The notes under the pieces: model-generated
What the model saw: only the letters and a program-made list of their open reading frames with translations
Databases searched by the model: none
Told to the model about the DNA's origin: nothing
Position numbers and translations under genes: made by a program
Assembly (NCBI GenBank): GCA_041649955.1
Contig: JBAZMD010000003.1
Coordinates: 877-64,876, forward strand
Length of the DNA: 64,000 nucleotides
Reading direction: 5' to 3'
From: Patescibacteria group bacterium
GTDB taxonomy: Bacteria; Patescibacteriota; Patescibacteriia; UBA2591; JAQUPP01
In this document: positions 1 to 64,000 of the stretch, piece by piece
How the letters are laid out: every line of letters begins with the position of its first letter
How positions within the stretch are numbered: position 1 is the first letter of the stretch

Positions 1-37
1 GGAACTCCAAATAGACGAATCCGGACTTAAACAAATT

Positions 38-1429
38 TTGGAAGAAAATTTTAAATCATTGGAAAAACCGGTCCAAAACGCCAGAATTGAATTAACCAAG
101 CAAGAATTGGTTTTATCGGAAGAAACGCCGGGTTTTATTCTGGATTATGAAAATGGAATTAAGCAAATGGAAACCAATTTGCGATTTTTTCAAAATATTG
201 AAGTGCAAATTCCGGTTAAAGAACTTGAACCTCAGATAAAAATCAGCGAATGTTCAGAAATTTTTAATCAAGCTCAGGATTTATTCAATTCAGCGTCTTA
301 TATAATACAATACGGCAAAAAGGAAAAAAAGTTATTGCCGGATAAATGGGCTGAATGGTTGGAATTTACTAAAGATAACGGCGATCAAATAAGCCTAACT
401 TTTAATCAAGAAAAAATTAAAGAATTTATAAAACCATTGGCTGCGGAAATTGATGTTGAACCGATTGACGCTCAATTTAAAATAGAAAATGACAAGGTGG
501 TTGAATTTTCATCCGGTCAATCCGGCATGAAATTAAATATTGATGCTTCTGCTCAGATTATTATTCAAGCATTTTTAGATGATTTGTCGCAAAATAAAAT
601 TGGCGGAGAAATCCAAAAAAATAAAGAAATTAAATTGATTGTTGAAGAAATCAAGCCGACTCATATTGTTGAAAATATCAATGATTTGGGCATTAAAGAA
701 TTAGTTGGCCGAGGAGCTTCTGATTTTAGCGGCAGTCCGCAGAATCGCCGCCTTAACATTAAAGTCGGCGCTCAAAAATTAAACGGTATTTTAATCAAAC
801 CCGAAGAAGAATTTTCTATTATTAATGCGATTGGACCCGTTGATAAAGAAGCCGGTTTTCTCCCAGAGTTGGTTATCAAAGGAGATCGAACCGTGCCGGA
901 ATATGGAGGCGGTCTTTGCCAATTAGGAACAACCATGTTTAGGGTAGCTTTAAACGCAGGCGTGCCAATTACCCAGCGCTCTCCTCATTCTTATAGAGTT
1001 GTTTACTATGAACCAGCCGGTATGGATGCTACTATATATTCGCCTCAGCCGGATTTAAGATTTATCAATGATACTGAACATTATCTCTTGATTCAGACAA
1101 AAATAGAAGGAAATAATTTAATTTTTGAATTATACGGCACGCCGGACGGCCGAAAAGTTGAGACTACCAAACCTAAAATTTTTAATATCACCAAACCGGG
1201 TCCGATTAGATATATTGAGACAGATACCCTGGCGCCGGGCGTAAAAAAGAAAGTTGAGTCAGCCCATCAAGGCGCTGATGCGGAATTTAAAAATATTATT
1301 ACTTTTTCAAACGGCACGGTCAGGGAAGATGTTTGGAAAAGCCATTATAAACCTTGGCCGGAAGTTTGGATGATCGGCAAGGAAAAAATAACATCGCCGG
1401 AACCGCAAATTAATCAACCAACAAATTAA
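38..1429 (+). CDS. VanW domain-containing protein (possibly N-terminally truncated by window edge)
   Basis: Conserved VanW-type segment 'GGGLCQLGTTMFRVALNAGVPITQRSPHSYRVVYYEPAGMDATIY'; long ORF from ORF track. Confidence 0.65.
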   Translation: MEENFKSLEKPVQNARIELTKQELVLSEETPGFILDYENGIKQMETNLRFFQNIEVQIPVKELEPQIKISECSEIFNQAQDLFNSASYIIQYGKKEKKLLPDKWAEWLEFTKDNGDQISLTFNQEKIKEFIKPLAAEIDVEPIDAQFKIENDKVVEFSSGQSGMKLNIDASAQIIIQAFLDDLSQNKIGGEIQKNKEIKLIVEEIKPTHIVENINDLGIKELVGRGASDFSGSPQNRRLNIKVGAQKLNGILIKPEEEFSIINAIGPVDKEAGFLPELVIKGDRTVPEYGGGLCQLGTTMFRVALNAGVPITQRSPHSYRVVYYEPAGMDATIYSPQPDLRFINDTEHYLLIQTKIEGNNLIFELYGTPDGRKVETTKPKIFNITKPGPIRYIETDTLAPGVKKKVESAHQGADAEFKNIITFSNGTVREDVWKSHYKPWPEVWMIGKEKITSPEPQINQPTN

Positions 1430-1441
1430 AAAATTGAAAAA

Positions 1442-3496
1442 ATGAATATAACTGAATTAGCCAGAGTTTTAAAAGTTACACCGCAAGAGCTTAAGGAAAA
1501 ATTACCCGAGCTCGGTTTTCATATTGGTTTAAGAGCGATTCAAATTCCGGACGATCAGGCTAATAAAGTAATAGAATCTTGGCACGAAGCGGAAAAAAAA
1601 TCTGCTTTGCTTCAAAAAATTAAAGATAAAATGTCGCGCGTGGCAGATGAAGAAGAAATTGTTAAAATTAATTCTATTTCTATCCCGCCGACAATTCAGG
1701 TTTATCGCTTGGCTGAGAGATTAAAAATGCCCATTACTAAATTAATGGGAGAGCTGATTAAAAATGGAGTTTTAGCCAGTATTAATGAAAATTTAGATTT
1801 TGAAGTTGCGGCGATTGTTGCCGAAAAATTGGGATTTAAAGCGACCAGGGGCGAGGAAGGAGAAGAAATAAAGAAGAAAAAAATGATTAAAGAAAGATTG
1901 GAAGAAGTTTTGGCGCAAGAAGACAAAAATGATTTGATTATGCGTCCGCCAGTGGTAGTGGTAATGGGTCATGTTGATCACGGCAAGACCACTATTTTGG
2001 ACGCTATTCGCCAAACTCATGTTGCTGACAAAGAAGTGGGCGGCATTACTCAAAAAATCGGCGCCTATCAGGTGATTGTTCCTATAAAAGAAAAAGAACA
2101 ATCATCCCGAGCGAAGCGAGGGATAGATAGCACATCAAGCCGCACAATTACTTTTATAGACACGCCGGGCCATGAAACATTTCAAGCCATGCGATCAAGA
2201 GGCGGAGAAGCGGCTGATATTGCCGTTTTAGTGGTGGCGGCTGATGATAAAATTCAGCCTCAAACCATTGAATCAATAAAAATTATTCAGCAAGAAAATT
2301 TGCCGTTTATAGTGGCGATTAATAAAATAGATAAACCTGAAGCAGATGTTGAAAGAGTCAAAAAAGGTTTGTCGGAAATTAATTTAATACCCGAAGATTG
2401 GGGCGGTTCGGTTATTTGCGTGCCGGTTTCAGGCAAAACAAAACAAGGAATTGATGAATTATTGGAAATGATAATTCTTTTGGCAGATATGAAAAAAGAT
2501 AAATTAATGGCCAATCCTAAAGGAACATTGGTCGGAACGATTATTGAAACTCATCGCGACCCGGGCGCGGGTGAAGTGGCAAGTTTGATTATTTTTAACG
2601 GACTTTTGGAAAAAGGCACTAATCTTATTGCCGGGCATGGTTATGGAAGGGTTAAATTAATTAAGAATCGGGCTAATAAAGAAGTAGAAAAAGCGCCAAG
2701 CGGCATGCCGGTTCAAATTTTCGGTCTTAAAGGAGTGGTGAAGGTCGGAGATATTGTTGAAGAAGTGAAAGATAATAAAGAATTTAAAAAGAAAATTAAA
2801 GAAATTGATTTATCTTATCAAAAAAGAGGAGACAATAATCAAACACAAGGAGTAAAAGATAAAAAAACGACCAGAAAATCTCTTAATCTTATTTTAAGAG
2901 CTGATGTTTCCGGATCGCTTGAAGCTGTTATTCATGCTTTGGAAAAAATAAATCATCCGGAAGTAAAAATTAATATTTTAAAAAAAGATTTGGGCAATCT
3001 GACTGAAATTGACGTGGAATTAGCCAAAAATGCCAATGCTTGGCTGATTGGTTTTAACGTTGATATGACCAATCAAGCGAAACAAGCAGCCTCGGACATG
3101 GGAATCAAGATAAATATTTATCAAATTATTTACGATTTATTACAGAATGTCAAAGATGAAATGAATAAATCTTTTTCCATAGAAATTATAGAAGAAAAGA
3201 CCGGTAAATTGGAAGTTTTGGCGATTTTCAGAACTGCCGGCAAGGAAACAATTTTAGGTGGCCGGGTTGTAACCGGTAAAATATTTAAAGATAATATCGC
3301 CAGAGTTTGGGGAATAAATCAAGAATTAAAAGGCGAGGGAAAAATCGTTGAGCTTCAAGTTCATCATCAAGACGCGGCAGAAGCCAAACTTGGCACGGAA
3401 TGCGGATTGAAACTCGTCGGTTCGGCGGAAATTGTGGTGGGAGATTTTTTGGAAACTTATCGCGAAATTAAAAAAGAAAAGAAATTTATAGTTTAA
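1442..3496 (+). CDS. infB: Translation initiation factor IF-2
   Basis: G-domain motifs 'GHVDHGKTT', 'DTPGH', 'NKIDK'; typical IF-2 C-terminal domains; ~18-aa insertion between 'GAYQV' and 'ITFIDTPGH' relative to E. coli IF-2. Confidence 0.9.
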   Translation: MNITELARVLKVTPQELKEKLPELGFHIGLRAIQIPDDQANKVIESWHEAEKKSALLQKIKDKMSRVADEEEIVKINSISIPPTIQVYRLAERLKMPITKLMGELIKNGVLASINENLDFEVAAIVAEKLGFKATRGEEGEEIKKKKMIKERLEEVLAQEDKNDLIMRPPVVVVMGHVDHGKTTILDAIRQTHVADKEVGGITQKIGAYQVIVPIKEKEQSSRAKRGIDSTSSRTITFIDTPGHETFQAMRSRGGEAADIAVLVVAADDKIQPQTIESIKIIQQENLPFIVAINKIDKPEADVERVKKGLSEINLIPEDWGGSVICVPVSGKTKQGIDELLEMIILLADMKKDKLMANPKGTLVGTIIETHRDPGAGEVASLIIFNGLLEKGTNLIAGHGYGRVKLIKNRANKEVEKAPSGMPVQIFGLKGVVKVGDIVEEVKDNKEFKKKIKEIDLSYQKRGDNNQTQGVKDKKTTRKSLNLILRADVSGSLEAVIHALEKINHPEVKINILKKDLGNLTEIDVELAKNANAWLIGFNVDMTNQAKQAASDMGIKINIYQIIYDLLQNVKDEMNKSFSIEIIEEKTGKLEVLAIFRTAGKETILGGRVVTGKIFKDNIARVWGINQELKGEGKIVELQVHHQDAAEAKLGTECGLKLVGSAEIVVGDFLETYREIKKEKKFIV

Positions 3497-3698
3497 ATGG
3501 CCGCGAAATTCGCCCTCACTCAACGCTCCAAACCCTTGAAAATTATACTCGTTTTATTCTGAAAAATTCATAACTCCTCCCGAATAGGTCGTCAAACAGA
3601 TGAATTTTTCAATAAAACTCCTTAATTTTCTAAGGCTTTTACGCGACTTCGTTCAGGTGAACTTCGCTCATAGTGTGTTAATTAATTATTTATTATTT

Positions 3699-4415
3699 AT
3701 GAAAGGAATTATTTTAGCCGGCGGCAACGGCAGCAGATTATTGCCGTGTACCAAAGTCATCAATAAACATCTTTTGAATGTTTACGATAAACCGATGATT
3801 TATTATCCCTTGGAAACCTTGGTTAAAGCTGATATAAAAGAAATCCTTTTGGTTACCGGCGGTAATAATCCCGGTGATTTTTTAAAATTATTGGGCAGCG
3901 GCAAGGAATGGGGAATTAAAGAAATGCATTATGCTTATCAAGAAGGTGCTGGCGGTATTGCCGAAGCTTTGGGTTTGGCTGAAGATTTCGCCGATAATGA
4001 ACCGATTGCCGTTATTTTGGGAGATAATATTTTTGAAGATGATTTTTCTCAAGCAGTGAAAGATTTTAAATTTCAAGCAAAAGGCGCCAAGCTTTTTTTA
4101 AAAGAAGTTCAAGATCCTCAGCGTTTTGGCGTGGCGGAAATTAAGGACAATAAAATTATTGATATTCAAGAAAAACCGGCTAATCCTAAAAGCAAATATG
4201 CCGTGACCGGTCTTTATATGTACGATTCGCAAGTTTTTGATATTATAAAAAACATCAAGCCCTCCAAAAGAGGAGAGCTTGAAATTACTGATGTTAATAA
4301 TTTTTACATTAAACAAGGCACAGCCAGTTCAGAAATTGTTAAAGGATTTTGGTCGGATGCCGGAACATTTTCTTCGCTTTTGAAATCGGCAAATTTGGTG
4401 GCGCAATCAAAATAA
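3699..4415 (+). CDS. Sugar-phosphate nucleotidyltransferase (glucose-1-phosphate thymidylyl/uridylyltransferase-like)
   Basis: 'MKGIILAGGNGSRLLPCTKVINKHLLNVYDKPMIYYPLE' matches the G-x-G-T-R-L signature region of RmlA/GalU-type nucleotidyltransferases; ORF-track start 3600 is a likely spurious N-extension, ATG at 3699 in frame. Confidence 0.75.
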   Translation: MKGIILAGGNGSRLLPCTKVINKHLLNVYDKPMIYYPLETLVKADIKEILLVTGGNNPGDFLKLLGSGKEWGIKEMHYAYQEGAGGIAEALGLAEDFADNEPIAVILGDNIFEDDFSQAVKDFKFQAKGAKLFLKEVQDPQRFGVAEIKDNKIIDIQEKPANPKSKYAVTGLYMYDSQVFDIIKNIKPSKRGELEITDVNNFYIKQGTASSEIVKGFWSDAGTFSSLLKSANLVAQSK

Positions 4416-4416
4416 C

Positions 4417-5934
4417 TTATTGAATTTTTAATTTAAAAAATCCTTCTTTGTCTCCCGCTTTGCCGAGACAAAACAAATATGAGTTGGAATCGGCCAAGCA
4501 GGTGGAAATTTGTTCGCTTGAGAAAATCAGATGATTATTGAATCCGCCGCGATTATCTATTTCAAGAAGAAAAACTTGATTTTGCCGGGAAGACGCATCG
4601 GATGTAATATATAAAAGATAATTTTGAGTCGGATAGAGAGAAGCATCAGAAATTATTGGGCTGAGACGATTGATAATTTCTCTTTTAAACGGATTTTGTT
4701 CAGGATTATCGCCGGAAATATCCAATATTAAAAGTTCGTGATCATTATAATAGAAATAATTATTTTTAGAGGTGAAAGACAGAAGTTCAGAGGATTGGAT
4801 GTTTGTGGAAATATTTAATTGACCGAATGAATCAGGAGCAAGAATCATAACTTCTTTTTTGCCATTGTTAGTTAAAAATCTTGAATTTCCCGGAGGTTGA
4901 ATTTCGGAAAAACTAAGTGGAAGATTTGGCAATTCCTGCTGAGCGATTAAGATATTTTGCCCGTTATTTTTTTTATTTAACCAATATTTTTCCAAGAATA
5001 ATTTTTTCTGGCGTATTGTTAAAATTTCAATAGTTTCAGAAGATTCCAACCAATCCGTAAAAGGATTATTAATTTGGAAAAAAACAGACATTTTATTATC
5101 GGATAAGTCCATGGAATAAACAGTATTATCCAGTTTGGCTAAAACTGTATTCGGCAGATTTTTTGCCCATTTGATATTAATAATATTTTTTTGCTTATTA
5201 ATCCCCGCAAAATTAAATTTTGAAAATTCTTGATTTAAATTAATAAGTTTTTTCTCCGCCCAATCAAAAACAAAATAAGTATTTTTTTTATCTTTTTCAG
5301 CCGAGAACAAAATACTTTTTGCATTCGGAGCAAAAGATATAAAATTAATTTCTCCGATATCGGTTAATTTTTCCAAAGGAATCAAGTTTTCTTTTTCAGT
5401 AATAAACAATTTGAATTGCTGGCTGGGCTTGGAAGAATCAGAGCTGACTTGATAGACAATTTTATCTTTATTGGGACTAGACCATTTGTTTGTAATTTTT
5501 CCTTCATCCAGCCAAACGGGTTGGGGGGAATTTAAAAATAATTGAATGAATTGGAAAGAAGTGGTTTGGTTGGGTTTAATTTCAACTTTTTTATTCCAGG
5601 AATGATAACCGTTTTTTTGGACTTCCACTGAATATTGTCCGGGTAGAATATTAGAAATTAAAGAAGCGGTTGTTCCTTGCCGTTTGACCATGCCAAAAAT
5701 ATCTTTATAAAATAAAAGAGAATCATACCAATGGTGTTCAATTGATGTTTTGCCATTAACTACCACTAAAGCGTCTCGCGGATACGAATCAACGAATAAA
5801 TTGCCGGTTTTAGTCAGTCGATGAGTTCTGAAATCAAATTGATACCCCTTGGCGTAAAATATTAAAGGCGGGGCAGCAGCAATAAAAGCAAGAGTAAAAA
5901 ATATAATTAAAAAAATTCTAATTTTTTTTGGCAT
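4417..5934 (-). CDS. Membrane-anchored PEGA-domain protein with C-terminal beta-rich domain
   Basis: N-terminal hydrophobic helix (IFLIIFFTLAFIAAAPPLIF); PEGA-like segment 'VVVNGKTS...PGQYSVEVQKNGYHSWNKKVEI'. Confidence 0.5.
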   Translation of the reverse strand: MPKKIRIFLIIFFTLAFIAAAPPLIFYAKGYQFDFRTHRLTKTGNLFVDSYPRDALVVVNGKTSIEHHWYDSLLFYKDIFGMVKRQGTTASLISNILPGQYSVEVQKNGYHSWNKKVEIKPNQTTSFQFIQLFLNSPQPVWLDEGKITNKWSSPNKDKIVYQVSSDSSKPSQQFKLFITEKENLIPLEKLTDIGEINFISFAPNAKSILFSAEKDKKNTYFVFDWAEKKLINLNQEFSKFNFAGINKQKNIINIKWAKNLPNTVLAKLDNTVYSMDLSDNKMSVFFQINNPFTDWLESSETIEILTIRQKKLFLEKYWLNKKNNGQNILIAQQELPNLPLSFSEIQPPGNSRFLTNNGKKEVMILAPDSFGQLNISTNIQSSELLSFTSKNNYFYYNDHELLILDISGDNPEQNPFKREIINRLSPIISDASLYPTQNYLLYITSDASSRQNQVFLLEIDNRGGFNNHLIFSSEQISTCLADSNSYLFCLGKAGDKEGFFKLKIQ

Positions 5935-5946
5935 AAATTAAATAAT

Positions 5947-7206
5947 ATGTCTAAATTCATTATTCAAGGCGGAAAACATTTAAAAGGCGAAGTGGAAATA
6001 AAAGGCATGAAAAATGCGATTACTCCCATTATCGCGGCTACTCTTTTAACCGACGAAACTTGCGTTATTGATAATGTTCCAAAAATTTCCGATGTTGATA
6101 AAATGATTGATATTTTAAAAAGCTTGAGCAGTGAAATATCTTGGACCGGCGATCAGCAATTGACGATTTGCAATAAAAATATTTCTTTAAAAAGTTTGGA
6201 TGAGAAAGCGGTTAAAAGTTTGCGTTCTTCAATTTTATTTCTCGGTCCGTTATTAGCCAGATTTGGTAAGGTTGATTTACCGGAACCGGGCGGTTGCATT
6301 ATTGGCAAGCGGCCGATTGATGTTCATTTATCCGCTTTGAAAAGTTTAGGCGCTCAGATTATTGAAGATAATGGTTTTTATCATCTCAAAGCCGACAAGT
6401 TAATTGGCAGTAAGATTATTCTACCAGAATTTTCCGTTACCGCAACAGAGAATATCTTAATGGCTGCGGTCAAAGCTCAGGGCCAAACGATTATTAAATT
6501 GGCTGCCGAAGAACCTCATGTCCAGGATCTATGCAATTTTCTGAATAAAATGGGAGCGAAAATTTCCGGCATTGGCACTCATACTTTAATCATTGACGGA
6601 GTTGATAAGTTAAAAGGCACTCAATATAAAATTATTCCCGATCAAATAGAAATCGGCACTTTTATAGTTCTGGCCGCGGTCACTCATTCAGAGTTGCATA
6701 TTAAAAATATTGTTCCCGAACACTTGGATTTGATTCTTTTAAAATTAAAAGAAATCGGCGTTAAATTTGAATTAAAAGAAAATCAGTTGGATATTTATCC
6801 TTCATATAATTTAAAAGCTTTTAAATTGCAGGCTTTGCCTTATCCGGGTTTCCCCACTGATTTGCAGGCTCCATTCGCGCTTTTGGCAACTCAATGCAAT
6901 GGCGTCAGTTTGATCCAAGATCCGCTTTATGAAAGCCGGATGAGTTATGTCGGAGAATTGATTAAAATGGGAGCTAACGCGATTGTCGCTGATCCGCATC
7001 GCATAATTATCAGCGGTCCAACGCCTTTATACGGCCAAGAAATAAAAAGTTTTGATTTGCGCGCCGGAGCCACTTTGATTATTGCTGGTCTTTTAGCCGA
7101 AGGACAAACCGTTATTAACCAAGTTGAAATTGTTGACCGTGGTTATGAAAAAATTGAAAAAAGATTATCCCATCTCGGAGCTGAAATCAAGCGGGCGGAA
7201 AATTAA
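5947..7206 (+). CDS. murA: UDP-N-acetylglucosamine 1-carboxyvinyltransferase
   Basis: 'IQGGKHLKGEVEIKGMKNA', catalytic Cys context 'PGGCIIGKRPIDVH', full length ~419 aa. Confidence 0.9.
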   Translation: MSKFIIQGGKHLKGEVEIKGMKNAITPIIAATLLTDETCVIDNVPKISDVDKMIDILKSLSSEISWTGDQQLTICNKNISLKSLDEKAVKSLRSSILFLGPLLARFGKVDLPEPGGCIIGKRPIDVHLSALKSLGAQIIEDNGFYHLKADKLIGSKIILPEFSVTATENILMAAVKAQGQTIIKLAAEEPHVQDLCNFLNKMGAKISGIGTHTLIIDGVDKLKGTQYKIIPDQIEIGTFIVLAAVTHSELHIKNIVPEHLDLILLKLKEIGVKFELKENQLDIYPSYNLKAFKLQALPYPGFPTDLQAPFALLATQCNGVSLIQDPLYESRMSYVGELIKMGANAIVADPHRIIISGPTPLYGQEIKSFDLRAGATLIIAGLLAEGQTVINQVEIVDRGYEKIEKRLSHLGAEIKRAEN

Positions 7207-7369
7207 TTATTGTTAATAAATAGGATTGACTAATTTTTAAGGAGTGTTATATTAATTTCTATGCCCGCCTAAATTTTATTAAGATAGTTCATTTTTTAAA
7301 TCTAGGTGGAGCAAAATTAAACTTAAGAAGCATTGAAATATTATTTGAATTAATAAAATTTAAGCGGGT

Positions 7370-7696
7370 ATGTTAGCAATCAAACTATCAAGAATAGGAA
7401 AAAAACATCAGCCGTCTTTTAGACTGCTGGTTTTAGAAAAGTCCAAAGATCCGTGGGGAAATTTTTTGGAAGACTTGGGATATTATAATCCTTTGACCAA
7501 AAAATCATCTCTTAATAATGAGCGGATAAATTATTGGATTTCCAAAGGCGCTCAACCGACCAAGACGGTTCATAATTTGTTGGTTAATCTGCAAATTATT
7601 GCCGGCAAAAAGGTTAAGGTAACAAAAGTAACAATGAAAAATCAGGAAGCCAAGAAACAAGCCGATGCGAAAGAAGGAGAAAAAGCGGAAAAATAA
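7370..7696 (+). CDS. rpsP: 30S ribosomal protein S16
   Basis: 'MLAIKLSRIGKKHQPSFRLLVLEKSKDPWGNFLEDLGYYNP' canonical S16 N-terminus; upstream TTGACT-16nt-TATATT promoter at ~7226-7255. Confidence 0.9.
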   Translation: MLAIKLSRIGKKHQPSFRLLVLEKSKDPWGNFLEDLGYYNPLTKKSSLNNERINYWISKGAQPTKTVHNLLVNLQIIAGKKVKVTKVTMKNQEAKKQADAKEGEKAEK

Positions 7697-7771
7697 AGTG
7701 TTAGTCATTGAGACTTTTTGTTTTTCGTTAGAGTATTTTTATAATAGAAGATTTTTAAAAAATATAAAAAT

Positions 7772-8350
7772 ATGGTTATAGAAAAAGAGCCAACCAAAGA
7801 AATCAGAAATGAAATAGGTAAAAATCTTTCTGAAAAAGAAAGAGGACTTTTTTCTAAATTTAGAGAGAAAGCCGGAGATATAGGAAGAATCTTTATGTTA
7901 GCTACTTTGTTTGCAATAGGAACAGAGGCTCTAGCTAGTGAAGCTAAACCAGAAAAAGATATACGTTTAATTAGTACTATAGAAACTATGGGAAACTTAA
8001 TGAAAAGCGGAGTGGCCATAGAAAAGACAGATGATGGATTTGATGACTTTGTTTTTTCTAAACAGTATGTGCCAGATCCAGAAGGAATAATTGGTAGTTA
8101 TGTAAAACAAGAAATAGCATCAGTGGATGGAGTAACTACTGATTCTATAAAAATTACAGAAAAAAATCCACAAAAATTTGAAATCATTGCATATAATTCC
8201 GACGGATCAGAAGATCATATATTTACAGCAGAAGGTAAGGCGGATAGTTTAACTACCACTAAAAATGGAAAAACTCTTCAATCTCTCTCGAGTGAAGATC
8301 TTGAAAATCAGATACGTCAACAATTAAAAGCCCGACACCAAGGTCACTAA
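7772..8350 (+). CDS. Hypothetical protein (possible signal/TM segment), inserted between rpsP and KH-protein gene
   Basis: ORF only; hydrophobic stretch 'IFMLATLFAIGTEALA'; no recognisable domain. Confidence 0.4.
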   Translation: MVIEKEPTKEIRNEIGKNLSEKERGLFSKFREKAGDIGRIFMLATLFAIGTEALASEAKPEKDIRLISTIETMGNLMKSGVAIEKTDDGFDDFVFSKQYVPDPEGIIGSYVKQEIASVDGVTTDSIKITEKNPQKFEIIAYNSDGSEDHIFTAEGKADSLTTTKNGKTLQSLSSEDLENQIRQQLKARHQGH

Positions 8351-8366
8351 CTAAAATATTTTTATT

Positions 8367-8636
8367 ATGCCTATTGTCATAAAAACTACTGATCAAGAAA
8401 TTACAACCCTTATTCAAAAGTTAAATAAGTTAAAAGAAGAAGACAAAGATTTACTTATTTCTCTTTTGAGTCTTTTAAAAAAGAACGAGATTCGGATATT
8501 AAATCAAGATAAAAATTTATTAGAAATTTTACTAAAAAATATAAAAGAAAAGAGACAGGCTTTAAAAAATCTTAACGAACAAAAATTAAAAGAAATCTTA
8601 AAAACAGAAATAAGTTTTTTAGAAAACGTCAAATGA
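8367..8636 (+). CDS. Hypothetical coiled-coil protein
   Basis: ORF only; Leu/Lys/Glu-rich heptad-like sequence. Confidence 0.3.
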   Translation: MPIVIKTTDQEITTLIQKLNKLKEEDKDLLISLLSLLKKNEIRILNQDKNLLEILLKNIKEKRQALKNLNEQKLKEILKTEISFLENVK

Positions 8637-8818
8637 TCTCTTGACAGATTTTTTATTTTTTGTTATAGTATATAAAGTAAAAGTGCCAGTCTCAAATGTT
8701 TGTAAATTTTAAAAAACATTTGGAAAAAGGTCGGAAGGCTGGATGATTTAAAAGGTAGCAAGTATTGATGTCCTGACTTAGAAGGTGCAGGAATCAAGCA
8801 AACCATAAAAATACCAAT

Positions 8819-9127
8819 ATGGCAGTAAAAGCAAAAGATCAAGAATTTATAGAGTACGTTGTCAAGGCGCTTGTAGTCCACCCAGACGATGTTAAAGTCG
8901 TTCGCACAGTTGACGAAATGGGTGTTCTTCTTTCTTTAAGGCTTAATCCGGAAGATATGGGACAAATAATTGGTCGAGAAGGTTCAACCGCTCGAGCAAT
9001 TAGAACTCTTATCCGCATTATCGGCTTAAGAAATAATGCGCGCATTAATCTTAAAATCGAAGAACCGGAAGGATCTACACGCGGAGTGAGAAGCACTTCC
9101 AGCGCGGTAGACGATTTAAAATTATAA
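8819..9127 (+). CDS. KH-domain RNA-binding protein (YlqC/UPF0109 family)
   Basis: 'VVKALVVHPDDVKV...IIGREGSTARAIRTLI' = KH GXXG motif; conserved position between rpsP and trmD. Confidence 0.8.
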   Translation: MAVKAKDQEFIEYVVKALVVHPDDVKVVRTVDEMGVLLSLRLNPEDMGQIIGREGSTARAIRTLIRIIGLRNNARINLKIEEPEGSTRGVRSTSSAVDDLKL

Positions 9128-9147
9128 TTTTTACTCAATAGGGAAAT

Positions 9148-9182
9148 AAAATCACTACCCTTTTGGGTGGTGGTTTTATTTT
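9148..9182 (+). terminator. Rho-independent terminator after KH-protein gene
   Basis: Hairpin aaatcactaccc/gggtggtggttt followed by T-run. Confidence 0.5.
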
Positions 9183-9237
9183 AACGATTTTGTCTGCGAG
9201 GGCAAATCAAAGGCGAAGCCCGAGCAGGTATAAAATC

Positions 9238-9360
9238 GTTACCCCCTCTTTTATCTCAACGATAAATTTTCGATAATCGTTAGGATAAAAGGCGAAGCCG
9301 CTTCACTTACGGAATATTGTAAAACGAAAGGCTCTCGATGGAGTAAAAGAGGGGGTGCTC
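9238..9360. repeat. Degenerate inverted-repeat element (family B-like: TACCCCCTCTTTTATCTC ... GAGTAAAAGAGGGGGTGCTC)
   Basis: Inverted termini seen directly; internal segment 'ataaaaggcgaagccgcttcacttacggaatattgtaaaacg' resembles internal segment of element at 29119-29245. Confidence 0.5.
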
Positions 9361-9427
9361 AAAAATCTAATAAAAAATTTGCTCCGCCGGTTGGCGGATC
9401 AAACTTGAATTTTTTAAAATTTTTGGC

Positions 9428-10102
9428 ATGAAATTTGATATTTTGACAATTTTCCCGGATATTTTTGAAAATTATTTCAATGCTTCAATTATTAAACGAG
9501 CTCAAGAAAAAAAAATAATTAAAATTAAGGTTCATAATTTTCGTTCTTTCACTGCCGACAAACATAAAAAAGTTGATGACAAACCTTATGGCGGCGGTCC
9601 GGGAATGATTTTAAAAATAGAACCATTATATAATGCTCTTACAAAACTAAAATTTTTTCCAAAAACCAAGAATCAGAAAATTATTTTATTCACTCCGCAA
9701 GGAAAAAAGTTTGATCAAAAAATGGCAAGACGTTTGTCAAAATTGGAAAGAATAATTTTAATCTGCGGGCGATACGAAGGCGTAGATGCCAGAATTGATA
9801 AATTTATTGATGAAAAAATTTCCATTGGCGATTATGTTTTGACAGGAGGAGAACTACCGGCCATGATTTTGACAGATGCTATTACCAGATTGATTCCAGG
9901 GGTTATTACTTCAGAATCTCTTAAAGAAGAGTCATTCGGCGATTCAGAGTTAACCACAGAATATCCACAATACACCCGTCCGGAAGTCTTTACATTTAAA
10001 GATAAATTTAGTAAAATTAAAAAACTTATTGTGCCGAAAGAATTGCTTTCAGGCAATCATCAAAAAATAGAGAAATGGAGACAAAAACATTTCGGCAGTT
10101 AA
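9428..10102 (+). CDS. trmD: tRNA (guanine37-N1)-methyltransferase
   Basis: 'MKFDILTIFPDIFENYF...GGGPGM' canonical TrmD. Confidence 0.9.
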   Translation: MKFDILTIFPDIFENYFNASIIKRAQEKKIIKIKVHNFRSFTADKHKKVDDKPYGGGPGMILKIEPLYNALTKLKFFPKTKNQKIILFTPQGKKFDQKMARRLSKLERIILICGRYEGVDARIDKFIDEKISIGDYVLTGGELPAMILTDAITRLIPGVITSESLKEESFGDSELTTEYPQYTRPEVFTFKDKFSKIKKLIVPKELLSGNHQKIEKWRQKHFGS

Positions 10103-10233
10103 TAAGAGTACGTTGACAATTTAGATATTAGAAGCCTATTAATCTAAAAACATTAGTCTATTCAAACGCAAATCAAAGCGGGTAGCTAATCTGTTTCTTA
10201 ATTATAAATTTTGGATCAAATAATCTCTTTTAA

Positions 10234-11750
<1,517 letters not shown>

Positions 11751-11949
11751 AGAGGACTTATATTTTTTCTATTACTTTCGAGTAATAGAAAAATTAAGGT
11801 CGAAGGTTAGTTTACCCGCTTTGATTTGCGTTTTTAGAGCAAGAAAACCAGTTGACTTAACTGGTTTTTTTGTTTAGAATAAATAACAACTCCGACGCTT
11901 TGAAGGTCGGAGCCCCGACTGTAACGTCGGGGTGAGAATATTTAAAATA

Positions 11950-12112
11950 GGGGTTGACCCCCATACCTGAACGGCGATAAAATACTCAGTAACGTATTTT
12001 TAAATTTTTTTAAAAATAGAAATAAATTTTATAATTTAAAACAGATTAATCAAATAAAATGAACAATTTCTCGCATTTTAAAAATATATCGCCGTTTGGT
12101 GCGGGGGTTGAC
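11950..12112. repeat. MITE-like inverted-repeat element, family A (termini GGGGTTGACCCCCATACCTGAACGGCGAT / ATCGCCGTTTGGTGCGGGGGTTGAC, AT-rich core)
   Basis: Perfect/near-perfect 25-bp terminal inverted repeats in 16S-tRNA-Ile spacer. Confidence 0.6.
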
Positions 12113-12149
12113 TAATAATATAATTTTGTTAATATTAAAATGATTTTTT

Positions 12150-12224
12150 GCGCGAGTAGTTCAATGGTAGAACGCGTCTCTGATAAAGACGAGGTTGAAG
12201 GTTCGATTCCTTCCTCGCGCACCA
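12150..12224 (+). tRNA. tRNA-Ile (anticodon GAT), CCA encoded
   Basis: Cloverleaf: acceptor gcgcgag/ctcgcgc, anticodon loop ctGATaa, T-arm ggttcgattcc. Confidence 0.85.
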
Positions 12225-12298
12225 AAATAATAAAATATCAAATTATAATTTATAGCATAATTAAAACGTACTTTTAAAATTTAGAAAGGGGGTAGAAC

Positions 12299-13408
12299 AT
12301 GTCAAGAAAAAAGATGACGTATGCGGGGACAGGCGTTGATTATAATGCCATGGATCCATTCAAGCGACAGGCGCAACTTTCTGCGCGAAAGACTGCCGGA
12401 AATATCAAACGACTCGGTTTTTTAGAAGTTGAGATGAGTCGCGGCGAAAGTGTTTATCTTGTTGAAACACCAAATAGTTTTCTCGCTCAAGTTGAAGAAG
12501 GGCTTGGTACAAAAAATCTTGTCGCTGATGAGATGTATCGTCTTACCGGTAAGTCATATTACGATCAAATTGCGCAGTGTACTATGGCAATGATCGTGAA
12601 TGATATGATTACGCTTGGCGCATTACCATACTCAGCGGCAATGCATCTTGCTGTCGGTACTTCCAACTGGTTTAATGATAAAAAACGGTGTTATGATCTT
12701 ATTGAGGGTTGGAAGAAGGCGTGCAATCTCGCACGCTGTGCATGGGGCGGAGGCGAAACGCCAACCTTGAAAGGTATTATCATACCAAGCACAGTCTTAC
12801 TCTCTGGTTCGGCAAGCGGTATTATAAAGCCAAAAAAGCGGCTTATTAATAACGTGAACATTCAGAATGGCGATGCGATTATCTTTGTCGAAAGTTCAGG
12901 TATTCATGCAAACGGTCTTACAATGGCTCGAGAGATTGCCGACAAGTTGCCGGACGGCTACATGACAAATCTTATTGATGGACGAACCTATGGCGAAACA
13001 CTGCTCGACCCCACTCACATTTACGTCTCACTTGTTGAAGACTGTCTTAATCGCGGTGTTAATATCCATTATGCGGTGAATATCACGGGACATGGCTGGC
13101 GCAAATTGATGCGTGCGCCCAAACCATTTGCCTACATTGTTGAATATTTGCCGAAGCAACTTCCAATCTTTGATTTTTTGCAAAAGCATGGTCCTGTGGA
13201 TGACAAGGAAGCATATGGTAATTTCAACATGGGTGCGGGATTTGCGCTATATGTGCCGGAGACAGACATAACAAAAATTCAAGAAGTGGCTAAAAATCTT
13301 GGATTTAATGTATTGTACGCCGGACATATTGAACGAAACAAAATGAAGAAAGTCGTTATTAAACCAAAGGGTCTTGAATATGCTGGAACAACACTCGGTG
13401 TTCGTTGA
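12299..13408 (+). CDS. PurM-like (AIR synthase-related) protein; GC content clearly higher than neighbours
   Basis: Motif correspondence with PurM: 'GVDYNA', 'GLGTKNL', 'MIVNDMITLGALPY', 'GGGETPTL', 'SSGIHANG', 'NITGHGW', 'FNMGAGF'; strong RBS aaaggggg; hairpin terminator at ~13415-13455. Confidence 0.7.
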   Translation: MSRKKMTYAGTGVDYNAMDPFKRQAQLSARKTAGNIKRLGFLEVEMSRGESVYLVETPNSFLAQVEEGLGTKNLVADEMYRLTGKSYYDQIAQCTMAMIVNDMITLGALPYSAAMHLAVGTSNWFNDKKRCYDLIEGWKKACNLARCAWGGGETPTLKGIIIPSTVLLSGSASGIIKPKKRLINNVNIQNGDAIIFVESSGIHANGLTMAREIADKLPDGYMTNLIDGRTYGETLLDPTHIYVSLVEDCLNRGVNIHYAVNITGHGWRKLMRAPKPFAYIVEYLPKQLPIFDFLQKHGPVDDKEAYGNFNMGAGFALYVPETDITKIQEVAKNLGFNVLYAGHIERNKMKKVVIKPKGLEYAGTTLGVR

Positions 13409-13650
13409 CAGATAATAATCTCCAAAGGGGGTTCGCAATCAATATAGCGAGCCCCTTCTTATTTTCATAAAAGTATTGAAAAATTTTATGAAATGAGTTA
13501 TAATTAATTCATAAAATAAAATAGCTTGATTTTATTTAAAATTTTTGGTAGAATAAGTTCAAATAAAGTTGAAATAATTACACTATTTTTTTGGGCACTT
13601 GGCGCAGTAAGAGTCTGTTAATAACTATATTTGCAGATTAGTATCACAGA

Positions 13651-14364
13651 GTGTATAATATATACATGAAATCAAAGTGGTACGAATTAAAAAATAATGC
13701 TGTTAAATTACGCCAACAAGGGATTTCTATAGGTAAAATTGAACATCGCCTAAAAATACCTCGTTCAACTCTCAGCGGTTGGTTTAAGAATATTCAATTA
13801 ACGCCGAAACAGAAGAAAAAATTATTGGCAAATCAAAAAAATGCTTTAGTTAAAGCGCGTAAAAAAGCGGTTTTTTGGCATAACGAGCAGAAAAAAATAA
13901 GACTTCAAGAAGCAGAAAACGAGGCTATTAAAACATTAAAGAATATTGATATTAATAATCAAAATATTCTTGAAGTGGCGATAGCTTTTCTCTATCTGGG
14001 CGAGGGATCAAAAAATAATTTAGAAACTGCTCTTGGCAGTTCAAATCCATTAATTTTAAAATTTTTCGTGGCAGCAATCAGAAAGGTTTATAAATTAGAT
14101 ATCAATAAAATAAGATGTGAATTGAGTTTAAGGGCAGATCAAGATCCCGAAGAAATGAAGAAATTTTGGGCTAAAACTCTTAAATTGCCCATTTGTAATT
14201 TTAAACAAATAAATATAGACCGAAGAACAAAGGGATCTAAAACGTACCCTTATTACAAGGGTGTATGCCATTTAAGATGCAGTAATGCAGCCATTCAAAG
14301 AAAATTGATATATCTGGGAAATTTATTTTGTCATAAAGTAATAGATAAAAATTTGGGTTCATAG
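13651..14364 (+). CDS. LAGLIDADG-family homing endonuclease (single-motif) with N-terminal HTH-like region
   Basis: 'ILEVAIAFLYLGEGSKNN' fits LAGLIDADG motif; N-terminal 'GISIGKIEHRLKIPRSTLSGWFKN' HTH-like. Confidence 0.55.
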   Translation: MYNIYMKSKWYELKNNAVKLRQQGISIGKIEHRLKIPRSTLSGWFKNIQLTPKQKKKLLANQKNALVKARKKAVFWHNEQKKIRLQEAENEAIKTLKNIDINNQNILEVAIAFLYLGEGSKNNLETALGSSNPLILKFFVAAIRKVYKLDINKIRCELSLRADQDPEEMKKFWAKTLKLPICNFKQINIDRRTKGSKTYPYYKGVCHLRCSNAAIQRKLIYLGNLFCHKVIDKNLGS

Positions 14365-14381
14365 TTCAGCTGTCGTTTTAA

Positions 14382-14456
14382 GCGCGATTGGCTCAGTGGT
14401 AGAGCGCGTCGTTGACATCGACGAGGTCGCAGGTTCGATCCCTGCATCGCGCACCA
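14382..14456 (+). tRNA. tRNA-Val (anticodon GAC), CCA encoded
   Basis: Acceptor gcgcgat/atcgcgc, anticodon loop ttGACat, T-arm ggttcgatcc. Confidence 0.85.
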
Positions 14457-14460
14457 TAAA

Positions 14461-15129
14461 ATGAGGGATAAAATCAGAGATTTGTCTCTTATTTTATTTC
14501 TTGACAAAATAGTTATTTATTATATTATTAAAATAAATCAAAGAGCCGAAAGCTTTTTTGAAAAAGGAGGAGAAATGATCAAAGAAAAAAGAATAAATAG
14601 TTTTGTTGAAAAATTATTCAGCAGTAAAGACTATTGGCGTTTCCCTATCGGGGAAGCAAATCTTCTTAAAACCAAAGAAGTAGAAGGTTGGAATAAGAGA
14701 TTTAAAAAGAACAGCCGTAAAAATTTTGGCATTGATTTGAGAACGCCACTTAAATGCAAAGAATCCAACTGTTATTTAACTCAAAAACAAAGGTGCAAAG
14801 ACTGTCAAAAAACAGAAAAACAAAGAGTAGAACTTAATATTTCACTAAAACATTTCCCGGCGGTTTTCGATAGAATTTTCTTTGCGGAAAAAGCATTTGA
14901 TAAGGTTGCTCAACAATTCGGGTTAAGTTTGTCACAGACCAACATGGGAGATTGGAGATTATGGGAAAAAAATGAAAAAGGAAGTTTTTCTGTTGCCGAG
15001 TTGGAAGCATATGGTTTTCGCATAAGCGGAAGATTCAACGGCAAAATGAAGTTTCGAGACGCCAAGGGATTATTTATAGAGTTATTGAAAATTTATTTAG
15101 ATGCCCATAAAGACTGTTGCCAATGGTAA
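14461..15129 (+). CDS. Hypothetical protein (true start probably Met at ~14575, 'MIKEKRINSF')
   Basis: ORF only; Cys-rich segment 'CKESNCYLTQKQRCKDCQK'; followed by strong terminator. Confidence 0.4.
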   Translation: MRDKIRDLSLILFLDKIVIYYIIKINQRAESFFEKGGEMIKEKRINSFVEKLFSSKDYWRFPIGEANLLKTKEVEGWNKRFKKNSRKNFGIDLRTPLKCKESNCYLTQKQRCKDCQKTEKQRVELNISLKHFPAVFDRIFFAEKAFDKVAQQFGLSLSQTNMGDWRLWEKNEKGSFSVAELEAYGFRISGRFNGKMKFRDAKGLFIELLKIYLDAHKDCCQW

Positions 15130-15135
15130 TAAATA

Positions 15136-15176
15136 GGGGTCGAAAAGTTGAAAAACTTTCGACCCCTAAATTTTTT
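15136..15176 (+). terminator. Rho-independent terminator
   Basis: ggggtcgaaaag...ctttcgacccc hairpin + T-run. Confidence 0.7.
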
Positions 15177-15213
15177 CATTGCAAAATTTCAGAAAATGAG
15201 CTAATGTTAATTT

Positions 15214-16701
15214 ATGTTATCTAAAAATACGAACAATTTTAAGTTGAATTTGGAGTTCCTAAATAAGGATAAGAATTTTAGTTTTTTAAATAAACTCCAG
15301 AAGAAATTTCCCAAAGCGGAAATTTATTTGGTTGGCGGCGCAGTTAGAGATTTATTTTTAAAAAAGGAAACCAAAGATTATGATTTTGTCATCTGTAAAG
15401 TTAAAATATCTGATTTGGAAAAATTTTTAGCGAATTTGGGACAAGTGGAATTTGTCGGCAAAAGTTTTGGTGTTTTCAAGTTTACACCCAAGGGCGGAGA
15501 TAAGCATAATCCTTTTGATATTGCCTTGCCTCGCCGCGATTTTTCTTTTAATACCGGCGGTTATCGCGATGTGAAAGTTTTAACTAATCCCAACTTGCCG
15601 ATTGAAGAGGATTTATCTCGCCGCGATTTTACGATTAATGCCATTGCGGTTGAAATTAAAACAGGTAATATTATTGATCCGTTTAACGGCTTAAAAGACC
15701 TCAAAAACAAGATTATTCGGTCAGTTGGCAAGCCGAAAGATCGATTTAAAGAAGATTATTCCAGAATGCTGCGAGCGATAAGATTCGCCTGCCAATTGGA
15801 TTTCCAAATTGAAAAAAATACTTGGCAAGCCATTAAATCTAAAATTAAATCAATTACCAAAGCAGTGCCTTATGAAATTATTGCCCGGGAATTTCTAAAA
15901 TCTTTTTATTTCAATCCGGTTAAAGCTTTAGATTTATTTGATCAAAGCGGATTTTTTAAAGTAATAATGCCGGAAATTTTAAAAATGAAAAATTGTCCGC
16001 AACCGAAAAATTTTCATTCCGAAGGAGATGTTTGGGTGCATACGCGCTTGGCACTGGAAAAATTATTTTCTCCTCAATTCAAAAAGCAATTTGGCGATGA
16101 AAGACCGAATACAGAATTGATTATCGCCACTCTTTTCCATGATTTGGGAAAGCCGCCAACAATTCAAACTCCGGAAAAAAATCATACTGACCGTATTCGT
16201 TTTAATGAACATGATGTGGTGGGTGCGGAAAAAACCAAAAAAATTTGCGAGAGATTAAAATTTTCAAGTCCTGAAAATTTTGGTGTTGATCCGGAAAAAA
16301 TCGCCTGGTTGATTAAAAATCACATGCTTTTGGTCCACGGCAATGCTCTTAAAATGCGGCCTCAAACCATTGAAAAATATTTTTTTAATCCAAATTTGCC
16401 GGGCGAAAATTTGTTAAAACTTTCGTTTGCGGATATTTCGGCCACTATTTTGGAAAAAGGCCATTCGGATTTTGGTGATTTCAAAAATATGCTGAAAAGA
16501 ATTAAAGAATTAAAAAAATTAAGCGCCAACAAGAAGGAATTACCTAAGCCGATTTTAAACGGCAATGAAATTATGAAAGAATTTAAGTTAAAACCCGGAC
16601 CCAGAATAGGCGAATTGTTGGAGATTTTAAGAGAAAAACAGCTTGAAGGAAAAATTAAAGATAAAAAATCAGCCTTGACTTTTTTTAAAAACCTAATATA
16701 A
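15214..16701 (+). CDS. cca: CCA-adding tRNA nucleotidyltransferase with HD domain
   Basis: PolyA-pol/CCA head 'LVGGAVRDLFL...DYDFV...RRDFTINA'; HD motif 'HTRLALE...LFHDLGKP'. Confidence 0.8.
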   Translation: MLSKNTNNFKLNLEFLNKDKNFSFLNKLQKKFPKAEIYLVGGAVRDLFLKKETKDYDFVICKVKISDLEKFLANLGQVEFVGKSFGVFKFTPKGGDKHNPFDIALPRRDFSFNTGGYRDVKVLTNPNLPIEEDLSRRDFTINAIAVEIKTGNIIDPFNGLKDLKNKIIRSVGKPKDRFKEDYSRMLRAIRFACQLDFQIEKNTWQAIKSKIKSITKAVPYEIIAREFLKSFYFNPVKALDLFDQSGFFKVIMPEILKMKNCPQPKNFHSEGDVWVHTRLALEKLFSPQFKKQFGDERPNTELIIATLFHDLGKPPTIQTPEKNHTDRIRFNEHDVVGAEKTKKICERLKFSSPENFGVDPEKIAWLIKNHMLLVHGNALKMRPQTIEKYFFNPNLPGENLLKLSFADISATILEKGHSDFGDFKNMLKRIKELKKLSANKKELPKPILNGNEIMKEFKLKPGPRIGELLEILREKQLEGKIKDKKSALTFFKNLI

Positions 16702-16707
16702 TGATTT

Positions 16708-17424
16708 TTGTCTAAATTTTCAAGTCCAACCATGAATTTCAAAATTTTAATAATTTCGGAAGATAAGGATTATTTGGTTATTGAGAAGCCAAGCGGATTA
16801 TTGGTGCATCCTACCAAATATCAGAAAGAAAATACCTTAGTGGATTGGCTGATTGAAAATTATCCTGAAATAAAGCAAATTGATGGAGGCGAAAGGCCTG
16901 GAATTGTTCATCGTTTAGACCAAAATGTTTCAGGGTTGATGATAATCGCCAGAAATCAAAAATCATTTGAATATTTTATTGATCAGTTTAAAAATAGCCG
17001 GGTTAAAAAAGAATATTTGGCTCTGGTTTGCGGACGGCCCGCTCAAGAAAAAGGAACAATTGAATTGCCGATCGGCCGGACAAAAAAAGGAAAATTAGTT
17101 GTTGTGCAATCTAGAAAAAAGATTAAAATTTCCAAGCCGGCAGTAACCGAATACGAAGTTGTTCAAAAATTTCCAAAATTTACTTTATTAAAACTCAGGC
17201 CGTTTACCGGCCGAACGCATCAGATTCGTCTTCATCTGCAATCAATCGGCTGTCCGATTGTCGGAGACAAACAGCACGGCAAAGCAAAAACTGATTTAGA
17301 CAGAATTTTTCTCCATGCCAGTTATCTGGGTTTTTACGACTTGAATAATCAATGGCAAGAATTTAAAAGCGATTTACCAGAAGAACTAAAGAGTTTTCTT
17401 GAAAATTTCAAAACTGAAAGTTGA
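16708..17424 (+). CDS. RluA-family 23S rRNA/tRNA pseudouridine synthase
   Basis: 'LVIEKPSGLLVHP', catalytic 'HRLDQNVSGLMIIARN'. Confidence 0.85.
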   Translation: MSKFSSPTMNFKILIISEDKDYLVIEKPSGLLVHPTKYQKENTLVDWLIENYPEIKQIDGGERPGIVHRLDQNVSGLMIIARNQKSFEYFIDQFKNSRVKKEYLALVCGRPAQEKGTIELPIGRTKKGKLVVVQSRKKIKISKPAVTEYEVVQKFPKFTLLKLRPFTGRTHQIRLHLQSIGCPIVGDKQHGKAKTDLDRIFLHASYLGFYDLNNQWQEFKSDLPEELKSFLENFKTES

Positions 17425-17596
17425 AGAAATTTTTACTAGAAAACCTTTACCCCGCATTAAGCCCGCTTATAGAAAATATAATAAGTCGCAATTAAGCCGC
17501 AGGCGATGCAGCGCGCAAAATTAATATTAAAAATTAAATTTTATTAAGCTTTGGTGCGCGGGTAACAAATTTTTTAAATAAAAAAGTGAGATAAAA

Positions 17597-18151
17597 ATGG
17601 GTAAATTAATTATCATTTCCGGGCCCTCCGGGGCAGGTAAGGACAGCATAATTGAAGGTCTTAAAAAAGAGAATCTTGATTTTTTTGAAGTAGTAACCAC
17701 CACTACGCGTCCAATGAGGCAGGGCGAATCAGAAGGCCATCCTTATCATTTTGTTTCAAAAGAAAAATTTGAACAAATGATAAAAAATGATGAGTTGGTT
17801 GAACATGCTTTGGTTTACGAAAATTATTACGGTTCTCAGAAAAAAGATGTTGAAGAATTATTGAAGTCGGGCAAAACGGTTATTTTTAAAATTGATTGCC
17901 AAGGTGCAAAGACAATTAAAACCAAACTTCCTCAAGCAAAAGTAATTTTTATCATTTCGCCGTCAATTGAAATTTTGGAAAAACGATTGCGCGACAGAAA
18001 ACAAGATTCGGAAGAAGTGATTCAAAGGCGGGTAGCCGAAGCGCAAAAAGAATTAGCCACTCTTGATAATTGGGATTATGTTATTACTAATAAAGAAGGG
18101 GAATTAGAAGAAGCCGTGAAACGAGTTAAAGAAATTATTATTTCGCTTTAA
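17597..18151 (+). CDS. gmk: Guanylate kinase
   Basis: P-loop 'GPSGAGKDS', 'TTRPMRQGE..G..YHFV'. Confidence 0.9.
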   Translation: MGKLIIISGPSGAGKDSIIEGLKKENLDFFEVVTTTTRPMRQGESEGHPYHFVSKEKFEQMIKNDELVEHALVYENYYGSQKKDVEELLKSGKTVIFKIDCQGAKTIKTKLPQAKVIFIISPSIEILEKRLRDRKQDSEEVIQRRVAEAQKELATLDNWDYVITNKEGELEEAVKRVKEIIISL

Positions 18152-18177
18152 TATATTAATCAAAATTAAAATATAAT

Positions 18178-18522
18178 ATGGAAGATATAAAAAAAGAAAA
18201 AAAAGAAGCCAGCGTTACTGACATTAAACCGGGAATGATAATTAAAATTTATCAAAAAATAAAAGAACCCGATGCGAAAGGAAATATGAAAGAAAGAATC
18301 CAAATTTTTGAAGGTATGGTCATTTCTCGTCATGGCGGAAGTACGCCCGGAGCCACTTTTACCGTCAGCAGAAAAGCGGCTGACAATATCGGCGTGGAAA
18401 AAATTTATCCTTTATATTCGCCGACGATTTCAAAAATAGAAATAATGAAAAAGTTTAAAGTCAGAAGAGCTAAATTGAATTTCTTAAAAGATCATTCCAA
18501 AAAATTAAAGGAAATAAAATAA
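18178..18522 (+). CDS. rplS: 50S ribosomal protein L19
   Basis: 'ERIQIFEGMVISRHGGSTPGATFTVSRK...GVEKIYPLYSP' canonical L19. Confidence 0.9.
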   Translation: MEDIKKEKKEASVTDIKPGMIIKIYQKIKEPDAKGNMKERIQIFEGMVISRHGGSTPGATFTVSRKAADNIGVEKIYPLYSPTISKIEIMKKFKVRRAKLNFLKDHSKKLKEIK

Positions 18523-18539
18523 AGTAATTGTTATTTTGG

Positions 18540-18626
18540 GCGGACGTGGCGGAACTGGTATACGCGCATGCTTGAGGTGCATGTGGGAGCAATCCTGCGA
18601 GGGTTCGAATCCCTCCGTCCGCACCA
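18540..18626 (+). tRNA. tRNA-Leu (anticodon GAG), long variable arm, CCA encoded
   Basis: Acceptor gcggacg/cgtccgc, anticodon loop ttGAGgt, variable arm tgggagcaatcctgcga, T-arm gggttcgaatccc. Confidence 0.85.
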
Positions 18627-18653
18627 AAAACTAAAATATAGAAATTATAATAT

Positions 18654-18727
18654 GGGCCCGTGGTATACCGGTAACACGCTTCCATGGCATGGAAGAGTAA
18701 GGGGTTCGATTCCCCTCGGGTCCACCA
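18654..18727 (+). tRNA. tRNA-Ala (anticodon GGC) with G3:U70, CCA encoded
   Basis: Acceptor gggcccg/cgggtcc (G3-U70), anticodon loop atGGCat, T-arm ggggttcgattcccc. Confidence 0.85.
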
Positions 18728-18757
18728 AAATTTAACAGGGGCGTCGGGTTTTATCAG

Positions 18758-18829
18758 GGGCAATTAGCTCAATGGTAGAGCGTCTCGTTTACACCGAGAA
18801 GGTTGTAGGTTCGATCCCTACATTGCCCA
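18758..18829 (+). tRNA. tRNA-Val (anticodon TAC), no encoded CCA
   Basis: Acceptor gggcaat/attgccc, anticodon loop ttTACac, T-arm ggttcgatccc. Confidence 0.85.
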
Positions 18830-18878
18830 TTTAAGAGGGCAAATAAGGGCGAAATACACTCTTAAACATACAAATTTC

Positions 18879-18950
18879 GCCAGGGTAGCTCAGTGGTAGA
18901 GCGAAGGACTGAAAATCCTTGCGTTGGCAGTCCGATTCTGCCCCCTGGCA
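18879..18950 (+). tRNA. tRNA-Phe (anticodon GAA), no encoded CCA
   Basis: Acceptor gccaggg/ccctggc, anticodon loop ctGAAaa, T-arm ggcagtccgattctgcc. Confidence 0.85.
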
Positions 18951-18955
18951 TATTA

Positions 18956-18984
18956 AAAGACCGTAGATTTCTACGGTCTTTTAA
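18956..18984. terminator. Bidirectional Rho-independent terminator
   Basis: gaccgtagatttctacggtc hairpin flanked by A-run and T-run between convergent tRNA cluster and minus-strand gene. Confidence 0.7.
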
Positions 18985-19004
18985 TTATTTATATTTTTCA
19001 AATT

Positions 19005-19856
19005 TTACAGAGATTTTTTATAGACTTCCATAATTTCTCTCAACCGTTTTTCGTCAATGGCTGGCATTTCTATTCCCAAATTTTTGGCTTTTTGATTGGA
19101 TAAAACGCAATTGCTTCGTTTAGCGCTGGTAATATTATAAAGTTCATTCAAAGAAATTAATTCATATTGATGACTTGGATTGACTATTTCTTGATAGGCT
19201 TTGAGCATTTGTTCGTGGGTCAAATAATTGTCATTCACTAAATTTAAAATGCCAATCGGACGGATTTCGGCCAATTTAACCAAGGCCGGAAACATATCTT
19301 CAATTAAAGTCACGGAATTAGGTAAAGAAATAACTTTTTTATAAGAAATTATTTTATTAAGCAGATTGCGCGGATGAGAATGCATGGAAATCGGCATTCT
19401 GATTCTAAGTTGGAGAACGGGTAATTCTTTAAGCGCCATTTGCATCGCGACTCTCATTTGGGAATAAAAACTGCCGAAAAAATTCGGTTCATCTTCTTCG
19501 CTAAAAGGTGTTTCCGGCGTGCCGGAATAAATACAACCCGAAGCGATTTGGATCATAAAGCTTGACGCTTCCAGAGCGGCCAAAGCGACGTTAATCGCTC
19601 CCGCCACATTGACCGCCACAGTTTCTTGTTTATGAGTTTCACACCAATCAATATTCGGATAAGCTCTGACGCCGGCAAAATTAATCACCACATCAGGCTT
19701 GGTTTCCTGAAATTTTTTCTTTAAAGCCGGCAAATCGGTAATATCAATTCTTTCGCTGAAAACTTCAAAATTATTTTGTTTCAAATATTCCACGAATTTT
19801 CCGCCCATAAATCCGCTTGCCCCCAAAATATAAAAATTTGGTTTTTTATTTTCCAT
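19005..19856 (-). CDS. NAD(P)-dependent epimerase/dehydratase family protein (RmlD/dTDP-4-dehydrorhamnose reductase-like)
   Basis: N-terminal Rossmann 'ILGASGFMGGKF', short-chain dehydrogenase/epimerase architecture. Confidence 0.65.
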   Translation of the reverse strand: MENKKPNFYILGASGFMGGKFVEYLKQNNFEVFSERIDITDLPALKKKFQETKPDVVINFAGVRAYPNIDWCETHKQETVAVNVAGAINVALAALEASSFMIQIASGCIYSGTPETPFSEEDEPNFFGSFYSQMRVAMQMALKELPVLQLRIRMPISMHSHPRNLLNKIISYKKVISLPNSVTLIEDMFPALVKLAEIRPIGILNLVNDNYLTHEQMLKAYQEIVNPSHQYELISLNELYNITSAKRSNCVLSNQKAKNLGIEMPAIDEKRLREIMEVYKKSL

Positions 19857-19863
19857 ATTTGCT

Positions 19864-20005
19864 ATTATACCTATTTAAAATTTATTGGCAATCTTATAAT
19901 TTATTATCGGTATACTCATTTATACACAACAAAAGCATTGACAAAAAGCGGGGGGGGGTAAACTATAAGTAAGGTTAAAAATTAATTATTAACTTAATTT
20001 TTTTT
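19864..20005 (+). promoter_or_regulatory. Repeated upstream region copy 1: TTGACA-(19 nt incl. G9 tract)-TATAAG promoter-like + conserved 5' leader
   Basis: ~75 bp identical to 21120-21192 except G-tract length (9 G at 19950-19958); TTGACA at 19939-19944, TATAAG at 19964-19969. Confidence 0.55.
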
Positions 20006-20017
20006 CTCGAAGTTAGC

Positions 20018-20833
20018 TTGCGCTATATAAGAGAAGAAATGAAAACTATGTCAGAAAAAAAAGAAGGTCAGGTGCCACATCAAGAGCACGAAAAAGTAAT
20101 TGAGCAACAAGAAAAAACGATAGAAGAAATGAAAAAAGTATTAGCTGAAAAATTTCCTTTACATTATTATACTGTTTCGAAAAATGGAAAATTTTTTGGT
20201 GGTAATGCTCAATCTGGAGAGGATATTTTACAGGAGAATCCAAATCACGCTTATCACTTTAATAAAGAAAATGCTGAAAATTTTGTAAATTTAGATAAGG
20301 ATTATAAAATTCAAGAGATTGACAATGGAGAAACAGGTATTGATAGTATAATTTTTTGTAAGAAGATTTGTGGCATTCCTATGACTGAAAAAGAGAAAGA
20401 AACCCATGAAAAATATAGGGGCTTATCAAAAGAAATAGAGCGATGGGCAGAAGAGATGGAGATAGAATTGAAGAAAGCTATTACGTCAAATAAAGATCTT
20501 CATTACGAATACAGTTACGAAGAATTAGCAGGTTTTCCAGGAGATAAGTATAAGGAAGGAGACCCCGCTTACAAAGGAGTACACAAAAATAGTATTCAAG
20601 TTCGTCCTTTTGATGTTGAAAACAATTCAATACAGATTTATTTCGCGCCTCATGTTAATTATAAGACAGCAGCCGAAGGAGAACACAAATTAGTTAGCGT
20701 TACTGCCATTGAGATAGATCAAAAGAGATTTATAATAGAATATATTAAAAATACACCATTTTACAAAAAATTTAAGCCAACTATTATTTTAGACCAGCCA
20801 TCTGGATTCAAAGAGATTGTTACACCGGAATAG
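20018..20833 (+). CDS. Hypothetical protein (start possibly Met at 20039)
   Basis: ORF only; hydrophilic, no recognisable domain, no signal peptide. Confidence 0.45.
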   Translation: MRYIREEMKTMSEKKEGQVPHQEHEKVIEQQEKTIEEMKKVLAEKFPLHYYTVSKNGKFFGGNAQSGEDILQENPNHAYHFNKENAENFVNLDKDYKIQEIDNGETGIDSIIFCKKICGIPMTEKEKETHEKYRGLSKEIERWAEEMEIELKKAITSNKDLHYEYSYEELAGFPGDKYKEGDPAYKGVHKNSIQVRPFDVENNSIQIYFAPHVNYKTAAEGEHKLVSVTAIEIDQKRFIIEYIKNTPFYKKFKPTIILDQPSGFKEIVTPE

Positions 20834-21001
20834 AATAGTAGTGATTTGATTGTGTAACGAGTATTATCTTTGTTTAAATCTGAGATGTAAATATACCAAT
20901 CTTATCCCTGAATTATGGTTTTAATGTCATTATTTATGATACGAAGTCAAAAAATCTTGTGAATTCAAATATAATCCCATCTCTATTCAAGAAGAGTCAA
21001 T

Positions 21002-21033
21002 AAAAAATAAGGGTTTAAACCCTTATTTTTTAT
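21002..21033 (+). terminator. Rho-independent terminator
   Basis: aaaaaataagggtttaaacccttatttttt hairpin + T-run. Confidence 0.65.
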
Positions 21034-21192
21034 TATACCTATCTGAAATTCGTTGGCAATCTTATAATTTATTCTCTGTGTACTCATTTTGTACGTATAG
21101 ACATCTTGATTTATCAATAACAAAAGCATTGACAAAAAGCGGGGGGGGTAAACTATAAGTAAGGTTAAAAATTAATTATTAACTTAATTTTT
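21033..21192 (+). promoter_or_regulatory. Repeated upstream region copy 2: TTGACA-(18 nt incl. G8 tract)-TATAAG
   Basis: G8 at 21141-21148; otherwise identical 75-bp core to copy 1; contains a 24-bp insertion relative to copy 1 in the 5' half. Confidence 0.55.
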
Positions 21193-21233
21193 CCGAAATT
21201 GACTTAGTCATATAAGGAAAAATAGAAAAAATT

Positions 21234-21962
21234 ATGCCAGAAAAAAATAGAGGATTTAATCCTGACACTTCACAAAATAAAGGAATAAAATCTCAAAATA
21301 TAGAGCTCTACGATAAAGAAGGAAGAGTGCAAGACCCTGAAATTGCGCAGGTAATGGCTAAGATTGAGAAACCTTATCGAGAGCAGAAACGATGGGGAGT
21401 ATTTGGTCCGTCTAAGAAAACAATAGAAAAAGGAGAACAGCTTGCTGAAGAGAGAGGAGAGGAATCTTTAGAAGGGCGGAAAGATCATTTACGAAGGGAA
21501 ATAATAGATACTATAAACTATCTATTGCATAAAAAGGGAACAGAACGCAGTATTAGTTATACAGCAAAAGGAGTACACCAATTTGGAGGTCCATGGAGCA
21601 AGATGGTACAAAATACAGAGCATAAGTTGGATTTAGATATAGCAGACGGAATATCAATAAATTACACTCTAATTGGCGGTGGTTTTGCACCAGACGGCCT
21701 TTTAATGAATGGACATAGTTTAGATATTGACAGGCTTAGTTATGATGAAAGAAAAACACTATTAAAGGCATTAAAGGAAACGGCAGAGCCATACAAAGTT
21801 TCCGATAGAGAGAGAAGTTTAAAAAAGGAAAATTCAAGGATTCTGTCAGACGAGAAAGTAAAAGGAAAACAGGAATCAGAACATAAGATCGCAGCAGAAG
21901 GAGAATCCAAGGTTGCAGAGTTGTTAAAAGAATTAGCAAAAAAATATAAAGAGAAAAATTAG
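21234..21962 (+). CDS. Hypothetical protein
   Basis: ORF only; hydrophilic, Lys/Glu-rich C-terminus; unrelated in sequence to 20018-20833 product. Confidence 0.45.
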   Translation: MPEKNRGFNPDTSQNKGIKSQNIELYDKEGRVQDPEIAQVMAKIEKPYREQKRWGVFGPSKKTIEKGEQLAEERGEESLEGRKDHLRREIIDTINYLLHKKGTERSISYTAKGVHQFGGPWSKMVQNTEHKLDLDIADGISINYTLIGGGFAPDGLLMNGHSLDIDRLSYDERKTLLKALKETAEPYKVSDRERSLKKENSRILSDEKVKGKQESEHKIAAEGESKVAELLKELAKKYKEKN

Positions 21963-22127
21963 TAAGATTCTGGTAAATAAATTTTTAAGAGGAATTAGAA
22001 ACAGCACAAATACCGAAGTTATTTTAACTTCGGTATTTGAATTTAAAAATTAACTAAAGTCAAATTCGGGACTGTTATCAAGCAGTCCCTCTTTTCTTTT
22101 TTTAAAAAAGCGTTATAATAATCATAT

Positions 22128-23459
22128 ATGGCAAAAGAACTAACAAAAATGGATAAAATAATTTCGTTGTGCAAACGCCGAGGATTTATATTCCCCGGTT
22201 CTGAAATATACGGCGGATTGGCCAATTCTTGGGATTTTGGCCCTCTTGGCGTTGAATTGAAAAATAATATCAAACGAGCTTGGTGGAAAGAAATAGTCCA
22301 AAAAAGAGATGACGTGGTGGGATTGGACAGCTCCATTTTAACGCCTAAAATTGTTTGGGAAGCATCAGGACATTTGGAAAATTTTACCGATCCTTTGGTG
22401 GAATGCAAAAAATGCCATCAGAGATTCAGATCTGACAAAATTGAAGGCAAAAAATGCCCGGATTGCGGCGGCGAACTTACCGAAGGCAAGAAATTCAATC
22501 TCTTGATGAAAACTCATTTAGGCGCGGTTGAAGGCTCTCAAGACGAGGCCTATATGCGCGGCGAAACTTGCCAAGGAATTTATTTGAATTATTTGAATGT
22601 TAAAGAATCAATGAGAAAAAAATTGCCGTTTGGCGTTGCTCAAGTCGGAAAGGCATTTAGAAATGAAATAACGCCCGGGAATTTTATTTTCAGAACGCGC
22701 GAATTTGAACAAATGGAAATGCAATATTTTGTTTCGCCCAAAGATGCGAATGAATATTATCAAGAATGGAAAGATTGGACTTTTGATTGGTATAAAAATT
22801 TGGTTTATCGTCCGGAAAATTTGCGCTTGCGCCAGCATGAAAAAGACGAATTGGCGCATTATGCCAAAGAGGCATGGGACGTAGAATACAAAACGCCGTT
22901 TGACGATTGGAGCGAATTCGCAGGTATCCATAATCGCGGAGATTGGGATTTATCGCGGCATGGGAAATACAGTGGCACGGACATGAATTACACAGATGAA
23001 GAAACTAAAGAAAAATTTATTCCTTATGTTGACGAAGTTTCCATGGGTGCGGACAGGGCGGTGTTATTATTCTTAATTGACGCTTATGACGAAGTTGAAA
23101 CCAGATCCGGAGGTGAAAATGCGGTTCATGAAACGGAAATAGTTTTGCGTCTTCACAAAAATTTAGCCCCGATCAAAGTGGCGATTTTACCATTATCCAA
23201 AAAAGAAGAATTGTCTCAACCGGCCAAGGAAATTTATCACGATTTGCAAAAATATTTTATGTGCCAATATGACGAAACGGCTTCCATCGGAAAACGTTAT
23301 CGCCGCCAAGATGAAATCGGCACGCCTTATTGCGTAACTGTTGATTTTGAAAGTTTGGAAGACAAAAAAGTGACTGTCCGCGACCGAGATACCATGAAAC
23401 AAGAAAGAATTTTAATTTCCGAATTAACCGGTTGGTTAAAAGATAAATTAGAAAATTAA
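22128..23459 (+). CDS. glyQS: Glycine--tRNA ligase (alpha2 dimeric type)
   Basis: 'FIFPGSEIYGGLANSWDFGPLGVELKNNIK', class II aaRS motifs, Zn-knuckle 'CKKCHQRF...CPDCGG'. Confidence 0.9.
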   Translation: MAKELTKMDKIISLCKRRGFIFPGSEIYGGLANSWDFGPLGVELKNNIKRAWWKEIVQKRDDVVGLDSSILTPKIVWEASGHLENFTDPLVECKKCHQRFRSDKIEGKKCPDCGGELTEGKKFNLLMKTHLGAVEGSQDEAYMRGETCQGIYLNYLNVKESMRKKLPFGVAQVGKAFRNEITPGNFIFRTREFEQMEMQYFVSPKDANEYYQEWKDWTFDWYKNLVYRPENLRLRQHEKDELAHYAKEAWDVEYKTPFDDWSEFAGIHNRGDWDLSRHGKYSGTDMNYTDEETKEKFIPYVDEVSMGADRAVLLFLIDAYDEVETRSGGENAVHETEIVLRLHKNLAPIKVAILPLSKKEELSQPAKEIYHDLQKYFMCQYDETASIGKRYRRQDEIGTPYCVTVDFESLEDKKVTVRDRDTMKQERILISELTGWLKDKLEN

Positions 23460-23462
23460 GGT

Positions 23463-24743
23463 ATGTACTTTCAAACAAAATTATCTCAAGGCCTTCGCTT
23501 AATTACAGTGCCGGTTAAAAATGCCGAGTCAGTGACAATTGAAGTGCTTTTGCCAATTGGTTCGCGTTATGAAACCAAGGATTTAAACGGCGCTTCTCAT
23601 TTTATTGAACACATGATGTTTAAAGGCACAAAGCGCCGGCCGTCTGCTTTATTGGTGGCAAAAGAATTGGATAGTTTGGGAGCGAGATATAATGCGTTTA
23701 CTTCCAAAGATCACACCGGTTATTGGATAAAAGCGGTTGATAATAAAACGGAAAAAGCTTTTGATATTTTGTCCGACATGGTTTTTAATTCTGTTTTTGA
23801 TAAAGAAGAATTTGAAAAAGAAAAAAAAGTTATTTTGGAGGAAATCAAAATGTATGAAGAAAATCCCTTGCTTCATATTGAAGATATGTTTGAAAAAGTT
23901 TTATTTGGAAGCCATCCCTTGGGTTGGCTGGTAAGCGGGGATATGCCGACTGTTCAAAAAATGAGCCAGCAAAAATTAATGGCGTACAAAGAAAAATTTT
24001 ATCAGCCGAATCAGATGATTGTGGTGGTGGCGGGCAATATTAAAAATCAAGAAGCCATTAAATTGGTTAAAAAATATTTCGGCGCTTATCAAGGCAAAAA
24101 AAATAAAACTGATTTCTCGCTGTTTAAAAATGAAGAAAAAAAACATTGGCCCAAAGCGAATATTTTATTCAAAGATACCAATCAGGTCCAAATCGCTTTA
24201 GGCGGCCTGGGTTATTCTTATCATCATCGTGATTTGGAAGCCGCTTCTGTTTTAAGCCTTATTTTAGGCGGTAATATGAGTTCGCGTCTTTTTACCGAGA
24301 TAAGAGTAAAAAGAGGATTGGCTTATTTTGTGGAAATGGAATTGGGCGTTTATCAAGACACGGGCAGTTTTGAAATTCGGGCCGGAGTTGATAAAAATAG
24401 AACTGAAGAAACATTAAAAGTTATTTTGGAAGAATTAAATAAAATCAAAAAACAAGGCGCAAGCAAAGAAGAATTGACCCGAGCCAAAGATTATATTGAA
24501 GGAACAATGAAACTTTCTTTTGAAGAATCAGCCACTTTGGCTTCATGGTACGGCAGGCAGTTATTATTGGTTGGCAAGATTATTACGCCGAAAGAAAAAT
24601 TAAAAAAGATAAAAATGGTCAGCCAGTCGGATATTCAAAGAATAGCCAACCAGCTTTTTAAAAACAAAAATTTAAATTTGGCTATGATCGGGCCGTTTAA
24701 AGAAAATCGCCAATTCTTGCGGATTTTGCAAGATGAGATATAA
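23463..24743 (+). CDS. M16 family zinc peptidase (pitrilysin/insulinase-like)
   Basis: Inverted zincin motif 'HFIEHMMFKGT' (HxxEH). Confidence 0.85.
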   Translation: MYFQTKLSQGLRLITVPVKNAESVTIEVLLPIGSRYETKDLNGASHFIEHMMFKGTKRRPSALLVAKELDSLGARYNAFTSKDHTGYWIKAVDNKTEKAFDILSDMVFNSVFDKEEFEKEKKVILEEIKMYEENPLLHIEDMFEKVLFGSHPLGWLVSGDMPTVQKMSQQKLMAYKEKFYQPNQMIVVVAGNIKNQEAIKLVKKYFGAYQGKKNKTDFSLFKNEEKKHWPKANILFKDTNQVQIALGGLGYSYHHRDLEAASVLSLILGGNMSSRLFTEIRVKRGLAYFVEMELGVYQDTGSFEIRAGVDKNRTEETLKVILEELNKIKKQGASKEELTRAKDYIEGTMKLSFEESATLASWYGRQLLLVGKIITPKEKLKKIKMVSQSDIQRIANQLFKNKNLNLAMIGPFKENRQFLRILQDEI

Positions 24744-24770
24744 TTAAAGTATAAATATAAATCAAAATTT

Positions 24771-25829
24771 ATGTTTGAAAACCAAAATGATTCAAATCCA
24801 AAAAACACTATAATTTTTAAAATAGACCCTTTGTCGGTGGTTAAAGTTGTTTTAGTTCTTCTGGGTTTTTGGTTTTTGTATTTTATCCGAGATATTATTT
24901 TTATGGTTTTAATCGCGGTTTTTTTGGCCGTGATTATTAATCCCACGGTTAATTTTTTTGAAAAAAGAAAATTCCCCCGCTGGCTGGGAGCCTTTATTAT
25001 TTATTTGATTATTTTTTTGATTTTGACCGGTCTTGGTTTTGCCGCTTGGCCGACTATTACAGAACAAGGTAAATTTTTTATTAATCAAGTTCCGGAATTT
25101 TTTCAATCAATTGTGGGAAAAATACCCGTAATGGCGCAGCAGCAATTCTTAAAAATCGGCAATCAATGGATGAATCAAAATTTTTTGGGAGATAATAATA
25201 TATTCTCTTTTTTAGGAGATATTATAGGACAAATTATTTCTTTATTTATGGTCCTAATAATATCTTTTTATTTATCCATTCAAAAGCGAACTTTTTATAA
25301 TTCTCTGAATTTAATGATTCCAAACAGATATCGCCATTTTTTTGAGCATTTTATGGCCTTAGCTCAAAAAGAAGTCAGTGCTTGGGTGAGGGGTCAATTT
25401 ATTATCTGTTTAATTATTGGTATTTTAACTTATATTGGTTTATTATTTTTGAAAATTAAATTTGCTTTAATCTTGGCTATTATTGCCGGATTATTTGAAA
25501 TTATTCCGTTTATCGGTCCTGTTTTAGCAGCGGTTCTGGCTGTAATTGTCGCTTTTGTTCAAGCACCGCTTTTAGGTTTATTAGTATTAATTTTTTATAT
25601 TATTGTCCAGCAAATTGAACGCATTATAATCTCTCCAAGCGTGATGTATAAGGTTATTGGTCTTAATCCGGCAATGGCTTTAATAGTGGTATTAATTGGG
25701 GGTAAATTAGCCGGTGCGATTGGAATGATTATTTCCATCCCGATTGCCACGGTTATCAGCATTTTAATCCGCGATTATTTTAAAGAAAAAAGAGAAGTTG
25801 AACTTGAAGAAAAAAATTTAAAAGCGTAA
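24771..25829 (+). CDS. AI-2E family transporter (PerM/UPF0118 permease)
   Basis: 8-TM topology and typical AI-2E family sequence pattern. Confidence 0.75.
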   Translation: MFENQNDSNPKNTIIFKIDPLSVVKVVLVLLGFWFLYFIRDIIFMVLIAVFLAVIINPTVNFFEKRKFPRWLGAFIIYLIIFLILTGLGFAAWPTITEQGKFFINQVPEFFQSIVGKIPVMAQQQFLKIGNQWMNQNFLGDNNIFSFLGDIIGQIISLFMVLIISFYLSIQKRTFYNSLNLMIPNRYRHFFEHFMALAQKEVSAWVRGQFIICLIIGILTYIGLLFLKIKFALILAIIAGLFEIIPFIGPVLAAVLAVIVAFVQAPLLGLLVLIFYIIVQQIERIIISPSVMYKVIGLNPAMALIVVLIGGKLAGAIGMIISIPIATVISILIRDYFKEKREVELEEKNLKA

Positions 25830-25841
25830 ATATTATTTATT

Positions 25842-26849
25842 ATGTTTTCTAAAAAAATCGGTATAGATTTAGGGACGGCCAATATCTTGGTTTATGTGCA
25901 AGGAAGAGGTATTGTTACTGATGAACCGTCAGTGGTGGCGATTTCTACTGTTGATAACAGTGTTTTAGCTGTTGGCGACGAAGCCAAGGCAATGATCGGC
26001 CGTACTCCTGATTCAATTGTGGCGAAAAAACCCTTGAAAGACGGCGTGATTGCGGATTACAAAACAACCGAAGCCATGTTAAGATATTTTATCGGCAAAG
26101 CAATCGGACGTTTTCGTCTTTTCAGGCCGGAAGTTATGGTGGCAGTGCCGGGTGGCATTACTTCAACTGAACGAAGAGCGGTAATTGACGCGACTATGGC
26201 CGCCGGCGCTCGAGCGGCTTATATTATTAAAGAACCAATTGCTTCGGCTATTGGCGCGAATATTCCCATTGGTTCGGCTTCAGGGCATATGATTGTTGAC
26301 ATGGGTGGAGGAACAACTGAATCAGCTGTCATATCTTTAGGCGGAATTGTTGCTTCAACTTCCATCAGAGTGGCAGGAAATAAATTGGACGCGGCAATTA
26401 TGGTCTTTATTAGAAAAAAATATAATTTAGCAATTGGCGAAAGAACAGCTGAAGATATTAAAATTAGAGTTGGTTCCGCTTTGCCATTAGAAAAAAAATT
26501 AAAAATGGATATTAAAGGCAGAGATATGATTACCGGTTTGCCGAAAATTATTACCATTGATTCTGATGATATAACCGAAGCTATTCAAGATGAACTTAAT
26601 GCTATTGTTTCAGCAATAAAATCCGTGCTTTATGAAACTCCACCCGAATTGGCGGCTGATATTATGGAAAAGGGCATGGTTCTATCCGGAGGCACGGCTT
26701 TGATCAGAAATATAGATAAACTTTTTACCCAGGTTACCGGCGTGCCGGCTTATGTAGCCGAAGAACCACTGCTTTGCGTGGCTCGAGGAACAGGCATAGC
26801 CTTGGAGAATTTGGATTCTTATAAAAAGAGTCTTATGGCAATGAAATAA
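25842..26849 (+). CDS. mreB: Rod shape-determining protein MreB
   Basis: '[14 protein letters not shown]', 'VDMGGGTTE', actin-fold motifs. Confidence 0.9.
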
Positions 26850-26902
26850 AGGGCTTTCTTCAAATTTTAGAGTCCGGTAGGACGAATAAAATTTGATTAG
26901 AA

Positions 26903-27052
26903 AACCTTTACCCCCTCCTTTTGAGTGCTTTTAAATTCATATATAAAGACTTAATAAAGAAAGAGAGACAATTCTAAAATATAAAAGTTAGTTATCTTAA
27001 ACAACGGATTTAAAGGAGTACTGAAAGCATCTAAAAGGAGGGGGTACTCAAA
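26903..27052. repeat. Family-B inverted-repeat element, 'empty' copy (~150 bp, no ORF)
   Basis: Termini 'AACCTTTACCCCCTCCTTTTGAGTGCTTTT' and 'GGAGTACTGAAAGCATCTAAAAGGAGGGGGTACTCAAA' match (in reverse orientation) both ends of the GIY-YIG-containing element at 29758-30050. Confidence 0.65.
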
Positions 27053-27111
27053 ATTATAGTAAAATTTCCTTCTCCGCCAGCCGGCGGATCTAAAATTTTA
27101 ATAATTTTGGT

Positions 27112-28221
27112 ATGGTTATCGGTATTGATGCTTCGCGGGCAAATCGTCCGCAAAAAACAGGCGTTGAGTGGTATTCTTACCATTTGATTCAAGAATTTAA
27201 AAAAATCCCTCTGCCTCAGGGGGATAAATTTATTTTATACGCGCCGGAAAAACTAAAAGGCGACTTGGGAATTATGCCGGCCGGCTGGAAAGCTCAAATT
27301 TTATCTTGGCCTTTGAAATATTTTTGGACTCAAAAGAGATTGTCTTGGGAAATGTTGATTAATCCGCCGGATATTTTATTTGTTCCGGCTCATTGTTTGC
27401 CTGTTTTCTGCCGAGCCAAAAAAATAATGACCATTCACGATTTGGGATTCAAGCGTTTTCCGAAAGCTTATACTTTTGGGCAGAGAATTTATTACTCAAT
27501 GGTTCATTCTTTCGCCGCCAAATATGCCGACAAAATTATCACCCCGTCGGAATTTACAAAAGCAGAAATAATAAATTTATATAAAACAGATCCGAATAAA
27601 ATAGTCGTTATTCCCTTGGGATATAATAAATATTATAATTTAGTTGAAGATAAAAATAAAATAGAAGAAATTTTAACCAAATATCAGATTAAAAAGCCTT
27701 ATCTTTTTTTTGTCGGCCGGTTGGAGAAAAAGAAAAATATCAAAGGATTGGTTGATGCCTATCAGCAGCTTTTAAAACAAAATTATTCTTTGCAATTGGT
27801 TCTCGCCGGAAGTCCGGGATTCGGTTATCAAGAGGTAAAATCCCAAATTAAATCTTTGAGAGAAAAAATTCGTCAGATTAATTATGTTGAACCGAAAGAT
27901 TTGGTTTATTTGTATGCTAGCGCAGAAGCATTCATTTTCCCTTCTTTTTATGAAGGTTTTGGTATTCCTTTACTTGAAGCAATGGCTTGTGGCTGTCCGA
28001 TTGTTGCCTCAAATCAGGGTTCTTTGCCAGAAGTTGCTCAAGATGCGGCCTTGTATTTTGACCCCAGAAATTCCTTGCAAATGGTTGAAGCGATAAAAAG
28101 AATAATTAATGAGCAAGATTTAAGAAAAGAATTAATAGAAAAAGGATTGGCCAGAGTGAAAGAATTTTCTTGGCAAAAATGCGCTGAAAAAACTTTTAAA
28201 ACATTTAAAAATATAATTTAA
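27112..28221 (+). CDS. Glycosyltransferase family 4 (GT1-fold, retaining)
   Basis: C-terminal 'FPSFYEGFGIPLLEAMACGCPIVASN' EX7E-type motif. Confidence 0.85.
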   Translation: MVIGIDASRANRPQKTGVEWYSYHLIQEFKKIPLPQGDKFILYAPEKLKGDLGIMPAGWKAQILSWPLKYFWTQKRLSWEMLINPPDILFVPAHCLPVFCRAKKIMTIHDLGFKRFPKAYTFGQRIYYSMVHSFAAKYADKIITPSEFTKAEIINLYKTDPNKIVVIPLGYNKYYNLVEDKNKIEEILTKYQIKKPYLFFVGRLEKKKNIKGLVDAYQQLLKQNYSLQLVLAGSPGFGYQEVKSQIKSLREKIRQINYVEPKDLVYLYASAEAFIFPSFYEGFGIPLLEAMACGCPIVASNQGSLPEVAQDAALYFDPRNSLQMVEAIKRIINEQDLRKELIEKGLARVKEFSWQKCAEKTFKTFKNII

Positions 28222-28226
28222 AAAAT

Positions 28227-28949
28227 ATGAAAATACTTAAAGATGCCGGAAGTTTTGTAATTTTAACGCCTGAAGAAAATTTGAAATCGCAATTATTAAC
28301 CATTGAAAGAGCAGGGAGAACTTGTTATCAATCAGTTGCTCAAGAAATTACTCAAGAAACAGCGGAAAAATTCGTTAAAATGATTTTAAAACTCGGGCAT
28401 GAAAGCGTGATGGAGCACAGTTTGATGATTGTTCAATTTAATGATTGTTCCCGCGGTTTGACTCACGAATTGGTTCGCCATCGCATAATGGGTATTTCTC
28501 AAGAATCAACTCGTTATGTGGATTATGCCAAACCGGGAGCGGAAGTGGATTTGGAAAAATTTGAATTAAAATGCGTTGTCCCGGCTCATAAAGATGAAAA
28601 TGAAAAAGTGAAATTAGCTGACGGACGGGAAATGTCCATGGCCGAAATGCTTCAAGAAACGGAAAATTTTTATCGAGGCTTGAGAAAAGCGGGTTGGCTG
28701 CCGCAAGATGCCAGACAAATTTTGCCTACGGCGATTAAATCGCAAATTGTTGTTTCGGCGAATTTTCGCGAGTGGCGGCATATTTTTAAAATGCGAACTG
28801 CCAGGCCGGCTCATTGGGAAATCAGAGAGGTATTAGGGAAATTATTGGAAAAATTAAAAACGATTATTCCGGTTGTTTTTGAAGATTTTGTGGAAGCGGG
28901 TAAAGACGAAAATGGATTAAAATATTTTGAAAAAATCTCTCGCTCATAA
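28227..28949 (+). CDS. thyX: Flavin-dependent thymidylate synthase
   Basis: ThyX signature 'HELVRHRIMGISQESTRYV' (RHRx7S). Confidence 0.85.
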   Translation: MKILKDAGSFVILTPEENLKSQLLTIERAGRTCYQSVAQEITQETAEKFVKMILKLGHESVMEHSLMIVQFNDCSRGLTHELVRHRIMGISQESTRYVDYAKPGAEVDLEKFELKCVVPAHKDENEKVKLADGREMSMAEMLQETENFYRGLRKAGWLPQDARQILPTAIKSQIVVSANFREWRHIFKMRTARPAHWEIREVLGKLLEKLKTIIPVVFEDFVEAGKDENGLKYFEKISRS

Positions 28950-28958
28950 TAATAAAAC

Positions 28959-28996
28959 AAAAAATGACGATTATAAAGTTGTAATCGTCATTTTTT
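28959..28996 (+). terminator. Rho-independent terminator
   Basis: aaaaaatgacgattataaagttgtaatcgtcatttttt. Confidence 0.7.
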
Positions 28997-29011
28997 GTTT
29001 GGAATAAAATA

Positions 29012-29085
29012 CGGTCCGGACGGGGCTCGAACCCGCAACCTCATCCGTGACAGGGATGCGATCTAACCAGTTGATCTACCGGACC
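29012..29085 (-). tRNA. tRNA-Asp (anticodon GTC), no encoded CCA
   Basis: Reverse complement folds: acceptor ggtccgg/ccggacc, anticodon loop ctGTCac, T-arm gcgggttcgagcccc. Confidence 0.85.
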
Positions 29086-29118
29086 ATTGAAATTATTATA
29101 TCAATTTTTTATTTCTTG

Positions 29119-29245
29119 GCAAGCCCCCACACCAAACTTGTCGTTAATCTTACGAACAAGAAGGTATAAAGGCAAAGCCGCTTCGCTTTTATAATTTTGT
29201 ATAATAGAACTTCTGCGTTGAGTTGTGGTGTGGGGGCAAGCCCCC
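29119..29245. repeat. MITE-like element family A (termini GCAAGCCCCCACACCAAAC / GTTGTGGTGTGGGGGCAAGCCCCC)
   Basis: Terminal inverted repeats seen directly; 20 bp upstream of tRNA-Asp 5' end. Confidence 0.6.
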
Positions 29246-29297
29246 AAAAACAAATACTGCTCTTATAAAAAGGAAGCAGTATTTGTTTTTAAAGGTA

Positions 29298-29645
29298 TTA
29301 TTTTTTTATGGATTTAACCAATTCGGTGAAAACTTTCGGATAATTGCAAGCCAAGTTAGCCAAAGTTTTTCTGTCCAATTCTATTTTATTCTTTTTCAAA
29401 TCGTCAATAAATTTGGAATAAACAGTTCCGTTCTCTCGGCAACCGGCATTGATTTTAATCAACCATAAAGATCGGGCTGTTCTTTTCTTAACTTTTCTGC
29501 CTTGATAAGCGAAATTACCGGCTCTCCAAAGAGCGATTTTAGCTAATTTAAATTTATTTTTTCGGCCCCATTTAAAACCCTTTGCTTCTTTAAGTACATT
29601 TTTTCTTCTTTTAAGATGGGCCAGACCGCGTTTTACTCTAGGCAT
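29298..29645 (-). CDS. rplT: 50S ribosomal protein L20
   Basis: 'MPRVKRGLAHLKRRKNVLKEAKGF...ARSLWLIKINAGCRENG' canonical L20. Confidence 0.9.
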   Translation of the reverse strand: MPRVKRGLAHLKRRKNVLKEAKGFKWGRKNKFKLAKIALWRAGNFAYQGRKVKKRTARSLWLIKINAGCRENGTVYSKFIDDLKKNKIELDRKTLANLACNYPKVFTELVKSIKK

Positions 29646-29757
29646 ATACCAAATTTTTTAACCCAGCATTTTAAATATTTAGCCGGGGGATTTATTAAAT
29701 TTATTATTATTTCCTTTAATATATTATTAATCGTATAAAGAGCTGGGTTATTTAAAA

Positions 29758-30050
29758 TTTGAGTACCCCCTCCTTTTAGATGCTTTCAGTACTCCTTTTA
29801 ATTCGTTTTTTAAGATAACCCCAAGCACTTTTATATTTTTTAAGCTGTTTTTCTCGTTCCATTGCGTCTTTTTTATCTTGGTAGGCTTCATAATATATTA
29901 AGCCTAAAATTTGTTTCTCGCGTTGGTGGGTTTTAATTCTTTTCTTCAAGTCCGTAGAGAAACCAACATATATCGTTTCATTCGGTAATTTGACTAGATA
30001 GACATAATACATAAGTTCAAAAGCACTCAAAAGGAGGGGATAAAGGTTTT
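29758..30050 (-). mobile_element. Family-B TIR element carrying a GIY-YIG nuclease gene, inserted between rpmI and rplT
   Basis: Termini match the empty element at 26903-27052; internal ORF is GIY-YIG. Confidence 0.65.
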
Positions 30051-30078
30051 GTTGCTCCGACTTAACGTCCGGAGACAA
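29776..30078 (-). CDS. Small GIY-YIG nuclease family protein (true start probably Met at ~30012, 'MYYVYLVKL')
   Basis: 'YYVYLVKLPNETIYVGFSTDLKKRIKTHQ' = GIY-YIG motif block; ORF-track N-extension is encoded by the element's inverted-repeat terminus. Confidence 0.75.
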   Translation of the reverse strand: MSPDVKSEQQNLYPLLLSAFELMYYVYLVKLPNETIYVGFSTDLKKRIKTHQREKQILGLIYYEAYQDKKDAMEREKQLKKYKSAWGYLKKRIKRSTESI

Positions 30079-30084
30079 AACTCT

Positions 30085-30264
30085 TTAAATATAACTTTTA
30101 ACAGTTTTGGCGTAAGTTTTATAAACAGATTTATCAGATCTTTTATTTTTAGTTTTACTGCCTTTTTCTCGAGCATTAAAATGATCCTGCCCGCAAGTTT
30201 TATGCACGACCTTGCCAGTTTTCGTTAATCTGAATCTTTTGACAATTGCTTTATTTGTTTTCAT
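30085..30264 (-). CDS. rpmI: 50S ribosomal protein L35 (59 aa; below ORF-track size cutoff)
   Basis: Translation 'MKTNKAIVKRFRLTKTGKVVHKTCGQDHFNAREKGSKTKNKRSDKSVYKTYAKTVKSYI'; ATG overlaps infC stop (ATGA); classic infC-rpmI-rplT order. Confidence 0.8.
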   Translation of the reverse strand: MKTNKAIVKRFRLTKTGKVVHKTCGQDHFNAREKGSKTKNKRSDKSVYKTYAKTVKSYI

Positions 30265-30770
30265 ATATTTTTTTTAACAACTAAGGCGCTAATTCTGCCG
30301 CCCTGTCTTTTAAGCGGTTGTTCTATTATAATATTTTCTCCTAAAAGTTCAATAAATTGTTTGATTAATTTTTCGGCCAAATCAGCGTGTAATTTTTCTC
30401 GGCCGCGCAGAAATAATTCCACTTGAACCTTATGGCCTTCGGCTATGAATTCTTTGGCTTTTTCCACTTTAAGCTCCAAATCATGCTGGCCGATGCGAGA
30501 ACTTAATCTGATGCCTTTAACGCCGCCTGATTTTTGCAGTTTTCTTTCTTTCTTTTGTTTTTTAAGCAAATTGTATTTAAACTGGCTGAAATCTACAATC
30601 TTGGCAATCGGAGGATCGGCAGTTGGATCAAGTTCCATTAAATCCAACCCTTTTTCACGGGCTGATTCAAGGGCTTTTGAAGTTTCTAAAGTGCCGACAT
30701 TTACGCCGTTCTCATCAATTAGGCGAACTTTGAGGGCAGTTATTTGTTTGTTTGTACGATAAAATTTCAC
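30261..30770 (-). CDS. infC: Translation initiation factor IF-3 (GTG start)
   Basis: 'ITALKVRLIDENGVNVGTLETSKALESAREKGLDLMELDPTADPPIAKIVDFSQFKY' canonical IF-3; first codon GTG at 30768-30770. Confidence 0.9.
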   Translation of the reverse strand: MKFYRTNKQITALKVRLIDENGVNVGTLETSKALESAREKGLDLMELDPTADPPIAKIVDFSQFKYNLLKKQKKERKLQKSGGVKGIRLSSRIGQHDLELKVEKAKEFIAEGHKVQVELFLRGREKLHADLAEKLIKQFIELLGENIIIEQPLKRQGGRISALVVKKNI

Positions 30771-30784
30771 GATTTAAAAATTAT

Positions 30785-30915
30785 TTATTTAATGGTGTCC
30801 CAGTACCAAAATCCGAACAAAAGTTGTGATAAGATAGAATTGGAAACACGGTGCTCGCCTGCGGCTAATTTCATCTTATCATATAGTTTGCCGAGAGATT
30901 TGCTACGGGACACTC
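30785..30915 (-). promoter_or_regulatory. Structured leader upstream of infC (candidate L20-binding autoregulatory leader)
   Basis: Long nested helix: GGTGTCCCAGTAC...(GATAAGAT...ATCTTATC)...GCTACGGGACAC, lies between tmRNA 3' end and infC start. Confidence 0.4.
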
Positions 30916-30948
30916 AATTTTCTAGTCCCGCTTTAGCGGGAAGAAAAT

Positions 30949-31326
30949 TGGTGGAGATGGCGGGTACTTCCCCCGCGTCCGGGAAAATTATAGATAAAAA
31001 CGTTTACCTTCATTTTTCAGTTATTTTCTTGATTAAAAAGTGATAACTGAACAAAACCTTTTTAATCAGAGCTTGATTTTGGTTTTCGGAAAATCCAGAC
31101 AAGCAACTGGATTAACTTATCCGATAATATAATACGTCATGATTCGAGCATCGGCACTGTAAATCCTAACGGCTACAGCGTTAAGCTATAGCAAAGTTTA
31201 AATTTGTGTTGGCATTTATATCTGCCGTAGAAAATTAACGTATTTCTGATTTATTTCCTATTAAAAAATAGGAATGTACGGAAGGTAATTTTTATCCAAA
31301 TCAACCGTCAATTTTTGAGCATCCCC
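30949..31326 (-). ncRNA. ssrA: tmRNA (SsrA), one-piece, ~378 nt, tag peptide ANTNLNFAIA
   Basis: Minus-strand 5' GGGGAUG pairs with 3' CAUCUCC (G3:U wobble) + ACCA; 3' end 'ggacgcgggggaagtacccgccatctccacca' aligns with E. coli 'GGACGCGGGUUCAACUCCCGCCAGCUCCACCA'; internal ORF gcc aac aca aat tta aac ttt gct ata gct TAA; upstream consensus TTGACA-16-TATAAT promoter (31373-31400, minus). Confidence 0.85.
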
Positions 31327-31391
31327 ATAAAATTATTTGCAATGGAGATCTTTTTAAAGATCAATATTAGATATTATATACCTTTTAAATT

Positions 31392-31548
31392 AAATGTCAA
31401 CCCCGTAGAACAACTTTGACCTCTCTTTTAATTGCGGGTAATAAATAGGCAAAATATAATAAAGTAATCTACTTTTAACTTAAAGATTAGTAAATTTAAC
31501 CGAGAGTAAGCAATTGTCAAAGTTAATCTACGGGGTCAAGGTCTTTTT
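31392..31548. repeat. Inverted-repeat element (termini GTCAACCCCGTAGAACAACTTTGAC / GTCAAAGTTAATCTACGGGGTCAAGG)
   Basis: ~26-bp terminal inverted repeats; left end overlaps tmRNA -35, right end overlaps smpB stop region. Confidence 0.5.
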
Positions 31549-31975
31549 GTTCTCGTCTTTTATAATCCCGTTCTTTAATGGCTTCGCGCTTGTCCCATTG
31601 TTTTTTTCCTCGCGCCAAGCCGCATTCTATTTTTACGAGGCCGCCTTTGGTATAAACTTTAAGGGGAATAAGCGTCACTCCTTTCACTTTCATTTTTCCG
31701 ATTAAAGTTCTGATTTCCTTTTTTTTGATCAATAATTTTCTAGTATGAGTCGGATTATAATTTTGCTGGACATTAAAAGCGGGAGGGTAAGGCGAGATAT
31801 GGACATTGATTAATTCTAATGCTCCTTGATTATTAATTGAAACATATCCGCCGGTTAAATTTATTTTTCCGTATTTTGCGGATTTAACTTCCGGCCCAGT
31901 CAAAATAATTCCGGCTTCAAAGGTCTCCAGAATTTCATAATTGAAATAGGCTTTTTTATTGGTGGCGATGATCAT
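31523..31975 (-). CDS. smpB: SsrA-binding protein
   Basis: 'KKAYFNYEILETFEAGIILTGPEVKS' canonical SmpB N-terminus. Confidence 0.9.
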   Translation of the reverse strand: MIIATNKKAYFNYEILETFEAGIILTGPEVKSAKYGKINLTGGYVSINNQGALELINVHISPYPPAFNVQQNYNPTHTRKLLIKKKEIRTLIGKMKVKGVTLIPLKVYTKGGLVKIECGLARGKKQWDKREAIKERDYKRREQKDLDPVD

Positions 31976-32077
31976 AAGAGTATTGTAGCATATTGAGTTT
32001 AATATGAGAATATGCTATATTAAATTTAAGTGATTGTGTTATAATATTATTATATTATATTTTTATGCGCATTGGTA

Positions 32078-32127
32078 TTGATTGCCGTCCCAGTACTAGA
32101 TTCGCCGGTAGGCAAATCAGTACGGGA
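32078..32127. promoter_or_regulatory. Palindromic hairpin/operator-like element GTCCCAGTAC-N22-GTACGGGAC in smpB/glycosyltransferase divergent promoter region
   Basis: Shares both 9-10-nt arms with the infC leader helix (30795/30902). Confidence 0.4.
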
Positions 32128-32191
32128 CATCGCTTTGTTGAAAGATAAGAGAAAGTAAATTTAGATTAATGAGATTTAACCGAAAAAATTT

Positions 32192-33349
32192 ATGAGAATA
32201 GGCATAGACGCTCGAACAATTTTAAACCCGGAAAAAAATATTGGAGGCGGAGTTGGCCATTATATTTATCAATTGGTCAAGCATTTGCTTAAAATAGACA
32301 AAAAAAATACTTATGTTCTGTTTTTTGACCGCTCGGTTCAAAAACGCCGCTTAGCCAAATTTAAACAGAGTAATGTTTTAATCAGATTTTTTCCGTTTGT
32401 TCAATACACCAGATTAATGCCCAAATCATACACTAATTTTTTGATCAGCGCTTATTTAAACAAAGAAGAGCTTGATGTTTTCCATTCTCCGACTTTGGCT
32501 TTGCCATTTTCTTATAAAAAACCATGCGTAGTAACAGCTCATGATTTGGCGATTTATAAATTCCCGGAACTTTATTCCGATAAACACAATGTTTTATCAA
32601 AAACCGAGATTCCAACCGCCATTAAAGAAGCTAAAAAAATTATTACCGCCAGCCATTCTACGGCTAAAGATATTCACGAAATTTTCGGGACTTCTATTGA
32701 TAAAATTAAAGTGGTTCTTCATGGTTTGGATGAAAGATTTTTTGAAAAACAATCCGAAGAGAGCATTAAAAAAATTAAATCCAAATACGGCATTAAAAAA
32801 GATTATTTGCTTTTCCTAGGGACTCTTGATTTGAGGAAGAATATTATTCGTATTATTTCGGCCTATGAAAGATTGAGAGAAAAAATGAAATCCAATTCTT
32901 TGCCTGATATTCAATTGGTTTTGGCCGGCGCCAAAGGATTTAAATTCCATGATATTGAAAAGAAAATTTCAGCTTCAAAATATAAAAAAGACATTATTTT
33001 GCCCGGATATATTGCCGCTGATGATCTTAATCCGCTTTTCGGAGGAGCTGAAGTTTTTGTTTTTCCTTCATTTTATGAAGGGTTCGGTTTGCCGATTCTT
33101 GAAGCAATGGCCAATGGCGTCCCGGTTGTCGCTTCCAATATCTCTGCTATGCCAGAAACAGCCGGCGGTCATGCAATTTTGGTTGATTCATACGATGTTT
33201 CTCAAATCAGCGACGCCGTTTATCGCTTATTGACTAATAAAGAATTAAGAGATAAACTAAGTGAAGAAGGCAGACAATACGCTCAAAAATTCAATTGGGA
33301 TAAAACGGCTGAGGAGACATTAAAAATTTATTATCAAGCGAGTGAGTGA
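32192..33349 (+). CDS. Glycosyltransferase family 4
   Basis: 'FVFPSFYEGFGLPILEAMANGVPVVASN'. Confidence 0.85.
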   Translation: MRIGIDARTILNPEKNIGGGVGHYIYQLVKHLLKIDKKNTYVLFFDRSVQKRRLAKFKQSNVLIRFFPFVQYTRLMPKSYTNFLISAYLNKEELDVFHSPTLALPFSYKKPCVVTAHDLAIYKFPELYSDKHNVLSKTEIPTAIKEAKKIITASHSTAKDIHEIFGTSIDKIKVVLHGLDERFFEKQSEESIKKIKSKYGIKKDYLLFLGTLDLRKNIIRIISAYERLREKMKSNSLPDIQLVLAGAKGFKFHDIEKKISASKYKKDIILPGYIAADDLNPLFGGAEVFVFPSFYEGFGLPILEAMANGVPVVASNISAMPETAGGHAILVDSYDVSQISDAVYRLLTNKELRDKLSEEGRQYAQKFNWDKTAEETLKIYYQASE

Positions 33350-33453
33350 AATGAAAATTTATTTTCATTTCCGAGCGAGAGCAGATAACACAGGGTTCAA
33401 TACCCTTTATAAAGAGGTCAGTATTTTATAAAATAAAAATTAATTTAAAATTT

Positions 33454-33900
33454 ATGGCAGAATTCACACAAGAAACATTAGGCTCTGAATTTTCGGGCAA
33501 TAAAAAATCACCCAGCAGGCGAATGGGGATTATTTTATTAATTGCCGGAATTATTATTTTAGTCGGAATCGTAGTTATGCTGTTGCTGATGGTTATTCCA
33601 GTTAAACAAACTTCTTGGCAAGCGGTGAATGTCGACAATAATCAGATATACTTTGGTCATATTGTTAAAGATAATGGCAAAGTGTTGATTTTGAAAGACG
33701 TCCATTATTTACAGATGCAGCAAATAGCGGCAACTAAAGAAGGAGAACAGCCAAGCCAACAATTAACAGTTGTTAAAGCAGGCAGCGAAGTTTACGGACC
33801 GACCGGCGAGATGATAATTAATTGGGATCATATTGTTTTCACTCAAAAACTTAGAACAGATTCACAAGTTATTGCAGCTATCAATAACTTGGGTAAATAA
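33454..33900 (+). CDS. Hypothetical single-pass membrane protein
   Basis: ORF; TM 'GIILLIAGIIILVGIVVMLLLMVIPV'. Confidence 0.4.
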   Translation: MAEFTQETLGSEFSGNKKSPSRRMGIILLIAGIIILVGIVVMLLLMVIPVKQTSWQAVNVDNNQIYFGHIVKDNGKVLILKDVHYLQMQQIAATKEGEQPSQQLTVVKAGSEVYGPTGEMIINWDHIVFTQKLRTDSQVIAAINNLGK

Positions 33901-33923
33901 GAATTATCGCCTTAATTTTTATT

Positions 33924-35822
33924 ATGGCTAAAAGATATTTATCAGGCCTAGAGCAATTTAGGCCTGAAAATTCTTCTTTTAAAACAAAGAAGTTAGATCG
34001 GTCAAAATCAAAAAAGCCGAATACCTTTGGCTTCTTTTTTATTTTATTGATTTTGGTTTTAGCGGCCAGTGTCGGCGCTTTTTTTTATTTTAATTCGCAC
34101 AAAACGCAAAATGACAACGAAGAGGTAAAATTTTGGCTGGATTACAGTCATGAGCAAATAATCGGCCAAGAAAACACTTTCTCTGTTTTTGTCAAAAATG
34201 AAGAAAAAAATGATTTGGAAAACGTGGAAGTTGTTTTGAATTTTCCCGAAAAATTTATTTTTACTTCCAGCGCGCCGGAATGCAATCAAACCTTGGTTCA
34301 CGGCTGCGTTTGGCTTTTTCCTAAAATCAGCCAAGACGAGCTTAAAAGAATTGATTTAAAAGGCAAATTACTCGGTTTGGCCGATGAAGAAGGCATATTT
34401 GAAGGCAAGCTTAATTTTCGCCTTTCCGGGTTTTCCGCTGATTTTCAAAAAAAATTTTCTGACAGCGTTATTTTAAAACCGGTTATCAGTATCCAATGGG
34501 AAACACCCGAAACTTATAATTTTAGCGAAACCCTAACTTCTTCATTACTGGTTGAAAATACCAGTAATGAGAATATTCCTTCTCTTCAGGTAAATATTGA
34601 CACCGGCCCCGATTTTATTATTAATGTTTCCCGTCCCGAAGCTCAAAAAGAAGAAAATGAAATTAAGTGGACAATTGATAATCTCGGTCCAAATGAAACA
34701 AAATTATTGGAAATTGACGGTTATACCAAAAATTCTCTTTTAGAAGAATTGAATTTTAAGATGGAGGCCGGAATTTTGAATAATAATCAATTCTCCCCTC
34801 AATTTTCCGAAGAAAAAAGAATAAGTATTCAAAAATTTGATTTAAGCGTTACTTTGGAAGCGGCCTCAAAAAGAGATACAGAGCAGAGCATCAGTTGGGG
34901 AGGCATGCTGCCGATTAATTTGATTTATCAAAACAACAGTTTTAAAACCATTAAAGATTTAGTTCTTCAATTAAAATTAACCAATGCTTCATATATTGAT
35001 TTTATAGGACTTAAGAAATCTTTTTGGCAGTATTTCAGCGAGGATAATATTTCGCCGCTTATTCAGTCAAAAATTTGGTCTTCCAATATCAGCTCAAATT
35101 CTTTGGATGAATATATTATTTCTTGGGATAAAAAAATAAATCCTGATTTTGCGGAAATTGTTCCCGGTGCGAGCGGAAAAATAAGTTTTAATTTGCCGAT
35201 TAAGCAGCTTAACGCGATTGTTAATGCCGGTTCTCAATCTAAAATTGAAATTCAAGCTTTGGCAAATGGACAATTAGCCGATGCTTCAAGATTATTTGAA
35301 ATAGAGGGACCTAAAATAAATGTTAAAATAAATACGAACATTAATTTAAACGCCGAGGCTCGTTATTACGATGATGAGAATGCGGTTATCGGCCAAGGAT
35401 CCTTACCTCCTCAGGTCGGTCAAGAAACCCGTTATTGGATTTTTTGGCAATTAAAAAATACCACCAATCCGGCGGAAAATATTTCAGTTAAAACTAAATT
35501 GCCGGCCGGTGTTTCTTGGCTTGGGCAAACAAAAGCCAGTCATGGTGTAATTTCTTACAATGAATTTACTCGTGAAATAAATTGGCAAATTTCGCAATTA
35601 GACGCTTATCAAGGAGGATCTTACTCCTTTGTAGAATCGTCTTTTGAGGTCAGCATTACGCCTGATTCTTCATCTTTAGGCCAAGTATTATTTTTAACCG
35701 ATCCAACAACCATGGAAGCAAAAGATCAGTTTACCGGCAATATAATTCAAGATCAAAAACCTTCGCTTGATACCAATTTGCAAGGCGATCCAATAGGTGA
35801 AGGAAAGGGTAAGGTGATTTGA
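33924..35822 (+). CDS. Hypothetical large membrane-anchored extracellular protein
   Basis: N-terminal TM 'FFFILLILVLAASVGAFFYF' then 570-aa hydrophilic beta-rich region; no recognised domain. Confidence 0.45.
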   Translation: MAKRYLSGLEQFRPENSSFKTKKLDRSKSKKPNTFGFFFILLILVLAASVGAFFYFNSHKTQNDNEEVKFWLDYSHEQIIGQENTFSVFVKNEEKNDLENVEVVLNFPEKFIFTSSAPECNQTLVHGCVWLFPKISQDELKRIDLKGKLLGLADEEGIFEGKLNFRLSGFSADFQKKFSDSVILKPVISIQWETPETYNFSETLTSSLLVENTSNENIPSLQVNIDTGPDFIINVSRPEAQKEENEIKWTIDNLGPNETKLLEIDGYTKNSLLEELNFKMEAGILNNNQFSPQFSEEKRISIQKFDLSVTLEAASKRDTEQSISWGGMLPINLIYQNNSFKTIKDLVLQLKLTNASYIDFIGLKKSFWQYFSEDNISPLIQSKIWSSNISSNSLDEYIISWDKKINPDFAEIVPGASGKISFNLPIKQLNAIVNAGSQSKIEIQALANGQLADASRLFEIEGPKINVKINTNINLNAEARYYDDENAVIGQGSLPPQVGQETRYWIFWQLKNTTNPAENISVKTKLPAGVSWLGQTKASHGVISYNEFTREINWQISQLDAYQGGSYSFVESSFEVSITPDSSSLGQVLFLTDPTTMEAKDQFTGNIIQDQKPSLDTNLQGDPIGEGKGKVI

Positions 35823-35894
35823 TCCCTTGCATAAAAAATATTAATATAAATTAAAATGACCCCCGTATTATGGAGGGTCATTTTTATAATTCAT

Positions 35895-36383
35895 TTACTT
35901 ATTCTTGCCGATATTGTTATACCACAAGTTTATCTCGAGGCCCATAAAAAAAAGAGCAAAACACGCTACAAAGATAAGAATTGAATATATAATACTTATT
36001 CCTCCTTTGTCTTTGCAGAAGGTTATCAATAGGAATTTACCATCTTTCGCAGCCATGGTGTCTATTTCTTTTATTTTTTGAGTCTGTCCCATATTTGAGA
36101 GATTTTGTTCATATTGAAAACATCCATTCTGATTAAAGCCCTGGTAAATAATTGATTCAACGCCATGACCTATTAGGACAGAATCAAATCCAACCTTAAA
36201 AAATTTGTATTTGGAATCGACTTGAAAATCTGGTTGTAAAGTTAAATTTGGTTTTACAATAAAATAATTGGAGCGAATCTCATTGAGATTAATAGTTCTA
36301 CTTCCTCCATCATTTGAAGTCCAAATTACGATGTTCCAAGCAATCCCCGCTATTATTAAAATAGCAAGCAAAATTTTCTTCAT
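35895..36383 (-). CDS. Hypothetical membrane protein (N- and C-terminal TM helices), last gene of ACP-like operon
   Basis: ORF; start overlaps upstream ACP stop (ATGA). Confidence 0.4.
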   Translation of the reverse strand: MKKILLAILIIAGIAWNIVIWTSNDGGSRTINLNEIRSNYFIVKPNLTLQPDFQVDSKYKFFKVGFDSVLIGHGVESIIYQGFNQNGCFQYEQNLSNMGQTQKIKEIDTMAAKDGKFLLITFCKDKGGISIIYSILIFVACFALFFMGLEINLWYNNIGKNK

Positions 36384-36616
36384 TTTATCCCCCTTTCTTC
36401 AAAATACCTAATCACGCTGCCTACTGTTGTAAGTTTGCCTTCTTCTTCATCTGGAATTTTTATATTGAACTTTCTTTCAAAAGCCAAGAATAATTCCAGA
36501 ATATTCAGAGAATCAGCCCCAAGGTCATCTATAAAACGAGCCGAATCCACAACTTGTTCCTTGTTGACCCTAAGTGTCTTCACAATAATTTTTATTACTT
36601 CTTTTCTTATATCCAT
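36380..36616 (-). CDS. Acyl carrier protein (canonical DSL Ser present)
   Basis: 'DDLGADSLNILEL' phosphopantetheine attachment motif; 78 aa acidic. Confidence 0.75.
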   Translation of the reverse strand: MDIRKEVIKIIVKTLRVNKEQVVDSARFIDDLGADSLNILELFLAFERKFNIKIPDEEEGKLTTVGSVIRYFEERGIK

Positions 36617-36633
36617 TATTCCTCCTATTTTTT

Positions 36634-36903
36634 TTAACTATGATATGCCTCTACTTCTTCTACGACATGTTCAGCTAAACTTTCTATAGTATAACTATCA
36701 CGTTTATCCACTTCCATTGTGAGATCCATCCCAATATCATATTTTTCTTCAAGATAACAAAATATAAAAACGCAATCTACATCATTTAATCCTAAGTCAT
36801 CTACCAGTCGTGGATTATTCAGTATTTTTTCTTTCGGAATCGGGAAATTATTGGAAATGAATTTTTTAATTTCTTCTTTGATTTCTTCTATACTTATTTC
36901 CAT
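36634..36903 (-). CDS. ACP-like protein with Ser->Asn at attachment site
   Basis: 'VDDLGLNDVDCVFI' in place of DSL; ACP-sized, acidic. Confidence 0.55.
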   Translation of the reverse strand: MEISIEEIKEEIKKFISNNFPIPKEKILNNPRLVDDLGLNDVDCVFIFCYLEEKYDIGMDLTMEVDKRDSYTIESLAEHVVEEVEAYHS

Positions 36904-37184
36904 TTTATCCCCCTTTTTTCAAGATATTTGATTACACTGCCCACTGTGGTTAGTTTCTCAGCTTCTTCTTCTGTAATTTCTATGTTGAATTTTGTTTCTA
37001 AATCAAAAATAAAATCAATCATATCCATATCATTTCCGCCAAGATCATCAATAAAACGGGATGAATCTGTAATCTCTGTTTCTTCCACTCCAAATTTATC
37101 CATAGTTAACTTTATTACTTCTTCTCTTATATTCATTATTCCTCTCCTTTTTAAGGTACTGCGTTTCGCCAAATCTATATCCAC
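36894..37184 (-). CDS. ACP-like protein paralog of 36380-36616 with Ser->Asn (true start likely internal Met 'MNIREEV' ~37135)
   Basis: 'SSRFIDDLGGNDMDMIDFIFDLETKFNIEITEEEAEKLTTVGSVIKYLEKRGIK' vs 'SARFIDDLGADSLNILELFLAFERKFNIKIPDEEEGKLTTVGSVIRYFEERGIK'. Confidence 0.55.
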   Translation of the reverse strand: MDIDLAKRSTLKRRGIMNIREEVIKLTMDKFGVEETEITDSSRFIDDLGGNDMDMIDFIFDLETKFNIEITEEEAEKLTTVGSVIKYLEKRGIKWK

Positions 37185-37220
37185 ATTTGGTTATTGTTAT
37201 TTAAGCAGATTTTTGGGTTT

Positions 37221-37387
37221 TCGTCAACCCCCACACCAAACGGCGATTTGTATTTTTTTAAATACGAAATTATTTAATTCTGTATTTAAGATTACTTATT
37301 TATTTGTCTAAAATTTATCTTATTTCGAAAATCCAAAAAATACAAAAATTGAGCATTTATCGCCATTCTGGTGTGGGGGTCAAGCCC
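37221..37387. repeat. MITE-like element family A (termini CGTCAACCCCCACACCAAACGGCGAT / ATCGCCATTCTGGTGTGGGGGTCAAGCCC)
   Basis: Near-perfect 26-bp TIRs, AT-rich ~110-bp core, between ACP-like operon and ileS. Confidence 0.6.
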
Positions 37388-37441
37388 TTGCTTTTTTATT
37401 TTTTTCTGTTAAAATTAAGTTATTAAAACTTTTTATCCAAT

Positions 37442-40384
37442 ATGGCTCAAATAAATTTTTTACAAATTGAAGAGGAAATTCTGAAATTTTGGCGGGAAAA
37501 AGAGATTTTTAATAAATCTTTGTCAAAAAAAGCCCCTCAGGGCAATTTTGTCTTTTTTGAAGGTCCGCCAACCGCCAATGGCCGTCCGCATATCGGCCAT
37601 GCTTTAACGCGTTTTTACAAAGACGCGGTTTTACGGTACAAAACAATGCAAGGATTTCACGTTGATCGCAAGGCAGGTTGGGACACTCAGGGTTTACCGG
37701 TTGAACTTGAAGTGGAAAAAGAAATTGGCATCAGCGGCAAGCCGGATATTGAAAAATTCGGCATTGATAAATTCAATCAAAAATGCCGCGAAAATGTTTG
37801 GAAATACAAAGATGAATGGGAAAAAATGACCGAAAGAATCGGTTTTTGGCTGGACTTAAAGCATCCGTATGTGACTTATGATTCGTCTTACATTGAAACC
37901 ATTTGGTGGATTTTGGCGAAAATTTGGAACAAAGGATTGCTTTATCAGGATTATAAAGTTGTGCCTTGTTGTCCGCGCTGCGGCACGGCCTTATCTTCTC
38001 ACGAAGTCGCTCAGGGTTATCAAAATATTGAAGAAACCTCGGTTTATTTAAAATTTAAAATTACAAATCAAGAAAATACTTATCTTTTGGCTTGGACAAC
38101 TACGCCTTGGACTTTGCCCGGAAATGTAGCTTTGGCGGTGAATAAGGGCGTTGATTATGTAAAAATTTCAAAAGAAGTTTTTCCGTCTGAGTCCGCGTTA
38201 AGTCCGCGTCAGTCAGTGTCTAAGGAATATTGGATTTTGGCGAAAAACAGATTAAGCGTGATTGACGGAGATTATAAAATCATTGAAGAATTCCTGGGAG
38301 AAAAATTATTAAATTTTGATTATCAACCGCTTTTTGATTTTATCAAACCCGAAAAACGGGCTTGGTTTGTTATTCATGGAGATTTTGTTTCCACAGAAGA
38401 CGGCACGGGTGTTGTCCATATTGCTCCGGCTTTTGGCGAAGAGGATATGGAAGTTGGCAAGAAAAATGATTTGCCCGTTTTGGTTACAGTGGAGCTTGAT
38501 GGAAAAATGAAAAATGAAATTAAACCTTGGGCCGGAATGTGGGTTAAAGATGCTGACCCCTTGATTATTAAAGATTTGGAAAACAGAAAAATTTTACTTA
38601 AAACGGAAAAAATTCATCATGATTATCCTTTTTGCTGGCGCTGCAAAACTCCTTTGCTCTATTACGCCAAGTTGTCTTGGTTTATAAAAGTTACTGATCC
38701 TCAGGTGAAAGAAAATTTAATTAAAAACAGCCAAACTATCAATTGGGTTCCGGCTCACATCAAAGAGGGGAGATTTGGCGAATGGCTTAAAAATATCAGA
38801 GATTGGGCGATTTCCCGCGAAAGATATTGGGGTACGCCTTTGCCGATTTGGGAATGTCAAAAATGCAAACACCGTGAATGCGTCGGTTCATTTGAAGAAT
38901 TGGCAAAAAAAACAAATAAAAATTTAGGAGAAAATTTTGATCCCCATCGGCCGCAAATTGACGGATTAACCTGGTCTTGTCCGGATTGCGGCGGAGAAAT
39001 GAAAAGAGTGTTGGAGGTTTTGGATTGCTGGTTTGACTCAGGCTCTATGCCTTTTGCACAATGGCATTATCCTTTTGAAAATGTTGAAAAAATCAACAAT
39101 GGTCAAAGCTACCCTGCTGATTTTATTTCCGAAGCAATGGACCAAACCAGGGGTTGGTTTTATTCACTTTTGGCAATTTCAACTTTAATTGACAAGGGTG
39201 CCAGTTATAAAAACGTGATTTGTCTTGATTTTGTTTTGGATGCCGCAGGCGAAAAAATGTCCAAATCAAAGGGCAATGTTGTTTTTTGGGATGCGGTGGA
39301 GCAGTACGGCGCTGATCCAATCAGATGGTTTTTATATACAGTCAATCAATCCAGCGAGAGCAAATCGTTTGATCCGGCTGAAATTAAAAAAGCCACTCAG
39401 CGGATGTTTTTGATTTTTTGGAATGTTTTTGAATTTTATAATACTTATGGCTTAAAGGTTTCCGATCCGCCCGCTGGCGGAAAGAAATCAGAAAATATTA
39501 TTGATCAGTGGATTTTGACCAAATTTTCTTTATTAATTAAAGAAGCCGGTCAGAAAATGGATAAATACGATTTAACCGGAACAACCAGGACTATTGAAGC
39601 TTTTATTACTGATTTATCGCAATGGTATTTACGGCGTTCCCGCGATCGATTTTCCGATAAATCAGAAGAAGCAAATCAAACTCTTTATTATGTTTTATTA
39701 AATTTAACGAAATTATTGGCTCCCTTTACGCCATTCTGTGCTGAAAAATTATATCTTGATTTGACTCAAGGAAAAATCAAAGAATCTGTTCATTTGGATG
39801 ATTGGCCCACAGCTGACGAAGAATTAATAAAACAAGGAGAAAAATTATTGGAAGAAATGGAAACGGTCAGAAAAATTTGCGAAATATCGCACAATCTCAG
39901 ATTAAAAGCGAAAATTAAGGTTCGCCAGCCGCTTAAAACACTTTCCATAAAAATTAAACCATTTATTAACCAAGGTTTGATTGATCTGATTAAAAACGAG
40001 GTTAATCTGAAAGAAATTAATTTTGTGGAAAATTTGCCACAAGGAGATGGTTGGCAGACAAATGAAGACTCAGAAATCAAATTATCTCTCGAAATAAATA
40101 TCACTCCGGAGCTGAAAAAAGAAGGATTAGCGCGGGAGTTAACCAGAAATATTAATTCTCTGCGAAAAGAATCAGGTTTAACGCAAAAAGATCAAGTTGA
40201 TATTTATTATCAAACTTCTTTCGTGGACCTTGAAGAAGTAATGAATGATTTTGCGGATCTTCTGAAAGAAAAAACCGCCAGCAAGAATATTTTTGAAAAA
40301 ATTCCAGAACAATCTTTAATTCAAAAAGAATTTGACATTGATGGAAATAAGATGTCTATTGCTTTGGTTTTAGCGAAAAATTAA
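37442..40384 (+). CDS. ileS: Isoleucine--tRNA ligase
   Basis: HIGH 'PTANGRPHIGHAL', KMSKS 'KMSKSKGN', editing domain, Zn Cys clusters. Confidence 0.9.
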   Translation: MAQINFLQIEEEILKFWREKEIFNKSLSKKAPQGNFVFFEGPPTANGRPHIGHALTRFYKDAVLRYKTMQGFHVDRKAGWDTQGLPVELEVEKEIGISGKPDIEKFGIDKFNQKCRENVWKYKDEWEKMTERIGFWLDLKHPYVTYDSSYIETIWWILAKIWNKGLLYQDYKVVPCCPRCGTALSSHEVAQGYQNIEETSVYLKFKITNQENTYLLAWTTTPWTLPGNVALAVNKGVDYVKISKEVFPSESALSPRQSVSKEYWILAKNRLSVIDGDYKIIEEFLGEKLLNFDYQPLFDFIKPEKRAWFVIHGDFVSTEDGTGVVHIAPAFGEEDMEVGKKNDLPVLVTVELDGKMKNEIKPWAGMWVKDADPLIIKDLENRKILLKTEKIHHDYPFCWRCKTPLLYYAKLSWFIKVTDPQVKENLIKNSQTINWVPAHIKEGRFGEWLKNIRDWAISRERYWGTPLPIWECQKCKHRECVGSFEELAKKTNKNLGENFDPHRPQIDGLTWSCPDCGGEMKRVLEVLDCWFDSGSMPFAQWHYPFENVEKINNGQSYPADFISEAMDQTRGWFYSLLAISTLIDKGASYKNVICLDFVLDAAGEKMSKSKGNVVFWDAVEQYGADPIRWFLYTVNQSSESKSFDPAEIKKATQRMFLIFWNVFEFYNTYGLKVSDPPAGGKKSENIIDQWILTKFSLLIKEAGQKMDKYDLTGTTRTIEAFITDLSQWYLRRSRDRFSDKSEEANQTLYYVLLNLTKLLAPFTPFCAEKLYLDLTQGKIKESVHLDDWPTADEELIKQGEKLLEEMETVRKICEISHNLRLKAKIKVRQPLKTLSIKIKPFINQGLIDLIKNEVNLKEINFVENLPQGDGWQTNEDSEIKLSLEINITPELKKEGLARELTRNINSLRKESGLTQKDQVDIYYQTSFVDLEEVMNDFADLLKEKTASKNIFEKIPEQSLIQKEFDIDGNKMSIALVLAKN

Positions 40385-40394
40385 AATTAAAAAA

Positions 40395-41108
40395 ATGACC
40401 TCACACCTTAATGGAATTATTTTGGAATCTCAAAATTTCAGGGAAAATGATCGTGTTTTAATTTTTTATTCCCAAGAATTAGGTAAAATTGAAATTTTGG
40501 TGAGGGGAGCGCGAAAAATAAAAAGCAAACTGAATCCTTTTATTTCGCCATTCGCTTTGTTGGAGCTGGTTGTCGCGCCTGGCAAAAGTTTTTATCATTT
40601 AATCGGCGGGGAAGTTAAAAGATATTTTAAGGGCGTCAGCGGAGATTATAAAAAAATAATTCACGCTACCAATTTATTCCGGCGGATAAGTGTTCTGATA
40701 AATCTTCACAGGCCTGATTCAAAAATTTCTGTTTTACTGGTAAGATTTTTGGAAAAAATTGATCAAATCAATCCGTCAAAAATCCAAATTATTTATTACG
40801 CCTGTCTGATTAAATTATTGTCTTTATTGGGTTATCGGCCGGAAATAAAACAATGTTTTGACTGCCGCAAAGACGCCAAATTATTGGGGGAAAATATTTA
40901 TTTTGATTTTGAAAAAGGCGGAATCTGCTGCGTTAAATGCAGGGAAAACAGAATATCAGCGGTAAAAATCAATTCAAAAATTTTGGAAATTTTACATAAT
41001 CTTTTATATAAAAATTTTGATTATTTGGAAAATTGGCATTTTGACGAGAAAAGTTTTTTAGCTGCTCAGAATATCATCAAAAAGTTTTATCGATGGCACC
41101 TAAAATAG
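40395..41108 (+). CDS. recO: DNA repair protein RecO
   Basis: N-terminal OB-fold pattern 'GIILESQNFRENDRVLIFYSQELGKIEILVRGARK'; C-terminal Cys4 'CFDCRK...CCVKCR'. Confidence 0.8.
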   Translation: MTSHLNGIILESQNFRENDRVLIFYSQELGKIEILVRGARKIKSKLNPFISPFALLELVVAPGKSFYHLIGGEVKRYFKGVSGDYKKIIHATNLFRRISVLINLHRPDSKISVLLVRFLEKIDQINPSKIQIIYYACLIKLLSLLGYRPEIKQCFDCRKDAKLLGENIYFDFEKGGICCVKCRENRISAVKINSKILEILHNLLYKNFDYLENWHFDEKSFLAAQNIIKKFYRWHLK

Positions 41109-41153
41109 CTTCTTAGCTTGTAGCTTATTAGCTTTTTAGGACCAATAAGCTAA

Positions 41154-42266
<1,113 letters not shown>

Positions 42267-42269
42267 TTT

Positions 42270-42959
42270 ATGTTATATCAAAAAAAGAAAAAATATTTAT
42301 TCAGAACAATCGGCAGATGGGCTCCAATCAGAGCAATAAAAAGATTTTATTATAAAATTTGGGCTTTAAAATATAAGCAAATCCACATTGTCGTTGATAC
42401 TTGCGCGCTTTTAAGCAGCCGCGAAATAGAAAGATTGGCTTGCTTAAAAAATATTTGGGTTCCGCGTTCTGTTTGGCAGCAAATCGGGAGAATGGTTAAT
42501 CCGGAACTTGTTTGCGTTGAAGAACCTGATAAAGAAGATTGTTTGGTTTCCAAAACGCCGTTAAAATCGGAAATTCTTATTAAGAAAACCAAGGAAGCGG
42601 CGCAAAGAGCAGAAGTTATTATGACCCAAATGTTAAATAAACATCATTGGAAAATCATTTCTTCGCGCGGAACAGGAATTGTGGGATGGATTAGTCGAAG
42701 GAAAGTTGATGATTTGGATCCAGAAATTAAAAAAGAATTAAAAGCTCTTTTGAAAAAGAGAAGCCAAAAATTTGATCCGGAAATAAGTTTGGGCGATTTG
42801 GTTGGCAGCACGGATTTGAGAATTTTAGCCGCGGCCATTTTTTTGCTCAGGCGCAAAAAAATTGAAAACAAGCTGGTAATAATTTCCGAAGACAGAATTT
42901 TATCTTTAATATCCAGAAATCAAGGAATAAAAGTTTTAAGATCAACCAAAGATTTATAA
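42270..42959 (+). CDS. PIN-domain protein (YacL-like putative RNase)
   Basis: 'IHIVVDTCALLS' and 'TDLRILAAAIFL' PIN acidic-residue motifs. Confidence 0.5.
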   Translation: MLYQKKKKYLFRTIGRWAPIRAIKRFYYKIWALKYKQIHIVVDTCALLSSREIERLACLKNIWVPRSVWQQIGRMVNPELVCVEEPDKEDCLVSKTPLKSEILIKKTKEAAQRAEVIMTQMLNKHHWKIISSRGTGIVGWISRRKVDDLDPEIKKELKALLKKRSQKFDPEISLGDLVGSTDLRILAAAIFLLRRKKIENKLVIISEDRILSLISRNQGIKVLRSTKDL

Positions 42960-42976
42960 AAATAAAGTTATAAGGA

Positions 42977-43660
42977 TTGCATATATTTATGCTTAATCAA
43001 AGATCAAAATATTTACAAATAGCTTTTAACCGCTCTCTTGATGAAGTAAGAAATATGATCGCACTGCTTCCTGCTTCGGAAAAAATAATTATTGAAGCCG
43101 GAACTCCTTTGATTAAAAAATACGGCAAGACGGGTATAATTGCATTAAAAAATTGGTGGAGTGGGAAAATACAGAAACAGGGGTATATTGTTGCTGATTT
43201 AAAATGTATGGATAGGGGCTCAAGAGAAGTTGAAGCAGTTGCTGAGGCAGGTGCTTCCGCGGCTACTTGTTTGGGTTTAGCGCCGACGGAAACTATAAAT
43301 GAATTTATTAGAGAATGCGAGAAAGCCGGTATTGATTCAATGATTGATATGATGAATGTTGAATTTCCGTTTGAAATTTTACAAAAATTAAAAAAACTTC
43401 CTACCGTGGTTGTATTACACCGCGGAGTAGATGAAAAAGAAAAAAACAGAGAAAAAAAGATTCCGCATGATCAAATTCATAAGATAAAAGGAACTTATGG
43501 CAATGTTTTAATATCAGTCGCAGGCGGAGAAACTCCGCGCGATGTTGTAAGAACTTTTTTTAATGATTCTAATATTGCTGTAATTTGGCAATCATTTTAC
43601 GAAACACCGGGAAATACCGCTAATTTAGCGCAGGAATTTTTAAAAACGATCAAAAAATAA
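42977..43660 (+). CDS. 3-hexulose-6-phosphate synthase-like (OMP decarboxylase suprafamily) protein, paralog 1
   Basis: 'LQIAFNRSLDEV...IIEAGTPLIKKYG...YIVADLKCMD' matches HPS/KGPDC signature (E, D-x-K-x-x-D). Confidence 0.65.
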   Translation: MHIFMLNQRSKYLQIAFNRSLDEVRNMIALLPASEKIIIEAGTPLIKKYGKTGIIALKNWWSGKIQKQGYIVADLKCMDRGSREVEAVAEAGASAATCLGLAPTETINEFIRECEKAGIDSMIDMMNVEFPFEILQKLKKLPTVVVLHRGVDEKEKNREKKIPHDQIHKIKGTYGNVLISVAGGETPRDVVRTFFNDSNIAVIWQSFYETPGNTANLAQEFLKTIKK

Positions 43661-44583
43661 TGCCGACGAAAAATATAAAAAATAAATTTAACCCGATCAT
43701 CTTGGCAATTATTATTGCAATGATTATAAATCCAAGTTTAAGTATAATTTTAATGATTATACTTATTATTTATATCAAAAAAAATCCCAAATCTTCGTTT
43801 TTTGATTTAATTAAAAAAAATATAGGGAATAATACAGATAGTCAAACAATGGAAGAAACCGAGCAATCAATTGTTGAAAAAATAACCTCAATTAAACCTT
43901 TTATTACTCAGTCTTTTTTTAACCAAACAAGACTGGTAAAAAACAAAAAATATCTTCAAATCGCCCTTAACAGCACGCTTGAAGAGGCGAGAGAAATTAT
44001 TTCGCAAATTCCGGTTTCAGATAGAATCTTAATTGAAGCCGGAACGCCTTTAATAAAAATATATGGGGCAGGCGCTATTTCGCAAATTAGAAATATGGCT
44101 CCCGCTGGAACTTACATAGTTGCTGATAATAAATGCGCGGATTTAGCGGCGCGCGAAGTGGAGATGATGGCTAATGCCGGCGCTAATGCGTCAACTTGTC
44201 TTGGAATTGCGCCGATTGAAACGATTGATAGCTTTATAGAGGAATGCGGAAAATTCAATATTGATTCAATGATTGATATGATGAATGTTGAAAATGCTCT
44301 TTCGGTTTTAAAAAAATTAAAAAAACTCCCCAATGCAGTGATACTACACAGGGGAGTCGATGAAAGCGAATTTTCTAAAGAAAAACAGATTCCTTATTAT
44401 CAAATAAAACAGATTAAAGGAAATTACAATATTTTAGTCGCCGTGGCCGGAGGAGATACTATCAGAGAAGTGCAACGGGCAATTTTTAATGATGCTGATA
44501 TTGTCGTTGTCTGGAAAAATTTTTATCAATCAAATGCTGAAACCGCCAAACTGGCAGAATCTTTTTTGGGAGAAATAAGATAA
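43660..44583 (+). CDS. HPS-like (OMPDC suprafamily) paralog 2 with N-terminal membrane anchor
   Basis: N-terminal TM 'IILAIIIAMIINPSLSIILMIILIIYI'; C-terminal 220 aa ~50% identical to paralog 1 ('LQIALNSTLEEA...LIEAGTPLIKIYG...YIVADNKCAD'). Confidence 0.6.
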   Translation: MPTKNIKNKFNPIILAIIIAMIINPSLSIILMIILIIYIKKNPKSSFFDLIKKNIGNNTDSQTMEETEQSIVEKITSIKPFITQSFFNQTRLVKNKKYLQIALNSTLEEAREIISQIPVSDRILIEAGTPLIKIYGAGAISQIRNMAPAGTYIVADNKCADLAAREVEMMANAGANASTCLGIAPIETIDSFIEECGKFNIDSMIDMMNVENALSVLKKLKKLPNAVILHRGVDESEFSKEKQIPYYQIKQIKGNYNILVAVAGGDTIREVQRAIFNDADIVVVWKNFYQSNAETAKLAESFLGEIR

Positions 44584-44598
44584 GGACTTATTTTATTA

Positions 44599-45363
44599 TT
44601 ATTTTGGTTTGACTGCCTGAGAAATTGCTTTTATCCCTTCTAGCACTTCAACCGGCAAGGCAAAGATTACTGTTTTTGACGGATCAGGATTTATTTTTTC
44701 AATAGTTTGCAGAGTTCTCATTGAAAGACCGCCCGAAACCGAGCTAAGCACTTGAGCCGCCTGAGCCAAGCGTTCGGAGGCCTGAAATTCTCCCTCTGCT
44801 CTGATGATAACAGCACGGCGTTCTCGTTCAGATTCGGCTTGTTTTGCCATAACGCGTTTCATATCAGCCGGCAATTCAATATCTTGTATTTTTATGTCCG
44901 TAACCAATATTCCCCATGATTGAGTGGCAGCTACGACAATTTTCTGAATTTCTTCCGCTATTTTTTCTCTTTCCGAAAGCAAAGAATCAAGTTCAATGCC
45001 GCCTATTACGTCTCTGAGAGCAGCTTGAGCATATTGAGAAACGGCAAGAGTATAATCTTTAATATTTAAAATTGCGTTTTCCGCTGATTGCACTTGAAAA
45101 TACACAACCGCGTTTATACCGACAGGAACATTGTCTTTTGTAATTACTTCTTGCTGAGGAATGTCCGTAGTCGTGATACGCATATCAATTTTTATCATTC
45201 TTTGAAAACCCGGGAAAATCCAAGTCAGTCCCGGTTGTTTTGTTCCGGTATATTTTCCAAGCGTTAAGACAACAGCTCGTTCATATTGATCAATAATCCT
45301 AAAACCGGAGAGGAAAAAGAAAATGATGATTATTAAGATTGGCCAAGTTAAAAGTATTCCCAT
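44599..45363 (-). CDS. SPFH/band-7 (stomatin/prohibitin-like) membrane protein
   Basis: N-terminal TM; 'ITKDNVPVGINAVVYFQV...AESERERRAVIIRAEGE'. Confidence 0.8.
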   Translation of the reverse strand: MGILLTWPILIIIIFFFLSGFRIIDQYERAVVLTLGKYTGTKQPGLTWIFPGFQRMIKIDMRITTTDIPQQEVITKDNVPVGINAVVYFQVQSAENAILNIKDYTLAVSQYAQAALRDVIGGIELDSLLSEREKIAEEIQKIVVAATQSWGILVTDIKIQDIELPADMKRVMAKQAESERERRAVIIRAEGEFQASERLAQAAQVLSSVSGGLSMRTLQTIEKINPDPSKTVIFALPVEVLEGIKAISQAVKPK

Positions 45364-45517
45364 AATTTTAATAATTAAATTTTGTAAATTATTTGATTGT
45401 TATTGTTTGACTGATATTATTATACTATATTTGAAAAAATCAAACAATAGCTATCGCGAAATTTTATAGCGAATTAGCAAAAGTGGAATAGTTGGAGTAA
45501 AAATATATTCAAAAAAT

Positions 45518-45544
45518 AAATACCTGTTTTAAAAACAGGTATTT
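45518..45544. terminator. Hairpin terminator
   Basis: aaatacctgttttaaaaacaggtattt + T-run. Confidence 0.6.
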
Positions 45545-45550
45545 ATTTTT

Positions 45551-45570
45551 TTGGAGCGGGCTCCACCACC
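45551..45570. repeat. Solo copy of family-A left terminus (TTGGAGCGGGCTCCACCACC)
   Basis: Identical 20-mer again at 45851-45870; the two copies bracket the GIY-YIG gene. Confidence 0.55.
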
Positions 45571-45578
45571 AATATGTT

Positions 45579-45878
45579 TTACATTAAGCTTTTTTCTATT
45601 CTAATTTTAAGCTGATGATAAACCCGACTATATTTTTTTAATCGAGACTCTCTTTGTTTAGCGTCTTCTCTAGATTTATATGATTCGTAATAAATTATTT
45701 CAAATGGACGTCTCGGTTTAGTCGCTTTAACTAATCCTTTATTATGTTCAATAAAACGTTTTTTTAAATCGTCAGTAAAACCAATGTATAATTTTTTATC
45801 TTTTTTACTTTTCAATAAATATACATAAAACATAATCAGTTGGAAATTTTGGAGCGGGCTCCACCACCTGAATGGCAA
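45579..45878 (-). CDS. Small GIY-YIG nuclease family protein (true start likely Met 'MFYVYLLKS' ~45833)
   Basis: 'FYVYLLKSKKDKKLYIGFTDDLKKRFIEHNKG' GIY-YIG block; ORF-track N-terminus 'MPFRWWSPLQ' is read from the inverted-repeat terminus. Confidence 0.75.
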   Translation of the reverse strand: MPFRWWSPLQNFQLIMFYVYLLKSKKDKKLYIGFTDDLKKRFIEHNKGLVKATKPRRPFEIIYYESYKSREDAKQRESRLKKYSRVYHQLKIRIEKSLM

Positions 45879-46002
45879 TGTATTTTTTATAAATGCGAAA
45901 TCATTGCTTCTAATAAATAAATCTATATTTTTTTTCTTTATAATCTAATCTTTTTCAAAAATACATAACAAGCATTTATTGCCATTCTGGTGGTGGAGCG
46001 GG
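45851..46002. repeat. MITE-like element family A variant (GAGCGGGCTCCACCACCTGAATGGCAAT / ATTGCCATTCTGGTGGTGGAGCGGG), right end overlapping tRNA-Trp 3' end
   Basis: TIRs seen directly; right terminus contains tRNA-Trp acceptor 3' strand + CCA. Confidence 0.55.
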
Positions 46003-46067
46003 TAAGGGGAGTCGGACCCCTGTCAACAGCTTGGAAAGCTGTGGTAATACCGTTATACGATACCCGC
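45997..46067 (-). tRNA. tRNA-Trp (anticodon CCA)
   Basis: rc folds: acceptor gcgggta/tacccgc, anticodon loop ttCCAag, T-arm aggggtccgactcccct; 3' 'tCCA' present within the repeat. Confidence 0.75.
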
Positions 46068-46164
46068 CTGCGCTTTTTGCAAAAAGCTTCGGCGGGCAGG
46101 CCCGCTTTAGCTTTCCGTTTTAAAATTTGACTATGCCCCGTATCCGCCAGCTGGCGGAAAAGGA

Positions 46165-46238
46165 TGGTCGGGCTGCTGGGAATCGAACCCAGTCTATCTG
46201 CTCCCAAAGCAGACGTACTACCGGTATACTACAGCCCG
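46165..46238 (-). tRNA. tRNA-Pro (anticodon TGG), CCA encoded
   Basis: rc folds: acceptor cgggctg/cagcccg, anticodon loop ttTGGga, T-arm ctgggttcgattcccag. Confidence 0.8.
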
Positions 46239-46242
46239 ATTT

Positions 46243-47781
46243 TTAATATATTTTAGTCAAATCAATTCCAGTGTAATAATATTTTAAAATTTGAGAAAAA
46301 TTTGCGCCTTGATTGGCGGCGACGATCGCGCTGCGTTGAGGCATACCCACGCCGTGTCCCAATAAAGTTTTTCCTGCCCCGGGCGGATCTGTTTTGGAAA
46401 CCAAATAAGCTACTGGCGCCGCGGTCATTGCCGCTTCAATAGATGAACGGGTTCGCCCGTCGCTTTGAGCGAAATAATAAGCGGAAATCGGATTATTTTG
46501 ATAAGTTGCCACGACACCTTGCGTCGCGGTTAAAGCGGTTAAAGTATTGGTCATTCTTAATTCGCGTTGATAACCTCGGTAAACCTGATCTGCCTGAGTG
46601 GATCGCACAGTAAATAATGAATCTCCGTCCGGTGTATTGGTATATTTGGGACTGATATATCTGGAGGTGGCATAAGTTCTGGCGGCAATTGCTTGAGCTT
46701 TTAAAAATTCTATCGGAGAAGAATCTCCCGCTTCACCCAATCCTTTTAAATAATCTTCCATCGGCAATTGGTTGATTAACCAAAGCCGTTGAGTTGAGGC
46801 ATTATATTGTATCTCCATATCACCTCGAAATTCATTATCATTTTCTCCGCCATCCCAGAATGGTCCGTTTTGCCAACTTTGAATTTTAAAAATTGTTGAA
46901 TCATCTCCTTTAAATTTCACAAAAGAATCCAGCATCATTAATCTTTTTCCTTTGTCATCAAGAATAAAATATCGTTTAAGTTTAAAATCAAAATCAACTT
47001 CCAAAATTCCGCCATCACTGACGCGAATTAAAAGTTTATTATTTTGATCAAGAAGTTGGTAGGCTTTTTTATCAAGAGTTAAAATTTTAAAAGGCAAATA
47101 ATCTTTTTTTTCTTTTTCTTCTAAATAAAGTAAGCCGACTCTTATATCTGGCCCTTCAGATGTGCATTGAAAAAGAGGCTGAGAAGCAATGGTTATATCT
47201 GACGGAATGCTTTGCCAAAAAGTTGTTCCTGTTGTCGGTGTCGGTGAGGGCGTTGGAGTCGGTGTTGGTGTGGGCGTTGGCACGGGAGTTGGAGCAGGAG
47301 ATACGGATGAAGAACCGGAAATTACTTTTAAAGCAATTTCAATTTCTCCGCCAGGAATTAAAGTATTGCCGGCAAAAAGATTTAATTTTTCCCAATATAA
47401 ACCGGGCTGGCTCGGAGCCAAAAGAGTAAAACTGAAAACTATTTCTCCCTGAGGATCAATTGTTGAAGCGGAATTAATTCGGTTTGGCGCGTTATTGTCA
47501 TACCAAGTTGGATGGTAGAATTTTCCTTTCATTCCGGAGACAGTTCGCAAAGTTAAAGCTTGAGTGCCGGTGCCGCTCCAATACATTTGGCCTGTATTTT
47601 TAAATTTAACCCAATAATTTGCGATTCCGCCAATAGTTACTTCCGGTATGCCAGCTGAACTTTGTTCTAATCTTTGGGCTTGATAATCTGATTGAGCGAA
47701 AGTTTTATTTGGGAAAGCCAAAGACAAGGCCGGTAACAGCCCGAAAATCAAAATAATTTTTGAATAAAAAATCTTTCGCAT
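46243..47781 (-). CDS. SpoIID/LytB domain protein with Pro/Thr-rich linker
   Basis: 'FLKAQAIAARTYATSRY', 'DQVYRGYQRE'; linker 'PAPTPVPTPTPTPTPTPSPTPT'; N-terminal signal peptide. Confidence 0.75.
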   Translation of the reverse strand: MRKIFYSKIILIFGLLPALSLAFPNKTFAQSDYQAQRLEQSSAGIPEVTIGGIANYWVKFKNTGQMYWSGTGTQALTLRTVSGMKGKFYHPTWYDNNAPNRINSASTIDPQGEIVFSFTLLAPSQPGLYWEKLNLFAGNTLIPGGEIEIALKVISGSSSVSPAPTPVPTPTPTPTPTPSPTPTTGTTFWQSIPSDITIASQPLFQCTSEGPDIRVGLLYLEEKEKKDYLPFKILTLDKKAYQLLDQNNKLLIRVSDGGILEVDFDFKLKRYFILDDKGKRLMMLDSFVKFKGDDSTIFKIQSWQNGPFWDGGENDNEFRGDMEIQYNASTQRLWLINQLPMEDYLKGLGEAGDSSPIEFLKAQAIAARTYATSRYISPKYTNTPDGDSLFTVRSTQADQVYRGYQRELRMTNTLTALTATQGVVATYQNNPISAYYFAQSDGRTRSSIEAAMTAAPVAYLVSKTDPPGAGKTLLGHGVGMPQRSAIVAANQGANFSQILKYYYTGIDLTKIY

Positions 47782-47880
47782 ATCGTATATTCTAACAAAA
47801 AACTAAAATTAGTCAATCCCGTATCTTTTGATAGCAGAGCAATTGCCAAATTGTTATTTTTTGATATAATTTAATTAAAT

Positions 47881-49302
47881 ATGAGTTTAACCAGTTTGGT
47901 CAGTAAAAATACGTTTGTCCATTTAGTCGGCAAAATAATCAGTCTTTTTCTGAGTCTGATTATTTTCAGTATGATTACTCACTATTTGGGCACGGAAGGA
48001 TTTGGTCAATTCACGACCGTGACTTCATTCCTTCAAGTTTTTGCCATTTTTGCCAATCTTGGTTTATATTTGGTTTTTATTCAAATACTTTCCGCGCCTA
48101 AAACAGACGAAAAAAAAGTGATCAGCGATTTTTTCAGTTTTCGCTTAATTTCCAGTATTGTTCTTTTATTCATTGCTCCGTTGATTGCTCTATCGATTCC
48201 TCAATATTCCGGTTTGATAAAAATCGGAATATTTATTACTGTTTTCAGTTATATTTTCACTTCTTTGAGTCAGTTATTGACCGGTTTTTTTCAAACTAAA
48301 ATGCAAATTAAAAAAGTGGTTTTTGCCGAAATTGCCGGCCGCTTGGTTTTATTGATTTTGACCGAATCGGCTATTTTGTTAAAAACGCATTTGATCGGAA
48401 TTTTAGTCGCTCTTATTTTTTCCAGCTTGGTTGAATTTTATGTTCTTTACCGCTTTTTGGGACAGCAAATCAAAATATCTTTATTGCCTGATTTTCATGC
48501 CCATTTGAATATTTTCAAAAAATCTTGGCCGGTCGCTCTTTCAATGATTTTGACAACAGTTTATTTCAAGGGCGATACGATTATTCTTTCTTTATTTCAA
48601 TCACAGAATGATGTCGGTATTTACGGCGCGTCTTATCGGATTTTGGAAACTCTGATTTTATTCCCGCCGATTTTTGTCGGGTTGATTATGCCTTATTTAA
48701 GCCGTTCTTGGGCCGAGAAAAATCTTGAATCTTTTAAAATGATTTTCCAAAAATCTTTTGATTTTTTTATGGTCATTATTTGGCCGCTCATTATCGGAAC
48801 AATGTGTTTGGCCGCGCCTTTGATGATGTTTGTTGCCGGTGCTGATTTTCTTGTTTCCGCGCCGCCGCTCAGAATTTTAATTTGGGCCACCGGTCTGATT
48901 TTCTTGGGAACTTTGTCAACTTATGCCGTGGTTGCCATAGAAAAACAAAAATTAATGCTTCCTTTTTATTTTATTTCCGCCTTGGTCGGCCTAATCGGTT
49001 ATCTTATTTTTATTCCTACATATTCTTATTATGGCGCGGCTTATATGACTATTGTCGCCGAATTATTGACCACGGCTTTGTCTTTTTGGATTATTTATAA
49101 AACAACTAAATTTTTGCCGAATTTTAAAATCGGTTCAAAATCGCTTCTGGCCAGCTTGATTATGGGATTTTTTCTGTTGATTTTAAGCGGCCAAAATTTA
49201 TTCTTCTTGATTTTCGTGGCAATAATAATATATTTCGCCGCACTTTATTTTTTAAAAACAATTTCTTCTCAAACCATTAAAGAAATTGCGAATTTGAAAT
49301 AA
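47881..49302 (+). CDS. Polysaccharide/oligosaccharide flippase (Wzx-like, MOP superfamily)
   Basis: ~14 TM, typical Wzx length and topology; TTGCCA-17-TATAAT promoter upstream. Confidence 0.7.
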   Translation: MSLTSLVSKNTFVHLVGKIISLFLSLIIFSMITHYLGTEGFGQFTTVTSFLQVFAIFANLGLYLVFIQILSAPKTDEKKVISDFFSFRLISSIVLLFIAPLIALSIPQYSGLIKIGIFITVFSYIFTSLSQLLTGFFQTKMQIKKVVFAEIAGRLVLLILTESAILLKTHLIGILVALIFSSLVEFYVLYRFLGQQIKISLLPDFHAHLNIFKKSWPVALSMILTTVYFKGDTIILSLFQSQNDVGIYGASYRILETLILFPPIFVGLIMPYLSRSWAEKNLESFKMIFQKSFDFFMVIIWPLIIGTMCLAAPLMMFVAGADFLVSAPPLRILIWATGLIFLGTLSTYAVVAIEKQKLMLPFYFISALVGLIGYLIFIPTYSYYGAAYMTIVAELLTTALSFWIIYKTTKFLPNFKIGSKSLLASLIMGFFLLILSGQNLFFLIFVAIIIYFAALYFLKTISSQTIKEIANLK

Positions 49303-49305
49303 TTT

Positions 49306-50595
49306 ATGTATATTTTTTATTTTTTGGTTTTAATTTGCACTGTTTTGCCGGCATATCAAATAAGATTTCAGATTTTTGGTTTGCCGATGACTTTATTGGA
49401 AGTAATGACTTTAATTTTATTTGTTGTTTGGCTGGTAGAAAAAATCAAAAATCAAAAATCAAAAATCAAAATTACAATTCAAAATTTAAAATTAAACAGC
49501 TGGTTCTGGATAATTGCGATTTGGTTAATAGTAGCCACCATTTCCATGTTTATTGCTCCGAACTTGCGAGAGGCAGCTGGGATTTGGAAGGCGTATTTTG
49601 TTGAGCCGATTCTTTTATTAATAGTTTTCCTTGACTTGATAAAAACAAAAAAAGATTTAAATTTAATTTTAAACGCGTTGATTTTTTCCGCTTTTTATTG
49701 TTCTGTTTGGGCGATTTGTCAAAAGATTTTTCATTTCGGCGGCATGATGAGCACTGAAGTTTGGAGCGCGCCGAAAATTTGGCGGGCGACCGGTCCGTTT
49801 CCCCAATCAAATTTTTTAGGATTGTATTTGGGCCCGATTATTGTGCTGACTTTCGGGCAAATAATCGCAAATCGTAAAAAATGTTTATGGTTTATAATTT
49901 ATAGTTTAGTGCTTATATTATCATTCGCGGCAATAATTCTGGCACGTTCTAATGGAGCGATATTGGGGGTTTTAGCCGGCTTGGTTTTTATGGGCCTTAT
50001 TTATAAATCAAGCAGAAAATGGACAACAATTTCTTTAATTATTTTATTATTAATTATCAAATTACTGCCGGTGGCGCGAAATTATGTTTGGCAAGAAGCG
50101 ACTTTTCATAATCTTTCCGGACAATTGCGGGTTAACATTTGGCAAGGCGCGATTTCTTTGATTAAAACCAATCCGATTCTTGGCGTAGGCCTAGACGGCT
50201 ATCAAAATTTAATTCCTCAATATCAAGCCAGATTTTATGACCCGATAACGCATCAATTGATTTCCGTGGAAACCCATCCTTATCCGCATAATTTATTTTT
50301 AGCTCTTTGGTGCGAACTGGGATTGGCGGGTTTGATTATTTTCTTAATTATTATTTTTCAATTTTTTAAATTTGGATTTAGGGAATTGTTTAGAAATTTG
50401 AAATTTAAAATTAGAAATTCAGACTCGGGAAAAAATAATCCAATATTAATTCTTGCGCTTTTATCATCTATGATCACAATACTAGTTCACGGAGCAGTTG
50501 ATACTCCTTATTTTAAAAATGATTTGTCAATTTTATTTTGGCTGATTATCGGCTTGACAATTTGTCTAAAATCTGATATTATCAAAGATAATTAG
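49306..50595 (+). CDS. O-antigen ligase/polymerase family membrane protein (Wzy/RfaL-like) containing (AAAAATC)4 repeat
   Basis: Multi-TM with large periplasmic loop and Wzy_C-like region; heptamer repeat at 49440-49467 within codons ~45-55. Confidence 0.6.
   Translation: MYIFYFLVLICTVLPAYQIRFQIFGLPMTLLEVMTLILFVVWLVEKIKNQKSKIKITIQNLKLNSWFWIIAIWLIVATISMFIAPNLREAAGIWKAYFVEPILLLIVFLDLIKTKKDLNLILNALIFSAFYCSVWAICQKIFHFGGMMSTEVWSAPKIWRATGPFPQSNFLGLYLGPIIVLTFGQIIANRKKCLWFIIYSLVLILSFAAIILARSNGAILGVLAGLVFMGLIYKSSRKWTTISLIILLLIIKLLPVARNYVWQEATFHNLSGQLRVNIWQGAISLIKTNPILGVGLDGYQNLIPQYQARFYDPITHQLISVETHPYPHNLFLALWCELGLAGLIIFLIIIFQFFKFGFRELFRNLKFKIRNSDSGKNNPILILALLSSMITILVHGAVDTPYFKNDLSILFWLIIGLTICLKSDIIKDN
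49440..49467 (+). repeat. Heptanucleotide tandem repeat (AAAAATC)x4 (+ partial) inside coding sequence
   Basis: Read directly: aaaaatc aaaaatc aaaaatc aaaaatc aaaatt. Confidence 0.9.
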
Positions 50596-50612
50596 AAAAA
50601 AGGAGGGGAATC

Positions 50613-50825
50613 ATGAACGGAGAGTATTTTTTACAATACACACAGAATTGGGATGGGAATATAATTAAAATAGGGCTCAAGTCCACGACGCTAACAGAAG
50701 CGATTAAAGAAGCGAATAAACAGTGGCGTGGAGTTAAGGCGGAGTATAAGAAAAAAAAGGGTCCATATACGTTGGTTCCGTCTCATCCGAAACTAGTGGA
50801 AATCATGTCATTAGATTTAAAATGA
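50613..50825 (+). CDS. Hypothetical small protein
   Basis: ORF with RBS aaaggagggg; no known domain. Confidence 0.4.
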   Translation: MNGEYFLQYTQNWDGNIIKIGLKSTTLTEAIKEANKQWRGVKAEYKKKKGPYTLVPSHPKLVEIMSLDLK

Positions 50826-50941
50826 AGTAATATCCATTGGATGTTGTAGTGTAAGGTGGTCATTGACTCAAAATCATTGATCACCTTTTTTTATTTGACA
50901 TTTGACAAATTTTTAAAATCTTTTATACTGAATAATAATAA

Positions 50942-51430
50942 ATGTCTGCTTATCGGCAGACAAAGGAGGAAGAAATGAAAAAGTTTTTTAGCAGCGGAAA
51001 GACGAAAAAGTTTTTTCAAATGTTCTTTTTAAACCTTTTAGGTATATTGTGGGTCGGGTACTTTTTTCTCTTTTGGTTGGTAATTAATGGCAAAATACCA
51101 TTGAAAGTATTAGCCGGGCCATTTGTTATAGCAATGATGGTCGCGGGAATTTTGATGAATATAGCCCAGGAAGTGAAATTTACCCCGAGTTATAAATTAC
51201 TCCAGTTTTATTTGTTTATTTTCGGTTTTGCAGCGGTATCTACCGGAGGATATTATTTTGCGCCGATAGGACCGCAATGTATTTATTGGAGTAAAGCAAG
51301 TATAGCTATTAACCTATTTTGCGTTGTCCAGATATTTGTTGGAGTTTTAACAATAAATACTGTGATAGAAATGGGCATAGCGCAGAGATGTTTAAAAAGA
51401 GCAAAAAAATATTCAGAAAAGGGGCTTTAA
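50942..51430 (+). CDS. Hypothetical 4-TM membrane protein
   Basis: ORF; TTGACA...TATACT promoter at ~50897-50930. Confidence 0.4.
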   Translation: MSAYRQTKEEEMKKFFSSGKTKKFFQMFFLNLLGILWVGYFFLFWLVINGKIPLKVLAGPFVIAMMVAGILMNIAQEVKFTPSYKLLQFYLFIFGFAAVSTGGYYFAPIGPQCIYWSKASIAINLFCVVQIFVGVLTINTVIEMGIAQRCLKRAKKYSEKGL

Positions 51431-51502
51431 TCGCCCCTTTTGGTTTTGACGAATAGGAAAAAAAGATATAAAATATAAGATAAGAATCTTACCAATTAAT
51501 TT

Positions 51503-51763
51503 ATGTTTTTTGTTTATATTTTAAAAAGCTCTAAAAATAAATGGTTTTATATCGGGTCAACTTCAGATTTAAATAAAAGATTAGAAGAACATAATTTAGG
51601 AAAAGTTGTTTCTACTAATTTTTATCGACCATTAAAATTAATTTATTACGAAGCTTATTTTTCTGAAAAAGACGCAAGACATCGTGAACATAATTTAAAG
51701 TTAAAATCTAGAGCTTTTGTTCAATTAAAAAAGAGACTTAAGAGTACATTAGAAAATATATAA
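51503..51763 (+). CDS. Small GIY-YIG nuclease family protein
   Basis: 'MFFVYILKSSKNKWFYIGSTSDLNKRLEEHN' GIY-YIG block. Confidence 0.8.
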   Translation: MFFVYILKSSKNKWFYIGSTSDLNKRLEEHNLGKVVSTNFYRPLKLIYYEAYFSEKDARHREHNLKLKSRAFVQLKKRLKSTLENI

Positions 51764-51780
51764 AATTTAATTATCTTTAA

Positions 51781-51900
51781 GAGGCGTGCCTCCACACCAA
51801 ACGGGAGTGGAGAAAATAAATAATATTTTAACGGCATAATCTATAAAGGTAAATATACGGGAGATAAATATAATATCCCCGTTTGGTGTGGAGGCGTGGC
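51781..51900. repeat. MITE-like element family A (GAGGCGTGCCTCCACACCAAACGGGAG / CCCCGTTTGGTGTGGAGGCGTGGC), right terminus overlapping tRNA-Ser 5' end
   Basis: TIRs seen directly; last 10 nt = tRNA-Ser acceptor 5' strand. Confidence 0.55.
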
Positions 51901-51979
51901 TGAGTGGTCGAAAGCGGCAGTTTCGAAAACTGCTATACCCGTAAGGGTATCAGAGGTTCGAATCCTCTCGCCTCCGCCA
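51890..51979 (+). tRNA. tRNA-Ser (anticodon CGA), long variable arm, CCA encoded
   Basis: Acceptor ggaggcg/cgcctcc, anticodon stem gcagt/actgc loop ttCGAaa, variable arm tatacccgtaagggtatc, T-arm gaggttcgaatcctc. Confidence 0.8.
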
Positions 51980-51989
51980 GATTACCAAG

Positions 51990-53318
51990 TTGGAACTGGA
52001 TAATTTTATGAAAAAAATAAAAATTGTAATCAGTACCGCTTTTCAAGACGCTGGCGATGCTACCAGGGCTATTGAAATTGCTAAAGCTTTGAGGAAATAT
52101 CAGCCGGGTGATATTGATGCCAGAATAATTTTTATTTCTCACGGCAGTAAATTTGAACAGAAAGTTCTTGATCTTGGTTTTGAGATTTATCAGGCTAAAC
52201 CGAAATTGCCCGGGGTTGGTTTGTATCAAGACCTTGGCATGACCATTACTAATCTTGTTGGCACGGAAAAATTGGCCGAAGAAATGATTAAGGGAGAAAT
52301 AGAAACATATAAAGAAATAAAACCGGATGTTGTTTTGCATGGTTTTTGGCCAATGGCTAGTCTGGCGAGAAGAATGATGGATAAAGAAATTCCGGGAATC
52401 TGTTTTGTCCCACTCCCGCTTGTTTCCAGTTTTTTTGATGTCCTCCCCGATGTGCCGGAACAATTAAAAATATTCTCCATTTTTTCAAAACCGGTGCGTC
52501 TGTGGCTGTTCCGCCACATTCCTAATTTTGTAAAAAGCAGAGTGCCAATTTTAAGGCAAAATAATATCAGACACGCTGTCTACAAGCTTGGTTGGAAAGG
52601 AAAAAAGCTGGTCAACACTTTTGATTTGTTAAAAGCCGATTTAACCATAGTCAATGATTTGCCCGACTATTACGATCAGAGCAAATTTCCGCCAAATGTA
52701 GTGTTTACCGGACCGCTATTTTCCATGCCGAATAGTAATGAACAGATTGATCCAGAAATATTGAAGGTGTTTGATCCGAACAATGGCAAGCAAAAAGTTT
52801 TCTGTACTTTGAGCAGTTCTGGTTCGGAAGAGATGCTTAAAGAAGTTATAAAAGTATTTACTTATGGAGAAGGACTAAATTGGAATGCCGTTATTCTTTC
52901 TCCGCATTTTGGAGTTGAAGAAGCATATAAAATACTGGGCAAAAGAGAATGTGTGTATATCACAGATAAATTCATTCCTGCACAAAAAGTAAATGCTATG
53001 GCCGATATTGTAATTTGCCACGGTGGGCAAGGAACAGTGCAAACCGCGATACATTCCGGCACGCCACTGGTTGGAGTAGCCGCTCAACAGGAACAATTTA
53101 TCAATTTATCCAATGTTGAGTCTCGCGGAGCTGGTATTCGTATCTCTAAAACCAAGTGGAGTGCAAAAAACATACAAAGGTCTGTTTCCAAAATTATGTC
53201 CGATAGGAAGTACAAGAAATCCGTACTGAAGTTAAGAGATTGTATTATGGCAACGGACGGAGCCAGAAATGCCGCTAGCGCAATTTGGAAAAAGATAGAA
53301 GAATTATTACTGATTTAG
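51990..53318 (+). CDS. GT1-family UDP-glycosyltransferase (MGT/MurG-like) (true start probably Met at 52008)
   Basis: 'VICHGGQGTVQTAIHSGTPLVGV' UDPGT C-terminal signature region. Confidence 0.75.
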   Translation: MELDNFMKKIKIVISTAFQDAGDATRAIEIAKALRKYQPGDIDARIIFISHGSKFEQKVLDLGFEIYQAKPKLPGVGLYQDLGMTITNLVGTEKLAEEMIKGEIETYKEIKPDVVLHGFWPMASLARRMMDKEIPGICFVPLPLVSSFFDVLPDVPEQLKIFSIFSKPVRLWLFRHIPNFVKSRVPILRQNNIRHAVYKLGWKGKKLVNTFDLLKADLTIVNDLPDYYDQSKFPPNVVFTGPLFSMPNSNEQIDPEILKVFDPNNGKQKVFCTLSSSGSEEMLKEVIKVFTYGEGLNWNAVILSPHFGVEEAYKILGKRECVYITDKFIPAQKVNAMADIVICHGGQGTVQTAIHSGTPLVGVAAQQEQFINLSNVESRGAGIRISKTKWSAKNIQRSVSKIMSDRKYKKSVLKLRDCIMATDGARNAASAIWKKIEELLLI

Positions 53319-53491
53319 TAGATTTTTTGAGCAAAACTTGGAACGTCGAACCATATTGGATTTTCTTTGTAAAATCGACGTAATTGGCGTATCATTTTAT
53401 CAATACGGCCGTAAAATAAGGCCTTTAAGGCTAATGCCGGTTCAAACTTTCGGACATCGCCACCGTTTTTAAAATATTATTTTTATAATTT

Positions 53492-54361
53492 ATGATTATT
53501 CCCACAAAAAAATTACTCAGCGGATTTTCAATGCCGGAATATGGTTTTGGAACTTGGCAAATGGGTGGCAGAAAAGAACGTGATTTTCAAAATGACGATA
53601 AAGCCGACATTAACGCCATTAAAACAGCGATTGATTTGGGTATTACTCATATTGATACCGCCGAATTATACGCGGACGGATATACGGAAACTTTAGTAGC
53701 TCAAGCCATAAAAGGATATGAGCGTTCAAAGCTTTTTATTGTCTCAAAAGTTGGGTTTTCGTGTTTGAGTTATTCTGGTATTTTAGAAGCTTGCAAAAAT
53801 AGTTTGAAACGATTGCAAACAGATTATTTGGATTTATATTTATTGCATCGCTATAATCCGGAAATTCCGTTAAAAGAAAGTATTCAAGCTTTAAGCGAGC
53901 TTAAAGACGCCGGCTTGGTGAAAGAAATCGGCGTTTGCAATTTTGGTCCCGAACATCTCAAAGAAGCCCAGACATATACAAAACATAAAATTGTTTGCGA
54001 TCAGGTGCATTATAATCTCCAATTCAGAGAACCCGAAAAAAGCGGTCTTTTGGATTATTGCCAAAAAAATGACGTGATGCTTATTGCTTGGAGGCCTACG
54101 GGCAAGGGTGATTTACTCCAGGAAATTCCCGAAGTGTTAAAAACTATATGCGATAAATATAAAAAGACACCTGCTCAGATTGCAATCAATTGGCTTATTT
54201 CTCAGCAAAATGTGGTAACGCTTTCAAAAACAAGAAACAAAGAGCATTTCTTGGAAAATTTGGGAGCTTTGGGATGGAATATGAAAAAAGAAGATATTGA
54301 AAAGTTAAGAAAAGAATATCCAAATCAAAAAGATATTTCTGACGTGGTGCCTTTGGGATAA
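53492..54361 (+). CDS. Aldo/keto reductase
   Basis: 'GFGTWQMGG', 'IDTAELYADGYTE', 'LDLYLLH' AKR signatures. Confidence 0.85.
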   Translation: MIIPTKKLLSGFSMPEYGFGTWQMGGRKERDFQNDDKADINAIKTAIDLGITHIDTAELYADGYTETLVAQAIKGYERSKLFIVSKVGFSCLSYSGILEACKNSLKRLQTDYLDLYLLHRYNPEIPLKESIQALSELKDAGLVKEIGVCNFGPEHLKEAQTYTKHKIVCDQVHYNLQFREPEKSGLLDYCQKNDVMLIAWRPTGKGDLLQEIPEVLKTICDKYKKTPAQIAINWLISQQNVVTLSKTRNKEHFLENLGALGWNMKKEDIEKLRKEYPNQKDISDVVPLG

Positions 54362-54467
54362 TTTTAAAATTTATGGAAAAAATGTTTATAAAAAATAGAA
54401 AAAATCAGATTAAATCAGACTAAAAAAATTTTCAAAAATACAATTCTCGCAGAAGATTTCATGAAAA

Positions 54468-54785
54468 TTGAAATTTAGAAATTATCATCTAAATAGTAGA
54501 ATTATGAAAATTAAAAAGAATGTCCAGCAAAAATATTTTGAAGCGATAATTGACGGTAGAAAAAGATTTGAAGTAAGATTGGCCGATTTCAAATGCAAGC
54601 CCGGCGATACTATTGTTTTGGTTGAGCAAAAAGACAAAACAAAAAATTCTACAGGCAGGAAAGTTGAATGCGAAGTTTTGTATAAACTTAACACTAAAGA
54701 GCTTAATAAATTTTACACAAAGAAAGATATTGAAAAATACGGCTTGTTGATTTTAGCCGTGCGTAAAAAATTTAAATTTAAATAA
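54468..54785 (+). CDS. ASCH/DUF3850-like small protein
   Basis: 'KYFEAIIDGRKRFEVRLADFKCKPGDTIVLVE' resembles DUF3850/ASCH core. Confidence 0.45.
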   Translation: MKFRNYHLNSRIMKIKKNVQQKYFEAIIDGRKRFEVRLADFKCKPGDTIVLVEQKDKTKNSTGRKVECEVLYKLNTKELNKFYTKKDIEKYGLLILAVRKKFKFK

Positions 54786-54803
54786 AAATTGTTAAAATAA
54801 ATT

Positions 54804-55397
54804 ATGTTGCAATATTTAGTTTTTGTTGGAGCAGCGGTTCAACTAGCGGGAGTTTTTTCTTATATAAAAGAAACTTTAAAAGGAAATACCAAGCCGAATA
54901 AAGTTACTTGGCTGATGTGGTCTATTGCTCCATTAATAGCAACTTTCGCGGCGCTTTCAAGCGGAGTGAGATGGTCTGTCTTTCCTGTTTTTATGGCCGG
55001 ATTCGGTCCTTTGTTAGTTTTTATCGCTTCTTTTGTAAATAAAAATTCTTATTGGAAATTGGAAAAATTTGATTATCTTTGCGGCCTTTGTTCAATATTG
55101 GCACTTATTTTTTGGGGTATAACCAAAGAACCGATTATCGCGATTATATTTGCAATAGCGAGCGATGGATTTGCGGGAATTCCCACTTTGGTAAAATCGT
55201 GGAAATATCCGGAAACAGAAACCGTTACCGCTTACACTACCGGCTTATTCAATGCGCTTACAAGTTTCGCGGCGATAAAAATTTGGAATTTTTCATCATG
55301 CGCTTTTCCTGCATATTTGGTGGTTATGTGTATTTCTCTAATTTTTTCAGTTTATCATCGCAAAATTTTTAAAAAAATATTTGCTGTTAAAAAATAA
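54804..55397 (+). CDS. Hypothetical multi-pass membrane protein
   Basis: ORF with ~5 TM helices. Confidence 0.4.
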   Translation: MLQYLVFVGAAVQLAGVFSYIKETLKGNTKPNKVTWLMWSIAPLIATFAALSSGVRWSVFPVFMAGFGPLLVFIASFVNKNSYWKLEKFDYLCGLCSILALIFWGITKEPIIAIIFAIASDGFAGIPTLVKSWKYPETETVTAYTTGLFNALTSFAAIKIWNFSSCAFPAYLVVMCISLIFSVYHRKIFKKIFAVKK

Positions 55398-55442
55398 ATT
55401 CATTTCAATCTTATTAATTTAAATGTATTAAAATCATATTTT

Positions 55443-56696
55443 ATGACTCAAAATTCACCACAAACTGCAGTTCAAAATTTCGCGGAACTCGGCATTGCTC
55501 CGGCGCTTTATAATAGTCTCTTAAAGTTAAATCTTACTGTTCCGACGCCGATTCAGCAAAAAACAATTCCAATAGCTCTTGAAGGAAAAGATGTTGTCGG
55601 TATTGCTCAAACCGGAACCGGAAAAACACTTGCTTTCGGGCTTCCGATGATTCAACGTCTTAATCAAATAAAAGGTTGTGGGCTTGTTATTTTGCCTACC
55701 CGCGAACTTGCTTTGCAGGTTGATGAAGCATTATACAAAGTGGGCGCGGCGGTGGGATTAAGAACAGCCGTGGTAATCGGCGGAGCGCCAATGGGCGCGC
55801 AAATCCGCGCCTTAAACAGAAATCCTCATATTATTATTGCCACACCCGGCCGTTTAAATGATCATCTTCAGCAAAGAACAGTTCGGCTTAATAATGTGGT
55901 TATCGTGGTCTTAGATGAAGCGGATAGAATGCTGGATATGGGATTTGCGCCGCAAATTAAATCCATACTTCAAGTAGTTTCTCCGGAAAGACAGACAATG
56001 CTTTTTTCCGCCACTATGCCGGTTGAAATTTTGACCATGGCAAAAACTTATATGAAACTTCCGATACAAATTGAAGTCGCGCCGACCGGAACGACTGTGG
56101 AAAAAGTTACGCAAGAAATTTTTATTATTCCGCAGCAAGATAAATTTCCGTTATTGGAAAAAATATTAACGCAATATAAAGGATCAATCCTTATTTTTAC
56201 ACGGACAAAACACGGCGCGAAAAAATTAAACGAATCAATTCAATCTTTGGGATATACGGCAAATGAAATTCATTCAAACAGATCTCTCGGTCAGCGAAGA
56301 GAAGCGCTTACCGGATTTAAAACCGGTAAATACAGAGTATTGGTCGCGACTGATGTCGCATCTCGCGGAGTGGATGTTGTCGGCATTGAATTGGTTATCA
56401 ATTATGATTTGCCGGAAAACAGCGAAGATTACGTGCATCGCATCGGCCGAACAGCGCGAGCCGGAGCGGTCGGGCATGCCATATCGTTTGCCACTCCATA
56501 TCAAAGAGGAGAGTTAAGGGATATTGAACGTTTGGTCAGAAAAAATATTCCAATTTCAAAAACTCCGGAACTTCCTCCAATGAGAAAAGGATTAACGCAA
56601 CAAAAAACAGAAATGCCGAGAAGACGGGAAAATACCGCTCCAAAAAACAGAGATGATTATCGATCATATAGATTTCATAAACCCAGAAGATATTAA
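55443..56696 (+). CDS. DEAD-box ATP-dependent RNA helicase
   Basis: Q-motif, 'AQTGTGKT', 'PTRELA', 'DEAD', 'SAT', 'HRIGRTAR'. Confidence 0.9.
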   Translation: MTQNSPQTAVQNFAELGIAPALYNSLLKLNLTVPTPIQQKTIPIALEGKDVVGIAQTGTGKTLAFGLPMIQRLNQIKGCGLVILPTRELALQVDEALYKVGAAVGLRTAVVIGGAPMGAQIRALNRNPHIIIATPGRLNDHLQQRTVRLNNVVIVVLDEADRMLDMGFAPQIKSILQVVSPERQTMLFSATMPVEILTMAKTYMKLPIQIEVAPTGTTVEKVTQEIFIIPQQDKFPLLEKILTQYKGSILIFTRTKHGAKKLNESIQSLGYTANEIHSNRSLGQRREALTGFKTGKYRVLVATDVASRGVDVVGIELVINYDLPENSEDYVHRIGRTARAGAVGHAISFATPYQRGELRDIERLVRKNIPISKTPELPPMRKGLTQQKTEMPRRRENTAPKNRDDYRSYRFHKPRRY

Positions 56697-56705
56697 TTTT
56701 AATTT

Positions 56706-57959
56706 ATGCAAGAAACTATAGAAATATTTGATGTGGCGGTTATCGGCGGTGGACCGGCGGGGATGATGGCAGCCGGAAGAGCAGCGGAGTTGGGAGCCAG
56801 CGTGGTGCTTTTGGAAAAAAATAATAATCTCGGAAAAAAATTGCTAATGACCGGCAAAGGCAGATGCAATCTGACGCAAAATCAACCGGACAATCGGGAA
56901 TTTATTAAAAAAATCGGTGCGAACGGGAAATTTTTATTTTCATCTTTGGCTTGTTTCGGTCCGGAAGAAACAATGCAATTTTTCAAATCGCATAACTTGC
57001 CGCTTAAAACGGAAAGAGGAAAAAGAGTTTTTCCAACATCCGACCACGCGGAAGATGTGTTGAAAGTTCTGCAAAGATATCTCAAAGAAAACAAAGTTAA
57101 ATTTATTTATGGATCGGAAATTTTTGATTTTAAATTGGAAAACAATCGGATTGAAAAAATAAAATTAAAAGACGGGTTTGTTCAGGCGCGCAATTATATT
57201 ATCGCCGTGGGCGGGAAATCTTACCCGACCACCGGATCAACAGGCGATGGTTATCAATGGGCGAAGAGAATGGGACATACCATTATTGAGACAAATCCGA
57301 CGCTTGTTCCTGTCAGAACGAATGAATCTTGGATTCAGCATTTACAAGGATTGAGTTTAAAAAATGTTGCGATTAATATTTTTCAAAATAATAAAAAACA
57401 AGCCACTCGTTTCGGCGAAATGATTTTTACTCATTTTGGATTAAGCGGCCCGATTATTCTTGACGCGAGCAGGGAAATCGGGGAGCTTCTTAAAAAAGGA
57501 GAAGTGGAAATTGAAATTGATTTTAAGCCGGCGCTTGATTTTAAACAGCTTGACGAGCGATTAAAAAGAGATTTTCAGGAAAGTGCCAATAAAAATTTTG
57601 AAAATTATTTGCCCCAACTTGTTCCCAAGAAAATGATCGGCGTGATAATCAAATTATCGGGAATTATCGCCAACACGAAAATTCATGCCATTACCAAAGA
57701 AGAGCGGAAAATTTTAGTTCATCTTTTGAAAGAAATGAAAGTGTCAGTGGTGGGATTAATGGGATATGACCAGGCGATTGCGACCAGCGGCGGCGTCAGT
57801 TTGAAAGAAGTGGATTCAAAAACGATGAAATCTAAAATTATTGATAATTTGTTTTTTGCCGGCGAAATTTTGGATCTTGACGGTCCGACCGGCGGATATA
57901 ATCTTCAAATTTGTTGGAGCACCGGCTACGCAGCCGGAACTCACGCAGCTGTTAAATAA
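56706..57959 (+). CDS. HI0933/BaiN-family FAD-dependent oxidoreductase
   Basis: 'FDVAVIGGGPAGMMAA...GKKLLMTGKGRCNLTQ'. Confidence 0.8.
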   Translation: MQETIEIFDVAVIGGGPAGMMAAGRAAELGASVVLLEKNNNLGKKLLMTGKGRCNLTQNQPDNREFIKKIGANGKFLFSSLACFGPEETMQFFKSHNLPLKTERGKRVFPTSDHAEDVLKVLQRYLKENKVKFIYGSEIFDFKLENNRIEKIKLKDGFVQARNYIIAVGGKSYPTTGSTGDGYQWAKRMGHTIIETNPTLVPVRTNESWIQHLQGLSLKNVAINIFQNNKKQATRFGEMIFTHFGLSGPIILDASREIGELLKKGEVEIEIDFKPALDFKQLDERLKRDFQESANKNFENYLPQLVPKKMIGVIIKLSGIIANTKIHAITKEERKILVHLLKEMKVSVVGLMGYDQAIATSGGVSLKEVDSKTMKSKIIDNLFFAGEILDLDGPTGGYNLQICWSTGYAAGTHAAVK

Positions 57960-57963
57960 ATTT

Positions 57964-58509
57964 ATGGCGATAAAGATAACTTATTTTGTCCACGGAACGA
58001 CAACTGATAATGAAAAAGAAATATCTTCCGGCTGGCATGATGTCGGGCTTTCGGATTTGGGAATCAGGCAATCAATAACTTTGAAAGATCAAATTAAAGA
58101 TAAAAAATTTGATGTTATTTTTTGTTCTGATTTAAAAAGAGCTGTTGATTCGGCAAATCTGACTTTTAAAAAAGTCGTGCCGATTATTACCGACAAAAGA
58201 TTAAGAGAATGTAATTATGGAAAATTTAACGCTCAGTCATCAGTAATTGTTGAACCGATGCAGGAAAAATGTATTAAAGAAAAATTTCCCGAAGGCGAAG
58301 GTTATGAAGATGTAAAAAATAGAATTTCTGATTTTCTTAATTTTTTGAGAAAAAATTATGACGGAAAATCTATTGCGATTGTGGCGCATAAAGCCCCGCA
58401 ACTTGCGTTAGATGTTTTGTTAAAAAATAAAACATGGGAACAAGCGTTTGTTGATGATTGGCGAAAAAGAAAAGCATGGCAGCCGGGTTGGGAATATATT
58501 ATTAAATAA
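57964..58509 (+). CDS. Histidine phosphatase (phosphoglycerate mutase-like) family protein
   Basis: 'ITYFVHGTTTDN' RHG-like motif; ORF-track start 57841 is a likely overlap-extension. Confidence 0.6.
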   Translation: MAIKITYFVHGTTTDNEKEISSGWHDVGLSDLGIRQSITLKDQIKDKKFDVIFCSDLKRAVDSANLTFKKVVPIITDKRLRECNYGKFNAQSSVIVEPMQEKCIKEKFPEGEGYEDVKNRISDFLNFLRKNYDGKSIAIVAHKAPQLALDVLLKNKTWEQAFVDDWRKRKAWQPGWEYIIK

Positions 58510-58518
58510 AATAAAAAT

Positions 58519-59313
58519 ATGTTTGATTTTTTTAAAGCGATTATTTTGGGAGTGGTTGAAGGCATAACGGAATTTTTGCCTATTTCTTCAACCGGACACC
58601 TGATTATTGTTAATCGCTGGATTTATTTCAGCCAAGATTTTACAAAAATGTTTGACGTGGTTATTCAGCTCGGCGCGATTTTCGCCGTTATTTTTTATTT
58701 TAAAAAACAATTATGGCCATTCAGTCATAACAAAGAAAAACAAGCAGAAGCCATTGATTTATGGAAAAAAACGATTATCGGAGTTATCCCGGCCATAATT
58801 TTGGGCGCGCTTTTGGGTGATTTTATTGAAAAAAAATTATTCGGTTTATTGACCGTTTCTTTGGCCTTGATTATCGGAGGTATTTTGCTGATTATTATTG
58901 AAAAAAGAAAAAAAGAAAGTAAAATATTTTCCATAGCAAAAATGAGTTATAAAACCGCGCTGTTGGTTGGCTTAATTCAATGTTTGGCAATGATTCCGGG
59001 CGTGTCGCGCTCAGCCGCGACCATTATCGGCGCCATGCTTTTGGGCGCTTCGCGCTTGTTGGCCGTGCAATTTTCTTTTTTCTTGGCCATTCCGACCATG
59101 GTTGCCGCTTCGGGCTACAGTTTGTTAAAATATGGAATGGCAATGAGCAAAATGGATATTCTTATTCTTTTAACCGGATTTATTGTTTCTTTTTTGGTTG
59201 CTTGGGCGGTCATAGCTTTTTTGATAAAATATATTCAGCGAAAAAATTTTACGCCATTCGGATATTATAGAATAGTTTTAGGATTATTGGTTTTATCTCT
59301 TCTTTTACTATAA
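58519..59313 (+). CDS. uppP: Undecaprenyl-diphosphatase
   Basis: 'ILGVVEGITEFLPISSTGHLII' and 'PGVSRSAATI' BacA motifs. Confidence 0.9.
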   Translation: MFDFFKAIILGVVEGITEFLPISSTGHLIIVNRWIYFSQDFTKMFDVVIQLGAIFAVIFYFKKQLWPFSHNKEKQAEAIDLWKKTIIGVIPAIILGALLGDFIEKKLFGLLTVSLALIIGGILLIIIEKRKKESKIFSIAKMSYKTALLVGLIQCLAMIPGVSRSAATIIGAMLLGASRLLAVQFSFFLAIPTMVAASGYSLLKYGMAMSKMDILILLTGFIVSFLVAWAVIAFLIKYIQRKNFTPFGYYRIVLGLLVLSLLLL

Positions 59314-59317
59314 AATT

Positions 59318-60268
59318 ATGATCATAGACCCGCACGTGCATTGTCGCGATGGCAAACAAGCATATAAGGAAACCATAGAGCATGTTTTTAAAATTGCCGG
59401 CGAGCAGGGCGTGAATAAAATTTTTGACATGCCGAATACCAATCCGCCAATTTTATTTGAAAAAGATATTAAGGCAAGATTAAAACTCGTCCCCAAAAAC
59501 AGAAAAAATGACTACTATTTATATATCGGTTTGACCGCTAACCAAAAGCAATTGAAAGAGGCGGTAAGATGTTATAATAAATATCGCGAGGTTATCGGTT
59601 TTAAATTATATGCCGGAAAATCAACAGGTAATTTGGCAATTATTAAAGAAAAGGAACAAAAAGAGATTTATAAAATTCTTTCAGATTTTAACTACAAAGG
59701 CGTATTGGCCGTCCACTGCGAAAAAGAAAGTTTTTTAAAACCAAAACTTTGGAATCCGTTAAAACCGATTACGCATTTTTATGCCAGACCAAAACAAGCT
59801 GAAATAGAATCAATCAAAGACCAAATAAAATTCGTCAAAGAAACTGATTTCAAAGGAATTTTGCATATTTGCCATGTTTCTTGTCCGGAATCCGTGGAAT
59901 TGGTAAATCAAGCGCGAAAAGAAATAAAAATTACCTGCGGCGTCACGCCGCATCATATTTTGTGGAGTAATGAAATATTAAAAAAACCGGACGGTTTGCT
60001 TTATACTACCAATCCGCCGTTAAGAAACAAAGAAGACGTAAAAAAATTAATAAAATGTTTAAAAGACGGCAAAATAGATTGGATAGAAACCGATCACGCG
60101 CCGCATGTCATTGGCGAAAAATTATTTTTACCATATCTGTCCGGTTATCCGTCTTTATATCTTTATAAAAATTTCGTGGAAAAATTTTTACCGAGCATCG
60201 GATTGAGTAGAAAACAAATTAAAAAAATGACATTTGAGAATATTTGTAAAACATTTAAAATTATTTAA
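59318..60268 (+). CDS. Dihydroorotase-like amidohydrolase
   Basis: 'IIDPHVHCRDGKQ' metal-binding His-x-His start, amidohydrolase fold length. Confidence 0.55.
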   Translation: MIIDPHVHCRDGKQAYKETIEHVFKIAGEQGVNKIFDMPNTNPPILFEKDIKARLKLVPKNRKNDYYLYIGLTANQKQLKEAVRCYNKYREVIGFKLYAGKSTGNLAIIKEKEQKEIYKILSDFNYKGVLAVHCEKESFLKPKLWNPLKPITHFYARPKQAEIESIKDQIKFVKETDFKGILHICHVSCPESVELVNQARKEIKITCGVTPHHILWSNEILKKPDGLLYTTNPPLRNKEDVKKLIKCLKDGKIDWIETDHAPHVIGEKLFLPYLSGYPSLYLYKNFVEKFLPSIGLSRKQIKKMTFENICKTFKII

Positions 60269-60272
60269 TTAT

Positions 60273-60686
60273 ATGAAAATAGTCAGCGCTTGTTTGGTCG
60301 GAATAAAATGCAGATGGGACGGCGGCTCAAGGCCATGTCCCAAAGTTATTGATTTAATGAAACGCGGCAAAGCGATTCCGGTTTGTCCCGAGCAGCTCGG
60401 CGGATTAACAACGCCCAGATTGCCGGCAGAGCAAAAAGGCAATAAAGTTTTTAGAAAAAATAAAAAAGATGTAACAGTGGAATTTAAAAGAGGAGCCGAG
60501 ATTGGACTAAAAATCGCCCAGATGGTAAACTGCAAAGAAGCGATATTAAAATCAAAATCTCCGTCTTGCGGTTCGGGCGAAATTCCCGATGGCACTTTTT
60601 CCGGAAAACTAATCAAGGGTGATGGTGTTTTTACCGCGCTTTTAAAAAAACATAAAATCAAAGTATTAACTGAAAAAGAAATATAA
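60273..60686 (+). CDS. DUF523-family protein (2-thiouracil desulfurase-like)
   Basis: 'KIVSACLVGIKCRWDGG...PVCPEQLGGLTTPR...SPSCGSG' conserved Cys pattern of DUF523. Confidence 0.55.
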   Translation: MKIVSACLVGIKCRWDGGSRPCPKVIDLMKRGKAIPVCPEQLGGLTTPRLPAEQKGNKVFRKNKKDVTVEFKRGAEIGLKIAQMVNCKEAILKSKSPSCGSGEIPDGTFSGKLIKGDGVFTALLKKHKIKVLTEKEI

Positions 60687-60694
60687 TAAAATTT

Positions 60695-62314
60695 ATGAAA
60701 ACAAAATATATTTTCGTGATGGGCGGGGTGATGTCAGGAGTCGGCAAGGGGATTGCAGTTGCTTCAATCGCCAAAATTTTACAAAGCAAAGGCTATCGCG
60801 TTTCGGCGATTAAAATTGATCCTTATATCAATGTTGACGCCGGCACGATGAACCCAATGGAACATGGCGAGGCATTCGTGACCGAAGACGGACTGGAAAC
60901 AGATCAAGATCTCGGCAATTACGAACGTTTTTTAAATCAGAATATTTACAAAACAAATTACATGACCACGGGCAGCGTTTATCAAGCCGTGATTAACAGA
61001 GAAAGAAACTTGGAATATGGCGGCCGGTGCGTTGAAGTGGTTCCTGATATTCCGAATGAAGTGATTGACCGGATTAAAAAAGCGGTTCGAGCGACCAAAT
61101 CGGAAATTATGATTATTGAAATCGGCGGCACGGTCGGCGAATATCAGAATATGCTTTTTTTGGAAGCAGCCAGAATGATGCATTTAAATTCACCCGAAGA
61201 TGTTATTTTTATCATGCTTTCTTTCTTGCCGGTTCCTTCAAAAATCGGCGAAATGAAAACAAAACCAACTCAGCAGGCGGTCAGAACTATTAATTCAGCC
61301 GGTATTCAACCGGATTTTATTTTAGCTCGGGCGGCAGTGCCTTTGGATAAAGTGAGAAAAAGAAAAATTTCCATTTTTTGCAATCTTAATGAAAACGATG
61401 TTATTTCCGCGCCGGATGTCACTTCTATTTATGACATTCCGATGAATTATGAAAAAGACAAACTGGGCGCGAAAATTTTGGAAAAATTTAATTTAAAAGC
61501 GCGCAAAGGCGATTTAAAATCTTGGGCCAAGGCGGCGAAAATAATGAAAAACGCCAAGAAAACGGTTAATATCGGATTGGTGGGAAAATATTTTCGAACC
61601 GGCCAATTTATTTTAAGCGATTCTTATATTTCAGTGATAGAAGCGGTTAAGCACGGATGCTGGATTAATAATTGCCGGCCAAATTTTCATTGGATTAACA
61701 CTGATGAAATTGCCAGCCATGGCGTAAAAATTTTAGACAAATTGGACGGGGTGATTGTGCCGCAGGGCTGGGGTTCGCGCGGTTCGGAAGAAATGATCAA
61801 GGCGATTCAATATTGTCGAGAAAAAAAGAAACCGTATTTCGGTTTGTGTTATGGAATGCAAATGGCCGTGATTGAATTCGCCCGCCATGTTTGCAAATTA
61901 AGAAAAGCGAATTCCGAAGAAGCTGACCCGAAAACTCCGCATCCGGTGATTCATATTATGCCGAATCAAAAAGAATATTTGGCCAAAAAACAATACGGCG
62001 GTACGATCAGATTGGGAGCTTGGCCGTGCGCTTTAAAAAAAGGAACAAAAATTTATAACATTTATCAGCAGGAAAAAATATTTGAAAGACATCGCCATCG
62101 TTATGAATTTAATAATAAATATCGCGAGTTGATGATTAAAAACGGTTTGATAATCGGCGGCACTTCGCCGGACGATAAATTGGTGGAAGCGATTGAATTG
62201 AATAATCATCCGTTTTTTGTCGGCACACAATTTCATCCTGAATATAAATCAAGATTTTTAGAACCGCATCCTTTGTTTAAAGCCTTTATTAAGGCGTGTT
62301 TAGGGAAGAAATAA
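60695..62314 (+). CDS. pyrG: CTP synthase
   Basis: 'KYIFVMGGVMSGVGKGI', GATase domain 'GLCYGMQ', 'HRHRYE'. Confidence 0.92.
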   Translation: MKTKYIFVMGGVMSGVGKGIAVASIAKILQSKGYRVSAIKIDPYINVDAGTMNPMEHGEAFVTEDGLETDQDLGNYERFLNQNIYKTNYMTTGSVYQAVINRERNLEYGGRCVEVVPDIPNEVIDRIKKAVRATKSEIMIIEIGGTVGEYQNMLFLEAARMMHLNSPEDVIFIMLSFLPVPSKIGEMKTKPTQQAVRTINSAGIQPDFILARAAVPLDKVRKRKISIFCNLNENDVISAPDVTSIYDIPMNYEKDKLGAKILEKFNLKARKGDLKSWAKAAKIMKNAKKTVNIGLVGKYFRTGQFILSDSYISVIEAVKHGCWINNCRPNFHWINTDEIASHGVKILDKLDGVIVPQGWGSRGSEEMIKAIQYCREKKKPYFGLCYGMQMAVIEFARHVCKLRKANSEEADPKTPHPVIHIMPNQKEYLAKKQYGGTIRLGAWPCALKKGTKIYNIYQQEKIFERHRHRYEFNNKYRELMIKNGLIIGGTSPDDKLVEAIELNNHPFFVGTQFHPEYKSRFLEPHPLFKAFIKACLGKK

Positions 62315-62340
62315 GGATTAAAGAAGCCATTCTTAATTAA

Positions 62341-63051
62341 TTGATTATGATGCAATCTGAATTAAAAAATAAGTATCAAGATTTATTTAGGAAATTTGAA
62401 ATAGATAAGAAAACAGGGCGTTTTAAGAATCATCCCCAAATTAAATTTCCGACCTTCCCGTATATTGGCTCAAAGTACGGTAAATCTAAAAAGATTTTGA
62501 TTGTTGGGTTAGATATTGGTTTAGATGAAAAAATTGGAGGAATCCAATCGTTTAAAGAAAGACGACAAGCAATAGAAGATAGGCCGTTGTCAAAACACAA
62601 TCCACATATTGCAGGAACATATTTTACTGCGTTATTTTTTCTAAAGGATAGTCTTAATTTACAAAATTATTGGAATAATCTCAAAAATATATTTTCTTGT
62701 CAGAAGGCGTTACAAGATCAAAACAAATTGCCCTCTATTAATCCATTATCATATATTGCTTTAATAAACTATTATAAATTTGTTTCAATAAATAGAATAA
62801 ATAGAACTGGCGGAGAAAATAGAATTCATTTAGATGAAGAAATTGAATTAAATTTTTTCATTGAGGAAGTCAAAATTTTAAATCCAGATATTATCATCTT
62901 TCAAAGTAATTCTTTTAAGCATAATAAAAAGTTATTAAACAAATTATTAGACATAAGAAAGTTGGTTTATATCGGACCACATCCAGCATATAGAGGAAAA
63001 CGAGAGCCAAATTATTTTATTAAAAAGATTTCCCGAAGTTATCCACATTGA
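62341..63051 (+). CDS. Hypothetical protein (weak uracil-DNA-glycosylase-superfamily-like pattern)
   Basis: 'KKILIVGLDIG' and C-terminal 'GPHPAYRG' loosely resemble UDG motif A/B; low confidence. Confidence 0.35.
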   Translation: MIMMQSELKNKYQDLFRKFEIDKKTGRFKNHPQIKFPTFPYIGSKYGKSKKILIVGLDIGLDEKIGGIQSFKERRQAIEDRPLSKHNPHIAGTYFTALFFLKDSLNLQNYWNNLKNIFSCQKALQDQNKLPSINPLSYIALINYYKFVSINRINRTGGENRIHLDEEIELNFFIEEVKILNPDIIIFQSNSFKHNKKLLNKLLDIRKLVYIGPHPAYRGKREPNYFIKKISRSYPH

Positions 63052-63186
63052 CTTATTTTGACTTTTTTTGTATAGTACCTATTACAACAATTTTTAAAAT
63101 GTTAAAAACTATAAAACAAAACATAATTGTTTTTTCAAACAATCTACAATTAAGCGGCTGATTTTGCTGTCCTTTTTGGGCAGTTT

Positions 63187-63212
63187 AAAAACCGCTTAAA
63201 GCGGTTTTTTTT
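63187..63212 (+). terminator. Rho-independent terminator
   Basis: aaaaaccgcttaaagcggtttttttt. Confidence 0.7.
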
Positions 63213-63498
63213 CTTATCTTGTAAAATTTTAAATCCCGAGTTTATCGAGGGAGTAGAAAATTTCAAGACAAGATAAAGAACCCTGTTAAATCCCGCGGAG
63301 CGGGAATTTCGCCAGAGGCGAAATTATTTAACAGGGTGAGCGAAACTCTAGTAAAATTTTATTCGTCTTTCAGACTCTAAAATTTTGAGAGTTTCCTCAG
63401 TACTTTGACAATTTAATAATCGAAAATAGAAATAGAGTAATGTATCAATATCGTCCAATTTAAATTAAAGTAAGTTTTTTCACAAAATATTTTTTGTG

Positions 63499-64000
63499 AG
63501 TTAAGTGGTGAATTAGAAAATTAGAGTGTGTGGTGGATGCCTAGACATCAAAAGCCGATAAAGGACGTAGCAGCCTGCGATAAGCTTCGGGGAGGTGGCA
63601 AGCAACCTTTGATCCGGAGATTTCCGAATGGGGTAACCTATTTGCGCCAAAACGCAAATGGCTATGACTTTAGTTATAGCCGGGAACCTGGGGAAGTGAA
63701 ACATCTCAGTACCCAGAGGAAAATAAAGTGATAACGTATTCCCTTAGTAGTGGCGAGCGAAAAGGGAGAAGTCTAAATCTTAAGAGATCTAAGCTAGATA
63801 AGGGGTCTGTCGCAAGATGGAATCTTTTGTCCAGTAAAAGGCATTAGCGCTAAAATATCTTTTGAGAGGTTGTGAGATTGTTAATGTTTTATTCGCTATT
63901 GAATAAAGTTAGAATTTAGTTTCTTAGTCGAAAAACCTGGAAAGGTTTACCATAGAAGGTGATAGGCCTGTAGACGAAAAGATTTTAAATTCTAATAGTT
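63499..64000 (+). rRNA. rrl: 23S ribosomal RNA, 5' portion (continues beyond window)
   Basis: 'ggtggatgcctag', 'gaaggacgtag', 'gggaaccggggaactgaaacatctcagtaccc'-like 'cctggggaagtgaaacatctcagtacccagaggaaaa', 'gtagtggcgagcgaaa'. Confidence 0.85.

What the first reader, a model, noticed from the sequence alone, without database searches (positions are those of the whole stretch)
19864..21192. Duplicated promoter/leader with poly-G tract of different length (G9 vs G8) between -35 and -10, driving two unrelated hypothetical genes
A ~75-bp block, 'acaaaagcattgacaaaaagc-Gn-taaactataagtaaggttaaaaattaattattaacttaattttt', is identical upstream of genes 20018-20833 and 21234-21962 except for the homopolymeric G run: 9 G at 19950-19958 and 8 G at 21141-21148. 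The tract lies inside the spacer of a TTGACA...TATAAG promoter-like pair, giving 19-nt versus 18-nt spacing. A G-run this long is rare in this AT-rich sequence. A one-nucleotide length difference between copies is the classic signature of slipped-strand phase variation of promoter strength. The two downstream proteins are unrelated to each other, hydrophilic and of unknown function. Shared regulation suggests a common functional module, possibly host-interaction or effector-like.
Basis: partly seen in the sequence, partly recalled or inferred. Interest (0 to 1): 0.7.

Follow-up and report, generated by a model that had tools for sequence, protein, structure and literature searches.

The report
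Duplicated poly-G promoter module in Patescibacteria
Two neighbouring accessory genes of an uncultured Patescibacteria (CPR) bacterium carry the same promoter-plus-leader module, identical except for a run of 9 versus 8 G's inside the promoter; this looks like a textbook slippage-prone on/off switch, but no switching has been shown.

Summary
G9 (19950-19958) and G8 (21141-21148) are the only G/C runs of 7 or more in the 64 kb. Each sits 6 nt after a perfect TTGACA, inside a 75/74-nt block that is otherwise 100% identical.

Corrections:
- The duplicated unit is about 215-235 nt. It runs from the rmlD-side promoter through the leader, start codon and first ~7 codons.
- The identical core is flanked by diverged sequence: 86% identity upstream, 64% downstream.
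- Spacers are 15/14 nt to TAAACT or 20/19 nt to TATAAG, not 19/18. This genome's strong promoters use 16-17 nt, so both copies look weak or off.

Context:
- Gene 1 has no detectable relatives.
- Gene 2 belongs to a small uncharacterised family whose other members lack a poly-G promoter.
- Sister species hold a different gene in this rmlD/glyS slot, behind an ordinary TTGACA-16-TAATCT promoter.
- Both proteins look soluble and cytoplasmic.

A second assembly shows the same G9/G8, so no population variation was seen.

Verdict: a plausible slipped-strand contingency promoter of the porA/opc, fim or vlp type. I found no report of this for Patescibacteria. It is a new member of a known kind and is unproven. 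The "shared effector module" idea is unsupported.

The parts
19005..19856 (-). rmlD-like sugar-nucleotide reductase gene, the conserved left neighbour. It is transcribed divergently from copy 1.
   Evidence: Pfam RmlD_sub_bind E=2.4e-21. Homologues of 93-96% identity occur in sister genomes.
19857..19927 (.). Upstream part of module copy 1. It contains the ancestral minus-strand promoter TTGCCA (19891-19886)-16 nt-TATAAT (19869-19864), which ends 7 nt before the rmlD-like ATG (leaderless-type).
   Evidence: Promoter scan. The same ~44 nt are conserved in sister species L011 and L007.
19928..20002 (+). Identical core, copy 1 (75 nt). It holds the -35 TTGACA (19938-19943), AAAAGC, G9 (19950-19958), the -10 candidates TAAACT (19959-19964, spacer 15) and TATAAG (19964-19969, spacer 20), and leader hairpin 1 (19972-19978 / 19989-19995).
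   Evidence: RNA fold.
20003..20068 (+). Diverged 3' part of module copy 1. It holds leader hairpin 2 (the U-run 20000-20008 pairs with the purine-rich SD-like 20031-20039), ATG 20048 and the first ~7 codons (MSEKKEG).
   Evidence: Alignment 29/45 and 19/23 identical. Fold z=-2.3.
20048..20833 (+). Gene 1: 261 aa (264 aa if it starts at 20039). Acidic, hydrophilic protein with no detectable relatives.
   Evidence: Only a self-hit among 5.8e9 proteins. No Pfam, PHROG or PADLOC match. AF2 pLDDT 54 and no fold match. No TM segment or signal peptide.
20998..21035 (.). Perfect 17-bp-stem palindrome flanked by A- and T-runs. It is a bidirectional terminator after gene 1 and abuts copy 2.
   Evidence: (I3).
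21025..21118 (.). Upstream part of module copy 2. It is a diverged (86%) duplicate of the rmlD-side promoter (TTGCCA 21059-21054 -16- TATAAT 21037-21032) that now points into the terminator. It carries a 23-nt insertion at about 21090-21112.
21119..21192 (+). Identical core, copy 2 (74 nt). It holds the -35 TTGACA (21129-21134), G8 (21141-21148), TAAACT (21149-21154, spacer 14), TATAAG (21154-21159, spacer 19), and leader hairpin 1 (21162-21168 / 21179-21185).
21193..21254 (+). Diverged 3' part of module copy 2. It holds hairpin 2 (21187-21194 / 21216-21223, covering the AAGGA SD-like motif), ATG 21234 and the first ~7 codons (MPEKNRG).
21234..21962 (+). Gene 2: 242 aa, a basic hydrophilic protein. 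It belongs to a small uncharacterised family with a conserved N-terminal motif (YDxEGxVxDPEIAxEMAxxEKPYRE..GIF.PSK). Its first ~20 residues are an extension that homologues lack.
   Evidence: 66 representatives at E<=1e-3 among 1.84e9 proteins. Alignment A2. No Pfam match in 10 homologues. No PDB match.
22007..22089 (.). Two terminator-like hairpins after gene 2, lying before the glyS promoter and gene (22128-23459).
   Evidence: GlyRS Pfam domains are listed.

Best explanation
This is a duplicated 5' expression module. Each copy comprises a sigma-70-type promoter, a ~75-nt leader, a start codon and the first ~7 codons. The two copies sit in front of two unrelated accessory genes, in a hypervariable slot between the rmlD-like gene and glyS of a Patescibacteria bacterium.

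In each copy a poly-G run fills most of the -35/-10 spacer, so its length sets the promoter geometry. Runs of 8-9 G are intrinsically prone to slipped-strand mispairing. Each gene's transcription can therefore drift heritably and independently between weak/off and on states. That makes this a contingency (phase-variable) promoter of the porA/opc, fim or vlp type.

In the assembled consensus both copies are off-optimum: 15 and 14 nt to TAAACT. The predicted 'on' lengths would be G10-G11. If TATAAG is the true -10, they would be G5-G7. The identical first ~30 nt of the leader (hairpin 1) and a second hairpin that pairs a U-run with the SD-like purine tract probably add a shared post-initiation control.

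Shown: the anatomy, the duplication, the mosaic conservation, the 1-nt tract difference, and the lineage specificity.
Inferred: promoter activity, the identity of the -10, the dependence of expression on tract length, and high-frequency reversible switching.
For: 1. G9 and G8 are the only G/C runs of 7 or more in 64 kb. None occurs in any related locus fetched.
2. Each tract lies 6 nt after a perfect TTGACA and directly abuts TAAACT/TATAAG.
3. The genome's strong intergenic promoters are TTGACA-like with 16-17-nt spacers and TATAAT-like -10 elements. Examples are tmRNA, tRNA-Asp, the rmlD-like gene and the gene at 47881. One nucleotide of spacer should therefore matter.
4. There are 66 identical positions in the core, against 86% and 64% identity in the homologous flanks on either side. 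At 14% divergence the chance of 66 unchanged sites is about 5e-5 (my arithmetic). The core is therefore held identical by selection or gene conversion, yet the tract length differs. The tract thus mutates faster than its surroundings.
5. Sister species have TTGACA-16-TAATCT with no homopolymer at the same place. The G run is therefore an added feature, not a necessary promoter part.
6. The cargo is lineage-specific accessory genes with low GC3, which is typical of contingency loci.
7. Precedent: in the B. pertussis fim promoters, which share a conserved cassette, C7 versus C8 in fimX changes the transcript 3.8-fold (PMC1891110). The porA and opc spacer tracts are cited in PMC5084427.
8. A second slippage-type repeat lies in the same window: (AAAAATC)x4.6 inside a Wzy-like gene.
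Against: - No tract-length variation was observed. The only other full assembly of the locus (ERZ27247363; 5 substitutions in 10.7 kb) has the same G9 and G8. No read-level data were available.
- Neither observed length gives a 16-18-nt spacer with either -10 candidate, so the promoter model may be wrong or both genes may be silent.
- The products are predicted to be soluble and cytoplasmic, unlike most classical phase-variable surface proteins.
- Only two copies are known.
- Homologues of gene 2 in other genomes have no homopolymer upstream.
- The identical core could instead reflect a recent recombination event rather than selection.
Confidence: 0.45

Rival explanations
1. This is an ordinary duplicated regulatory region with an essentially fixed G run. 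The module was copied once, as promoter capture for a newly inserted gene. The 1-nt difference is a single neutral indel, and the promoters are constitutively weak or depend on an unknown activator or repressor that binds the conserved leader palindrome. There is no biologically used switching.
For: - Tract lengths are the same in two assemblies.
- Spacing is non-optimal in both copies under both -10 readings.
- A 9+8+9 A/T palindrome, AAAAATTAA-N8-TTAATTTTT, lies just downstream of the -10 and could be an operator (I1, 72).
- A G8 run is expected about once per window in dinucleotide-preserving shuffles.
Against: - The tract is the only variable position in a core that is otherwise kept identical while both flanks diverged.
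- G runs of 7 or more are absent from the rest of the window and from relatives.
- From established knowledge, G8-G9 runs slip at high rates in every bacterium tested. Complete stability would therefore be surprising.
Confidence: 0.3
2. The block is a recombination footprint. Gene 1, with its own diverged copy of the rmlD-side promoter, entered by a crossover within the core. The source would be a related strain's allele of the same slot, or a site-specific recombinase acting on the arm-8 nt-arm palindrome. The directly repeated cores are then att-like junctions, identical because of the crossover rather than selection. The G run is incidental.
For: - The slot is hypervariable. Sister species hold one unrelated 180-aa gene that matches phrog_16527, and another relative holds 65-aa and 142-aa ORFs.
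- The pattern is mosaic. The left flank of copy 1 matches the sister-species chromosome, whereas the left flank of copy 2 is a diverged version with a 23-nt insertion.
- The core contains a 9-8-9 inverted repeat.
Against: - No recombinase gene is adjacent; the neighbours are the rmlD-like gene, tRNAs and glyS.
- Homology extends well beyond the core on both sides, including the start codon region. That fits duplication of a whole regulatory module better than a short att core.
- No further copies were found in the phage or viral collections.
- This rival explains the duplication, not the G run, and it is compatible with the tract still acting as a switch.
Confidence: 0.12
3. The G9/G8 difference is a homopolymer consensus error in the assembly, and the two cores are truly identical.
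For: - Homopolymers are error-prone in sequencing, and no reads could be inspected.
- The second assembly might derive from the same reads.
Against: - Two assemblies built with different pipelines give the same 9 and 8 at the same copies.
- Short-read consensus at 8-9-nt runs is normally reliable.
Confidence: 0.05

Closest known systems
Neisseria meningitidis porA (poly-G) and opc (poly-C) promoters
   Same: A homopolymeric G/C tract lies between the -35 and -10 hexamers. One-nucleotide slippage changes the spacer length and grades transcription from none to high (van der Ende 1995 and Sarkari 1994, as cited in PMC5084427; the details are from my own knowledge).
   Different: Those are single genes for outer-membrane proteins with experimentally shown switching. 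Here two unrelated, apparently cytoplasmic proteins share the module, no switching has been shown, and the observed lengths are off-optimum.
Bordetella pertussis fim2/fim3/fimX promoters ('fim box' + C-stretch)
   Same: Several genes carry a conserved promoter cassette whose homopolymer differs in length between copies. A single base (C7 versus C8 in fimX) changes the transcript 3.8-fold (PMC1891110).
   Different: The C-stretch sets the distance between an activator (BvgA) site and the -10, and the genes are paralogous fimbrial subunits. Here the tract lies in a -35/-10 spacer, and the genes are unrelated beyond 7 codons.
Mycoplasma hyorhinis vlp gene family
   Same: Each gene has a highly conserved 5' region, comprising a promoter with a homopolymer in the -35/-10 spacer plus the first codons. 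Divergent coding bodies follow, which allows independent, combinatorial on/off expression (my own knowledge; Rosengarten & Wise 1991 is cited in PMC11868660).
   Different: That system uses poly(A) rather than poly(G). Its products are surface lipoproteins with a conserved signal peptide, in a genome-reduced pathogen. Here no signal peptide is present and there are only two copies.
Haemophilus influenzae hifA/hifB divergent promoter with TA repeats
   Same: A simple-sequence repeat lies in a divergent intergenic region (van Ham 1993, cited in PMC5084427).
   Different: There the repeat sits in the overlapping spacers of both promoters and controls both genes. Here the rmlD-side promoter (19891-19864) lies about 60 nt away from the tract and should be unaffected.

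Membership tests
SSR-in-promoter-spacer phase-variable (contingency) locus (porA/opc/vlp type) | A simple-sequence repeat long enough to be hypermutable (a homopolymer of about 7-8 or more) | tested here: met
   G9 and G8 are the only G/C runs of 7 or more in 64 kb.
SSR-in-promoter-spacer phase-variable (contingency) locus (porA/opc/vlp type) | The repeat lies between functional -35 and -10 elements, so that its length sets the spacer | tested here: inconclusive
   By sequence, a perfect TTGACA lies 6 nt upstream and TAAACT/TATAAG lie directly downstream. However, the -10 is ambiguous, the spacers are 15/14 or 20/19 nt against the genome norm of 16-17, and no transcription start has been mapped.
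SSR-in-promoter-spacer phase-variable (contingency) locus (porA/opc/vlp type) | Tract length is polymorphic within or between populations of the same strain (reversible and high-frequency) | tested here: inconclusive
   The paralogous copies differ by 1 nt inside an otherwise identical core. The one other assembly of the locus has the same G9/G8. No reads were available. The collection scans did not contain this genome.
SSR-in-promoter-spacer phase-variable (contingency) locus (porA/opc/vlp type) | Expression level changes with tract length | not testable with these tools
   This needs reporter assays or transcriptomes stratified by tract length.
Multi-gene families with a shared phase-variable 5' cassette (vlp / fim type) | Two or more genes carry a conserved promoter/5' region with independently varying repeat lengths | tested here: met
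   Two copies were found. Homology runs from the upstream promoter region into codon 7, and the tracts are 9 and 8.
MerR-type promoter (overlong 19-20-nt spacer activated by DNA distortion) | A dyad-symmetric operator inside the spacer and a MerR-family regulator gene nearby | tested here: not met
   The spacer AAAAGC-Gn-TAAAC has no dyad symmetry. The neighbours are the rmlD-like gene, tRNAs and glyS.
Reiterative-transcription control at a G run (B. subtilis pyrG type) | The G run lies at the transcription start, i.e. a -10 element ends about 7 nt upstream of it | tested here: not met
   The hexamer in that position is TTGACA itself (19938-19943), which is not a -10-like sequence.
Mobile element or cassette recombination site (MITE, integron attC, Xer/dif-type module) | Terminal inverted repeats or target duplications, a cognate recombinase, and multiple dispersed copies | tested here: not met
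   Only two tandem-oriented copies occur in the window. There are no matches in viral contigs or phage records, and no recombinase gene is adjacent. A 9-8-9 palindrome in the core leaves a weak possibility open.

The most novel reading that the evidence does not exclude
The module is a portable, slippage-tunable expression cassette: promoter with poly-G spacer, regulatory leader and first codons. An episymbiotic Patescibacteria lineage grafts it onto newly acquired or orphan genes in a hypervariable slot. Each new gene is thereby expressed stochastically in only part of the population. Together with the heptanucleotide repeat in the Wzy-like gene, this would be the first set of contingency loci described in the Candidate Phyla Radiation.
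Probability: 0.2. Interest if true: 0.6.

Novelty: new member of a known kind. Interest (0 to 1): 0.42.

Why it matters
Patescibacteria/CPR bacteria are tiny-genome episymbionts, and almost nothing is known about how they regulate genes. In the held literature I found no report of simple-sequence phase variation in this group. The nearest is an intragenic 9-mer hypervariable repeat in a Gracilibacterium (PMC6851277).

If read data confirm tract-length heterogeneity, this locus would show that CPR bacteria use the same bet-hedging trick as mucosal pathogens and mycoplasmas. It would also give a simple, testable handle (G-tract length) on two proteins of unknown function. If the tract proves stable, the finding reduces to an ordinary duplicated promoter in an accessory-gene slot.

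Tried and rejected
- **Further copies of the block.** Pattern scans of genome contigs, metagenome contigs and viral contigs with a variable gap gave only two chance hits, in an Anaerolineaceae MAG and an unrelated contig, neither with a G run. Those collections did not return the window's own locus. They therefore say nothing about the rest of this genome.
- **Homology of gene 1.** Only a self-hit was found in the 5.8e9-protein search. There was nothing in Pfam, PHROGs, PADLOC or viral contigs.
- **Structure.** Single-sequence AlphaFold models were poor, with pLDDT 54 and 44. The Foldseek search of the gene 1 model against PDB was meaningless, with best E 0.67.
- **Gene 2 family.** The profile had no match against PDB sequences. 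The hit to a 6221-aa repeat adhesin (P0133) rests on a short NGxSLDLD-like motif repeated 21 times, and I judged it uninformative.
- **Rfam.** No family matches the core. Sub-threshold hits sit only on the terminator palindrome.
- **Paralogy of genes 1 and 2.** Rejected. BLASTP gives E=0.19, and the similarity is limited to the first ~7 codons, which belong to the duplicated module.
- **A conserved gene 1-gene 2 pair.** Rejected. The neighbours of gene-2 homologues differ from case to case: a DHH-family protein, ribosomal protein genes plus GIY-YIG, or small ORFs.
- **Phage origin.** No DNA or protein match was found in the phage or viral collections.
- **MerR-type, reiterative-transcription and mobile-element readings.** All three failed their defining features (see the membership tests).
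Full report
**Source and context.** The window is a chromosomal segment of an uncultured Patescibacteria (CPR) bacterium. NCBI names the two products 'MAG: hypothetical protein WC499_01370 / WC499_01375 [Patescibacteria group bacterium]'. GC content is about 35%. The 16S and 23S rRNA genes are unlinked. The finding lies between an rmlD-like sugar-nucleotide reductase gene (19005-19856, minus strand) and glyS (22128-23459).

**Observation.** The sequence shows G9 at 19950-19958 and G8 at 21141-21148. The flanks are identical for 22 nt on the left (19928-19949 / 21119-21140) and 44 nt on the right (19959-20002 / 21149-21192). A 35-nt piece of the block occurs twice in the window and never in 100 shuffles. 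The two tracts are the only G/C runs of 7 or more in the window; otherwise there are G5 x12, G6 x2 and C5 x14. Dinucleotide-preserving shuffles yield about one overlapping G8 match per window. The run alone is therefore only modestly unusual, and its position and duplication carry the weight.

Logan contigs from SRR8542065 start exactly at the last shared 31-mer and continue into gene 1 and gene 2 respectively. An ENA contig (ERZ27247363) carries the same tandem layout. The duplication is therefore not an assembly artefact.

1. Counting from TTGACA (19938-19943 / 21129-21134), the spacer to TATAAG is 20/19 nt, not 19/18. The spacer to TAAACT, which keeps the critical A2 and T6 of a -10 element and directly abuts the G run, is 15/14 nt.
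2. The duplicated unit is far longer than 75 bp. Homology runs from just after the rmlD-like start codon (about 19853 / 21021) to codon 7 of each gene (about 20068 / 21255). The pieces are:
   - upstream part: 59/69 identical, plus a 23-nt insertion in copy 2;
   - core: 66/66 identical, apart from the tract;
   - leader 3' part: 29/45 identical;
   - start-codon region: 19/23 identical, giving MSEKKEG versus MPEKNRG.
3. This homology, together with NCBI's 261-aa product, places the start of gene 1 at ATG 20048.

**What the pieces are.** The upstream ~44 nt of copy 1 is the ancestral rmlD-side promoter (minus strand, TTGCCA-16-TATAAT, ending 7 nt before the ATG). It is conserved in two sister lineages whose RmlD-like proteins are 93-94% identical (L007, L011). 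Copy 2 retains a diverged duplicate of this promoter, which now fires into the perfect palindromic terminator after gene 1 (20998-21035). It is a passenger, which shows that copy 2 descends from a copy-1-like region.

The plus-strand part of the module has no counterpart in the sister lineages. There the plus-strand promoter is an ordinary TTGACA-16-TAATCT with no homopolymer, and it drives a single, unrelated 180-aa gene that matches phrog_16527. A third relative (96% RmlD identity; no DNA available) has 65-aa and 142-aa ORFs at that position. The rmlD/glyS junction is thus a hypervariable accessory-gene slot, and the poly-G module is specific to this lineage.

**Promoter reading.** Across the window, strong intergenic promoter matches are TTGACA-like and TATAAT-like hexamers separated by 16-17 nt. 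Examples are tmRNA (TTGACA-16-TATAAT), tRNA-Asp, the rmlD-like gene, the genes at 46243-47781 and 47881, and the site at 50902. Many of them end 7-10 nt before the start codon, which implies leaderless mRNAs.

Against this background the module is unusual in two ways. Its spacer is off-optimum at both copies under either choice of -10. It also has a ~75-nt leader. From established knowledge of sigma-70 promoters, 17 +/- 1 nt is optimal and activity falls steeply at 15 or 19 nt and beyond. Both genes would therefore be weakly expressed or silent in the consensus state. They would become active at G10-G11 (TAAACT) or G5-G7 (TATAAG).

**Leader.** From a start near 19971 / 21161, both leaders fold into the same two hairpins (z = -2.3 and -2.5). 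Hairpin 1 lies in the identical core. Hairpin 2 pairs the U-run at the end of the core with the purine-rich SD-like tract, using different sequences in the two copies (UUUUUUCUC/GAGAAGAAA versus UUUUUCC/GGAAAAA). With only two sequences this is suggestive, not proof. At the DNA level the core also contains a 9-8-9 A/T palindrome that could be an operator. No Rfam family matches.

**Mosaic conservation.** The flanks on both sides of the core have diverged (86% and 64% identity). The chance that 66 intervening sites stay identical at 14% divergence is about 5e-5 (my arithmetic). So either purifying selection or gene conversion keeps the core identical, or the core marks a recent crossover. In either case the G-tract length is the one thing that differs. 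This is direct evidence that the tract changes faster than its surroundings, but it is not evidence for rapid reversible switching.

**The genes.**
- Gene 1 has no detectable relative in a 5.8e9-protein search and no Pfam, PHROG or PADLOC match.
- Gene 2 has 66 distant relatives among 1.84e9 representatives. They share an N-terminal ~60-aa motif, YDxEGxVxDPEIAxEMAxxEKPYRE..GIF.PSK, with no Pfam or PDB match.
- The first ~20 residues of gene 2, including the 7 codons shared with gene 1, are an N-terminal extension that homologues lack. This fits a 5' module grafted onto a pre-existing gene.
- Homologues sit in varied contexts. One is next to a DHH-family gene, one lies between rplB and rpsS beside a small GIY-YIG gene, and one is in an island of small ORFs beside GIY-YIG. 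All have ordinary promoters and no homopolymer.
- Both window proteins are hydrophilic (GRAVY -0.87 and -1.03), lack TM segments and signal peptides, and have lower GC3 than the other genes (0.23 and 0.26 versus 0.32 +/- 0.05).
- AlphaFold single-sequence models were poor and gave no fold match.
- Nothing supports an effector or host-interaction role, or a functional pairing of the two genes.

**Is the tract variable?** The only other full assembly of the locus (ERZ27247363) differs from the window by 5 clustered substitutions in glyS and has the same G9 and G8. Whether it derives from independent reads is unknown. The Logan assembly breaks at the repeat. The public collection scans did not contain this genome. 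Population heterogeneity therefore remains untested.

**Comparison with known systems.** The anatomy matches spacer-type SSR phase variation:
- N. meningitidis porA (poly-G) and opc (poly-C), as cited in PMC5084427;
- the B. pertussis fim promoters, where paralogues share a cassette with C-stretches of different length and C7 versus C8 changes fimX transcript 3.8-fold (PMC1891110);
- the M. hyorhinis vlp family, which has a conserved 5' region with a poly(A) spacer and conserved first codons before divergent bodies (my own knowledge; cited in PMC11868660).

The MerR-type, reiterative-transcription and mobile-element readings each fail a defining feature (see the membership tests). Literature searches found no report of SSR phase variation in Patescibacteria/CPR. 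The nearest is an intragenic hypervariable 9-mer repeat in a Gracilibacterium (PMC6851277).

**Verdict.** The best explanation is a duplicated, slippage-tunable promoter and leader module acting as a contingency switch for two accessory genes (confidence 0.45). The main rivals are:
- a stable duplicated promoter with a neutral 1-nt indel (0.30);
- a recombination footprint of cassette insertion (0.12);
- a homopolymer consensus error (0.05).

It is a new member of a known kind, in a phylum where the kind has not been described. Interest is moderate (0.42) until reads show heterogeneity.

Noticed in passing
window 49440-49471 (inside ORF 49306-50595, +): A perfect heptanucleotide tandem repeat, (AAAAATC)x4.6, lies in the 5' part of a Wzy_C/O-antigen-ligase family gene (PF04932, E=2.8e-23), directly after a Wzx-like flippase gene (47881-49302). 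Gain or loss of one 7-nt unit would frameshift the gene. This is a second candidate slipped-strand contingency locus, in a surface-polysaccharide gene.
   Followed up: partly
window 12094-12107(+), 29124-29137(-), 29223-29236(+), 37228-37241(-), 37366-37379(+), 51789-51802(-), 51881-51894(+): The 14-mer GTTTGGTGTGGGGG (up to 2 mismatches) occurs 7 times against 0.17 expected. It often lies directly upstream of a -35 hexamer, for example before tRNA-Asp, tRNA-Ile and the ACP-like genes, and it occurs as divergent pairs 90-140 nt apart. It may be a promoter-upstream or transcription-factor site.
   Followed up: partly
window 19864-19856, 22120-22128, 47781-47790, 47870-47881 and others: Many strong promoter matches end only 7-10 nt before the start codon (the rmlD-like gene, glyS, and the genes at 46243-47781 and 47881). 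Leaderless mRNAs therefore appear common in this genome.
   Followed up: no
L007 6359-6901 (sister species, JGI Ga0376277_0001114); contig of P0003: The slot between the rmlD-like gene and glyS holds different genes in close relatives. One has a single 180-aa ORF matching phrog_16527 (E=3.5e-11), and another has 65-aa and 142-aa ORFs. The sister species also carries Lactamase_B_2 and two small GIY-YIG genes in the syntenic block that the window lacks.
   Followed up: partly
L018 3458-4445, L019 1099-2086, L021 2346-4792: Homologues of gene 2 sit next to small (81-102 aa) GIY-YIG genes. In L018 and L019 the pair is inserted between rplB and rpsS of the ribosomal protein operon. This suggests the family travels with homing-endonuclease-like elements.
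   Followed up: no
L017 277-1134: The neighbour of a gene-2 homologue is a 285-aa protein matching the PADLOC models C3a116 and DHH_CorA (E=5e-48 and 8e-40). It had no precomputed Pfam hit.
   Followed up: no
window 22535-22562: All five differences between the window and the ENA contig ERZ27247363 k141_1325385 fall within 28 nt of glyS. This looks like a short recombination or strain-variant patch rather than scattered mutations.
   Followed up: no
window 36400-37135 (-): Three tandem ORFs of about 80 aa, which look like acyl-carrier proteins by eye (no domain search was run), lie behind a GTTTGGTGTGGGGG-TTGACG-17-TTAAAT promoter. Two of them are the 174-nt repeat pair D1.
   Followed up: no
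window 10228-11750 and 63510-64000: The 16S and 23S rRNA genes are about 52 kb apart, i.e. unlinked.
   Followed up: no

Follow-up and report, generated by a model that had tools for sequence, protein, structure and literature searches.

The small GIY-YIG gene GIY1, located between rpmI and rplT, was best interpreted as part of a mobile, ultra-compact cassette, one of a family of such cassettes in Patescibacteria, whose movement would depend on a nuclease that recognises the ends of its own cassette and on host repair, a reading to which we assign a probability of about 0.65. The whole stretch of DNA analysed, 64,000 nucleotides long, is referred to here as the window. The cassettes measured 0.29-0.44 kb, their only gene encoded a single-domain GIY-YIG nuclease of 78-86 aa, and two lineages of them were present in the window, the B-type (GIY1) and the A-type (GIY2). 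Mobility had already been suggested in the preliminary description, and it was supported by the intact nucleases, by an empty site, by the presence of the same units at unrelated loci and by the existence of ORF-less derivatives; none of the conditions that had been set for its refutation was fulfilled. That the nuclease drives this movement is inferred and not shown, as no biochemical or genetic step has been demonstrated.

Three tiny GIY-YIG genes had been proposed, and the three ORFs were found intact, all of them scoring above the Pfam PF01541 threshold of 22.6 bits:

29776-30012, minus strand: GIY1, 78 aa; 43 bits, E = 5e-11 against PF01541

45579-45833, minus strand: GIY2, of the A-type lineage, 84 aa; 64 bits, E = 2e-17 against PF01541

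51503-51763, plus strand: GIY3, 86 aa; 61 bits against PF01541

Each protein consisted of a single domain without extensions. As previously suspected, TTG-initiated ORFs of 100 and 99 aa extended into the repeats, with an N-terminus read from the repeat itself, and the homologues started at M(F/Y)YVY. In an alignment of 40 sequences that included all three window proteins, residues Y5, Y16, G18, R26, H30 and E62 were invariant, the catalytic Tyr of the GIY motif, the Tyr of the YIG motif, the Arg, the His and the metal-binding Glu were kept in GIY1, GIY2 and GIY3, and the proteins ended right behind the catalytic domain. The linker and C-terminal DNA-binding domain of the I-TevI/Seg type were absent from the three proteins.

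The AF2 model of GIY2 had a pLDDT of 97, and its top Foldseek matches were UPF0213 (1zg2) and the nuclease domains of Slx1, with TM values of about 0.65-0.69. When a profile was compared with the PDB, the best matches were 1zg2 (E = 3.5e-13), 1ywl (8e-9) and an SLX1 homologue (6e-5), followed by weaker ones to I-TevI (2e-3) and UvrC (0.02). Judged by sequence and predicted fold, the closest solved relatives are thus UPF0213/SLX1 and not UvrC or I-TevI, and the three proteins are assigned on their sequences to the UPF0213/SLX1-like/Ssn-like group of single-domain GIY-YIG nucleases. The NCBIfam model TIGR01453 covered only residues ~3-39 (the first ~30), with 20-25 bits versus a cut-off of 56. 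Relatives of the UPF0213/Ssn type amounted to 6,621 cluster representatives at E<=1e-10 and to 27,178 at E<=1e-3. No recognised transposase class (DDE, DEDD, HUH, Ser or Tyr) was present, the sole ORF of the cassette being that of the GIY-YIG hydrolase, and the criterion of a recognised transposase for a bacterial insertion sequence in the ISfinder sense was not met.

The interruption of the infC-rpmI-rplT operon by one of these genes was confirmed, with GIY1 inserted between rpmI and rplT within a larger unit made of the following parts:

30085-30264: rpmI

29648-30084, minus strand: the whole B-type unit, from the rpmI stop to the rplT start, missing in the sister contig L042 and in 25 other CPR loci

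30042-30084, minus strand: HP1, a 5' hairpin module directly after the rpmI stop

30020-30041, minus strand: 5' inverted-repeat arm ATCCCCTCCTTTTGAGTGCTTT, near-invariant across copies

29765-29786, minus strand: 3' inverted-repeat arm AAAGCATCTAAAAGGAGGGGGT, which holds the GIY1 stop codon

29648-29764, minus strand: 3' module ACTCAAATTT ... AAATTTGGTAT, which ends at the rplT ATG, with head and tail conserved in other copies

29298-29645: rplT

The spacer between rpmI and rplT was 436 nt long in the window and only 18 nt in L042 (TAA-18 nt-ATG), where the empty junction read TATATTTAA-AAAATAATTTAAAAAAAT-ATGCCTAGAG. Both sequences were collinear, with 90-96% nucleotide identity, and the encoded proteins were 99% (RplT) and 95% (InfC) identical. 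This sister contig was found only by a scan of DNA patterns; searches through RplT homologues or GTDB representatives gave no sister genome closer than 60-70%, and the only RplT relatives above 70% were L042, a near-identical strain contig (L001) and the own record of the source MAG. At the 25 other CPR loci, no GIY-YIG match was obtained in the rpmI-rplT interval, and rpmI and rplT were close neighbours wherever both were detected. Therefore, as the site is empty in L042 (18 nt) and the other 25 CPR loci lack the insert, the unit between rpmI and rplT is a derived insertion, and its repeats are not syntenically fixed. No pre-existing repeat was found at the empty site of L042.

The size and ends of the element differed from those first proposed. 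Instead of ~290 bp, the comparison with the sister contig gave ~420 inserted nucleotides, which take up the whole 436-nt spacer (29648-30083), and the supposed 35-bp terminal inverted repeats turned out to be arms of about 23 nt (29764-29786 and 30020-30042) with 83% complementarity. A 22-nt pattern of the B-type end occurred 4 times in the window versus 0.03 expected, and the motif TTGGTAT(AT)G was found in the window only at both B-type 3' ends. In copies at unrelated loci, HP1 kept its position and showed compensatory changes in its stem. The B-type layout is therefore a hairpin module, an arm of ~23 nt, the ORF, an arm containing the stop codon and a 3' module, which together fill a spacer between co-directional genes. 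B-type units abutted the neighbouring stop and start codons precisely, a precision that, to our knowledge, no known insertion mechanism predicts, and no clean target-site duplication was found for them.

The position of this unit also bears on one alternative, according to which GIY1-3 would be ordinary repair-type UPF0213 genes, and the repeats terminators, processing stems or regulatory RNA, with nothing mobile among them. Stand-alone SLX1-like GIY-YIG genes of bacteria have been described as vertically inherited repair genes (PMC1564403), the yazA gene of B. subtilis is embedded by overlaps in the conserved trmNF-yazA-rsmI cluster, and all the palindromes of the window fold stably. UPF0213/SLX1-like proteins (YazA, YhbQ; 1zg2, 1ywl) were also the best matches in sequence and fold, with the same minimal domain and catalytic residues. 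However, the Firmicute genes overlap their neighbours in a conserved housekeeping cluster and have no flanking repeats, whereas those of CPR are carried by cassettes at variable loci. The empty site in the sister contig and the absence from 25 relatives contradict an immobile gene, as do the presence of the same unit at unrelated loci and the existence of ORF-less remnants. In addition, the hairpins had no T-runs behind them on the transcribed strand, which also led us to reject them as terminators, and no element matched any Rfam family. This explanation was consequently considered very improbable.

Relatives of GIY1 with 72-100% amino acid identity were detected between unrelated genes, such as rpiB/dnaG, pfkB/PTAC, pilus-related genes and others, although two close relatives (P0002 and P0004) were available only as gene tables, without DNA. 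The repeat ends were not restricted to the window, the same cassette with conserved ends being found at unrelated loci of other contigs, and a copy at a different locus (L053) was 98% identical in nucleotides over 333 bp. No flanking homology was shared among B-type loci. The B-type ends were near-invariant across copies while synonymous sites were near saturation (pS 0.6-0.78), and the dN/dS of the GIY1-type ORF was 0.07-0.25, values that point to purifying selection on this ORF. In the copies with available flanks, 10/10 upstream and 10/10 downstream ORFs were co-directional with the cassette. The orientation of the cassette follows transcription and not one replication direction, a pattern that fits selection or dependence on read-through as well as it fits a strand-specific mechanism. 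Four clustered SNPs were common to copies at different loci, which suggests gene conversion.

Degraded or ORF-less forms of the B-type unit were also present in the window:

26850-27111, plus strand: ORF-less B-type copy in the mreB/glycosyltransferase spacer, with HP1, both arms, an ORF remnant of ~100 nt and the 3' module

9241-9356, plus strand: palindrome of B-like character, its ends being ACCCCCTCTTTT / AAAAGAGGGGGT, with a B-type 3' module behind it

17384-17453, plus strand: remnant made of a solo HP1 module and the first bases of the 5' arm

The first of them had been described as an empty copy consisting of termini at ~26903-27052. The copy is real (26901-27062) and has no ORF, with identities to the two B-type ends of 90% over 72 nt and 84% over 51 nt, but it contains more than the termini. 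As it retains ~100 nt from the 3' portion of the ORF, it is a deletion derivative, and an orthologue of it is carried by L042. The degenerate copy proposed at 9238-9360 corresponded to a hairpin (9241-9356) with related ends, 86% identical to a copy in L053, and the terminus remnant noted around 17440 was recognised as a segment with 85% identity to HP1 of another copy. Fragments of the ORF were kept in the deletion derivatives. About 10 ORF-less palindromic derivatives with the same ends were present in 64 kb; being short, non-coding and provided with terminal inverted repeats shared with ORF-bearing elements of both the B- and A-type, they agree with the MITE-like, non-autonomous derivatives that had been predicted.

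These data can be set against a second alternative, in which the genes would be part of a domesticated Ssn-like host system that, for example, restricts or modulates incoming ssDNA or recombination, the repeats having spread in another way and the polymorphisms being side effects. Neisseria provides a precedent, its transformation being modulated by SsnA and the NTS repeats (PMC11893778), and such a role would agree with the strong purifying selection on the ORFs, with the clustering of the palindromes near tRNA, rRNA and tmRNA genes, and with GIY3, which has a promoter-like flank of its own and no inverted repeat. Nevertheless, ORF and repeats move as one unit into an essential operon and many unrelated loci, several ORF copies have decayed, which is unexpected for a required host gene, and an element dependent on its nuclease should be under purifying selection just as well. 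A domesticated system was for these reasons regarded as quite unlikely.

The "family A" named earlier corresponds to the terminal repeats of the A-type, the second lineage, to which GIY2 belongs. The A-type ORF is framed by inverted repeats of 11-22 nt with the core CC(C)CAC(A/C)CCA, inside which its start and stop codons lie; in the GIY2 relatives next to tRNA-Gly genes these repeats measure 14-22 nt. The insertion site is the 3' end of a tRNA-Gly gene, or a position just after or inside the 3' end of a gene, with duplication of the displaced target end. The corresponding features of the window are:

45994-46067, minus strand: tRNA-Gly(UCC), identified by ARAGORN, target of the A-type insertion

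45847-45999, minus strand: ORF-less A-type palindrome in the tRNA-Gly/GIY2 spacer, with arms GCTCCACCACC(A/T)GAATGGCAAT and z = -6.3

45549-45578, minus strand: right end of GIY2, formed by the arm AACATATTGGTGGTGGAGC (gene strand) and the duplicated tRNA-Gly 3' end CCGCTCCA

51781-51898, no strand assigned: A-type palindrome in the GIY3/tRNA-Ser spacer, z = -6.6

A tRNA-Gly gene (GCC, CCC or UCC) was found immediately 5' of the A-type ORF in five independent neighbourhoods, and GIY2 relatives directly followed the 3' end of tRNA-Gly in L055, L057, L059 and L066. The inverted repeats abutted the A-type start and stop codons with z = 7-14. The A-type core GTTTGGTGYGGRGG occurred 5 times versus 0.02 expected, and the core was shared with the elements of L064, L060 and L057, the repeat of L064 (CCCCACACCAA) being the core of the A-type palindromes of the window; the end sequence of this type was GGTGGTGGAGCCCGCTCCA. 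The duplicated target end was the tRNA 3' end or, in L064, about 60 nt of the C-terminal coding end of a gene.

GIY2 had been described as bracketed by direct copies of the left end of family A. A perfect 22-nt direct repeat does exist at 45549-45570 and 45847-45868, but it is formed by the right ends of two tandem insertions, together with the tRNA-Gly 3' end in duplicate, and not by left ends. The layout of the GIY2 right end was the same in L057 and L059, the far arm of the adjacent palindrome holds the last 6 nt of tRNA-Gly, and arrangements homologous to tRNA-Gly/palindrome/GIY2 were detected in L055/L056 and L066. Regarding GIY3, an A-type palindrome adjoins it at 51781, as reported, with arms of 18 nt (51788-51805 and 51878-51895) that are 100% complementary, the right one taking in the first 6 nt of tRNA-Ser; however, no clear inverted repeat of its own was found, and its upstream flank was promoter-like and terminator-like. 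GIY3 is an apparently immobilised relative.

The site preference of the A-type is a point in common with classical free-standing homing endonuclease genes, which would be copied from a filled allele by recombination after a double-strand DNA break. The break would fall at the 3' end of tRNA-Gly, at the end of a gene or in a palindromic repeat, the conserved ends or pre-existing ORF-less repeats would serve as homology arms, and the palindromes would be targets and not derivatives. The A-type is strictly site-specific for tRNA-Gly 3' ends, and the diverged replacement copy of the target end beside the element in L064 resembles co-conversion or restoration of the target; the mixture of ORF-containing, ORF-decayed and ORF-free B-type units fits a cycle of gain, decay and loss, and the gene conversion suggested by the clustered SNPs is also compatible with it. 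Against this, the proteins have only 78-86 aa and no DNA-binding domain, which characterised GIY-YIG homing enzymes such as I-TevI need, the empty rpmI-rplT site offers no pre-existing repeat to home into, and the B-type loci lack common flanking homology. Homing in the classical sense was thus judged unlikely.

Four further palindromes, none with an assigned strand, were identified in the window:

29124-29245: A-type palindrome directly next to the -35 box in the promoter of tRNA-Asp (11/12 promoter matches), fold z = -4.2

37227-37380: A-type palindrome in a divergent intergenic region

11950-12108: A-type palindrome in the spacer between the 16S rRNA gene and tRNA-Ile

31407-31544: palindrome of a third family (C), in the smpB/tmRNA spacer

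Those at 29124-29245 and 31407-31544 were absent from L042, constituting presence/absence polymorphisms that may have arisen by deletion in L042 instead of insertion in the window, so that the polarity is ambiguous for two of the three polymorphisms between both sequences. As candidate target-site duplications, A-type junctions contained repeats of 2-4 nt (CC, AA/CAAG, CA/TCAA, AC/CACG and AT), each followed by a copy of the first 4-6 nt of the element, a pattern neither fully explained by nor consistent with the 'empty' sites of L042. When the interiors of the A-type palindromes were compared with GIY ORFs as possible deleted copies, no alignment exceeded z = 3; as these interiors have no detectable similarity to the ORF, the derivation of the palindromes from ORF-bearing copies rests on their ends only.

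Several other roles for the repeats were discarded. The B-type arm (CCCCTCCTTTT / AAAAGGAGGGGG) was not supported as a mimic of the anti-SD, the host 16S end being ...ACACCTCATTT with a non-canonical anti-SD, nor as the SD of a neighbouring gene, with no start codon at SD distance behind the arm. Viral contigs gave one chance SD-like match. The sequence GTTTGGTGYGGGGG, followed three times by TTGAC, was considered as a promoter-associated motif, but L042 keeps the -35 box without the element, and other copies face no gene or directly abut a tRNA, so that these repeats are better read as element ends landing beside -35 boxes. HP1 as an inverted copy of the 3' module was significant in one copy (z = 4.8) and not in eight others, and a promoter inside the B-type 3' module reached only 9/12 matches, no better than shuffled sequences.

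The closest known system to the CPR cassettes is that of the Ssn nucleases, single-domain GIY-YIG proteins that bind and cut ssDNA beside hairpin repeats flanking their own genes (Chenal et al. 2025, Nat Commun, PMC11893778). Their authors noted an IS-like layout, although mobility was only hypothesised and none was shown (PMC11893778). Both groups share a size of ~80-100 aa (78-86 aa in CPR), and genes flanked on both sides by genome-dispersed, hairpin-forming repeats, which is true for GIY1 and GIY2, whereas GIY3 has a hairpin repeat on its 3' side only. An SRM-flanked Ssn-type protein of Azospirillum, which interrupts sufB-sufC, was used as a proxy for Ssn; it was clearly homologous, with 37% identity to GIY2, and scored 60.0 bits with the CPR profile, compared to 60.6 bits for the UPF0213 protein YazA. 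As the profile scores both equally, it remains unresolved whether the CPR proteins belong to the Ssn (cd10448) or to the UPF0213 clade. The NTS/SRM consensus CGTCATTCCCGCGMAVGCGGGAATCYRG was not matched by the window repeats ACCCCCTCCTTTT... and CCCCCACACCA... (the degenerate SRM motif was not compared), while the Azospirillum control repeats did match it. The CPR repeats differ from the CGTC-tagged consensus ATTCCCGCG...GCGGGAAT of Ssn. Further differences are the location of the A-type ORF inside one long inverted repeat with the start and stop codons, the position of the B-type ORF between arms plus extra modules, the specificity of the A-type for tRNA-Gly 3' ends, and the filled and empty sites in CPR, which are direct evidence that gene and repeats move as a unit.

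The REP/REPIN-RAYT and IS200/IS605 elements use an HUH tyrosine transposase that forms a covalent intermediate and rejoins the DNA. They resemble the cassettes in having a small gene with palindromic repeats that are also dispersed without the gene in intergenic regions, and in a likely recognition of single-strand hairpins, but the CPR enzyme is a GIY-YIG hydrolase and the cassette has 0.29-0.44 kb compared to at least 0.7 kb in IS200/IS605 and RAYT elements. The resemblance is drawn partly from the discussion in PMC11893778. Like the cassettes, T4 Seg and I-TevI have the GIY-YIG domain, insert selfishly among conserved genes, are site-specific and undergo ORF decay after invasion; in contrast, those enzymes have 200-250 aa with a C-terminal DNA-binding domain, home only into the allelic site through flanking homology, and have neither terminal inverted repeats nor gene-less derivatives. 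In the same phylum, Tsurumaki et al. (2024, PMC11270868) described GIY-YIG ORFs in insertions of CPR rRNA genes which, according to these authors, are not introns and do not propagate through classical homing. Like the cassettes, these are short insertions within or beside genes of stable RNAs, but they lie inside the 16S and 23S genes, and no inverted-repeat ends, gene-less derivatives, tRNA-Gly targeting or operon insertions were described for them (PMC11270868).

Returning to the mobile cassette, the nuclease would recognise the ends of its own element, probably in the form of ssDNA hairpins, by analogy with Ssn and its flanking hairpin repeats, and would cut there and at similar target sequences. 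GIY-YIG enzymes cannot ligate, and the nuclease alone is consequently not a transposase in the usual sense; as these enzymes only hydrolyse, host replication and repair would be needed to copy or rejoin the element. ORF-less copies would be decayed ones, or might be mobilised in trans. The host operon or the tRNA transcript could provide expression by read-through, and this would account for the strict co-orientation. Against this reading speak the lack of a clean target-site duplication for the B-type and the exact fit of its units between codons, the odd A-type junctions, the ambiguous polarity of the two palindrome polymorphisms, the dissimilar interiors of the A-type palindromes and the missing inverted repeat of GIY3. 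It is possible, although we propose it only tentatively, that the cassettes are autonomous elements of a bacterial class not yet recognised, with recognition of hairpin ends in ssDNA by the nuclease, copying and rejoining by the host, families of gene-less palindromes and, in one lineage, homing to the 3' end of tRNA-Gly genes.

Even infC-rpmI-rplT, a ribosomal operon that is nearly universal, can accommodate a cassette in a reduced genome, probably because the unit runs with transcription and fits exactly between stop and start codons. UPF0213/Ssn-type proteins with a single GIY-YIG domain are very common and, for the most part, unexplained. To the picture given by Ssn, the locus adds natural filled and empty sites, a gene-plus-repeat unit at many unrelated loci, a decay series down to palindromes without a gene and, as a defined target, the 3' end of tRNA-Gly. 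If movement is driven by the nuclease, the cassettes would be mobile elements of a new and extremely small kind, would be one origin of the palindromic repeats that abound in streamlined CPR genomes, and would supply paired nucleases and recognition sequences for ssDNA tools. If they were in fact autonomous, they would be the smallest self-mobilising DNA elements known, and would provide a biological role for the UPF0213/Ssn-like group in at least some lineages.

All three GIY-YIG ORFs proposed in the preliminary description were present in the window, and all scored above the Pfam GIY-YIG threshold in a profile search. These genes and the rRNA genes are located as follows:

29776-30012, minus strand: GIY1, 78 aa, between rpmI and rplT
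45579-45833, minus strand: GIY2, 84 aa
51503-51763, plus strand: GIY3, 86 aa
10228-11750: 16S rRNA gene
from 63510: 23S rRNA gene, separate from the 16S gene

In an alignment of 40 family members, residues Y5, Y16, G18, R26, H30 and E62 were invariant and every protein began with M(F/Y)YVY. As every aligned member starts at this motif, the longer TTG-initiated ORFs do read into the flanking repeats, in agreement with the earlier suspicion about the start codons.

The window is low-GC DNA (~35%) and encodes a tmRNA and ten tRNAs besides the rRNAs, whose genes are unlinked, with more than 50 kb and many protein genes between 16S and 23S (63510-64000). All RplT relatives were from Patescibacteria/CPR, the closest being 60% identical among GTDB representatives and 70% in a large protein database. 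The 16S 3' end (11733-11755) reads GGATGGAACACCTCATTTAGAGG, giving an anti-Shine-Dalgarno core of CCTCA, not CCTCC, and GGAGG-type Shine-Dalgarno sequences are absent from most window genes. An upstream region of ~150 nt containing a run of 8-9 G is duplicated (19853-20002 and 21021-21192, 86-99% identical) and fronts two neighbouring genes.

The proposal that GIY1 interrupts an operon was assessed by comparing filled and empty sites. A sister contig, L042, was found by scanning JGI metagenome contigs with a degenerate pattern of the arms flanking GIY1; it aligns collinearly to window 25292-32241 with 90-96% nucleotide identity (protein identity 99% for RplT, 93% for RpmI and 95% for InfC). 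Its rpmI-rplT spacer is only TAA-AAAATAATTTAAAAAAAT-ATG, compared to 436 nt in the window, and no GIY-YIG match was found between the two genes in 25/25 other CPR rplT loci, where they lie close together wherever both were detected. Because the L042 spacer is short and no match was found at the other 25 loci, the insertion is the derived state. The inserted unit is the whole stop-to-start stretch, with a hairpin module, 5' arm, ORF, 3' arm and ~115-nt 3' module, and thus covers all 436 nt rather than the ~290 bp first estimated. The terminal inverted repeats described at GIY1 do exist, but they are 23 nt long and 83% complementary, not 35 bp; this arm pattern occurs four times in the window, against 0.03 expected.

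Two more window segments, both palindromes, are missing from L042: 29124-29245 (family A) and 31407-31544 (family C). At the former site, the CCCCC that the window junction would predict is missing from L042, and at the latter L042 keeps the first 6 nt of the element, as a deletion would leave; whether these differences reflect insertion or deletion remains undecided. Family C is a third palindromic family, with arms ACCCCGTAGAACAACTTTGACC / GTCAAAGTTAATCTACGGGGT, located between smpB and the tmRNA. L042 also has an extra 862 nt (2530-3391) with a 278-aa ORF between tRNA-Asp and thyX, absent from the window.

Relatives of GIY1 with 72-100% amino acid identity were located between unrelated genes, and contig L053 has a copy at another locus with 98% DNA identity over 333 bp. 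The contig of a near-identical strain, L001, stops right at the element, and comparison of its positions 1-320 with window 29776-29810 revealed four SNPs within the final 30 nt of GIY1; the same four are found in the L053 copy. This sharing suggests several copies per genome with conversion among them, or assembly mixing. Stand-alone SLX1-like genes have been treated as vertical repair genes (Dunin-Horkawicz 2006, PMC1564403). The empty site and the variety of contexts contradict a view of the present genes as ordinary repair genes whose hairpins are regulatory.

When the copies of this lineage (B-type) were compared by alignments anchored on the arms, the same order was found in all of them. 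The upstream gene's stop codon is followed directly by AG(A/G)G(T/C)TTT, a hairpin variable in sequence with compensatory changes, ACAAAACCTTT, the 5' arm ACCCCCTCCTTTTGAG(T/C)GCT and the ORF; then come the 3' arm (G/A)AGC(A/G)TCTAAAAGGAGGGGGT, (A/G)CTCAAWWTTCTAGTAAAATTT, a second variable hairpin, CTAAAATTTTAATAATTTTGGT and the ATG of the next gene. Within the window, starts of the TTGGTATG type are confined to the two B-type 3' ends. Between the window and contigs L028, L030 and L050, pS of the GIY1 ORF was 0.6-0.78, near saturation, with dN/dS of 0.07-0.25, whereas the arms were essentially invariant across copies. Since dN/dS is low and the arms are unchanged despite near-saturated synonymous sites, both the protein and the ends are under selection.

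The flanking ORFs were co-directional with the unit in all copies with flank available (10/10 upstream, 10/10 downstream). In the window, B-type sequences lie on the plus strand at 9241 and 26910 and on the minus strand at 29765, so that orientation tracks local transcription and not one direction along the window. A reliance on read-through transcription, or selection against polar effects, would account for this better than a replication-strand rule.

The degenerate copy and the remnant near 17440 noted earlier correspond to a hairpin at 9241-9356 and a fragment at 17384-17453, both related to the B-type. The supposedly empty copy, 26901-27062, matches both ends but still contains ~100 nt from the 3' end of the ORF, and so is not reduced to its termini. 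The ORF-less B-type versions represent successive degrees of decay:

window 26850-27111 and its L042 orthologue: ORF-less copies
contig L040: 130 nt, with ORF remnants
contig L046: retains ATGTATTACGTAT
contigs L033/L035: 64-nt hairpin
contigs L038/L049: 5' end only

Hairpins TCCGCC-NNNN-GGCGGA, which are probably host terminators of a kind that lacks a long T-run, follow tRNA-Pro (46143-46158) and two B-type copies (27069-27084 and 9387-9402). Upstream of the 23S gene, a palindrome at 63281-63388 (ACCCTGTTAAAT...ATTTAACAGGGT, then a B-like 3' module) is 83% similar to a stretch of L053, and the hairpin in its loop, ATCCCGCGGAGCGGGAAT, is similar to the dRS3/NTS core of the repeats of Ssn nucleases. 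By eye, the B-like hairpin and the A-type palindrome at 29124-29245 have a short core AAGGC(A/G)AAGCCGCTTC(A/G)C in common in their interiors (9286-9320 and 29165-29200), with different ends.

The second repeat family (A-type) also proved real and non-random. In the window (GIY2) and on contigs of GIY2 relatives (L055/L056, L057/L058, L059 and L066/L067), a tRNA-Gly gene immediately precedes the ORF on its 5' side; the anticodons are UCC, GCC and CCC, and the neighbourhoods are unrelated in other respects. L057 reads ...ACCCGCTCCA, then CCACTTAT-ATG...TAA-AACATTTAGGTGGTGGAGC, then CCGCTCCA, and the inverted repeat of L059, GCTCCACTACCAATATGTTTTA / TAAAACATATTGGTAGTGGAGC, is perfect over 22 nt (z = 14). 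On both contigs the repeat takes in the start and stop codons together with the final 6 nt of the tRNA, and the tRNA 3' end is copied again after the element. The window, L055 and L066 share one arrangement: tRNA-Gly is followed by an ORF-less palindrome and a duplicated tRNA end, and then come the GIY ORF, the right arm and again a duplicated tRNA end. Because of this order, the 22-nt direct repeats, previously taken for left ends bracketing GIY2, are read as the right ends of two tandem insertions into the same regenerated target. All the palindromes fold with long terminal stems, and the interiors of the A-type ones have no detectable similarity to the GIY ORFs.

Two more distant members are framed alike but occupy non-tRNA sites. 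Contig L060 reads TAA, then CCCCCCACCACTTTTT-ATG...TAA-AAAGTGGTGGGGGG. In L064, from an Endomicrobiia MAG, the element (ATCCCCACACCAATTACT-ATG...TAA-TTGGTGTGGGGAT) lies between a methyltransferase-like and a SIR2-like gene, and its core equals the ends of the window A-type palindromes, CCCCCACACCAAAC / GTTTGGTGTGGGGG. About 60 nt of the coding end of the upstream, M.Eco57I-like gene are repeated directly after the element (1190-1640), 76% identical and with the same reading frame and stop, which gives the appearance of an element that restores or replaces its target gene's end. Classical homing through a double-strand break is a possible alternative, above all for the tRNA-Gly lineage and L064, but the GIY proteins lack any DNA-binding domain, judging from profile searches, and the empty rpmI-rplT site offers nothing to home into.

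A further small GIY-YIG arrangement associated with a tRNA is present in a different CPR genome (L006 1256-1760), where a GIY-YIG ORF adjoining an intact tRNA-Asp lies between ~70-nt direct repeats that copy the 5' part of a tRNA-Asp-like sequence. In L022 (2755-3200) a GIY-YIG ORF directly precedes infC, with 35-nt direct repeats on either side that each contain the hairpin CTTCGCTCTGCTTCGCAGAGCTTCGAATGGCA.

GIY3 adjoins an A-type palindrome, as described, the right arm of which takes in the first 6 nt of tRNA-Ser, but no significant inverted repeat of its own was found. Upstream of GIY3 are a terminator-like hairpin and a good -35/-10 pair. For this gene, domestication to an Ssn-like role in the host is still possible.

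PDB sequence and profile searches ranked UPF0213 (1zg2, 1ywl) above SLX1, followed by I-TevI and UvrC, and an AlphaFold model of GIY2 (pLDDT 97) superposed best on UPF0213 and the Slx1 nuclease domain. The Ssn enzymes are single-domain GIY-YIG proteins of 94 aa. They bind hairpin repeats located on both sides of their genes, and their cleavage is limited to ssDNA and occurs beside the repeat on one of the strands; their repeat-gene-repeat arrangement was said to resemble an IS, with no mobility shown (PMC11893778). A tblastn search with GIY2 identified a 97-aa GIY-YIG gene splitting sufB-sufC on Azospirillum lipoferum plasmid AZO_p3 (L077 1377-1889), with an inverted pair of CGTCATCCCCGCGAAGGCGGGGATCCAG on each side, the published Ssn NTS/SRM consensus. 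B. subtilis YazA belongs to a conserved overlapping trmNF-yazA-rsmI cluster without repeats. Because these two proteins score alike with the CPR profile (60.0 and 60.6 bits, respectively), the CPR proteins are judged homologous to both the Ssn-type and the UPF0213 YazA groups, the exact clade being unresolved. The feature is best filed with the Ssn-like kind of small GIY-YIG nuclease plus hairpin repeats.

The preliminary reading of mobile GIY-YIG elements was thus essentially right and the feature is real: the sequence comparisons show that a unit of gene plus ends was inserted, is present at many loci and is kept by selection. That the nuclease acts on the ends of its own element is only inferred, the Ssn family being the best precedent. 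To our knowledge, GIY-YIG enzymes only hydrolyse, so any move would have to be completed by host replication or repair. I-TevI makes 2-nt staggered cuts, and the candidate 2-nt duplications at the junctions (CC, AA, AT, CA and AC) would fit cuts of this type, although the junctions are not clean.

GIY-YIG genes were listed among horizontally transferred Patescibacteria genes in a 2025 report, and our literature searches found no description of inverted-repeat-bounded bacterial GIY-YIG cassettes or of tRNA-Gly targeting. Relative to prior work, the natural evidence of mobility obtained here is unusually direct, and both the end architecture and the target are new. With 6,621 cluster representatives at E<=1e-10 the family is large, so a role as cassette nuclease, if general, would matter.
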